Part shown: one piece after another, positions 1 to 36,602 of the stretch
How the letters are laid out: each line of letters begins with the position of its first letter
How positions within the stretch are numbered: the stretch's first letter is position 1
Virus record (IMG/VR): IMGVR_UViG_3300043443_000129
Span: 1 to 36,602 of that record
Origin: a virus
Taxonomy: Duplodnaviria; Caudoviricetes
Direction: 5' to 3' (one strand)
DNA length: 36,602 bases
Made by a program: the position numbers and the translations under genes
The notes under the pieces: generated by a model
The model's database searches: none
Told to the model about the DNA's origin: nothing
What the model saw: only the letters and a program-made list of their open reading frames with translations

Positions 1-396
1 ATCATCACTTTCTTCTCTCCCTATCGCCGCGCCGATGTCATCAACGTGCGCTTTGTTCGCGATGAGTTTGGTATGTGGTACGTTGACCTTCCCACGTGGA
101 AGGGTCCAAAGGCAAACCTTCTGATGGTTGGCGGTACCGAATTCGTGCTTGACAAGATGCTCAAGTGGGAGCGTACGTTCGGCAACCGAGATGCTAATGC
201 TGTCCACGTTATCGTGTCAGCCAAAGAAGGTATGATTAAAAAAGGACACTATTTCACTCTTAACGAAGTATGCACCTACGATGGTGCGTTCTACGAGCAT
301 AGCAAGGGTGGGACTGTATGGTTCTGCGACGTGCTCAAGTATGTTATGGGCGAGTTCCCAGAGACTATCTACTACCGACACGACGTAAAAAAATAA
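1..396 (+). CDS. DUF6717-like hypothetical protein (probably 5'-truncated by the window)
   Basis: WYVDLP..W.G.KA.L.MV.G....LD and C-terminal WFCDVLKYVMGEFPETIY match the DUF6717 pattern as recalled. The frame is open from base 1, so the true start may be upstream. Confidence 0.6.
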   Translation: MITFFSPYRRADVINVRFVRDEFGMWYVDLPTWKGPKANLLMVGGTEFVLDKMLKWERTFGNRDANAVHVIVSAKEGMIKKGHYFTLNEVCTYDGAFYEHSKGGTVWFCDVLKYVMGEFPETIYYRHDVKK

Positions 397-555
397 CCAT
401 TTTCAGTCAGCAGATTGACTAAAATTGGGTAGACTTTATCATTTCTAACGGCTAACTTCGCCCTGTGTTCAGGACACTCCGCAGCGCAGGGGGCTCTCCA
501 CCAGCCCCCCAGCAACGCGGCTCAGGAGGATTTGGGCGCACTATTTTTATTTAAA

Positions 556-723
556 ATGTTAAAACTAAACTACAGTTCTGATACCTTGTATCAATTGTTA
601 TCTGTTCAGGGTCAACAAATTGCGGCTCTGATGAAAGAAAATCAAGAACTAAAAATTAAATTGAATTCCTATGGAAGCGAACAACAATCTTCCTCTACTT
701 ACCAGCGTAAAGCGAGCAAGTAG
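556..723 (+). CDS. small coiled-coil hypothetical protein (55 aa)
   Basis: ATG at 556 after an AT-rich leader (TATTTAAA-ATG), in frame with track ORF 532-723. Confidence 0.5.
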   Translation: MLKLNYSSDTLYQLLSVQGQQIAALMKENQELKIKLNSYGSEQQSSSTYQRKASK

Positions 724-913
724 ACTTGCGCACAAGATGGATACCGACATTGGTATCAAGCGCATTGAATACGTACTACAACGTGGAGAGCGTATTGGCG
801 TAGTCGCTGATGCTGTTGTCTATGCAACACGCAGGTACAGCCTTGCGCTGTTTGACACTCAGGCATATCTGCTTGACAAGTACAATCTGGTATTACATAG
901 TATTACTCTGTGA
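671..913 (+). CDS. hypothetical protein
   Basis: 80-aa ORF whose stop overlaps the start of the next gene. Confidence 0.6.
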   Translation: MEANNNLPLLTSVKRASRLAHKMDTDIGIKRIEYVLQRGERIGVVADAVVYATRRYSLALFDTQAYLLDKYNLVLHSITL

Positions 914-1458
914 TGTTGTTTGTCTACGATAGGAAGGCTGTTATCTACCGAAAGGTTGGGTGGAAACAGCCTCTCCTTATCCTTTCCGCAACCGCGTTAC
1001 TTTCAGCGCTGTCTACGTTTTGGTTTGGATATGGAGAGAGAGTATACGAAGGGGTGTTCAACGTGTATCTGAACAAGCCTAAGTTCTCAGAGGAGCGACT
1101 CATTGCTAAACTGAAGGAACTCAATGTCAAGTACCCACACATTGCCCTTGCTCAGGCTCGCGTTGAGTCTGCTAACTATACGTCTACGATTTTCAAAGAG
1201 AACAACAATCTGTTCGGAATGAAGCAGGCACGTAGTAGAATTAACCTTGCTAAGGGAACTAATAGGTCTCACGCCACCTACGCAAGTTGGGAGGACAGTG
1301 TACTTGACTACGCTTTTTGGTGCGCTACCTATGCTAACAAGTGCCGCAATGAAGATGATTTCTTTAACTTGTTATCCTCTTATGCTGAGGCAGACTACTA
1401 CGAGAGCGCTCTGCGTAAGGCTATTGAGAATAACGATTTAAAATCTAAGTTCAAATGA
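910..1458 (+). CDS. GH73/glucosaminidase-family peptidoglycan hydrolase with N-terminal membrane anchor
   Basis: IALAQARVES (catalytic Glu), NNLFGMK, YASWEDSVLDY and YAEADYY motifs of FlgJ/glucosaminidase; hydrophobic segment PLLILSATALLSALSTFWFG. Confidence 0.85.
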   Translation: MMLFVYDRKAVIYRKVGWKQPLLILSATALLSALSTFWFGYGERVYEGVFNVYLNKPKFSEERLIAKLKELNVKYPHIALAQARVESANYTSTIFKENNNLFGMKQARSRINLAKGTNRSHATYASWEDSVLDYAFWCATYANKCRNEDDFFNLLSSYAEADYYESALRKAIENNDLKSKFK

Positions 1459-1595
1459 AAGAAAGAGACCAATTTATGCGGATAGCAATGGCTCGTTTGC
1501 GTAGTGAATACAAATTCTATCCTCAGCGAATCGCAGTTGCTGCCTCTATGTGGAAACGATTCTACGATAAGAAGTACAATGATAAGAAAGACTGA
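1455..1595 (+). CDS. small basic hypothetical protein (46 aa, not in ORF track)
   Basis: MKERDQFMRIAMARLRSEYKFYPQRIAVAASMWKRFYDKKYNDKKD. ATGA-coupled to the upstream gene and fills the gap to the next one. Confidence 0.65.
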   Translation: MKERDQFMRIAMARLRSEYKFYPQRIAVAASMWKRFYDKKYNDKKD

Positions 1596-1788
1596 CCCTG
1601 TTGAAGATAGAGAGAGTCTGTTCCTTGCCTTTGCAGGGGCAACAGCATTGTTGCTATCGGAAAACGTAAAGAAGAAGTACACACCCAAGAGGCTTATTGC
1701 CGAATGGAACAAGGTGTGCAAGCCATACAACGACATCGTTGTATCTGAATTCAAAGCATTTAAACCATATGACACAAGAACAGATTAA
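1579..1788 (+). CDS. hypothetical protein (69 aa)
   Basis: ATG at 1579, in frame with track ORF 1504-1788; tiles with its neighbours. Confidence 0.55.
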   Translation: MIRKTDPVEDRESLFLAFAGATALLLSENVKKKYTPKRLIAEWNKVCKPYNDIVVSEFKAFKPYDTRTD

Positions 1789-2065
1789 CCTACACCATAC
1801 ACTTGTCAAGTTGGTGGTATGCTCGCAGATTACCCTAGAGTTGATTGATGAACTAAAGGGAACCAAGTCCTATCGTCAGGACATCAAGTTCTACGGAAAC
1901 AACTTTGCTTCACTGCTTGAGGAGATGCTAACCAAAGTATACAAAAACCTCGACACAGAGATGGAAGATACCTACGTGACAATAGAGCGTAGCCTACGCA
2001 ACTTTATCTCGTTACCTATTGAAGAACTATACCAACTAGGAGAGACAGATGAAAGAAAACTATGA
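1769..2065 (+). CDS. hypothetical helical protein (98 aa)
   Basis: ATG at 1769 (MTQEQINL...), in frame with track ORF 1697-2065. Confidence 0.65.
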   Translation: MTQEQINLHHTLVKLVVCSQITLELIDELKGTKSYRQDIKFYGNNFASLLEEMLTKVYKNLDTEMEDTYVTIERSLRNFISLPIEELYQLGETDERKL

Positions 2066-2282
2066 CCACGTAAGACCGTCACACTACCAACAGAACTCCA
2101 AGGAAGTATGGGAGATGATGATTGACATATGGGGAGACGATGCATTCATTAAGTTCTGCGAGATAAATGCATTTAAGTACCGAATGAGGCTCGGCCTGAA
2201 GCCAGACCAACCTATTGAACAAGACTTAGCCAAGGCTCGGTGGTACGAGAACAAGGCTAAAGAACTAAGAAGTAAGCAATGA
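2049..2282 (+). CDS. DUF3310 protein (T7 gp1.7-like nucleotide kinase family)
   Basis: V.PSHY, FCEINAFKY..R.G.K and DLAKARWY signature. Confidence 0.85.
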   Translation: MKENYDHVRPSHYQQNSKEVWEMMIDIWGDDAFIKFCEINAFKYRMRLGLKPDQPIEQDLAKARWYENKAKELRSKQ

Positions 2283-2479
2283 AAGTAGAGTTTTTCTATA
2301 TGCACGAAAATACCGGCGAGACAGAAACCTACGCCTTTGATGTAGAGTCAGCAGAAACGCTGTTCTATATGGTTGAAGAATACCAAAAGAAGTTGGGAAC
2401 CAACGCAGTAGATGTCTACGTTGGCGAGCACTTCGAGTTTCCGATGGTGATATTTCGTAAAGAAATTGAACCATTTTAA
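2279..2479 (+). CDS. hypothetical acidic protein
   Basis: 66-aa ORF with ATGA overlap to DUF3310. Confidence 0.6.
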   Translation: MKVEFFYMHENTGETETYAFDVESAETLFYMVEEYQKKLGTNAVDVYVGEHFEFPMVIFRKEIEPF

Positions 2480-2480
2480 C

Positions 2481-2512
2481 TTGGTATTAACACAATTATT
2501 AACTAAATTTGT
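2481..2512 (+). promoter_or_regulatory. Bacteroidota sigma-A-type promoter for the ERF operon
   Basis: TTG (2481-2483), N20, TAAATTTG (2504-2511) fits the TTG/TAnnTTTG -33/-7 consensus; near-identical copy at 6655-6686. Confidence 0.8.
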
Positions 2513-2533
2513 CAATAACTTAATTTAATTCTT

Positions 2534-3157
2534 ATGGCTACACGTAGAGCGTCAGCAGATTCTGTTGACACAAGCAAACTGACTTTAGGAGAACGCCTCG
2601 TTCACATCCAGAACGAACTCAAGGCACCTAAGTCTCAGTACAATTCCTTCGGTAAGTACGCTTACCGCAACCAAGAGGACATCCTAGAGGCACTCAAGCC
2701 GCTTCTGTTTTCATACGGCGTAACGATGACCATCTCAGACAGCATACACGAAGTCTTCGGGCTCGTATACGTAGAGGCAGAGGTGCGTGTGTCTGTAGGT
2801 GATGATGAGATTTCTGTAACCGCGCAGGCCGGCATCGACCCCAACCGAAAGGGTATGGACATCGCTCAGTCGTTCGGTTCATCATCGTCTTACGCTCGCA
2901 AGTATGCGCTTAACGCTATGTTCCTGATTGACGACACCAAGGATGCCGATGCTACCAACACCCACGGAAAGGGAGCGGCAAAGGCTGTTGCTCCTGTTGA
3001 GGTGCCTGTAGCACCTGTTCAGGATGACCTATTCCAGCGTGCCGTAGCATCTATGAAGGCCATCGGTAGTCAAGAGCAATACGATAAGATTATTGCATCA
3101 GCAGGCGATAAGTTTACCGAGGCTCAGAAGAACGCCCTGTCTAAGTTCATTAAGTAG
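2534..3157 (+). CDS. erf: ERF-family single-strand annealing recombinase
   Basis: IQNELKAPKSQYNSFGKYAYRNQEDILEALKP and AQSFGSSSSYARKYAL..MF..DD..DAD hallmark motifs. Confidence 0.92.
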   Translation: MATRRASADSVDTSKLTLGERLVHIQNELKAPKSQYNSFGKYAYRNQEDILEALKPLLFSYGVTMTISDSIHEVFGLVYVEAEVRVSVGDDEISVTAQAGIDPNRKGMDIAQSFGSSSSYARKYALNAMFLIDDTKDADATNTHGKGAAKAVAPVEVPVAPVQDDLFQRAVASMKAIGSQEQYDKIIASAGDKFTEAQKNALSKFIK

Positions 3158-3951
3158 TGGACGAGGTAATTCTTCTGGATGGAACATCGTGGGATAAGCC
3201 TACATTGTTGGAGGCTATGCGCGATGATGACTTCTATTATGGGTATTTGGGGAAGGCAGCAATGTCTTCCTCAAACCTAAAGAAGTTGAACGACTCACCT
3301 CGTGAGTATGCGCGCTACCTACAATACGGAGAGGACGGCGATGTTACAGCACTTGTAATGGGTAACTTAATCCATACATTGCTTCTTGAGCCACACCTTC
3401 AGGACAACTTTGTGCCTGTTGAATGTTCAAACAAGAATACCAACATCTGGAAGGATGCTGTCGCACACTACGAAGGCTCAGGTAAACGCCTACTTGTACG
3501 CAAGGACTACGACAACTGCTACTACGTGGCTGATGCGCTGAAGAAGAACAGTTTCGTCAAGGATGCTATGGCTGATTCAGACTACGAACTACCAGAAATT
3601 GGTACATTGTACGGCATACCGTTCCGAGGTAAGGCCGACATCAAGAAGAAGGACAGGCCTATTATCTATGACCTTAAGACAACATCAAGCATTGGTGAAT
3701 TCAGGTATAGTGCAGCTAAATATGGTTACGCATCTCAGGCATACATCTACTGTACGCTGTTCGATGTACATCCAGATAACTTCAAGTTCATTGTAGTAGA
3801 CAAGAGCAGCAAGGACATCGGTGTGTTTGATGTGTCTGAGGAGTTCTTTGAGAAAGGACGTATGCTCGTTGAAAATGGCGTAGATAGATACGTACGATTC
3901 TTCCTTAATGGAGAAGACTTAGACAACTACATCATACGAGGAACGCTTTAA
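3157..3951 (+). CDS. PD-(D/E)XK exonuclease (RecE/exonuclease VIII C-terminal, DUF3799-like)
   Basis: MSSSNLK, GNLIHTLLLEP, FRGKADI, IYDLKTT and YASQAYIY motifs; adjacent to ERF. Confidence 0.88.
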   Translation: MDEVILLDGTSWDKPTLLEAMRDDDFYYGYLGKAAMSSSNLKKLNDSPREYARYLQYGEDGDVTALVMGNLIHTLLLEPHLQDNFVPVECSNKNTNIWKDAVAHYEGSGKRLLVRKDYDNCYYVADALKKNSFVKDAMADSDYELPEIGTLYGIPFRGKADIKKKDRPIIYDLKTTSSIGEFRYSAAKYGYASQAYIYCTLFDVHPDNFKFIVVDKSSKDIGVFDVSEEFFEKGRMLVENGVDRYVRFFLNGEDLDNYIIRGTL

Positions 3952-3952
3952 G

Positions 3953-4333
3953 ATGGAGTACAACAGCGACTTTAGGTTCGACCTTAAAATAGGCAAAGAA
4001 GGCGAGGAGCTGTTCGGCTCCCTATTTAGCGGCGCTGAGATGGAAGTAAAGACAGATTTCCAGACTCACCGTACTGGTAACTTCTATATAGAGTACGAGT
4101 CAAGAGGAGTTCCATCAGGCATCGCAACTACGCAAGCTAAGTATTGGTGCTTGATTGCCACCAAAACACCTGACAAGACTCTTGAGGATAATCTGTTGTA
4201 TATGATTACAATAGAAACAGAGAGACTCAAGTCTATTTGCAGGGGATATTTGTCTTCCTCTGGGACAACTCTTGGGGGAGACAACAATACCTCGAAGGGA
4301 GTATTGATTCCGGCGAATGCTTTAATGATGTAA
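3953..4333 (+). CDS. putative restriction-endonuclease-fold nuclease
   Basis: F.FDL..G..GE ... EVKTD ... TGNFYIEYESRG.PSGIATT.A.YW, a common phage family with an ExK motif. Confidence 0.6.
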   Translation: MEYNSDFRFDLKIGKEGEELFGSLFSGAEMEVKTDFQTHRTGNFYIEYESRGVPSGIATTQAKYWCLIATKTPDKTLEDNLLYMITIETERLKSICRGYLSSSGTTLGGDNNTSKGVLIPANALMM

Positions 4334-4337
4334 ATGA

Positions 4338-4544
4338 ATGATTATGGAATGGGATGACCTCGGCGACAGCCAACAATACGTAGACAACCAAAAGAAACAA
4401 AGCCCTTGCTCTAACCACGCCTTTCAGCAAGACGAAGATGAGAGGTCTGAAGAACTAAGGTGGAGAGCCATTATGCAAAATGGCAACGAGGGAACGCATT
4501 ACCCAGAGTATAAGGACTATATGGATGACTCAGAAGATGAGTAA
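4338..4544 (+). CDS. acidic hypothetical protein
   Basis: 68-aa ORF tiling the operon. Confidence 0.55.
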   Translation: MIMEWDDLGDSQQYVDNQKKQSPCSNHAFQQDEDERSEELRWRAIMQNGNEGTHYPEYKDYMDDSEDE

Positions 4545-4797
4545 GTACACTAACCGATACGGAGATGAGTTCACGTTTGAGAAGAACGAGAACGGCAACA
4601 TTGACTGGAAGGGAGACCTTAAGTATGTGCGATACGGATGGAACGACGACGACAAAATTATATTCGTTGACCCAAGCGGAGGACCATTTATATCCGTGGG
4701 CACTAATATGTCGTTGTATTTACTAGAAGGAATTGTTAATGGGTTCGTTGACCACGGCGACTATTGGGAGATTCTAATTGAGGATAATGTGCAATGA
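4537..4797 (+). CDS. conserved phage hypothetical protein (VDPSGGP motif)
   Basis: Likely start MSKYTNRYGD at 4537. NRYGD...FVDPSGGPFI is a recurrent phage motif. Confidence 0.7.
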   Translation: MSKYTNRYGDEFTFEKNENGNIDWKGDLKYVRYGWNDDDKIIFVDPSGGPFISVGTNMSLYLLEGIVNGFVDHGDYWEILIEDNVQ

Positions 4798-5096
4798 AAC
4801 GACTAACCAGAGAACAAAAGAAAGAGAAGGCAATGATTGACATCGTCAATAAGATGTTTGAGATTGCTGGACACGATGTAACCTACGACGACATCGTAGG
4901 CGTAGACGAGTGGTGGCAGAAGTACACTATGACTGTTGCTCAGGGCGAACAACTTGAGGAGTGGGGCAAGAAGTACCTTATGCGAGAACTTAAGTTGCGA
5001 GCAGCTTACGCAGAGAAGGAAATGATGTGGTTCAGTGTAACGTGGGGGCTGAAGTATTCAGACTTTGACGAACACATCAAGAGTAAATTAAAATGA
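4794..5096 (+). CDS. hypothetical protein
   Basis: 100-aa ORF with ATGA coupling at both ends. Confidence 0.7.
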   Translation: MKRLTREQKKEKAMIDIVNKMFEIAGHDVTYDDIVGVDEWWQKYTMTVAQGEQLEEWGKKYLMRELKLRAAYAEKEMMWFSVTWGLKYSDFDEHIKSKLK

Positions 5097-5260
5097 AAAT
5101 AACACTTTGTCCATACGTACACCATTGTGGAGATGGATGTTGCTACACCACTGGGTATGATGTGTGGGTAGATGGTAAGAGAATAGGATTTACCACCGGA
5201 GAAGATGCCCAAGAATTAGCATACCTATTAAACGAAACCTTTAAAACCAACGAGAAATGA
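5093..5260 (+). CDS. small protein with CGDGCC motif (55 aa, not in ORF track)
   Basis: MKITLCPYVHHCGDGCCYTTGYDVWVDGKRIGFTTGEDAQELAYLLNETFKTNEK; ATGA-coupled on both sides. Confidence 0.7.
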   Translation: MKITLCPYVHHCGDGCCYTTGYDVWVDGKRIGFTTGEDAQELAYLLNETFKTNEK

Positions 5261-5508
5261 AAGCAATCTTAATAGACGAACTATTAAAAGATGATTCAGT
5301 TCAAGAATCAGTATCTGTAGTGGTTGACAGTAATAAATTGGAGGGATGGATGATTGCTAAACCTCTCAATTACGATAAGGAATACACTACACTTAAGGAA
5401 AGATTTGCAATGGCAAAGAAAGTATTGTTTGGGCAAGCAATAGCTGTACAATTCTTTTCTGACTTGACAGAGCAAGAAAAAACTGAGTATGTTAAAACTA
5501 AACTTTAA
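5257..5508 (+). CDS. hypothetical cassette protein
   Basis: 83 aa; starts in repeat 1 and stops at the TAA of repeat 2; W.IAKPLN motif. Confidence 0.7.
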   Translation: MKAILIDELLKDDSVQESVSVVVDSNKLEGWMIAKPLNYDKEYTTLKERFAMAKKVLFGQAIAVQFFSDLTEQEKTEYVKTKL

Positions 5509-5520
5509 AACCAACGATAA

Positions 5521-5748
5521 ATGAAACAGAGCAGTATTGAATGGATTTACAACAACCTTAAGTCACACTTTGAACACGATGGTGATTTACTTGAGGCTGT
5601 TAAGATGAGCTTTGAACAAGCCAAAGCAATGCACAAGGAGGAGATTGAGAATGCAGTTAAACAAGGTTGGGATTACAATGAAGAAGGTCTTGTGCAATGG
5701 ATGGGCGAAACCTACTACAACGAAACCTTTAACACCAACGAGAAATGA
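5521..5748 (+). CDS. hypothetical cassette protein (KQxxxEW...AKxMxKExI...YYNETF family)
   Basis: 75 aa; starts in repeat 2 and ends in repeat 3; pattern recalled from Bacteroidota phage small genes. Confidence 0.75.
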   Translation: MKQSSIEWIYNNLKSHFEHDGDLLEAVKMSFEQAKAMHKEEIENAVKQGWDYNEEGLVQWMGETYYNETFNTNEK

Positions 5749-5861
5749 GAAAAGATAAAAGTTGGTTAATACTGCCGATGCTTGCTTTTAGTGTCAATGC
5801 AGATGGAACAAAGGAAGTTTCATTTGGGTGGTTAACTAAAGCATTTTGGGTTAAATTTTAA
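5745..5861 (+). CDS. small hydrophobic cassette peptide (38 aa, not in ORF track)
   Basis: MRKDKSWLILPMLAFSVNADGTKEVSFGWLTKAFWVKF; exactly spans repeat 3 to repeat 4. Confidence 0.65.
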   Translation: MRKDKSWLILPMLAFSVNADGTKEVSFGWLTKAFWVKF

Positions 5862-5873
5862 CACCAACGAGAA

Positions 5874-6194
5874 ATGAAGATTAAGACAGGCAAGTACTAC
5901 TCCCAGTGGGGGGTCGGTATATCGTTCATTCACTATGCAAAGAATCTATGGTCTATTATACTTGACCTTGGCCCTTGGTATATTGAGATAAGTAGTGAGT
6001 CAGATAAAGAAGAAGACTCAGGCGGGCTATTCCCAAACACTATTGTATGCGACAGATGCGGCTCACCAAACGATGTGCACCCAAAGTTCACTAAAGACGG
6101 CACATTTAAATATAGATGGGAATGTGGTGAGTGCACTCGTTATGATGAGTATATGGAAAATATAACCAATGAAAAACAAAGCCCTAATACTTGA
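5874..6194 (+). CDS. hypothetical protein with C-terminal zinc ribbon
   Basis: CDRC...CGEC pairs; starts in repeat 4. Confidence 0.65.
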   Translation: MKIKTGKYYSQWGVGISFIHYAKNLWSIILDLGPWYIEISSESDKEEDSGGLFPNTIVCDRCGSPNDVHPKFTKDGTFKYRWECGECTRYDEYMENITNEKQSPNT

Positions 6195-6327
6195 ACAATA
6201 CAAGAAGGCTCAGTACAATCGTAACGTATGTTTGTACAGCCGTAGAGATACCGAAGCCAAATATTGGGAAGGGTATGTTAATGCACTTAGTTTAATTTTA
6301 GAAACAGAAGAATGGACGCAATCCTAG
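6169..6327 (+). CDS. hypothetical protein (52 aa, not in ORF track)
   Basis: MKNKALILEQYKKAQYNRNVCLYSRRDTEAKYWEGYVNALSLILETEEWTQS; fills the gap before MazG. Confidence 0.6.
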   Translation: MKNKALILEQYKKAQYNRNVCLYSRRDTEAKYWEGYVNALSLILETEEWTQS

Positions 6328-6614
6328 ATTTAGAAATGAAAGTGGTTGACTGGGCTATTGAACGTGGCCTAGTAGAACGCGAGAATGCAAACAAGCAGAT
6401 GCTTAAGGTAATGGAGGAGGTTGGTGAACTTGCCTCCGCTATCGCTAAACAAAAAGAGGAGGAGACTGTTGATGCCGTAGGAGACGTACTGGTTACGCTC
6501 ATCATCCTATGCGCACAGCTAGAGATGAATCCTTGGGACTGCCTAGAGACAGCATACAACGAAATCAAGAATCGTAAGGGCAAACTCGTCAACGGCGTGT
6601 TTATCAAAGAGTAA
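6312..6614 (+). CDS. mazG: MazG-like nucleotide pyrophosphohydrolase
   Basis: WA.ERGL...Q.LK..EEVGEL...DAVGD..VTLIIL...CL..AYNEIK.RKG signature. Confidence 0.9.
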   Translation: MDAILDLEMKVVDWAIERGLVERENANKQMLKVMEEVGELASAIAKQKEEETVDAVGDVLVTLIILCAQLEMNPWDCLETAYNEIKNRKGKLVNGVFIKE

Positions 6615-6644
6615 GAGGGGCACTGCAATAGGCTCCCTCTTTTT
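6613..6644 (+). terminator. intrinsic terminator after MazG
   Basis: AAGAGGGGC...GCTCCCTCTT stem (one bulge) followed by a T run. Confidence 0.6.
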
Positions 6645-6654
6645 CAAAAACCTA

Positions 6655-6686
6655 TTGCAATTAACATAGTTATTAACTACATTTGT
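6655..6686 (+). promoter_or_regulatory. Bacteroidota-type promoter for the SSB/replication operon
   Basis: TTG (6655-6657), N20, TACATTTG (6678-6685); 24/27 identical to 2486-2512. Confidence 0.8.
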
Positions 6687-6701
6687 ATAAAATCTAATAC
6701 A

Positions 6702-7019
6702 ATGGAAAACAAAACAGAGAAAATCTTTTGTGGCTACGTTAAGTCAGCAAAAGTATGGGATGATGCTTCGCGCTCTTTCGTTGAACCCAATGGCGGCGTA
6801 TCTGTGCGCTTCAGCCTTTCGGTTGCTGAGATGAATGACCTACAGCGTTACGCCACCAAAGGAGAGAAGCCTTTCGTTTCTTTTGACCTTAAGCGCAGCG
6901 CTAAGGGCAACTACTACCTAGAAGTTTCTGACCCTTCAACTTGGGGCTCTAAACCACAACAGGCTACATCAGCTCCACAGGGATACGTGGCTCCAAGCAA
7001 TGACGGTCTTCCCTTCTGA
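6702..7019 (+). CDS. putative single-stranded DNA-binding protein
   Basis: Beta-rich ~80-aa core, Q/P/A linker and SSB-type C-terminal tail NDGLPF. Confidence 0.65.
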   Translation: MENKTEKIFCGYVKSAKVWDDASRSFVEPNGGVSVRFSLSVAEMNDLQRYATKGEKPFVSFDLKRSAKGNYYLEVSDPSTWGSKPQQATSAPQGYVAPSNDGLPF

Positions 7020-7401
7020 GTTACTTGAGTCATCACTAGCCTACTTAGTAGGACTAGAATGGGGGATAGACGTATTGAAGGTTGACTCCCCCTTCTTTTT
7101 TGGCTCAACACCAAGTAAGAAAAGTGCGTGGTTTGAGGTGGTAAAGGCGCATAGTGAGAACGGCGTTGTGCACCTTGAGAAGCTGTCGGATAAAGAGTTT
7201 ACGGTGATACATTTCCCAAAGAAACGTGGAGATAATGTGATACTAATTAGGTCGCAAGACATTCCCGAAACCTCAATTGACGGACAGCTTCTAGCCACCT
7301 TAATCCTACGCAGAGCAGAGATACACGTAGAGGAGATACTCCACCACGGAATCTGGAAAGAGCTCGAGGCTAAGAAAAACAAAGCCCTCGTAGCTCAATA
7401 G
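7000..7401 (+). CDS. hypothetical protein
   Basis: 133-aa ORF whose last codons overlap the tRNA. Confidence 0.55.
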   Translation: MTVFPSELLESSLAYLVGLEWGIDVLKVDSPFFFGSTPSKKSAWFEVVKAHSENGVVHLEKLSDKEFTVIHFPKKRGDNVILIRSQDIPETSIDGQLLATLILRRAEIHVEEILHHGIWKELEAKKNKALVAQ

Positions 7402-7457
7402 GATAGAGCCTCGCACTTCTAATGCGATGGTTGCGCGTTCGAGCCGCGCCGAGGGTA
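7384..7457 (+). tRNA. tRNA-Arg (anticodon UCU)
   Basis: Acceptor GCCCTCG/CGAGGGT; D arm GCTC-AATAGGATA-GAGC (A20 Arg identity); anticodon arm TCGCA-CT TCT AA-TGCGA; T arm GCGCG-TTCGAGC-CGCGC; discriminator A, then CTA (CCA not encoded). Confidence 0.95.
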
Positions 7458-7473
7458 CTAAAAATTTAATTCA

Positions 7474-7953
7474 ATGGAAACAGGATATTCAGAAAAGGAC
7501 ATTAGATGTTTTGTGGATGTTGCTAGTGAATACTTCAAAGTAGATTTACTCAGCAATACAAGATTAGAAAACGTTGTTTCTGCTAGACAATCGTTGTTCT
7601 ATGTGCTTCGCTCAAGAGGTATACCTTATTCTATCATAGGTAAGGCGTTCAATAAGAACCACGCTACCGTAATACACGGACACAAGAAGGTAACTGACTA
7701 CATAAACATCAAGGACAAGGCAATATTGGCACTATACAAAGAGGCTGAGATGCTTGCAAAAGAGTACTTTAACGAGTCCCCAATCGTCATTAGTTTTTCT
7801 ACAGTGATGCGACTTAACATCTACAAAAACAGACTTGTTGAGTTTATCAAGGATTCGGAGTACTTATTGCCGTACGACACTAAAGAAGAACGAATCGCTG
7901 CTGCTGAGGTAATCATCAAAGAAGTCCTAAAGGATGAAATCAAGAGCGAGTGA
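7474..7953 (+). CDS. DnaA C-terminal (domain IV)-like HTH protein
   Basis: R...VVSARQ..FY.LR......SIIGKAFNKNHATVIHG.KKV matches the Bac_DnaA_C HTH; no AAA+ domain. Confidence 0.8.
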   Translation: METGYSEKDIRCFVDVASEYFKVDLLSNTRLENVVSARQSLFYVLRSRGIPYSIIGKAFNKNHATVIHGHKKVTDYINIKDKAILALYKEAEMLAKEYFNESPIVISFSTVMRLNIYKNRLVEFIKDSEYLLPYDTKEERIAAAEVIIKEVLKDEIKSE

Positions 7954-8092
7954 GGATGTAAAAGCCCTTTCTATGGTCAAGATGCACGGAAAGGATGATG
8001 CTATGAAGCACGCCACTCAGTGTATGTATATGGCTAATCAGGATGGCTACGAGTACTGGAAGAAGGTCATATCCATAATTGAAACACTATGA
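7934..8092 (+). CDS. hypothetical protein (52 aa, not in ORF track)
   Basis: MKSRASEDVKALSMVKMHGKDDAMKHATQCMYMANQDGYEYWKKVISIIETL; ATGA-coupled to the primase. Confidence 0.6.
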   Translation: MKSRASEDVKALSMVKMHGKDDAMKHATQCMYMANQDGYEYWKKVISIIETL

Positions 8093-9936
8093 GCGTACTA
8101 GACAAAAACGTTACCATATTTAGAAGTGTCTTCGAGAAGGATGCGCCTAACTACATAACTGTTCTTCAGGCTCTTGAGCGAATCAGAGAAGGAAAGCAGA
8201 GCGAGCGAGTTACCCTCATCAGAGAAGGCGAGAAGGAACTCAAGACCAAGCTGCCTGTAGTGCTATGGAGTGGTGAGTTTGAGACCAGGAATGATGATGC
8301 TCTTACCGAGCATAGCGGACTCATCGTCATTGACATCGACCACGTTACTAAGTTCTCTACCGTAGATGAGGTTAAGAACGCTCTATGTTTAGACAAACAC
8401 ATCATAGCGGTATGGGTCAGCCCATCAGGTGATGGCATCAAGGCGTTGGTACAGATACTGTACCCAGAGCGACACAGAGACCATTTCCGAGCACTTGAGC
8501 ACTACTTTGATAACAAGTACGGCATCGTTATAGATACGTCGGGAAAGAACGAATCTCGTGCTTGCTTTGAGTCCTACGACCCAGACATCTGCATCAAGAA
8601 TGCTGTTCCATTCCCTAACCTAATCTCCGAAGAATACGAACAGCGTAAGACACAAGAGATTAAGGTAGAGAAGTCAACAGACTACCAACGCCTTAACGTA
8701 GCTGCTACGATGATTCGTAGGGCTCCAGATGGCGAGAAGCACAACACTTTACTTCGTGCGTCTATCCTGTGCGGCGGATACATTGCCGCAGGAAAGATGG
8801 AAGAGGATGAGGTGTTCCGAGTCTTGCTTCGTGAGATTGAGCGCAGGGATGTTGAGAGCCTTGACTCAGCTAAGAAGACAATCACCGACGGCATCGAAGA
8901 AGGAAAGCGCAAGCCTATCCGTGAAATCATAACTGCTGAAGATACAGAGACCCGCAAGCTGAAGCTAGAAGATGGGGATATGTCGTTTATCTCATCAGAC
9001 GATACCGACGAGCAGTGGATTAACGACTTCGCAGATGGTAAAATACAGCTCGGGCTAACCACTGGACACCCAGAGATAGACAAGTACTTCGTCTACAAAA
9101 AGGACTTTACCATCATCAACGGACACAGCAACATCGGAAAGACTACGCTTGGCCTACACCTTATGGTAAACGCAGCCATACGCCACGACTGGCGATGGAT
9201 TGTTTACTCCGCAGAGAGCCGCACAGCATCCATCAAGATGCGCCTGATGCAATACGCCTGCGACAAGGAAATAAAGGAGATGAACTATATGATACGCAAG
9301 CGCGCCTACGATTGGGTCAAAGAGCACTTTATCTTCATCAACAACAACAAGGTGTTCTCGTATATGGACATCCTTCTTTACTGCGAGAAGATTCTTCAGT
9401 ACAAGAAGGTCGACGGCATATTCATTGACCCTTACAACTCTATGCGTGTAGATATGTCACGCACATCGGGCGTAGGCGTGCACGAGTACCACTACGATGC
9501 TGCATCTGAATTCCTTACCTTCTCCAATACCAATCAGGTGGCGCTGTGGCTTAACACTCACGCCATTACTGAGGCAGCAAGGAGAAGAGGAGAAGACGGA
9601 CTACCTGTTGCCCCGGGCGCTGAGGACAGCGAACACGGAGGTAAGTGGGTCAACCGAGCAGACAACTTCCTAACATTCCACCGTAAGATTCAGCATCCAA
9701 TCCCGCAGATGCGTAGGACTATGGAGTGGCACGTGCGCAAGATTCGTGAGACAGAAACAGGTGGAGAGCCCACATCATTTGACTCTCCAATACAACTAGA
9801 GATGAACAATTCACGTACCTCTCTACGTACCGTAAGGGGTAATTTGCTATTTCCTCCGTTAGGTAGTCAGGTGGAACAGAAGGAAATACTTTTGGGTCAC
9901 GACTATTTAAATGATGATTATAGCAAGATATTTTGA
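8089..9936 (+). CDS. primase-helicase: BT4734/VirE-N-type AEP primase fused to DnaB-like SF4 helicase
   Basis: K.KLP...SG.F..R, HSGLIVIDIDH, SPSGDGIK and D.SGKN.SRACFESYDP (BT4734-like); Walker A GHSNIGKT, YSAE, IFIDPYN and KIR motifs. Confidence 0.88.
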   Translation: MSVLDKNVTIFRSVFEKDAPNYITVLQALERIREGKQSERVTLIREGEKELKTKLPVVLWSGEFETRNDDALTEHSGLIVIDIDHVTKFSTVDEVKNALCLDKHIIAVWVSPSGDGIKALVQILYPERHRDHFRALEHYFDNKYGIVIDTSGKNESRACFESYDPDICIKNAVPFPNLISEEYEQRKTQEIKVEKSTDYQRLNVAATMIRRAPDGEKHNTLLRASILCGGYIAAGKMEEDEVFRVLLREIERRDVESLDSAKKTITDGIEEGKRKPIREIITAEDTETRKLKLEDGDMSFISSDDTDEQWINDFADGKIQLGLTTGHPEIDKYFVYKKDFTIINGHSNIGKTTLGLHLMVNAAIRHDWRWIVYSAESRTASIKMRLMQYACDKEIKEMNYMIRKRAYDWVKEHFIFINNNKVFSYMDILLYCEKILQYKKVDGIFIDPYNSMRVDMSRTSGVGVHEYHYDAASEFLTFSNTNQVALWLNTHAITEAARRRGEDGLPVAPGAEDSEHGGKWVNRADNFLTFHRKIQHPIPQMRRTMEWHVRKIRETETGGEPTSFDSPIQLEMNNSRTSLRTVRGNLLFPPLGSQVEQKEILLGHDYLNDDYSKIF

Positions 9937-9944
9937 TAAATTTG
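9937..9944 (+). promoter_or_regulatory. possible -7 promoter box, 4 nt before ATG 9949
   Basis: TAAATTTG in the 12-bp intergenic gap. Confidence 0.5.
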
Positions 9945-9948
9945 TTTA

Positions 9949-10509
9949 ATGCCCGATGATTACAGAGAGATTACAATACCTGTTCCGAAGCCACCTAGCC
10001 TTAATGCGCTATATTCTGGGAAACACTGGAGCAATCGTTTCGGCGAGAAATCTTCCTTTGGAAAGCAGATTAAGCAGACACTTCACCATTTCGACAAGTT
10101 CTCTGCTAGCAAGATTAGCATACACCTTAGGTATAATTGTAGGTTTGATGTCGACAATACTATCGTTGCTATTAAGTTTCTCGCTGATTATCTTAAGTCT
10201 CACGGATATATTGTTGACGATACCCCGAAATATTTTACTGCTATTAGCTCAGAGTACGATAATTCCCTCGGAAAAAACGAATTCGTAGCTACCATAAAAT
10301 GCTGGGGGTACAAAATTGTAGAAGATGACCAAGAGCCAGCTATCAAAGCAGTACCACCTAGCCGCAGAAGGCGTACACAGAGCAATGACGGAGCTGTACG
10401 AAAACCTACACGGAGAACAAGGACTTCCAATAGCCGAAAAAGAACAAGTGGAGAAGATGCTCCAAAAGTTCCAAGCGTGCGTAAGAGAAGAACTAAACGG
10501 GATACGTGA
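9949..10509 (+). CDS. RusA-like Holliday junction resolvase with basic C-terminal extension
   Basis: PPSLN..Y ... RFDVDN....KF..D.L...G.IVDD matches RusA-fold motifs; the last ~60 aa are Arg-rich and overlap the next gene. Confidence 0.72.
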   Translation: MPDDYREITIPVPKPPSLNALYSGKHWSNRFGEKSSFGKQIKQTLHHFDKFSASKISIHLRYNCRFDVDNTIVAIKFLADYLKSHGYIVDDTPKYFTAISSEYDNSLGKNEFVATIKCWGYKIVEDDQEPAIKAVPPSRRRRTQSNDGAVRKPTRRTRTSNSRKRTSGEDAPKVPSVRKRRTKRDT

Positions 10510-10537
10510 ATCCATAAAAGAATATCACAAAGAATGA
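10325..10537 (+). CDS. hypothetical helical protein
   Basis: 70 aa with normal composition; ATGA-coupled to the glycosyltransferase. Confidence 0.65.
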   Translation: MTKSQLSKQYHLAAEGVHRAMTELYENLHGEQGLPIAEKEQVEKMLQKFQACVREELNGIRESIKEYHKE

Positions 10538-11496
10538 TTAGTTTAATTCACATTGACGGCCTAGGCGGTGTCAACTACCATAGGCTTGTAACCCCATTGC
10601 GTAGGCTCCAAGAGCAGGGCGTAAACCTACACTGGATTGACAGCCTTAATAGCCTTAAGGATATGAACCTTGACGTGGTAGACAACCTGATTGTGTCAAG
10701 GAAGCTGTCCGTCAACGACCACAAGGCATTCAAACGTATGCTCGTCAAGCACAAGGTGAAGCTCATCTTGGATAACGATGACTACTGGGACTTGAGTAAC
10801 GCAAATCCTGCGAAGGGTTTATATGATGTCTACTACGGCCCAGACATCAAGAAAACGATTAAGATTGCTGACATCATCTGGACCCCATCTGAATACCTAG
10901 CTAAGCAGATGCAACAGATAAATCCAAACGCTGTCATTGAAATCATAAACAACGCCATTAACCTTGACGAGGAGCAATGGATAGACCAAGAGAAATACCC
11001 AAGCGACCTAGTGCGCTTTGGATATGTTGGAGCCCTAGGCCACGACTACGACGTACAGAGTATTGGCTATGACTTCAAAGACAAAGAGCTGTACTGCGGA
11101 CAGATAAGCGACTACCCGCAGATTCTAAACGCTAAGTATGTGATGTCCCCTAGGCCAATTCACTCATACGGTCAGATGTACAAGAGCTTTGATGTAAGCC
11201 TAGTACCATTGACCGCCAACAGATTTAATTGGAGCAAGAGCGACCTTAAGATTACTGAGGCAGCCGTTACAAAGACAGCCGTCATCGCATCAAGGACAAG
11301 ACCATACAACAAGGTAATTATCCACGGAGAGACCGGACTATTATGTTCAAACAAACAAGAGTGGAAGGAAGCCATTGAGATGATGACACCAGAGTTTGCT
11401 AAAACTCTTGCTCAGAATCTACACGACGCGTTGAAGGATTCTCCAGACCACAATCTAGATTTAGTTAACTTAAAGAGAGCCAAGTACTTAGTATGA
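10534..11496 (+). CDS. GT-B (GT4-like) glycosyltransferase
   Basis: GGVNYHRL..P, DNDDYW, RFGYVG...H..D, FDVSLVPL...FN.SKSDLK..EA and IIHGETGLL motifs. Confidence 0.85.
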   Translation: MISLIHIDGLGGVNYHRLVTPLRRLQEQGVNLHWIDSLNSLKDMNLDVVDNLIVSRKLSVNDHKAFKRMLVKHKVKLILDNDDYWDLSNANPAKGLYDVYYGPDIKKTIKIADIIWTPSEYLAKQMQQINPNAVIEIINNAINLDEEQWIDQEKYPSDLVRFGYVGALGHDYDVQSIGYDFKDKELYCGQISDYPQILNAKYVMSPRPIHSYGQMYKSFDVSLVPLTANRFNWSKSDLKITEAAVTKTAVIASRTRPYNKVIIHGETGLLCSNKQEWKEAIEMMTPEFAKTLAQNLHDALKDSPDHNLDLVNLKRAKYLV

Positions 11497-12029
11497 TACA
11501 CATTATCACACCGTGCCACCGGCCTAAGAACCTCAACGAGATAAAGAAGTCCATTCCTAAAGAGTGTAACTGGATTATCGTCTTCGATGCTGTTGTAGAT
11601 AATCCACCAAAGATTGACGGAGCCATATGCCTAGAGTCTGGAAAAACAGGAGACTTTGGTGCGCACAACAGAAACTTCGCTCTAGATACTTACCGGTTTG
11701 CGCCTGATGATTGGATTGCCTTTCTGGATAGCGACAACATTATGCACCCAGAATGGATTGAGTCCGTCAAGCCGCACCTCGACAAAGATATTGTAATGCT
11801 TACGTGGGGACAGCTTAATAAAGATGAGTCTGTCCGTCTAGTTCCAGTAGATGTACCAAAGGTTTGTGAGATTGACTCAGCCTCATTTATGGTTAAGTGG
11901 AAGCACGTCAGAGATATACGCTGGAGCAGAAACTATACCCACGATGGTGAGTACGCTGAAGACTGCGCCACAAGAGGCCGTGTACTTGCGCTAAACAAGT
12001 ACATCGCTTACTATAACTATATAGACTAG
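11493..12029 (+). CDS. GT-A (GT2-like) glycosyltransferase
   Basis: IHIITPCHRP, G...RN.ALD and FLDSDN (DxD) motifs. Confidence 0.8.
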   Translation: MIHIITPCHRPKNLNEIKKSIPKECNWIIVFDAVVDNPPKIDGAICLESGKTGDFGAHNRNFALDTYRFAPDDWIAFLDSDNIMHPEWIESVKPHLDKDIVMLTWGQLNKDESVRLVPVDVPKVCEIDSASFMVKWKHVRDIRWSRNYTHDGEYAEDCATRGRVLALNKYIAYYNYID

Positions 12030-12163
12030 CCCTGACCTACGCTAAGCTTGGCGTAGTTCTTACTGTTCTTACTCTTAGAGTACTTAGTCTTTGCGTGAAC
12101 GCCTGGACGCTTGCGGCGCGCCTTACGCTGGAACGTTGCCTTTGCTTCTTTTACCTTAGCCAT
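12026..12163 (-). CDS. small highly basic protein (45 aa, not in ORF track)
   Basis: MAKVKEAKATFQRKARRKRPGVHAKTKYSKSKNSKNYAKLSVGQG. The RPGVHAK...SKNY.K...GQG pattern is recalled from Bacteroidota phages. Confidence 0.8.
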   Translation of the reverse strand: MAKVKEAKATFQRKARRKRPGVHAKTKYSKSKNSKNYAKLSVGQG

Positions 12164-12600
12164 CTTGTTACGAATCTTGTAGCCAAGATAAATAATAAAA
12201 TGACAAACAGGGATAAAAGAAGAATATCTTTTGCTTTATCTACCCAAGTTTTTGGATTCGGAACATACTCAACCACAGGCACTTTGACCTCTACATCTCT
12301 TACGATGTTGTAAGGCTTTACCTTGGTCTTGACGATGATTCTGTCTTCGTACTTGATAAGTGTTGTAACAACTGTATCGTTGCTAACAACCACACTGTCA
12401 ACTCCAGAAAAAGAAACTGTATCCGCATACGCAATCTCTTTGGTTACAACAGTATCCACTTTTACTATCACTCTTTCTTTGAGCAATGATGGATTCAATT
12501 GCGTTGCGCGGTTCAGATGCCACGTCGCGCGCTTGTTGGCCGAGCACCCCGATAAAAGGATGCTCATCAATAATGCCAGTGCAACAAATTTCTTCATCAT
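12151..12600 (-). CDS. lipoprotein with C-terminal TM helix, putative unimolecular spanin
   Basis: Signal peptide with lipobox LSGC, V/T-rich beta core, C-terminal TM ILLLSLFVILLFILA and basic tail. Confidence 0.65.
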   Translation of the reverse strand: MMKKFVALALLMSILLSGCSANKRATWHLNRATQLNPSLLKERVIVKVDTVVTKEIAYADTVSFSGVDSVVVSNDTVVTTLIKYEDRIIVKTKVKPYNIVRDVEVKVPVVEYVPNPKTWVDKAKDILLLSLFVILLFILATRFVTRWLR

Positions 12601-15600
12601 TTTTGAGAGTATAGTTTTCGGATGACAGCATAAAATTCTTCGTTAGGGCGGAATCCAGTCTCACGAAGGTCCTTCATTACGTCGTTAAACTCCTCAGGCT
12701 CAAGCTTTCCGAACTTATCGTAGAACACACGTGCGGCCTCGCTCGGCGTGTCTGCAAATCTAATGCTCATCAGGCTCTTATCCTTGTCGCTAGACGCGAT
12801 TGCGTAGAAGTATTTACGGCCAATACGCTCTCTCTTTTCGGCTGGCACAGTAGACAGAATCTTGTTGAGTTCCTCCTGATAGCGCTTGCCGTTCTTGTTG
12901 AAGTGGCCTTGCTCTTTGTGCTTGTTAGCAAGAGCTTTAATCTTCTCGCTAGCAAGGTAGTCTTCAGTAGACTCCTCAAGTTTAATCTCCTGCTGTGAGC
13001 CAGAACGCTTAACATAGTCAGGCCAGTTAGGATTCACTGAACGAACAAACACCTTAGTAGCGTTACTCTTGATGTTCTTGAGCTCCCTTGTGGCGCGCCC
13101 CTCAACAGACTCCTGAAGTTGCTTGTCGGAGAGGTCTACGTCTTCAATGTTAAGCGAATCGGTTGCAGCTCTGGCGGCCAAGTCAAGTACACCGTATGCT
13201 ACTCCAACGAGGAAGTTAGTCGTAGGGCTAGTGATAATTGACTCTACTCCAGCCTTCAATCGTGGAGCTGAGATGTCTGGGATGTACTCAGACTCAGAAG
13301 CCTTAGCGAGCGCCTTGTAGAAGTACTCTACGCGGTCACTGCTGCGACCTTCTGCGTAAGGCTCTACCTGACCAAAGATGTACTCTGGGACGATGGTAGC
13401 GTTACGGAATGAGTCATAGTTAAAGAATGACTTAGCAATAACAGACATTACTGGAACTCTGTTCATAAGGTCGTAGGCCTTGTCAATACCAGGAACGAAG
13501 AATGGAACACCGTCAGCAGCGTTCTCCCAAGCGAGCTTAACCTCCTCTTCCGAGAACTTCTTAGGCTTACCATTTATCGTAGAGGCCCAAGAGTGAGCCA
13601 GCATCTCGATAGGCACAGTAAGTGGGAGAAGCTGTTGTGGTTTCTTCAGTCGGATGTACTGACGCTTACCATCCTCATCCTTTGTTGGAAGTAGAATGAT
13701 ATGGTAGCGGTAGCGCATATACGGGTCTACATCCTCGTATTCATCGTCTCCGTAGGTAAGGATATTGTAGAACACAAGACCCATAAGGCCAGCGGCATAC
13801 TGGAAGAACTTCTCGGCAAACGCCTTTGGATTGTCCTTAATGCCATTGAAGGTAGCCAAAGTAGCTTGGAATGCTACGTTGAGGTACGGAGCAATAGCGT
13901 CAAGGTCTTTGGTAAGCGTTCCGCCCTTGCTAAAGTCAACAACAGAGCGAGCTTCGGCAGCAGCCATAAACTTAATCTTCTCAAGGCCATCCTTTGTCTT
14001 AGCTAAGTCTGGGTACTGCTGCTTGAGGTTAGAAATCATACGGCTGTAAACAGCTAGTCGAATACCAATTTCAAAGGTCTCGCCAGTAAATGCAATGCCC
14101 TTAGTAACTCTGTTCCACCGCTTAGCCAGAGCATACTCAAAGCTGTTCTTGTACTTCTCCTTAAAGCGGTACTCTGGACGGAACTCTTGGCTCATAAACG
14201 ACATACCTCCACCGTGGGCGAAATAGTCACGAACAAGCTCTTGGTCGGTAGCCTTTGAGTAGATACCAACAGCGTAATCCTTGGCCATCTTCAAGAGAGC
14301 CACTGGTAGTAGGCTGTCTTTGCCGTAGATTTTATTTCTGGCCATTACAACAGCCAGTGTTTCAGGAACCACTAAGCCAAACCCAAAGAAGATGTTGTAT
14401 CCAGTAGCAAAGGCACGAAGGACTGGCGCTCCAGAAAGAGACGAAAGAATCTTCTTAGCTCGTCCACCAACGCCAAAGAAGCTGCGGTTAGCGTCCTGCC
14501 ACTGAACATACATATCATTGCGTAGCTGGAATGCACGAAGCTTTCCATTCTCCTTGTAGAATACGTTGGTGAATCCTTTGTCAGCAGGGTCAACTTTGCT
14601 GTTGCCGTATTGGTCGGTAGCAATGCTTCCGTCAAACAACGTAGCGTAGTTAGCCTTGCGGAGGAAGTCAGCGCTGTCTGGAGAAATCTCCTTAGCGAGT
14701 TCTCTGTTGGCGATATTCTCGAAGCGCTTAGCCTCTTGAGATTTGTAGGCAAGAGACAACAGCATACGAGAGTCCATAAGCAGGTTGCCTTCGCTACCCT
14801 CTTGGATAGACTTAAGCACATCTTGCTTGAGTCCCATACCAGAGCGCTCAAACACTTCATCGTCAAGAGCCTCAAATATTTTCTCTACAAACTTGCGTGG
14901 CTCGTAGTCGTCCTTAACGAATCTGTCAAACGTCTGCTTGTCGATAAGGCCATTCTGCTCATAGGTTCTGAGGATGTTTCTGAACTCATCGAAGTAAGCA
15001 TCAGCACGCATATTGAGCTTTCCAAACATCGTGGCTCCGAGCTTGCGCTCCATTGCCGTAATGGCTTGGATGGCCTCCTCAGCGTTAAGCCCCTTTGGAT
15101 GTTTTGGGCGAACAGCATAATCGTCAGCGTACTCCTTGAGCTTTTCACGCTGCTGACGGATGTTCATCTTGTCGTTCTCAAGCTCACTAATGAACTTATT
15201 GTCAGGCTTAGACTTAGCCTTTTCTGACTTGATTAGCTCATCAATGGCCTTGATGTCAACGACCATCTTAGCGTCGAAGTTGTTGAGATTCTGTTCCGCT
15301 AATGCCTTGCGCTCATCCCAATTAGAATCAATCTGAATGACGCGACGCATAAAGATGATTTGGTCAAGAGCCTCAATCTCACCACGAGAAAGGTCTCTAT
15401 AGATTAGCTTCTCTGCGCGGTTGAACAAGTCCGTTGCGTTTGCCTGAGCACCAGCACGAAGCGTCATAAGGTTCTCGGCATAATCCATACCGCCATCAAG
15501 CATAGCCTCACGGATGTCTGCCTGACGGTCAAGCCACGCCTTCTTAGATAGGATGTTGGTCTTCTTCTCGTTGAACAACTTCATACGCTCTGCGTACTCT

Positions 15601-18600
15601 TTGTCCGAATCGTAAGATGCCTTAGCAACCTTATCCAATGCAGCGTCTTCTGCGCTCTCCTCGACGGGAGACAGCTTGATGCGCTTAGAGAATTGAACAG
15701 CCGAGCGAGTAAACTGCGTAGGCGAGTTCAGGTTCATAAAGATTTTTGGAATGGGGATGATTTCTCCATTCATACTATGAGCCTGGAACAGCTTAGCGTA
15801 CTGCTCTACGTAGTCAATCGGGTCAAGATTAAGGCGCTTTGAGTTCTTGCGAATCTGTGCTTCGTCAAGAATGACTCTAGCGTTTAATCTCTCTAGCGTT
15901 TCTTGAAGGAGATTAACCTTCTCCGTCTCTGATAAACTGTCGAAGTTTGCTTGAGAAAGAGAATTCATAAGCTCGTCATACTTTTCAGACGGGAAAGCAT
16001 ACAGCACTCCAAGCTTATCAACGTATTCAAAATCACCAAGAAGAACTTCGTTGTCCTTATTGACCTTAAGAGAGAATAGCTGCCCAACTTTGCGGATATA
16101 TGCTTGGTTATTTAGCTGTACTCGGCGGTAATTGCTAACTTCTTTATCGTGCTTATGTTCCTTAGACAGAAGGTCAATTGCCTCTTTTGCAACCTTCTCA
16201 TCATTAGACTTAGAGAGTTCGGTTAACTTATCAATATATTCATTGTACAAGCCCATCTTGTCATCTTTGCTGTCGTTAACAGCAGTAAAGTCAAGTCCAG
16301 CATATTCAATGTCAGGGAACATTGTGGGTATGGTGCTTACAATCTTGCTGAATATCTCAGATGTTCCAGAAGAAAGGAATGGAGGTATGTTGTTGTACCC
16401 AAATACTTTAGAGTCATAAGCTACGCCAATGATTCTAGTATTAGGATTGTAGGTAAGATTAATGGTGTACGTATCCTGAATCTCCTTGCCTTTGTAGTCT
16501 TCTTTAATTACGTCAAGACCACGATGAAGCATAGGCACTTTCCAAGTGTGTGGGAATGAAAGCGTTCTAGTGTATAGGTCTCTAGAGGCAATTCCTTGAC
16601 CCATAGTGGAAATAGCTAAGCGAAGGTCATCAATGGATACAACTCCTTCTTTATCAATCTTATCGTATATGCTTTTTATGCTTCTATCTTTATTTGAGGC
16701 CTTTTCGTTGTATCCTATTAGGCTGTTTAAAGTGTCCTTGATGTAGGACCTTAACTCGGTACTAGGCTCTGAAAACTCAGAAAGCATAACTCGGTATCCA
16801 GCCTCTCCGCTGGTTGAAACTGCAGGCTTATACAAGTAAGCTGTAAATGAAATTCCAATGTCAGAAATAGCTGCCTGCATCTCAGCCTTTAACTCAGGGA
16901 ACACAACATATCCAAAGTCGTTGGATACATAGTTTGGATTTACAAAAGTCTTAAATGCAACCTTTGATACGTTGAGCTTAGCTATAGCAATAGCGTTGCC
17001 AAGGGAAACAAGCTGTTCTTGGCTTGCGGCCTCGTTTGTAGATGCATCTACAATACCACGTTTAGTGAATTTAAGTCTGTGGTAGTTGTCAGATGAGCCA
17101 GCTCCAACCTTACGAACGTGAACAATGCCTTCTTTAGCGTCAGCCAAAACAGCATCTACGTTTGAAGGCATCGCCTTGGAAAGACTGACATCTTGGTGTA
17201 CGATATATGCGTTTAGCTCAAAGCTCCTGCTTGCTGGAGCCATAGCAAGCATAAGAGCAATTCCTTGTCCATCCTCACCCATCAAAGACTTTTGAATAGA
17301 AGCTGATGTATCAGTGTCAATATCCTCATCAACGTATGGGATGAGCTCCTCAAGGGGAGTGTCTAGCTCTGAGTCAGTAATGAACGAATCTAGTCTTAGA
17401 GAAGCCAGATTAGAGCTGGACAACGATGAAGTTAGCTTGTCAACAATCTTAGCCCGTTGAACTTGATACTCATCAAGCAACGCTTGGAACGAAGCAGAGC
17501 TGTCGTCATACCCCGCTGGGTTTAGTGGAGATGTGAACGCTTGGTATAGCAACTCGACATTACCAGTTGCCATATGTACTTCGCTCATATAGCCGCGGAT
17601 GTACAGCTTCGATAGTTCGCTCAGTGGAGCATCACCAGTCTTGTAAACCACATCATCTCTGGTCATACGCTCAACCATAGCGTCAGCATCCGCAGCAAAC
17701 TCTTTAGCTTTGACCTTACTAAATAGAGAGGCCATAATGCGCTCCTTGGCCTCCTCTAGCGTCTTGGTCTTATACTGGCTAAACGAAGGAACCTCAGTGG
17801 CAGAAGCCAACAGATTCGCAAAGTCATCAAGACGAGATGTAGAATTAAATTCTGCAATAGACATTGGAGTCGGACGTAATTGCTCGTCGAACTCAACCTT
17901 TGCAACGTCTACTACGTTGTTTGCGAATGAACTCTGTGCAGCCGATTCAGCAGAATTGTTTCTGATGTAGTCTTGGAATGCATCAGCAAGTGCAGTATAT
18001 GCAAGAGCTTCACGAATCTCTTTGTTATTTAGTTCAATGCTCTCGTATACCTTATTCCCCTTTATTTTATTGTATAATCCTTCGCTCATTGCGATTTCGT
18101 TGAGCTCTTCGTAGCTGTCGACTGCTTGATTGACAATAGGGTCTGCTCCTTTTTTACTAGAGAGAACCGAGGACATCACGGAACTAAATGCGCTAGGATT
18201 CTGTTCCTTCAGCATCTCAATAAATACAGCACTGTAGCCGTAGATTGCTTGGTCTACGTTCTTAGCTGCTGCATTGATGACGATGAATTTATCTGCCTTG
18301 ATGTCCTTAGGGATATTGTATCCCTTCTTACGGAAGGACTCAACGGCATCTACTGGCATCATCTGCTCGACAACTGTTCCCGTTCTGAGGTCTGGGAAGT
18401 TGAAGAATCCAACTTTTGATACGTAGTCAAACTTCTTGTCGTTGACAACCACAAAAGGCAGATTCATTTTGGTGGACAGCTTTTCAATAAGCGGAAGCAC
18501 CGTTGACAGGGCGGGGTTCAGGTTCTGAATTTCCTCAGTAGGAACAATGTCAGCGTCAATGTCAATGCGCACCTCAGCATCTTCAGCGAGGAAGCGACGC

Positions 18601-21600
18601 ACGATGGTCTGTTTCTCTTGACGAGTAGAGAACTGGTACTTGTTCAGCGCACTACGTACGACAGTACCATCCTTAATACGTACGGCCTTGCCAGCAACGA
18701 AGCTGTTGCGCATCTCAGTCAAGAAGTCAAGAAGCTCCTTCTTGTTTTGGATTCGCTTCTTGATTCCAAGAAAATTCAACAGCTTGTTAATCAGGGCCTT
18801 AACCTTGTCAAAGAAGGTTGGGTGTTGGTCAAGCTGGTCAAACAGCTCGGGCTCAGAGAACTGGGCCAAGAACTCAGTAAGGGTCTCCTTCGGATTGCCT
18901 TCCTTGAGGATGACGCGCATACGACGCATAGCCGTAGTACGAGCAAGCTCATCAGGAGCGGTCTCTACAATCTTACGAATCTCCTCCGTAAGACGGTTAG
19001 CAAAGAACGAATCCTTAGATACAAGAGCATCTACGATTGGGTGAATGATTTCGTGGCGAATCACACGGAACTCATTCTTGCTGATTTCATTGTCCTTCGT
19101 AGGCGTTACTACTACGTGGATTTCTCCATTCTTATCATCATAGTATCCCTCTACATCACCAGTACGCTGGTTTTCTGGAAGAGTGCTGTCAATAGACTCC
19201 TGAGTGTAGTGCACAACCATCTTCACGTCAGGAAGCACGTTGTAAAGCACGCTCAAGTATCGGTCAAGAACAGCAGATGTCTTCTTAGAGAGTCGAGAGA
19301 CAGGAGCGCCAATCTTAGCTACCTCAATGTCACTAATAGCCTCACGCTCAACATCACTCATCGCTGTAGACGGCTTAGCAGCAGGACGAGGCTTAGCCTT
19401 CACCTTCTTCTTGGTCTCTATCTTGCGGGTAACAGTTTCGTATGCCTGCTCAAAATCGTACTGCGGAATATCTCCAAGCTGTTCAATCTGTCCTTGAATA
19501 GCAATATCAAGGGCAAGGTTTGCGTCCTCTGCGGACTCACGAGCCTTAGAAAGCTTGGCCGCCTCTTCGGTGCGGTTAAGAATGACAAACGTCTGGGGAG
19601 ATACATCCTGACCAAGCGGGGTGCGCTTGCGGACACGAGCGCCCATAATGCGGCCGTCGTTGTCGAATATTGACTCTACGTATTCAATGTCAGTAATACG
19701 AGGGAATGCATCGGTAATGCGGCGGCTCTCAATGCGCTGAACGCCATCAGCCCACGTGTCACCAAGTCCTTTCTTGATTTCCTCTGGCGCAGCACGTCTG
19801 TATGTTACAACATCTACATTACCATCAGGCTGTTCCTCAAGGATAGATACAGCACCGTAGCGCTCGTCGCCTACCCTTACTGGGGCATTACGTAGTCGCT
19901 CTCCGAGGGGGAGCTTTCCGACCTTTTCTGCTTTAGGGCGCTCAACTCTTTTAGGAGCTCCAACTGGGACTCTTTCGGTAACGTTTTGAGCAGTAATCTC
20001 TGTTTTGTTGTCATAGTAGTCAATTTCATCAAAAAGTTCTGTAAGAAGTTCGGTCGCCGCTTCTTTCTCGGCGCTATCCGGCATAGCAGCAACATTGCTG
20101 ATAGCCGAGATAATCTGTTCCTGTGCAGCATTGGCATCGTTGATGTCTACTTCTAGGCCTTCCTGCATAGCTTGGAAGATTGGCAGAGAAGCAACAGCAT
20201 CAACCTCAGCCTCAAACTGCGGTAGAATTACTTCTTCTTGCTCAGATACTTGAAGTACTCCACCTGCTTCAGGCGCTTCTTGGCCTGCTCCAGCGACAGG
20301 TTGGGCTTCGACAACGGTTTCCCCTTCTCCGACAATACTTGGTACTTGTCCTTCTTGCGAACTATCATAGCGGTTAGTTATTTCTTTGAGTTGATTATAC
20401 GTATCAAAAATCTGGGTCTTGAGTACATCTTTTGCAGTTTCATCTTGACTTTCAACACGTTGCTGAGCTAAGGTTTCAAGCTCCGTACTTAAGACATATG
20501 CCTTATTCTGGTCCTCAGGAGTCATTGACTCGAAGTACTGGATACTAGACTTCATCTCTCCGTCACGGCGAGCCTGAAGGTCAATAATCTGTCTTCCAAT
20601 AACCTCACGGTCTTGAGGAGTTGGAGCGGACAGCATATCCTCTTTGAGCTTATTGATGGCGGTGTCAATCTTCTTTACCTCGAAGTTGCGACCAATCTTA
20701 TTGGCCAAGAAAATAGGAGCCTCTACAGCAGACGGAGCTGACAGGAGTGCAGCCATACCTACGCCACTTGCAGCAGAACGCTTAAATGCATCAAATGCGC
20801 CATTAAGCGTTACCTCCTGACCTTTAGCGAGACCATCTGTAACGTATTGTCCTACGCCAGTAATGCCTTCACCAAGAGCGTTTTCAGAAAGGTTTACACC
20901 ACTACGTTTTAGTGCTCCGCCAATAAAGTCCTTGAGTGCCTCCTCGGATGCCTTTCTTGACGAGGAAACAGCCATACCACGAAGCGCACGAGCGGCAGCA
21001 CGAGAGCCAGCTAATTCACCAATGCCTTCAAATGCACCAGTTCCGATAGTGTATCCAGCCTTGCCCATAGGACTAAGCTCCTTAAACCACTTCTCGTCTT
21101 TTACGTCACCGTATGTCTGAGCAGCAGAAAGTGACGACATAACAGCATACGCCGCATACGGATTCTCCAGCGCCATAGGAGCCGTAGCCAGCATAATCGG
21201 TGCGCTTTCAGCCGTGGTGTTTAGTGCAATACGGGCTGCGTTAGAGTAATCATTGTCCTTTAATGAATCGTAGAAATCCTGCTCAAACTGAGTGGTGCTT
21301 CTACGCATTGACTCATCAAACAGTTTATCTGAAATCTCATACGGGATTCCAAATCTGTCTACATCAATACCAATGCTGTTCTTGATACCCTTCTCCAGAG
21401 AGTAAACGCCTCGGCTTAGGTAAGCAGCAGCGTCAAGAAGAGGGTTTTGGTCATTGTAACGCTTGTCTCCAGTAAGGTCTAAACCAATGCCTTCTTCGAG
21501 CCATATATCATCTTCAACCTTCTTAAGGTAAATAGGGTCTTCTCTACGGTCTTCTGGGATAGCCTGAAGCACATTAGCCTTAACCTGTTTCTTGATGTCA

Positions 21601-22190
21601 TCTTGGATTGCAGCAGCGTACTTTTCCTTCTTTAGATTCAGGTCTTTATTCTTCGCAAACTGAATCTGCTGGTCCATAAAGGCAGCATTCTCTGGGCCAC
21701 GCGCCTGCTTGAGCGCTTGAGCACGCTCTACTTCTGGACTCAGACGAGTATCATTTTTGGCTCTGTTCTCGGCTATCCGAGTGAACAGATTTTGCGGGTC
21801 GCCACCGAGCGTAGAAATCTCTTGCTCAGATAGTTCGCCTGATTTTACAGCATTTTGAATAGTGCTTAGTGCAGCAGAATTGAAGATGTCTTCTCTGCTG
21901 ATTCCAAGCTTACGAGACTCACTCTTTGGCTCTTCCTTTTTTAAAGGCTGCTGTGAAGGTATAGCTGTCTTTGCCGATGTAGACGGTGCAGGAGCCTCCA
22001 TAGATTCCTGCCTGTCCTGTAAACCACCGAAAAGCGACTCTTCTTTTTTTTTTACGGTACCGTACTTCTTTTTGAAGTCTCCTACAACAAACTGAATATT
22101 TTCATCTGACTCGCCATTGGCAACCATCTTGCTGACGATGCCATCAAGTCTACTTCTGTCTTTTTCGGATAAAATCAGTTCGTCTTCCAT
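12597..22190 (-). CDS. giant polyvalent virion/ejection protein (3197 aa): zincin metallopeptidase + degenerate zincin + LPD38-like C-terminus
   Basis: VEGYYD...IHV...RHEIIH...ETLTEF zincin (~aa 1046); EARSVVDFSKGG...APYLNVAFQ and YEDVDPY..YRY.II...YIRLKKP LPD38-like motifs; position after the tail and ejection genes. Confidence 0.8.
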   Translation of the reverse strand: MEDELILSEKDRSRLDGIVSKMVANGESDENIQFVVGDFKKKYGTVKKKEESLFGGLQDRQESMEAPAPSTSAKTAIPSQQPLKKEEPKSESRKLGISREDIFNSAALSTIQNAVKSGELSEQEISTLGGDPQNLFTRIAENRAKNDTRLSPEVERAQALKQARGPENAAFMDQQIQFAKNKDLNLKKEKYAAAIQDDIKKQVKANVLQAIPEDRREDPIYLKKVEDDIWLEEGIGLDLTGDKRYNDQNPLLDAAAYLSRGVYSLEKGIKNSIGIDVDRFGIPYEISDKLFDESMRRSTTQFEQDFYDSLKDNDYSNAARIALNTTAESAPIMLATAPMALENPYAAYAVMSSLSAAQTYGDVKDEKWFKELSPMGKAGYTIGTGAFEGIGELAGSRAAARALRGMAVSSSRKASEEALKDFIGGALKRSGVNLSENALGEGITGVGQYVTDGLAKGQEVTLNGAFDAFKRSAASGVGMAALLSAPSAVEAPIFLANKIGRNFEVKKIDTAINKLKEDMLSAPTPQDREVIGRQIIDLQARRDGEMKSSIQYFESMTPEDQNKAYVLSTELETLAQQRVESQDETAKDVLKTQIFDTYNQLKEITNRYDSSQEGQVPSIVGEGETVVEAQPVAGAGQEAPEAGGVLQVSEQEEVILPQFEAEVDAVASLPIFQAMQEGLEVDINDANAAQEQIISAISNVAAMPDSAEKEAATELLTELFDEIDYYDNKTEITAQNVTERVPVGAPKRVERPKAEKVGKLPLGERLRNAPVRVGDERYGAVSILEEQPDGNVDVVTYRRAAPEEIKKGLGDTWADGVQRIESRRITDAFPRITDIEYVESIFDNDGRIMGARVRKRTPLGQDVSPQTFVILNRTEEAAKLSKARESAEDANLALDIAIQGQIEQLGDIPQYDFEQAYETVTRKIETKKKVKAKPRPAAKPSTAMSDVEREAISDIEVAKIGAPVSRLSKKTSAVLDRYLSVLYNVLPDVKMVVHYTQESIDSTLPENQRTGDVEGYYDDKNGEIHVVVTPTKDNEISKNEFRVIRHEIIHPIVDALVSKDSFFANRLTEEIRKIVETAPDELARTTAMRRMRVILKEGNPKETLTEFLAQFSEPELFDQLDQHPTFFDKVKALINKLLNFLGIKKRIQNKKELLDFLTEMRNSFVAGKAVRIKDGTVVRSALNKYQFSTRQEKQTIVRRFLAEDAEVRIDIDADIVPTEEIQNLNPALSTVLPLIEKLSTKMNLPFVVVNDKKFDYVSKVGFFNFPDLRTGTVVEQMMPVDAVESFRKKGYNIPKDIKADKFIVINAAAKNVDQAIYGYSAVFIEMLKEQNPSAFSSVMSSVLSSKKGADPIVNQAVDSYEELNEIAMSEGLYNKIKGNKVYESIELNNKEIREALAYTALADAFQDYIRNNSAESAAQSSFANNVVDVAKVEFDEQLRPTPMSIAEFNSTSRLDDFANLLASATEVPSFSQYKTKTLEEAKERIMASLFSKVKAKEFAADADAMVERMTRDDVVYKTGDAPLSELSKLYIRGYMSEVHMATGNVELLYQAFTSPLNPAGYDDSSASFQALLDEYQVQRAKIVDKLTSSLSSSNLASLRLDSFITDSELDTPLEELIPYVDEDIDTDTSASIQKSLMGEDGQGIALMLAMAPASRSFELNAYIVHQDVSLSKAMPSNVDAVLADAKEGIVHVRKVGAGSSDNYHRLKFTKRGIVDASTNEAASQEQLVSLGNAIAIAKLNVSKVAFKTFVNPNYVSNDFGYVVFPELKAEMQAAISDIGISFTAYLYKPAVSTSGEAGYRVMLSEFSEPSTELRSYIKDTLNSLIGYNEKASNKDRSIKSIYDKIDKEGVVSIDDLRLAISTMGQGIASRDLYTRTLSFPHTWKVPMLHRGLDVIKEDYKGKEIQDTYTINLTYNPNTRIIGVAYDSKVFGYNNIPPFLSSGTSEIFSKIVSTIPTMFPDIEYAGLDFTAVNDSKDDKMGLYNEYIDKLTELSKSNDEKVAKEAIDLLSKEHKHDKEVSNYRRVQLNNQAYIRKVGQLFSLKVNKDNEVLLGDFEYVDKLGVLYAFPSEKYDELMNSLSQANFDSLSETEKVNLLQETLERLNARVILDEAQIRKNSKRLNLDPIDYVEQYAKLFQAHSMNGEIIPIPKIFMNLNSPTQFTRSAVQFSKRIKLSPVEESAEDAALDKVAKASYDSDKEYAERMKLFNEKKTNILSKKAWLDRQADIREAMLDGGMDYAENLMTLRAGAQANATDLFNRAEKLIYRDLSRGEIEALDQIIFMRRVIQIDSNWDERKALAEQNLNNFDAKMVVDIKAIDELIKSEKAKSKPDNKFISELENDKMNIRQQREKLKEYADDYAVRPKHPKGLNAEEAIQAITAMERKLGATMFGKLNMRADAYFDEFRNILRTYEQNGLIDKQTFDRFVKDDYEPRKFVEKIFEALDDEVFERSGMGLKQDVLKSIQEGSEGNLLMDSRMLLSLAYKSQEAKRFENIANRELAKEISPDSADFLRKANYATLFDGSIATDQYGNSKVDPADKGFTNVFYKENGKLRAFQLRNDMYVQWQDANRSFFGVGGRAKKILSSLSGAPVLRAFATGYNIFFGFGLVVPETLAVVMARNKIYGKDSLLPVALLKMAKDYAVGIYSKATDQELVRDYFAHGGGMSFMSQEFRPEYRFKEKYKNSFEYALAKRWNRVTKGIAFTGETFEIGIRLAVYSRMISNLKQQYPDLAKTKDGLEKIKFMAAAEARSVVDFSKGGTLTKDLDAIAPYLNVAFQATLATFNGIKDNPKAFAEKFFQYAAGLMGLVFYNILTYGDDEYEDVDPYMRYRYHIILLPTKDEDGKRQYIRLKKPQQLLPLTVPIEMLAHSWASTINGKPKKFSEEEVKLAWENAADGVPFFVPGIDKAYDLMNRVPVMSVIAKSFFNYDSFRNATIVPEYIFGQVEPYAEGRSSDRVEYFYKALAKASESEYIPDISAPRLKAGVESIITSPTTNFLVGVAYGVLDLAARAATDSLNIEDVDLSDKQLQESVEGRATRELKNIKSNATKVFVRSVNPNWPDYVKRSGSQQEIKLEESTEDYLASEKIKALANKHKEQGHFNKNGKRYQEELNKILSTVPAEKRERIGRKYFYAIASSDKDKSLMSIRFADTPSEAARVFYDKFGKLEPEEFNDVMKDLRETGFRPNEEFYAVIRKLYSQK
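20228..20368 (-). CDS. nested small basic protein (46 aa) in the +1 frame of the giant gene
   Basis: MIVRKKDKYQVLSEKGKPLSKPNLSLEQAKKRLKQVEYFKYLSKKK; A-rich leader; resembles a recalled stand-alone phage family ending AxKRLxQ(V/I)EYFK. Confidence 0.7.
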   Translation of the reverse strand: MIVRKKDKYQVLSEKGKPLSKPNLSLEQAKKRLKQVEYFKYLSKKK

Positions 22191-23512
22191 CAGTAACCAT
22201 ATTTCGCTCTGAGGTCCGCAGCGTTAGTCGCTTTGGGTGCCCCTGAAGCACTACTCGAAGATACGTCATTTCCGAATAGGAAATTGTATGTAGGAGCGTC
22301 CTTCTTGCGAATAAGGTACTGTTGTAGTGATGCGATGTCTTGAGGTGTAGCTTCCACCATATCAGAGCCTTGCGCTCCGCCAAATACATTTTGAGCATCA
22401 GTTCCTTCTGAGTCTTTGTACGACACATAGATATTTCCATTCGGAAGTCTTCCGAACTCTACAATCTGACGTGAGCCAGAATAAATGCCATCCTGAGCTT
22501 GGAATCCAGTAGCCGGCTCACTGGACTGAGGTGGAACAATGTTGGTTCCAAGTGCACCCATTTCAACCTTGGCTCCCTTTCCTTCTACTGGTCGCTCAAA
22601 TGGGCTGTGAAGCGTAGCTCCCTTAGGGCCACTGCCGAATCCGAATCCATAAGACGACGCAGCCTGACGCTGTAGCTCGTCTTGACGAACAGTGTAAGGA
22701 TTGATAGATGCCTCAGGGACGAGAAGGTCAGTGTACTTGATTGTCTCGTTCTTATAGTTGTTAATCCATTCAGGTGCCTGTGGATTACTCAGGATATTAT
22801 CTACTTGGCTATAGTCTGTTACCTGCCCCCCTTCGCCAATCTGACGCAGGTTAACTCCAGACCAAATGGCTGCATTCTTTTGAAACTCAGGAGACTGCAA
22901 TCTGACAGTGACAGTATCATTAATCCATTTTTCTCTGTCTGCTGGATTATACTTACCTGTCTTAGGGTCGATGAAGCTGAACTTAGCTGACTCATCCCAG
23001 TCCTTACGCACATCACGAGCAAGCTGATATGGGTCCATCATCTTGTACTCGAACTTTCTGTCAAGGACAAAAGGCTGTGATGCACGAGACAGAATAGCGC
23101 CTCTATCAAGCATTTCGCTGTTTATTCCTGAGTATAGGTCTTTAGCCGACATACCGCGAAGATTAAACTTCTCAGGCTCCATCATAGCTGCTGCCGTTTC
23201 CCTAAGGACAGACTGAGTATAAGCCATACCAGCACCAGCCAGCTCAGCGTACTCTTGGTATGCACGGTTAAGCGCAGTGCGATTAGATGGGCTGTCATTC
23301 ATCTCTACCTCAGTAGACAATGCTTGAACCTCGTCCCACGCTTTTTGAACCTCAGGACGAACTCCGTCAAGAAGCTGTCCCTGCGCCTTGGTGAACTTAC
23401 CTAAATACTCAGCAAGACGATTTTCACGCTCTTGCTTCTGAGCCTTTAGCTGCTGAGCGTAACCAACTAAGTCTGGAGTGTTTAATACTACGGGAGGTGG
23501 TGCTATTGCCAT
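22190..23512 (-). CDS. putative internal virion (ejection) protein
   Basis: 440 aa with a helical N-terminus; lies between the tail stabiliser and the giant protein; stop-start coupling at both ends. Confidence 0.65.
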   Translation of the reverse strand: MAIAPPPVVLNTPDLVGYAQQLKAQKQERENRLAEYLGKFTKAQGQLLDGVRPEVQKAWDEVQALSTEVEMNDSPSNRTALNRAYQEYAELAGAGMAYTQSVLRETAAAMMEPEKFNLRGMSAKDLYSGINSEMLDRGAILSRASQPFVLDRKFEYKMMDPYQLARDVRKDWDESAKFSFIDPKTGKYNPADREKWINDTVTVRLQSPEFQKNAAIWSGVNLRQIGEGGQVTDYSQVDNILSNPQAPEWINNYKNETIKYTDLLVPEASINPYTVRQDELQRQAASSYGFGFGSGPKGATLHSPFERPVEGKGAKVEMGALGTNIVPPQSSEPATGFQAQDGIYSGSRQIVEFGRLPNGNIYVSYKDSEGTDAQNVFGGAQGSDMVEATPQDIASLQQYLIRKKDAPTYNFLFGNDVSSSSASGAPKATNAADLRAKYGY

Positions 23513-24420
23513 TACTTCTGCTTATTGAATTTTTTTAACAACTGACGGAAGTATGCGCTTTCCTTGCTGAGCTTCTTCTGTTGAGCGGGATTCAAGATTA
23601 CCTCTCCTCCAGTCATCTCTCCAATCTTCTCCCCCTTGCGAATGATGTCAATTGGATTAGTCTTATGGCTGAACTTACCACCAGTCATCATACCTCCGTC
23701 TTCAAATGCGAACTTAGAAAGCTCCTGAGCTCTTTTAATCAGCTCTGCGTTATCAACCAAAGAGGGAATTTTGCTCATTGGCTTAACCATCTGTCCTGCA
23801 GGAGCGATGTCTAACTCCTCAGTAAACGAAGCCATCTCGCCAGGGGCAACATCAGCAGTTTTTTGATTGTCAAATCCATCTTTTCCAGTCTCAAGAGCAA
23901 TAAGGCCCTTAGCTACTGAGCCTGCAGCATTAAATGCATTTTGCAGTCCAGCAGCACGAGCAGCCTGAGCCTCGCCAAAACGAGTTTCGTATACATCACG
24001 AGCACGTCCTTGAGCACGTTCATCGGCAAGAGCAAGAGATTCTGCTGCTTTTATCTCACGAAGCATCTGAGCATTTAGAACGTCTTGAGTTTGAGACGCT
24101 TGGCCTTCAGCAATATTTCCAATACCAGCAACAACAGCCTGAGGACCGCCAGCTTGAAGTGCTTGTAGGTACGTCTGAGCAGCTCGGTTGATTTCGTCTA
24201 GGTTTTTTTGTACAATCTTTTGGTTCTGAGAGCTCTCGTACAGGTCTCGGAATGCCATAGGAGTAGCAGTTGACGGAGCCTTTAGCTTATTAGCGGCTGC
24301 CGTTCCACCAAAATATTGCGCTCCACTAATTAAAGCTTGAAGACCACCAAGTGCCGCCTGAGCAGCAATGGCTCCACCAACACTGTATTTCTTTACTGGT
24401 TTTCCTTTTTTAACCTTCAT
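23512..24420 (-). CDS. putative ejection/pilot protein
   Basis: Gly/Ala-rich amphipathic N-terminus, Gln/Ala coiled coil, C-terminal FEDGG..TGG.FSH..NPI...GEMTGGEVILNP domain. Confidence 0.65.
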   Translation of the reverse strand: MKVKKGKPVKKYSVGGAIAAQAALGGLQALISGAQYFGGTAAANKLKAPSTATPMAFRDLYESSQNQKIVQKNLDEINRAAQTYLQALQAGGPQAVVAGIGNIAEGQASQTQDVLNAQMLREIKAAESLALADERAQGRARDVYETRFGEAQAARAAGLQNAFNAAGSVAKGLIALETGKDGFDNQKTADVAPGEMASFTEELDIAPAGQMVKPMSKIPSLVDNAELIKRAQELSKFAFEDGGMMTGGKFSHKTNPIDIIRKGEKIGEMTGGEVILNPAQQKKLSKESAYFRQLLKKFNKQK

Positions 24421-24424
24421 AATA

Positions 24425-24432
24425 CAAAGATA
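24425..24432 (-). promoter_or_regulatory. -7 promoter box TATCTTTG, 4 nt before ATG 24420
   Basis: CAAAGATA on the + strand in a 16-bp intergenic gap. Confidence 0.55.
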
Positions 24433-24436
24433 TTAT

Positions 24437-27400
24437 TTATTGTTGTCCTAGTTCATTGTGTAATTTACTTGGGCTAAATACTGCATTAACAGCGTAAAGC
24501 TCAATCTCGTTAGGGTCTAGATTACTAAGTCTAAACTTAGAGAAGTAATCACGCATCTGGTCTCCCTCGATAAGTGGGTTCGCAATGGCAATAACAGTAT
24601 TTCCATTAGCAAGGCTTACGGGAGCGCCAGAGCAGCTAATCGTGTTGCTTCCAGTGATTCCAGTAACCGTAACGCTTAAGGTAACCATAGTGTTGCCAGA
24701 CACCTTGAATAAAGATGCGCCAATCGGGAATGCTACAGCTCCAACAGGGGCAGTAAACGTAATGCTAGAGCCAACCACTCCACCGGTTGCAACATCACCA
24801 AGGACAAATACCTCAGACGTTCCAGACAGCGACGTAATCGTTGACGTACCAGTGTTTGCACTGCTGTCCCTTGGTACATAAGCGTAGTAGTAACGCTCTT
24901 TCTCCTCAAAATCAGCACTAGCAATTTGTGTTGATTGGTCCGTGTTAGAGACAGCAACAGCCCAAGGAGCGTCACCTTCAATGCTCATAGCCTCGTAGCA
25001 CTTAACCATTGAGTTATTTGATGATGAAATAACCTCTACAATAGAACCTGCGGGGGTATTCGCTCCATAGTACGTGGTGCGGGGAACAGCATCAGTGTGT
25101 ACGTACATCGTGCCACCTTTAAACGTGTACAACGTGTCATCTACGCTGGCTATTGCTTCTGGTCGGTATGAGTACAGAGTGTTCCATACTCCGTCGTTTA
25201 CGTCAAACGCAGCAGTAAAGTCGTTTACAAATGAACTCGGAGAGCCGATGCTTCCATCATAGTCACCACAGTCATTGGTGAATGAGAAGTTACCCTGAGC
25301 AAGGTCAAGAGCAATCGTGACGAAGAAGTCATACGTAGAGTTCGTGGCCACTCCGTAGATTACGCCAGTCTGACCAATGAACTCCTCGCCGACGTAAGCA
25401 GGCTGTCCGTCAATCAGCTTATCCAAGAAGACAATGGCGTTAAGGCTGTACTGGAACTCGTCGCATATCGTTTGGAACTCACGAATCTCAGTAGAGAATG
25501 TGAAGATGTCGTCATCGTCAAACTCAATGTCAGATAGAACTCTGTCTCCGGCAGTATTCGTTTGTACATCGTATGTGTATGTAGTAGTACCATCTGTAAC
25601 AGTAACGACAGCACTGCTGATAAGGTCAGTAGACACAATGTATTCCTCTGCCTCGTTGTCAACGCCACCTACGACTTTCTGCCTAGAGGTAAGCGTAGTG
25701 ATGTATCGGAAGTTCTCCTTGAAGAAAGCGTCCATCTTGGCCTCGCTGATAAGCGTAATGCCGTCTCTAGAGATGCGCACAATCTTACCGGCACGAACAT
25801 CAGCAAAGTAGATTCTACCGCGGTCTACGCCAAGAGACTCGGGATTGTTGTTGATGCCATAATCTCCCAAGTAATAGTTAGCCACACCAAAGACAGCATT
25901 AGATACTGTCAACGACTCAAGGCCTTCTGATGTTTGGATGACATTTCTGCCTACGGGCAGCCAACCAGCCTTGCGCTCTTGGATGACATACATACGGTCG
26001 TCATCGCCCACAAGCTGTTTAATAGAGCCATATCTATAATCTAAATCCTTGAAGTTAACCAGCGATGGGTTAAAAGAGGAAAGCCCAAGACGTTGATTTG
26101 TAATAAGATACGGCTCAGAATAAACTATCGAAGATTGATAGAATGTCGTCTTTGAATCTGGAATAACAGCGTGAGGTCTTCCGATAGATATAGAGTTAGA
26201 CGGGAACATATCGCTAACAGAGTAGTCCTCAATGAATGAGAACTCAAGGTTGTTGGCGTATGCCTTCTCTCCAACCTTTAGCAAGCGGGGTCTGTAGTAG
26301 CTATCTCCAGACGAAAACTGAATAACAGCATCTGAGCTGTTGGTCAGGTTCAGCGTATAGGTTGCAATAGAGAAAGAGCCGCTAGTGATATTTGCGTAGA
26401 ACACGTAGCTGTATATTCCATTTACAGCTGGGTATGCGTTGTTTACAACAAGAGTATTACCGCTTCCATCGGTAAGGATGTCACCCTTAAATACTTGAAC
26501 GTTAGCGTAGAAGATTAAGCCATCTCCATCAGCGGCTACCTCTACATCAACTGGACTAACCACAGTACGTTGTCCTACGTGGACTCCATTTACAACTGGG
26601 TAGTTCTCGCCAATCTCGTAGAAAATCTGTTCTGACATCGGGCGGTTCTGACGATAGATTTCTATTACGCAGTCATTGCGCCAGTTGTCCACTCCTGTAA
26701 TGATGCTGTAGGTATCCCACCCAACAAAATCAACAGTTCTAATCGCCAAGAATCTTCCCGTAGTATTGAACGTATCCTCGTCGCTTGTCAGGTCAAGTAC
26801 TGGGTTGGTATCAATGTCGTCTATAAAGTCAAAGTAACCAAGTACCTCCACATCAATAGACGAGCGCTGCAGGTTGCCGTACTGAACAATACGAAGTCTG
26901 TCCCCTTCTTGGAACTTGTACTCAATGTCAGCAGCAAACATCTCTCTGTACGAGTCACTCTTTCCTTCAAGTGAGCGCATAGACAGATAGATAACCTCTT
27001 CGAATGATGCGACGCCAGAGAATGGTTTAGCCTGAAGGTTTGTGGCAGTGTACGCTCTTGTTATAGAGTACTGTAGTTTATTGGTAACGCTGTTAATCTT
27101 AGCATATACAGGAGCCCACTTGACGGCCCACAATGGAGCGTTATGCTTTACACGAAGAACAGTGTCTACCCTTCCGTATAAGTCATTGTCTAGCGAACGA
27201 ACATCGTACCAGTCTACGTACATATCCCGTAGAGGCTGTACTCCTCCGTTTCGGTTGAACAAGTCGTAGTATACAATGCCAAAAGAATGGGTGGCTCCAG
27301 CTTTAAACGTCTGGTATCCATTGACATTGCCTTTAGTCAATATGTTAGCCTGAAAAGAAATGGCGTTGTCTACGTCGTCGGTATTGTCCAAGAAGAACGT

Positions 27401-29326
27401 TTCTCCATTGGTGATAAGCGGAGTGGTAGAAGTCCCAAACTTTGGTACAAATTGGTTGCCAGACTGAGTTACCTTATTGAATTCATTGTAGTCTTCTCCG
27501 TCACCCTGATACGTAATAGATGGAGCGTCAACAAATTCAATCTGGTTAAACAAGACATTAGTTGCTGGAAAAGCCTCGCCAAGTGATTTACCCCTAGTAA
27601 ACAACGACCTGAGCATTGAAGTAGGGGGAAATATGTTTACTGCTGAATTTATAGCGGTAGCCACATTAAAGTTGTATCCAACTTTAGCAACTAAGGCAGC
27701 GCTTTCAACGCTCATATTAAATGTCAGCCTAGACGATGTTTCATCTCCTAGCGAAACACTAATCTGACCTGAGCCATTGAAAAACATCCATTTACTGTCG
27801 TTCGTACTTCCTTGAAGGTCATCTACTTCTACAATGCGGCTAGCGTATTCAAAATCAGTAACATCAGAATCAAGAACTACGTTGTAGGTGTCGATTATAG
27901 AAGTCTTAATGAGGTCAACAATCTGAGCTTTTGTAGAGCCAGATGGTACATTGATGTACTTAGATATAGAAAATGGAGAGGCTTTTACATTCAATCCGCC
28001 TCCACTTGGCTGAACTCTACTAGAAATCAATCCAGCGTAGTCGTGCTCATTTTGCGTGGCTTTATCTTTTTGTACCCACTGAATATACATACCGCCAACC
28101 TCAAACGATATACATCCAAGGTTCAGCGAAAAAGCTAGGTTTAATATGGAGTCTTCGGCAGTAGAGGCTGGAATGTTGCTAATGTCAATGTCAAATCCTT
28201 TCCTTCTTAACTCAACAGTTGCGTGGTATGTTGATGGATAGGACACCTCAATGTCGTAATTGCTTGGCTGCGGAAAGTAGTTTGGAAGAACGTCAACATC
28301 TGTGCGTATGTTCTCACGTCCAGCCGTGTATCCTCCAAAGACAAGTCTGTTCCCTACGATGGTGACAGACTCAGCAGAGAAGGGAACATTGTCGTAAATT
28401 TTCTTTACCTCATCTCCAGACACCGGAGTGTACAGCTTGCTGTTGTCAAACGTAACGGTCTGAAAAGCAGTAGTCGGACTGTTGTTTACAGTTCCAATCT
28501 CGTAGAACGTACCAATGTTTCCATTGCGAGCCAAGACAATAATCTCCTTGACATCAGCTACGCTTGTTGGAACAGATATTGTTAAGGTGTTATCCTTTAG
28601 CTTTTCTTCTTCAGACAAAATTCCATCAAAGAACTGGGCAGGAGAAACAGCCAACTCAGAATACGGAGAAATAGCTGAACGCTCCCCGTCCTGATATACG
28701 TACTGAGCAGCGAACTGAAATGTAGCCTCGTAAAGATTATTCTGCCTTAGCGTTGGATTCGTAGAGAATACAAACGTAGGAGGAGTCATTGGAGGCTGTT
28801 TGGCCACCGCAGTACAGATTAACTTCTCAGAATCTGTCCCCGAGGTGAATGCGGCAGGATATAATCCTAAAAGAGCCCGTGTTGCGTTTATCTTTCTTGG
28901 CTCGTTGATTCCGTCCGTGAAGTACAGAAGAACCTCATCAGAAAGGTTCTTGATAACTGTAGCTCTTACCGTAGCGTAGCGGACAAATCCAAGCGTTGAT
29001 GAGCGATAAACAAGCTGTGCCTCATTGGAAGAAGACGAGAACCGATAGATAGAGTCATCATTGTTCTCGTTCCAAACGAAGAAATATATCTCGCCGTCCT
29101 GCGGATTTGATACTACACCAATTACCTCATTATCGCCATTTGGCAATTCGTCTCCAGCCCTAAATGGAATGTCGTCGTTGCCATAAGCGTTCTTGATTAC
29201 GCCACCATTGCCGTCAGAGTCAGCGGAGATACGAACGTTTAAAGCGTCCGTCATCTCAACTGTCTTTACTAAACGAGCGTCATCATCCTTATTAAGGTAT
29301 CTCGGTATAAGCTTGTCTATTGCCAT
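24437..29326 (-). CDS. tail stabilisation / nozzle (muzzle) protein, P22 gp10-like, crAss-like type
   Basis: N-terminal LNKDDDARLV...DALNVRIS, LYFTDGINEPRKIN, FAAQYVYQDGERSAISPYS, GNRLVFGGY, FKAGATHSFGIVYYD, YGSIKQL and YGINNNPES motifs. Confidence 0.85.
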   Translation of the reverse strand: MAIDKLIPRYLNKDDDARLVKTVEMTDALNVRISADSDGNGGVIKNAYGNDDIPFRAGDELPNGDNEVIGVVSNPQDGEIYFFVWNENNDDSIYRFSSSSNEAQLVYRSSTLGFVRYATVRATVIKNLSDEVLLYFTDGINEPRKINATRALLGLYPAAFTSGTDSEKLICTAVAKQPPMTPPTFVFSTNPTLRQNNLYEATFQFAAQYVYQDGERSAISPYSELAVSPAQFFDGILSEEEKLKDNTLTISVPTSVADVKEIIVLARNGNIGTFYEIGTVNNSPTTAFQTVTFDNSKLYTPVSGDEVKKIYDNVPFSAESVTIVGNRLVFGGYTAGRENIRTDVDVLPNYFPQPSNYDIEVSYPSTYHATVELRRKGFDIDISNIPASTAEDSILNLAFSLNLGCISFEVGGMYIQWVQKDKATQNEHDYAGLISSRVQPSGGGLNVKASPFSISKYINVPSGSTKAQIVDLIKTSIIDTYNVVLDSDVTDFEYASRIVEVDDLQGSTNDSKWMFFNGSGQISVSLGDETSSRLTFNMSVESAALVAKVGYNFNVATAINSAVNIFPPTSMLRSLFTRGKSLGEAFPATNVLFNQIEFVDAPSITYQGDGEDYNEFNKVTQSGNQFVPKFGTSTTPLITNGETFFLDNTDDVDNAISFQANILTKGNVNGYQTFKAGATHSFGIVYYDLFNRNGGVQPLRDMYVDWYDVRSLDNDLYGRVDTVLRVKHNAPLWAVKWAPVYAKINSVTNKLQYSITRAYTATNLQAKPFSGVASFEEVIYLSMRSLEGKSDSYREMFAADIEYKFQEGDRLRIVQYGNLQRSSIDVEVLGYFDFIDDIDTNPVLDLTSDEDTFNTTGRFLAIRTVDFVGWDTYSIITGVDNWRNDCVIEIYRQNRPMSEQIFYEIGENYPVVNGVHVGQRTVVSPVDVEVAADGDGLIFYANVQVFKGDILTDGSGNTLVVNNAYPAVNGIYSYVFYANITSGSFSIATYTLNLTNSSDAVIQFSSGDSYYRPRLLKVGEKAYANNLEFSFIEDYSVSDMFPSNSISIGRPHAVIPDSKTTFYQSSIVYSEPYLITNQRLGLSSFNPSLVNFKDLDYRYGSIKQLVGDDDRMYVIQERKAGWLPVGRNVIQTSEGLESLTVSNAVFGVANYYLGDYGINNNPESLGVDRGRIYFADVRAGKIVRISRDGITLISEAKMDAFFKENFRYITTLTSRQKVVGGVDNEAEEYIVSTDLISSAVVTVTDGTTTYTYDVQTNTAGDRVLSDIEFDDDDIFTFSTEIREFQTICDEFQYSLNAIVFLDKLIDGQPAYVGEEFIGQTGVIYGVATNSTYDFFVTIALDLAQGNFSFTNDCGDYDGSIGSPSSFVNDFTAAFDVNDGVWNTLYSYRPEAIASVDDTLYTFKGGTMYVHTDAVPRTTYYGANTPAGSIVEVISSSNNSMVKCYEAMSIEGDAPWAVAVSNTDQSTQIASADFEEKERYYYAYVPRDSSANTGTSTITSLSGTSEVFVLGDVATGGVVGSSITFTAPVGAVAFPIGASLFKVSGNTMVTLSVTVTGITGSNTISCSGAPVSLANGNTVIAIANPLIEGDQMRDYFSKFRLSNLDPNEIELYAVNAVFSPSKLHNELGQQ

Positions 29327-29328
29327 AA

Positions 29329-30069
29329 TTAAGCCTTAGGTGACTGCTTGAAATTCTTTCTGATGGTCTTGAGCGCCTCCTCTTTAGAGAATGCCTTAAG
29401 TCTGCTGTTGGCCAAGCGTCTTTCGTTGAAGTACTCTTGGCGAGCACGAGCCTTTTCGCCCTGCGGAACGCTGGCCTTACGCTCAATGATATGGTAATAG
29501 ATGTACGCACGCAAAGCCTGCTCTGCGTAAACGTGGATAGTTGGGTCTAAAGACAATGCCTCGTCAGCAATGTACTCCAAGTAAACCTCAGATGTATTGA
29601 TGTCAGAAGACAACTCAAACCTGCAGTTAACAGTGTCTACGCGATACTGACCAGAATAGTTACCGCCCCCGAGTCCATACATTCCTCCGTTTGAAGTGGT
29701 GTATACGTACTCCCGGAAAATGTAGGAGTCATAGTTCTGGTCGAAATCGTCGTTAAGAGTGATAGGGGTTCCGGTGAGGTTAAAGTTTTTGTTCTCCCCG
29801 AATACATAGACAAGTCCATCGCTTCCAATTTTTCCAATTTTAGTATAATCAACGTAATCACACGGGAAGTCTACCGTGTTTGTGGAAGGGTCTACCGCAA
29901 GAGTAGTAGCCTTAATTCTTTTGAGCAAGTCAAAACCCATCTCTCGGATTCCCCGAAGAGCGATGTTCTTGATGAAAACCTCCGACGCATTGTTTGCAAA
30001 GTCGTCTTGGTCAATAGACAGCATAAAGTCATAGACAACCTGCTGTAGAGATACGGTATTCTGTCCCAT
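29329..30069 (-). CDS. tail tubular / ring protein (P22 gp4-like, crAss-like type)
   Basis: VSL..VV.DFM...ALRGIREMGFD, FPCDYVDYTKI, VYLEYIAD and AEQALRAYIYY motifs; immediately upstream of the stabiliser. Confidence 0.75.
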   Translation of the reverse strand: MGQNTVSLQQVVYDFMLSIDQDDFANNASEVFIKNIALRGIREMGFDLLKRIKATTLAVDPSTNTVDFPCDYVDYTKIGKIGSDGLVYVFGENKNFNLTGTPITLNDDFDQNYDSYIFREYVYTTSNGGMYGLGGGNYSGQYRVDTVNCRFELSSDINTSEVYLEYIADEALSLDPTIHVYAEQALRAYIYYHIIERKASVPQGEKARARQEYFNERRLANSRLKAFSKEEALKTIRKNFKQSPKA

Positions 30070-30803
30070 TACATATTAGCTTTTTCTTCGGCAGCAGCGT
30101 ATGCGTATACGTCTTGGTCCCTTAAGTTAACACCAACAAGCTTAGCGATTTCAATAACTAAGTCAGCGAAGTAATGCTCAGGAAGTTCAAAGTCAACGCT
30201 GTTGGCTACGCTGTATACTTCTTTACCAGCAACAACGGTGTAGCCAAAACGTGGCTGAGATGCTGTTCTTGCTCCCGTAACGGTATTTCGACCCTGCGGC
30301 TGCTTGTAGTAGTTCAGGCGAATCTTCTTAATCGTAGTAGGATATACCTCAATGTCTTCACCAACAACAGCAATAGGGAACATCTCCGTAGGCTTAGAAA
30401 GCTCGCTCAACATAATGTAGTCAACCTTTGCTTGGTCGTATACAAATGGGATGTTGATTCTGGTAGACTGGTTGAGCAAAATGCTCCCGCTAGTAGTAGC
30501 AGAGATTATTCTAGCCAAGTCAGCAGGCTTAGCAAAAACGCTGTTTGCCTGACTGATTACAGCCGTTTTAGAGAAGTACGCCAAATCTTCCTCAACTCTC
30601 TTGACCTTTGACTTATCAGCCGACGGGTCTATGTTTTTGATTCTTGCAATCTTACCCTGTTCAAAATCAGTGAACAGCTTATTGAAAATGCTCATCTGAG
30701 CAACCTGCGCAAAGTTGTTGAAGATAGCTGGCGTAATAAAGCCTCTTTGGTCTTTGTTAGCCAAATCCTTGAGTGCTGAATATACGCGACTTACACTTGC
30801 CAT
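30069..30803 (-). CDS. head-tail ring/adaptor protein
   Basis: V..VY.....LANKDQRGFITP..FN.FA..AQ..IF, NYYKQP and DFELPEH motifs typical of this slot in crAss-like virion modules. Confidence 0.7.
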   Translation of the reverse strand: MASVSRVYSALKDLANKDQRGFITPAIFNNFAQVAQMSIFNKLFTDFEQGKIARIKNIDPSADKSKVKRVEEDLAYFSKTAVISQANSVFAKPADLARIISATTSGSILLNQSTRINIPFVYDQAKVDYIMLSELSKPTEMFPIAVVGEDIEVYPTTIKKIRLNYYKQPQGRNTVTGARTASQPRFGYTVVAGKEVYSVANSVDFELPEHYFADLVIEIAKLVGVNLRDQDVYAYAAAEEKANM

Positions 30804-30822
30804 TATAGTTCTTCGTTTACTG

Positions 30823-30860
30823 CAAATATACCAAATAAATAAGGGGGCCGAAGCCCCCTT
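30823..30860 (-). terminator. UUCG-loop terminator followed by -7 promoter box TATATTTG (30823-30830)
   Basis: On the - strand: AAGGGGGC-TTCG-GCCCCCTT-ATTTATTT; same hairpin at 31787-31805. Confidence 0.8.
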
Positions 30861-30881
30861 ACCCCCTTAACCAATCAAACA

Positions 30882-31724
30882 TCACAACTTCTCGAGTTGC
30901 TCTTTCAATTCGTTGTACAAGATAGAGCCTTTTTCGCTAAGACAAAAACGGGACATAACCTCAACCGTATCTTGACCTGCTGGCGTAGAAACGATTAGGC
31001 GACCACTGTCAAACCAGTACATACCATCAGGGCGCTCCTTGAGGATTTGGTAATTGATGGCATTCTTAACGGCAGCACGAGCCTGTACAACTGGATTGTC
31101 AAACAGCTCAATGAACTTCTTAGGATTGGCCTTGGCCTCTAGCAACAGCTCACGCTTAATCTCAGCGTTCTTCTGGTTGGTGTCAATGCCCAAGTAAATA
31201 GCTACAGGAAGCAGTTCATCAACAGATTTGTTGCGAACCAATCCGATTGCGTCGTGCAGTATGAATTCTGAATCCACATCAACCTGAGCGTTGCGCTCCG
31301 TGTTTACTTCTTCAAAAATCCCACCACCGTTGGCTCTGTTGCCGGGGTGCAGGTCAAGGAATCGCTGAAGCGTAGGATTCTCAATCGGAACGTACAGCAT
31401 TCCGTTTTCAAAGATTACGTGCTGGCGTACTGCAAAACTAGACTGTTCATCAGCAAATACAGACGGCTCATTAGGACAGTAACGAATCTGTCGGTTAGTA
31501 TTCGTATTCGGGTCGTAAATAATAGCCTCAGACTTAATGGTGTAGATAATACCACCACCGCTAGGGATGTGGTAAATCTTTGGCTTAAGCTCTTTTACTG
31601 GAGCAGCAACAGCCTTAGGCTTTGATACGGGAGCTGGAACAGGTGTTGCAACTTCTGCAACGATTGACTCTGTATCCAATTCAAAGGATTCAGAGGACAA
31701 TTGGTTTACACGTGGACGTGCCAT
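30882..31724 (-). CDS. conserved protein downstream of MCP (crAss gene-75-like position)
   Basis: RQIRYCPNEPSVFADEQ...HVIFENGML.VP.....LQ.FL..HP.N pattern; synteny after MCP. Confidence 0.65.
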   Translation of the reverse strand: MARPRVNQLSSESFELDTESIVAEVATPVPAPVSKPKAVAAPVKELKPKIYHIPSGGGIIYTIKSEAIIYDPNTNTNRQIRYCPNEPSVFADEQSSFAVRQHVIFENGMLYVPIENPTLQRFLDLHPGNRANGGGIFEEVNTERNAQVDVDSEFILHDAIGLVRNKSVDELLPVAIYLGIDTNQKNAEIKRELLLEAKANPKKFIELFDNPVVQARAAVKNAINYQILKERPDGMYWFDSGRLIVSTPAGQDTVEVMSRFCLSEKGSILYNELKEQLEKL

Positions 31725-31755
31725 AACTAATAGAATTTAATGTTATTAAACATTG

Positions 31756-31805
31756 CAAATTTATGTGTTATGACAATATAATAAAAAAGGGGGCCGAAGC
31801 CCCCT
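31756..31805 (-). terminator. terminator after MCP followed by -7 promoter box TAAATTTG (31756-31763)
   Basis: On the - strand: AGGGGGC-TTCG-GCCCCCT-TTTTT. Confidence 0.85.
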
Positions 31806-31826
31806 CTCCATCATCTAACTCATTGA

Positions 31827-33263
31827 TTATGAGCGAAGAAGAACGTGCTGGTTAGCTGCTCTTGTTACAAGCGCACACTCAGAACGGTAGTTGAACTGCA
31901 ATGCGTCCTCGTTGGTGTTGGTAACGCCAAGGATAGAACCAGTCATCCAGTGCTCCATTTCACGGTTGTAACCGTTGGTAGCCTTGTAGTTCATTTCCAA
32001 AGCAGGTGCCTTATCACCAGTTTTCGGGTCAGCAACGCGAGTCAAAGGAATCATTACGCCTTGGAACACACTGTTAGCCAACAACGTGGGGTCGTTGAGG
32101 AGTTTCCAGCTGTGCTTGTGGAAGGTGTAAGAACCACGGAGGAACGAGGTGAAGCCAAGCTTAACCAAGTCAGCACCGTTGGCGAACTGACCGAACTGAC
32201 CAGGAAGACCAGCAACAGTCGTTCCGCTAACAACACCAGCGTTGATACCAGCAGCAATCATATTGTCGATTGCGAGGTCTTGCAGGCGGTTAACGTACAT
32301 AGCGTACTCAGGCATAGAACCTTGCTTGTCAAGAGCGGTGATGATGGCATCAAGCTCAGTCAAGCTAGCGATGGCAGCCGTCGTGGTAGCACCAGAGTTA
32401 ACTACGATACCGCGGTTCTGGATAGCAGAGAAGTAACCTTCTGAGCCAGCGATAGAACCTACAGCACTCGTGAGGGCGGTAGCAGTGTTGGTAACAGTCT
32501 CGCCCAAGAGCATCATCATCTCACGCTTGTCGAGGAAGCGCTGACGAGTGTCGTTCTCAGACTTGATGAACCAACGGTAGTCACCGTTACCCAAGTTAAC
32601 CCAGCCGATGTTGGTAGCTTGCGAACCCGTAACCTTGTAGACTTCCTTGATAATCATATAAGGGTTGGTGCGCTTAACAACGTTCGTCTCGAGGTAGCCT
32701 TCGTTTTGGTCGGTTCCTTGAGCGAACATATTACCTACAATCGGGAAGTTAGCAACTGAAGCGGCGAGGTTGGCGCTCAAGCCAGTGCCTTTCAGAGAAA
32801 CAGCCGTTGCAGAAGCAGCAACTTCTTGAGAGTACTCGCCAGAAGAAACTTCCGTAATGATGAAGCGGTCTACACCACCAACCAAGATTACGTCGTTAAC
32901 ACGCAGGTACTTTTGACCAGCAGCCTTGGTAGCACCGGTAGCGGTAGCTGAAGCTGAGGCCATTCCAAGAACGATAGAAGTAGCTCCGGTAGAAGCAGAA
33001 GCGGCAGGCGTAGCAACCTGAAGCTGGTGCAGGCGGGTCTCTTCCCAGTATTGGATTTCGTCAGCAACGCCGTTAGCCTTTACAGCTCCGGTGAGTTGAA
33101 GGAATCCAGTGATGCCTTGGTCGCCGTAGGTCTTAACAAGAAGGTCACGGTTGTCAGGCTTGTTTACTTGGTTGATGAAGTCACCAAGAGAAACGTATTT
33201 GGCCGGCTCGAGGCGGCGAAAACTGTTGGGTGAAAAATCCAACGGGGTGTTAGTCGTAGACAT
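31827..33263 (-). CDS. major capsid protein (HK97 fold, crAss-like/flavobacterial podovirus type)
   Basis: YGDQGITGFL.L.GA, YWEETRLH, FAQGT, IIKEVYKVTGS, W..KSE.DTR.RF.D..EM, GSEGYFSAI..RG and LGFTSF.RGSYTFHK motifs; strong codon bias; followed by a strong terminator. Confidence 0.88.
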   Translation of the reverse strand: MSTTNTPLDFSPNSFRRLEPAKYVSLGDFINQVNKPDNRDLLVKTYGDQGITGFLQLTGAVKANGVADEIQYWEETRLHQLQVATPAASASTGATSIVLGMASASATATGATKAAGQKYLRVNDVILVGGVDRFIITEVSSGEYSQEVAASATAVSLKGTGLSANLAASVANFPIVGNMFAQGTDQNEGYLETNVVKRTNPYMIIKEVYKVTGSQATNIGWVNLGNGDYRWFIKSENDTRQRFLDKREMMMLLGETVTNTATALTSAVGSIAGSEGYFSAIQNRGIVVNSGATTTAAIASLTELDAIITALDKQGSMPEYAMYVNRLQDLAIDNMIAAGINAGVVSGTTVAGLPGQFGQFANGADLVKLGFTSFLRGSYTFHKHSWKLLNDPTLLANSVFQGVMIPLTRVADPKTGDKAPALEMNYKATNGYNREMEHWMTGSILGVTNTNEDALQFNYRSECALVTRAANQHVLLRS

Positions 33264-33277
33264 TTTATGTATCTAGA

Positions 33278-34420
33278 TTAGATTTTTAAACGAAGGTTGT
33301 TGTCTCCGTACAGATGGTTGAAAATCTGTTGGGCGACATTATTATCAGTACCAGACGAAGGCGCTACTTTCGGAGACGAAACGTCTACGTTAGCTGCCTT
33401 ATCGACGAGTTTACGCTGTCCGTCACTGAGGCCCTGATTGTAAACAGACTTGACAATTTCATCAATGTTGTCTACCACGGCACGGTGCACGTTCAGCAGC
33501 TCGAAGTTCCAGCTTCCGCTTTCATCTACGTACTGGTCGAAGAACTGGTCAAGATTAGCGTTCTTCTGCTTCAATTGATTTTTATAGTCGTCTCGTAACG
33601 CAAAGTTGAACTCCTGACCCGCGAGGTCAAATGAGATAGCTTCGAGTTCGTCAACTTCCTTAGCCATTGTGGAAATCCACTGCTGGTCAATTGGGCTTTG
33701 AACATCTTGAATCTGTTCCTCTCGCTTCACAGGCATTTTGTAGCTATCGCGGAGCTTCGCAATACCCTGTTTAGCTTTGTCTGCGTCAATCTTGAGCTGA
33801 ATAGAGGACAGCCTAACTTCGTCTTCGGAGTAGATGCTTGGGTCTAGTTTATACTTAGAACCAACCAATAACTCTACTTCCTCAGTAGACAGATTTGGGT
33901 AGTCGACTGCAAGCTGTAGTCTAACAGCACTCAAGTCATCCATTTCGGATGGATTGATTGATTGGTATCTAAACCAATCTTGCGGGTCTCTTCCTGTTTC
34001 TGAAACGAAGTCGGCGATGGCCTTTACACGCTCGTCGATTTCTACAGATTGTCGAGCATTCAACATCTGATTAAGAGCATCAATGCTGTCTATCGACACG
34101 CCAAGCTTTTCGCTGACGTAATTGGCGATAGCCAACTCGAACTCCTCATCAGACATCTCCGGCTCGGGAGATTGTAAAGAACTTTGGTCAATAACCTGAC
34201 CTTGGTTTGATTGAGGCTCTTGTGAGTCTGACACGGGAGCCTGTGGTTCTCCGGTAGGCTCTGGCGTTGAGCTTGGCTGCATTAGGCCTGAGAGGTCAAT
34301 CACATCGGAACCCTGTGGGGGCTCGAACGATGGAGTTTCTACTGGGATGTCTTGACTCACATCTCCGCTAGTAATCTCAAATCCCATTGCTCCAAGAGCG
34401 TCTTCAATTTCTTTTGACAT
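33278..34420 (-). CDS. putative capsid scaffolding protein (crAss gene-77-like position)
   Basis: Acidic disordered N-terminus, FV.ETGR...D, helical core and Y.QGLSDG motif; directly upstream of MCP. Confidence 0.7.
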   Translation of the reverse strand: MSKEIEDALGAMGFEITSGDVSQDIPVETPSFEPPQGSDVIDLSGLMQPSSTPEPTGEPQAPVSDSQEPQSNQGQVIDQSSLQSPEPEMSDEEFELAIANYVSEKLGVSIDSIDALNQMLNARQSVEIDERVKAIADFVSETGRDPQDWFRYQSINPSEMDDLSAVRLQLAVDYPNLSTEEVELLVGSKYKLDPSIYSEDEVRLSSIQLKIDADKAKQGIAKLRDSYKMPVKREEQIQDVQSPIDQQWISTMAKEVDELEAISFDLAGQEFNFALRDDYKNQLKQKNANLDQFFDQYVDESGSWNFELLNVHRAVVDNIDEIVKSVYNQGLSDGQRKLVDKAANVDVSSPKVAPSSGTDNNVAQQIFNHLYGDNNLRLKI

Positions 34421-34445
34421 AATATTAAATTTTGATTATACGTTA

Positions 34446-34477
34446 CAAATTTAAACAAAAAGATGTTACAACATCTC
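34446..34477 (-). promoter_or_regulatory. -7 box TAAATTTG (34446-34453) for the capsid operon, preceded by a palindrome/weak terminator
   Basis: AGATGTT-AC-AACATCT inverted repeat at 34461-34476, followed on the - strand by TTTGTTT and then TAAATTTG. Confidence 0.65.
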
Positions 34478-34494
34478 AACCCATTGGCTGGACG

Positions 34495-34872
34495 TTACTT
34501 ACGGTACTTAGCAACCTTCTTGGCAATCCTTTCAGGCTGTCTAACGAACTGTTTTCCTTTTGCCGTCCCTTCTCTCTTGGCACGAGTAGTAGCTGCGTAT
34601 TCAGCTGACGACAGGGACTTTATAGCTTTTTCTGGCAGGTAGCGTTCACCTGTTTCACTTGATGGCTTACCACTTTTTGTGCGCCAGTTCTGCCGGGTCC
34701 ACTTTGAGAGAGAAGTCGAGCGCTTGGGACCCTCGTAGGTACCTCCTGCTTTCTTGTATAACGAAACAGCTAATTGCATCGCCCGAGCAGAATGCTTCCC
34801 GCCCATCTTGGCTTTCGCCTGAGCTTTTGCTTTCTCCCAAAGCGCTGGGTTCTTCTTTTTTGCAGTAGCCAT
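34495..34872 (-). CDS. DUF5872-like basic protein (125 aa)
   Basis: HSARAMQLA...YKKAGGTY.G, LSKWT.Q.WRTKSGK and GERYLPEKAI..LS..EYAATTRAKR motifs; true start ATG at 34872 in TAATG overlap with the upstream gene. Confidence 0.8.
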   Translation of the reverse strand: MATAKKKNPALWEKAKAQAKAKMGGKHSARAMQLAVSLYKKAGGTYEGPKRSTSLSKWTRQNWRTKSGKPSSETGERYLPEKAIKSLSSAEYAATTRAKREGTAKGKQFVRQPERIAKKVAKYRK

Positions 34873-35195
34873 TAGATTCCACGTGTATACTTCTGCGACT
34901 TGGGTGGCATCTTCTTGTCTGCGCTTGGGCCGCCCCAGAACGCTTTGTCTGCCCAATATGCAGCACTCATCTTGCCTTTGGCAATGTTCTTGGCGTGGCG
35001 AGCCTTGAAGCTTTTACGAGCCTCAGGACTGTAATTATGGCCCATCTTCTGGTCTCCAAAACGAATCAAACGTACCTTATCACCAACCTTAGCTAGCACA
35101 ATGCCTTTCTTAGTTGGGTGCGACGGAGTTTTCTTTGGCTTGTTGACGCCAGACAACCCGTGCTTCTTTAGCATATTTTTGATTCTGTCTTCCAT
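34872..35195 (-). CDS. basic conserved phage protein (RKSFKARH motif, DUF6321-like)
   Basis: NKPKKTPSHPTK...LIRFG...ARKSFKARHAKNIAKGKMSAAYWA. Confidence 0.75.
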   Translation of the reverse strand: MEDRIKNMLKKHGLSGVNKPKKTPSHPTKKGIVLAKVGDKVRLIRFGDQKMGHNYSPEARKSFKARHAKNIAKGKMSAAYWADKAFWGGPSADKKMPPKSQKYTRGI

Positions 35196-35196
35196 A

Positions 35197-35562
35197 CTAC
35201 AAAGTTAAGTATCCCATCAATACACTAAATCCAACAAAAAAAGACCCTACGAAGATGTCCGTTTGCGTGGCTTTTTTGTAGATTGGCTTGGCTCGGAGGC
35301 TTCGATTGAGTTCATCAATGATTGAATCTTGGAAAACCATTGTTTGGCGAGCTTGAAGTAACTGAAAATACTTGAGTTTGTAGGCTTCATCGTATGCTTT
35401 AATTGTTGAATCCATAGAAAGAAAGCGATTATTTATCGCAATCGCCTGGGCCTTAGTCATTACGACTACGGTGTCTTTATTTTCTACTCGTTGAATCGGG
35501 TACGATTGCGAGTACGTCAAAAGGCTGTGCAGGAGCAACAGACTTAACAGCAACGATTTCAT
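35197..35562 (-). CDS. secreted coiled-coil protein with C-terminal TM, spanin-like candidate
   Basis: Signal peptide MKSLLLSLLLLHSLLTYSQ (no Cys), coiled coil, C-terminal hydrophobic IFVGSFFVGFSVLMGYL. Confidence 0.55.
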   Translation of the reverse strand: MKSLLLSLLLLHSLLTYSQSYPIQRVENKDTVVVMTKAQAIAINNRFLSMDSTIKAYDEAYKLKYFQLLQARQTMVFQDSIIDELNRSLRAKPIYKKATQTDIFVGSFFVGFSVLMGYLTL

Positions 35563-35821
35563 TCTCCATCACCTTTACTTGTTGAACCAGATGCTGTTTC
35601 TCCTCTTCCAAGACCTCAATGGTCTGCTTCATATCGTGGAATTTAGTCTTGACAGCTTTATTTACCTCCTCGGAGCGTTGGCCAAGAATCTCCATTTGCT
35701 CTACTCCTTTAGCGATTAACTCTTGAGTGTCATCATATACAGGAACTTGTTTGCTGTTGGGCACATTGGCGATTGCAAATCCAGCTATGAAGCTTGCGAG
35801 GATGAGCATATTAGTTTTCAT
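35477..35821 (-). CDS. membrane-anchored coiled-coil protein, i-spanin-like candidate
   Basis: N-terminal hydrophobic MLILASFIAGFAIA and a long heptad region; overlaps the downstream gene by 86 nt. Confidence 0.55.
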   Translation of the reverse strand: MKTNMLILASFIAGFAIANVPNSKQVPVYDDTQELIAKGVEQMEILGQRSEEVNKAVKTKFHDMKQTIEVLEEEKQHLVQQVKVMENEIVAVKSVAPAQPFDVLAIVPDSTSRK

Positions 35822-36069
35822 TTGGCCATATCTTTAAGGTTCAACATAGCACTAGCGTAGGCAAGAGCACTGTCTCTTTTGCGTAGGTGGGTAGACAACA
35901 GCTCTTTGTCTGATTCTAACTTCTCTACGCGAACATTACACTGTTCTAATGAGCTGTTCTTGTCGCTGCTTGAGCTTAGATAAAGATAAGCTAAAGCACT
36001 AATACATAAGAACATCAACCCGACGATGGGGTTCTTTACAAACTGCTCGTAGGATACGGGTAGTTTCAT
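35818..36069 (-). CDS. single-TM holin/antiholin-like protein
   Basis: FVKNPIVGLMFLCISALAYLY TM segment followed by a coiled coil; lysis-cluster context. Confidence 0.55.
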   Translation of the reverse strand: MKLPVSYEQFVKNPIVGLMFLCISALAYLYLSSSSDKNSSLEQCNVRVEKLESDKELLSTHLRKRDSALAYASAMLNLKDMAK

Positions 36070-36317
36070 TTTTTAGCAAACTTTTCCAGACCAGCAATAC
36101 CAAACGAGCCAAGGGTAATAATCACAAACGAGTTGTATGTGAACTCATTTATCACAAGGTCCTTACCCATAAAGCCAGACACTACGTCGGCTACCATTAC
36201 CATTACCATTACAGCGAACGACATAAAACCAATAATGGTCTTTTCGTTCCAAGAGTTGTCGTCCTTAAAGATGGCAGCAAAGCCCATAATCTTATTCTTT
36301 ATGTAGGTGAGTATCAT
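36066..36317 (-). CDS. putative holin (2 TM)
   Basis: Two hydrophobic helices (TIIGFMSFAVMVMVMVA; SFVIITLGSFGIAGL) and a basic C-terminus; two possible Met starts. Confidence 0.65.
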   Translation of the reverse strand: MILTYIKNKIMGFAAIFKDDNSWNEKTIIGFMSFAVMVMVMVADVVSGFMGKDLVINEFTYNSFVIITLGSFGIAGLEKFAKK

Positions 36318-36349
36318 AGTCTGATAAAGTAAATGGGTTTGAACTGGGA

Positions 36350-36387
36350 CAAAAATAAAGCAAAAAGAAAAGCCCCTTGCGGGGCTT
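36350..36387 (-). terminator. GCAA-tetraloop terminator followed by -7 box TATTTTTG (36350-36357)
   Basis: On the - strand: AAGCCCC-GCAA-GGGGCTT-TTCTTTTT. Confidence 0.8.
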
Positions 36388-36412
36388 GACTTTAGGTAAG
36401 GCTCTGCTTTAC

Positions 36413-36602
36413 TTACTCTACAACCTCTGCTTCTGGAGCAGGAGCTGGGGTGAACTCTCCGGTCTCGAGGTCAACTGACCCGTCGCCGTGAGCCGCTTGG
36501 ATGGCATCAGTAGCCTCCTTGCCTTTTGCTTGCTGCTCTTCGTACGCCTTAAGAAGGGCGTCCTTGCGCAGCTCAGCAAGAGCGATTGCACCTAGTTCCA
36601 TT
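36413..36602 (-). CDS. hypothetical coiled-coil protein, partial (5' end outside window)
   Basis: ...ELGAIA...HGDGSVDLETGEF; the frame is open to the window edge. Confidence 0.65.
   Translation of the reverse strand, partial: MELGAIALAELRKDALLKAYEEQQAKGKEATDAIQAAHGDGSVDLETGEFTPAPAPEAEVVE

Follow-up and report, generated by a model that had tools for sequence, protein, structure and literature searches.

A conserved 46-residue gene nested in the +1 frame of a giant tailed-phage gene, and the module family to which it belongs

The giant gene of an uncultured aquatic tailed phage contains, nested in its +1 reading frame, a conserved gene for a small basic protein (micro-gene 1). The analysed stretch of DNA (the window) comprises an entire virus record of 36,602 nucleotides (i.e. 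IMGVR_UViG_3300043443_000129), which is 62% complete and whose sequence was present in freshwater, estuary, marine and aquaculture DNA runs. Genes for a primase-helicase, ERF and an exonuclease lie on the plus strand. The minus strand carries a run of virion genes that includes the crAss-muzzle-domain protein and, near its end, the giant gene (Table 1). Pfam and PHROG searches with the whole giant protein gave zero matches, leaving the term 'polyvalent', used for it in a first-pass annotation of this DNA, without support. The term 'ejection protein' is kept here as a probable one, since its basis is gene position and the 24–28% identity of the C-terminal third to proteins of phages phi46:3 and Panino, one of the phi46:3 proteins being an annotated virion structural protein. 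The same similarity and position suggest a Bacteroidota host.

Table 1. Positions of the features discussed, numbered from the first nucleotide of the window
Feature	Position	Strand	Remarks
Giant host gene	12597..22190	-	3,197 aa; likely an ejection protein inside the virion; without Pfam or PHROG match
Host C-terminal conserved region	12909..15545	-	Also found in Cellulophaga phage phi46:3 and Maribacter phage Panino
Nested micro-gene 2	19877..20014	-	45 codons, same +1 frame; first 26–30 residues conserved; new here; predicted helix-helix (two helices)
Nested micro-gene 1	20228..20368	-	46 aa, pI 10.2, +1 frame; family overlaps PHROG 3684
Acidic linker, host residues 608–654	20229..20369	-	pI 4.05; same bases as micro-gene 1
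Start region of micro-gene 1	20369..20393	-	A-rich, weakly structured, without Shine-Dalgarno; start-context score compared with decoys
Host N-terminal region, about residues 299–599	20394..21296	-	Common to 18 of 42 non-redundant hosts
Virion protein with crAss muzzle C-terminal domain (PF25729)	24437..29326	-	1,629 aa; upstream in the same gene run; podovirus-type virion module context

A conserved gene in the linker of the giant gene

Re-reading of the minus strand from ATG 20368 to TAA 20228 gave the same 46-aa peptide (pI 10.22) as had been reported in the first-pass annotation, and the main frame over these bases was, as claimed, an acidic linker. The start codon lies 1,822 nt (i.e. 607 codons plus one nucleotide) into ORF 22190-12597, which places the small gene in the +1 frame, as a complete ORF inside another open ORF of a different frame. 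Contigs from other DNA runs (X3 and X4) carried most of this ORF, including the start, with 0–1 differences, indicating that micro-gene 1 is not an assembly artefact. The length of the ORF was rejected as evidence, as the +1 frame of the giant gene holds eight ORFs of at least 40 codons that begin with ATG and the seven others fail on conservation. Micro-gene 1 alone among the eight kept both its ATG and its open frame in all four aligned relatives.

Selection on the two frames was compared by codon position using four giant genes of 47–87% identity. Third-position identity of host codons was 0.87 across the 45 nested codons as compared to 0.46 gene-wide, the highest value in the gene (z 5.7), whilst 2,999 overlapping distant intervals reached 0.74 at most and none of them exhibited greater conservation at third than at first positions. 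Further relatives were obtained with the host C-terminal region as the query. For the 12 distinct sequences of this host-driven set (the window and 11 others), identity over the same bases was 77% in the small frame and 57% in the host frame, and the small frame was the more conserved in 65 of 66 pairs with no pair reversed. Loci found with the peptide gave the same result in 780/780 pairs. Forty ungapped loci from the 42 non-redundant peptide-found loci, a set biased by its peptide-based selection, exhibited pN/pS values of 0.15–0.35 for the small frame and 1.9–2.4 for the host frame. All five loci that were found by host-frame patterns outside the ORF had kept micro-gene 1.

The linker was also subjected to 5,000 synonymous reshuffles, 4,923 of which were scored with a family profile of 121 rows (the query being one of these). 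The best reshuffle scored 36.2 bits, as compared to 83.4 bits for the real frame. A by-product or decaying remnant, with the host linker or an RNA element as the object of constraint, would be in keeping with the eight +1 ORFs of at least 40 codons and with the 14.5% of synonymous reshuffles that stay open. It is contradicted by the selection and reshuffle data and has a negligible probability: entropy by codon position among the peptide-found loci follows the small frame (0.65, 0.48 and 1.10), the peptide is 80–85% identical where host flanks are about 30% identical or less, and no reshuffle came near the real score. The third-position peak, the pairwise comparison of frames and the reshuffles thus agree on dual coding with purifying selection on the +1 frame, as the first-pass annotation had proposed, making micro-gene 1 a conserved gene within the giant one.

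The peptide contains no histidine, no cysteine and no hydrophobic signal. An AlphaFold model consisted of a beta-hairpin followed by a long C-terminal helix (pLDDT 93). PDB sequence and Foldseek searches of solved structures with the peptide gave nothing significant. VIA-align of the model gave a best Z of 5.2, with Z 3.6 for the lambda Int DNA-binding domain and Z 3.4 for the GCC-box domain, all of them within noise. Pfam and PHROG searches gave no match for either micro-protein (the PHROG cut-off for the window peptide being E 0.01), and an Atlas look-up of micro-gene 1 returned unnamed clusters only. Complex prediction for the peptide and the host N-terminal region scored 0.00, which counts neither way.

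Start region, plausible capture and a probable second nested gene

The leader of micro-gene 1 had been described as an A-rich start region of Bacteroidota type. This description was borne out by A at -6, -11, -13 and -14 and weakened by G at -3 and T at -12. Positive start determinants in Flavobacterium, according to PMC6847099, are A at -3, -6, -12 and -13. Across 42 nested starts, A occurred at -14 in 76%, at -13 in 78% and at -6 in 69%, as compared to 29–33% in 336 decoys (33% at -13, 32% at -6); agreement with the Flavobacterium determinants thus extends to -13 and -6 and is weaker at -3, where just 45% have A. The A-richness of nested starts derives in part from host codon use. Predicted folding energy was -3.8 kcal/mol at the same nested starts and -9.5 kcal/mol at the decoys. 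The start in the window scored above 99.4% of 3,237 decoy +1 ATGs and equalled the median of 184 real starts.

No promoter-like site was found on the minus strand near the micro-gene 1 ORF with the Bacteroidota promoter motif, and own initiation on a late polycistronic message is therefore the probable mode of expression. Among the runs listed with window sequence there was no RNA run, one that is labelled RNA-Seq being probably DNA. The gene-like start context makes translation of micro-gene 1 in this phage very probable.

A programmed +1 frameshift, by which a shortened giant protein would end in the module, was considered in view of the in-frame fusions that are common in the family and of one protein (P0188) in which an L014-type host N-terminus runs into the module. 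That record stands alone and may reflect an indel. A start codon was present in all 63 nested copies (61 ATG, 2 GTG), whereas 92 of the best 120 longer proteins with the module lacked a methionine at the module start, and the 28 with one were mere upstream extensions of stand-alone genes. A +1-frame stop also lies within 10 codons upstream in 27/42 nested copies, directly before the ATG in one locus (L073); in the window, a TAA at 20380-20378 is three codons 5' of the nested ATG. A frameshift is hence very improbable, and an independent start on the message is the preferred reading.

The nested arrangement was not confined to this phage. A viral scan with the family profile yielded 436 stretches, and classification of the best 80 found 63 nested copies, every one in the +1 frame, and 17 stand-alone copies. 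Host open frames ranged from 935 to 3,336 codons in the non-redundant set. The host N-terminal region was missing from 24 of the 42 non-redundant hosts; where present, it was followed by the micro-gene start after 8–12 codons in 16 of 18 cases. The arrangement therefore recurs in at least two host architectures, which upholds the suggestion that it is general across giant genes of this kind. A scan with the host C-terminus returned 28 loci (17 nested, 3 stand-alone, 7 without the gene and 1 truncated); the peptide search had already recovered 15 of the 17 nested loci, and nested hosts had supplied the query alignment. At three loci (L107, L110 and L114) the gene stands alone, no more than 5 nt after the stop of the giant gene. 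Of the 27 host-found loci that were informative, seven lacked micro-gene 1. No family match was detected by whole-record search of eight contigs (the seven without the gene and the truncated one; one contig being complete) or of the complete genomes of phi46:3 and Panino, indicating that the gene is accessory and dispensable in the wider group.

The first-pass annotation had also proposed that a micro-gene was captured into the linker. When non-nested copies were read in the host register, 22/90 were free of stops, as compared to 0/90 in the other shifted frame. The capture of a pre-existing gene is plausible given that these 22 copies are already open in the host register. The +1 register is forced, because methionine followed by a codon starting with A creates a TGA in the other shifted frame, as in 38/42 nested copies. 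A single origin of nesting, represented by one nested clade, was not rejected (AU p 0.08) on a family tree of 85 rows and 46 columns that is poorly resolved.

The next synonymous-site peak in the giant gene, with a third-position identity of 0.74, coincided with a second nested ORF (micro-gene 2), which the first-pass annotation had overlooked. A viral scan detected 13 loci, 11 of which were examined (two near-duplicates were omitted) together with the window, L110 and L036. All examined copies were nested in the +1 frame with an ATG. Over 25 codons the small frame was more conserved in 44/55 pairs and never less so; for close relatives the two frames were equal or nearly equal in conservation. 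The start ranked at the 85th percentile. No stand-alone copy was seen in viral contigs or in the protein database (five proteins, without context), and all Atlas scores were under 0.9. On this pattern of conservation, micro-gene 2 is probably a real gene.

The module family in phages and cellular genomes

The supposition that the peptide resembles a stand-alone phage family was confirmed by homology search. A total of 156 short homologues was found (best E 3e-13), stand-alone phage copies among them, and 1,596 longer proteins contain the same module; large and without a name, the family comprises 2,874 clusters at 50% identity. The invariant residues A29, R32, L33, E37 and K40 are all present in the window peptide, and the module is 50–70% identical across phages and bacterial and archaeal genomes. 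PHROG 3684, a group of unknown function annotated without the nested form, matched TG1 gp133, CBA120 orf223, RaK2 524 and the C-terminus of KP27_202 with E-values of 1e-10 to 2e-25. A central family member reached E 0.008 only, and the window peptide, which itself has no match at E 0.01, was linked to this group through other family members.

Among longer proteins, two portals carried the module at the C-terminal end, and an S49 protease and an SU10 capsid-domain protein carried it at the N-terminal end; in cultured phages it formed residues 1–45 of an annotated prohead protease. Other proteins contained it internally alongside Acb1, InPase, GNAT, deaminase, ligase, NUDIX or DUF2213 domains (72 of the 120 were scanned); among them were polyproteins with Acb1, SAM-lyase-like and deaminase domains. 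Flanking residues were compared for 60 internal fusions with non-redundant flanks, relatives being counted. Where Glu preceded the module, Glu also followed it immediately in 12/14 cases as compared to 5/46 others, and an Asn before by an Asn after in 4/4 as compared to 5/56 (relatives again counted). Such matched flanks suggest excision of the module by the head protease of each phage.

Thirteen non-redundant stand-alone viral copies were placed in their gene neighbourhoods. Nine were in head or packaging modules, with six directly upstream of the terminase large subunit (four by PHROG and two by homology to those) and three near portal, capsid or adaptor genes. This position next to terminase, together with fusion to proteases and portals, could also mean that the protein works at head assembly or DNA packaging, within the prohead or the cytoplasm, and is never injected. 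Capsid-targeting leaders and cleavage-like flanks, however, would free the module inside the head; unrelated head systems carry it and many relatives do without it, so that such a purely assembly-related role is improbable.

A distant family member, gp133 of Yersinia phage TG1 (family-profile E 1.7e-5; HHalign 83.6%; 29% identity), is encoded in a tRNA cluster near ipII and ipIII, and its first ten residues follow the pattern of T4 ipII and ipIII (leader taken from the T4 record). For the T4 internal proteins, PMC9026906 states that the first 10 residues suffice for packaging. Leader-like segments precede an Acb1 domain and the module in KP27_202, and the module alone in CBA120 orf223 and RaK2 524. 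TG1 gp133 matched 451 cultured-phage records, KVP40-like phages included; the three leader-like proteins come from those matches that were inspected. Profile searches gave no family match in T4 or phi-pp2; one phi-pp2 protein was a fold match.

The protein Gp134 of phage phiR1-RT is 100% identical to TG1 gp133 and is listed in the particle LC-MS/MS tables of PMC6893735 with two peptides and 21% coverage. The same list contains DNA polymerase, helicase and ribonucleotide reductase at three peptides each; as these are likely carry-over proteins, the detection of Gp134 lends modest support. No entry in the accessible part of the Ackermannviridae proteome (PMC10892097) mapped to a family homologue. 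Leaders, flanks and gene neighbourhoods indicate that family members in other phages are likely packed in heads. The first-pass guess of a core peptide or chaperone therefore stands in its first half, a core peptide fitting the family evidence, and the chaperone has gained no support.

Relatives were also encoded by 200 stretches in a scan of species genomes. Only three of the best 80 were nested in giant ORFs. Most of the copies were stand-alone genes among ordinary cellular neighbours, many with Shine-Dalgarno sites, and their hosts included Acidobacteriota, Patescibacteria, Micrarchaeota and Bathyarchaeota. These copies are left unexplained by a role confined to the virion, and their spread suggests a conserved target rather than a fast-changing defence protein. 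Among the same best 80 loci, 16 were within 900 nt upstream of a 23S rRNA gene on the same strand.

The product could thus bind the ribosome or rRNA, being injected or expressed by phages for a takeover of translation and kept by cells for a related job. Its small size, basic charge and high conservation, the strong Shine-Dalgarno sites of stand-alone copies in the four cellular groups named above and the location near 23S rRNA would fit such a role. As 15 of the 16 loci belong to Acidobacteriota, the adjacency is probably one event; in L155 a promoter-like site (identified by eye) intervenes between the gene and the rRNA, and the peptide has no sequence match to any solved chain. Ribosome binding is accordingly a rather unlikely function.

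Proposed route of the protein and comparison with known systems

The scheme that best accommodates these results is one in which the small basic protein would be made, as a free protein, from its own start codon on a late message, packed into the head and then injected with the phage DNA. Binding to nucleic acid would follow injection, the incoming phage DNA being the likeliest partner, to be coated or shielded, and the giant protein would tolerate the captured DNA as a linker. Nesting would in this way provide a third delivery route for the free module at the time of head assembly. Packaging and injection of the micro-gene 1 product, by analogy with other family members, are reasonably probable. 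Nucleic acid as the target is a tentative proposal, as charge and fold matches within noise (Z 3.4–4.3) hint only weakly at binding. The scheme as a whole, from nested gene to nucleic acid, is favoured by a modest degree.

An injected product of the nested gene might instead act on a host defence protein, as do T4 Ip1–Ip3, which inhibit GmrSD enzymes (PMC12373910). The Ip-type leader and the location in the ip/tRNA region of TG1 fit this possibility, as do the fusion with Acb1 and the polyproteins with Acb1, SAM-lyase-like and deaminase domains. The Ips are poorly conserved according to PMC9026906, whereas the identity of the module across its family suits a conserved target; a defence protein is an unlikely target, although less so than the ribosome. 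Injection with nucleic acid as the target is retained as the preferred scheme.

A broader version can be put forward as a speculation that is itself unlikely to hold in full. The conserved 42-residue module would be a near-universal injected phage factor with a single target (nucleic acid or ribosome), delivered by three routes (i.e. a leader, excision from a polyprotein and a hidden +1 gene) and existing as a cellular gene in Acidobacteria, CPR bacteria and archaea. In giant ejection proteins, the linkers would be landing pads for several hidden genes, forming cryptic operons. Because gene callers drop genes of this type, conserved proteins go unnoticed within the giant virion genes of phages, and what looks like a linker is in some cases the by-product of a second reading frame. 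Through its family, an anonymous micro-ORF becomes a testable candidate for an injected factor with relatives in the cultured-phage records noted above, E. coli phages included (the module was matched in Bas79 and Bas80). No literature on this module or on nested genes in giant virion genes was found, subscription papers and bioRxiv supplements lying outside the search.

According to PMC6139136, Rz1 of phage lambda is likewise a short gene lying wholly in the +1 frame of another (Rz) and missed by gene callers, with embedded and separated forms. Rz and Rz1 form one lysis complex, whereas here the host is a 3,197-aa protein of the virion module, the overlap is a linker and two genes are nested; unlike Rz/Rz1, this family also has stand-alone members and in-frame fusions. 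Identity with a two-component spanin was rejected, the peptide being without cysteine or hydrophobic signal and the host being of such a size. The ShiLan domain, as described in PMC11855218, is an out-of-frame HNH gene in an actinophage methylase whose host frame stays open as a loop, and is likewise an inserted gene. ShiLan is a selfish homing nuclease, whereas the window encodes a 46-aa protein without a nuclease domain, retained at one site in hosts whose flanks are <30% identical to each other. A ShiLan-type homing endonuclease was rejected on this size, on the missing Pfam and PHROG matches and on the lack of histidine and cysteine. The nested architecture is that of Rz1 in Rz and of ShiLan, and the features that define either system were looked for and are absent.

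Closer in function would be T4 Ip1–Ip3, which PMC9026906 and PMC12373910 describe as small, basic and non-essential. Family members in T4-like phages share the type of 10-residue leader and one has been listed in a particle proteome; no homologue was found in T4 itself. The module is far more conserved than the Ips and is also found in cellular genomes. A capsid targeting sequence is present in TG1 gp133, leader-like in KP27_202, CBA120 orf223 and RaK2 524, and absent from the window peptide, whose nested protein has no targeting leader. The copy in the window, being without this leader, would not itself be a T4-type internal protein; by analogy with its leader-bearing relatives, the family appears to work like the T4 internal proteins.

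Nested reading frames in the giant gene

A second conserved ORF (gene 2) is nested in the giant gene, which encodes a likely internal virion (ejection) protein. Relatives of gene 2 are present in giant genes without a nested copy of gene 1, the 46-codon micro-gene (i.e. those of loci L107, L109, L110 and L114). At three of these loci, gene 1 is a stand-alone gene located ≤5 nt 3' of the giant-gene stop (L107:12879, L110:12879 and L114:12906) while gene 2 is still nested. Nested ORFs of 46–50 aa, again in the +1 frame, form a third family in the giant genes of L025 (11160), L014 (11175) and L022 (10695). Single +1-frame nested ORFs with gene-like starts and protein-like sequences are also present in giant genes lacking gene 1 (L109:7308, L115:9492 and L116:8604). 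Third-position identity was raised at the 5' end of the giant gene, surrounding a conserved A-run, and no conserved alternative ORF was seen in this segment.

Positions of further features in the window
Feature	Position	Strand	Details
Gene 2	19877-20014	-	conserved nested ORF; +1 frame; 45 codons
Giant-gene 5' end	21906-22190	-	third-position identity 0.60-0.64
Two glycosyltransferase genes	10534-12029	+	replication-module end; convergent with virion module

Copies in cellular genomes and other phages

Stand-alone genes of the gene 1 family were observed immediately 5' of a 23S rRNA gene in L155 (6002-6136) and 15 other genome loci, for the most part from Acidobacteriota; no 16S primer motif was found within these loci. 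Nested copies are carried by giant ORFs of Prolixibacteraceae and Pelotomaculum genomes (L117:6001, L120:6001 and L144:6004), likely within prophages, with two such copies in the Prolixibacteraceae record. Among viruses, Aeromonas phage 1233 contains an unannotated stand-alone copy (L087:3980-4132) two genes 3' of the gene for an 812-aa protein. In L033, a reverse-transcriptase gene (6512-7549), possibly part of a diversity-generating retroelement, lies two genes 5' of a stand-alone copy.

Fused forms

In P0188, a 395-aa database protein, an L014-type host N-terminus continues in frame into the family module, a join reflecting either a natural indel or an assembly error. KP27_202 of Klebsiella phage (L212:2015-2638) is an Acb1 protein with the module at its C-terminus and a capsid-targeting-like N-terminus, an arrangement suggesting that Acb1 is packaged. 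The phiR1-RT particle LC-MS/MS tables of PMC6893735 list nine peptides for gp57B.
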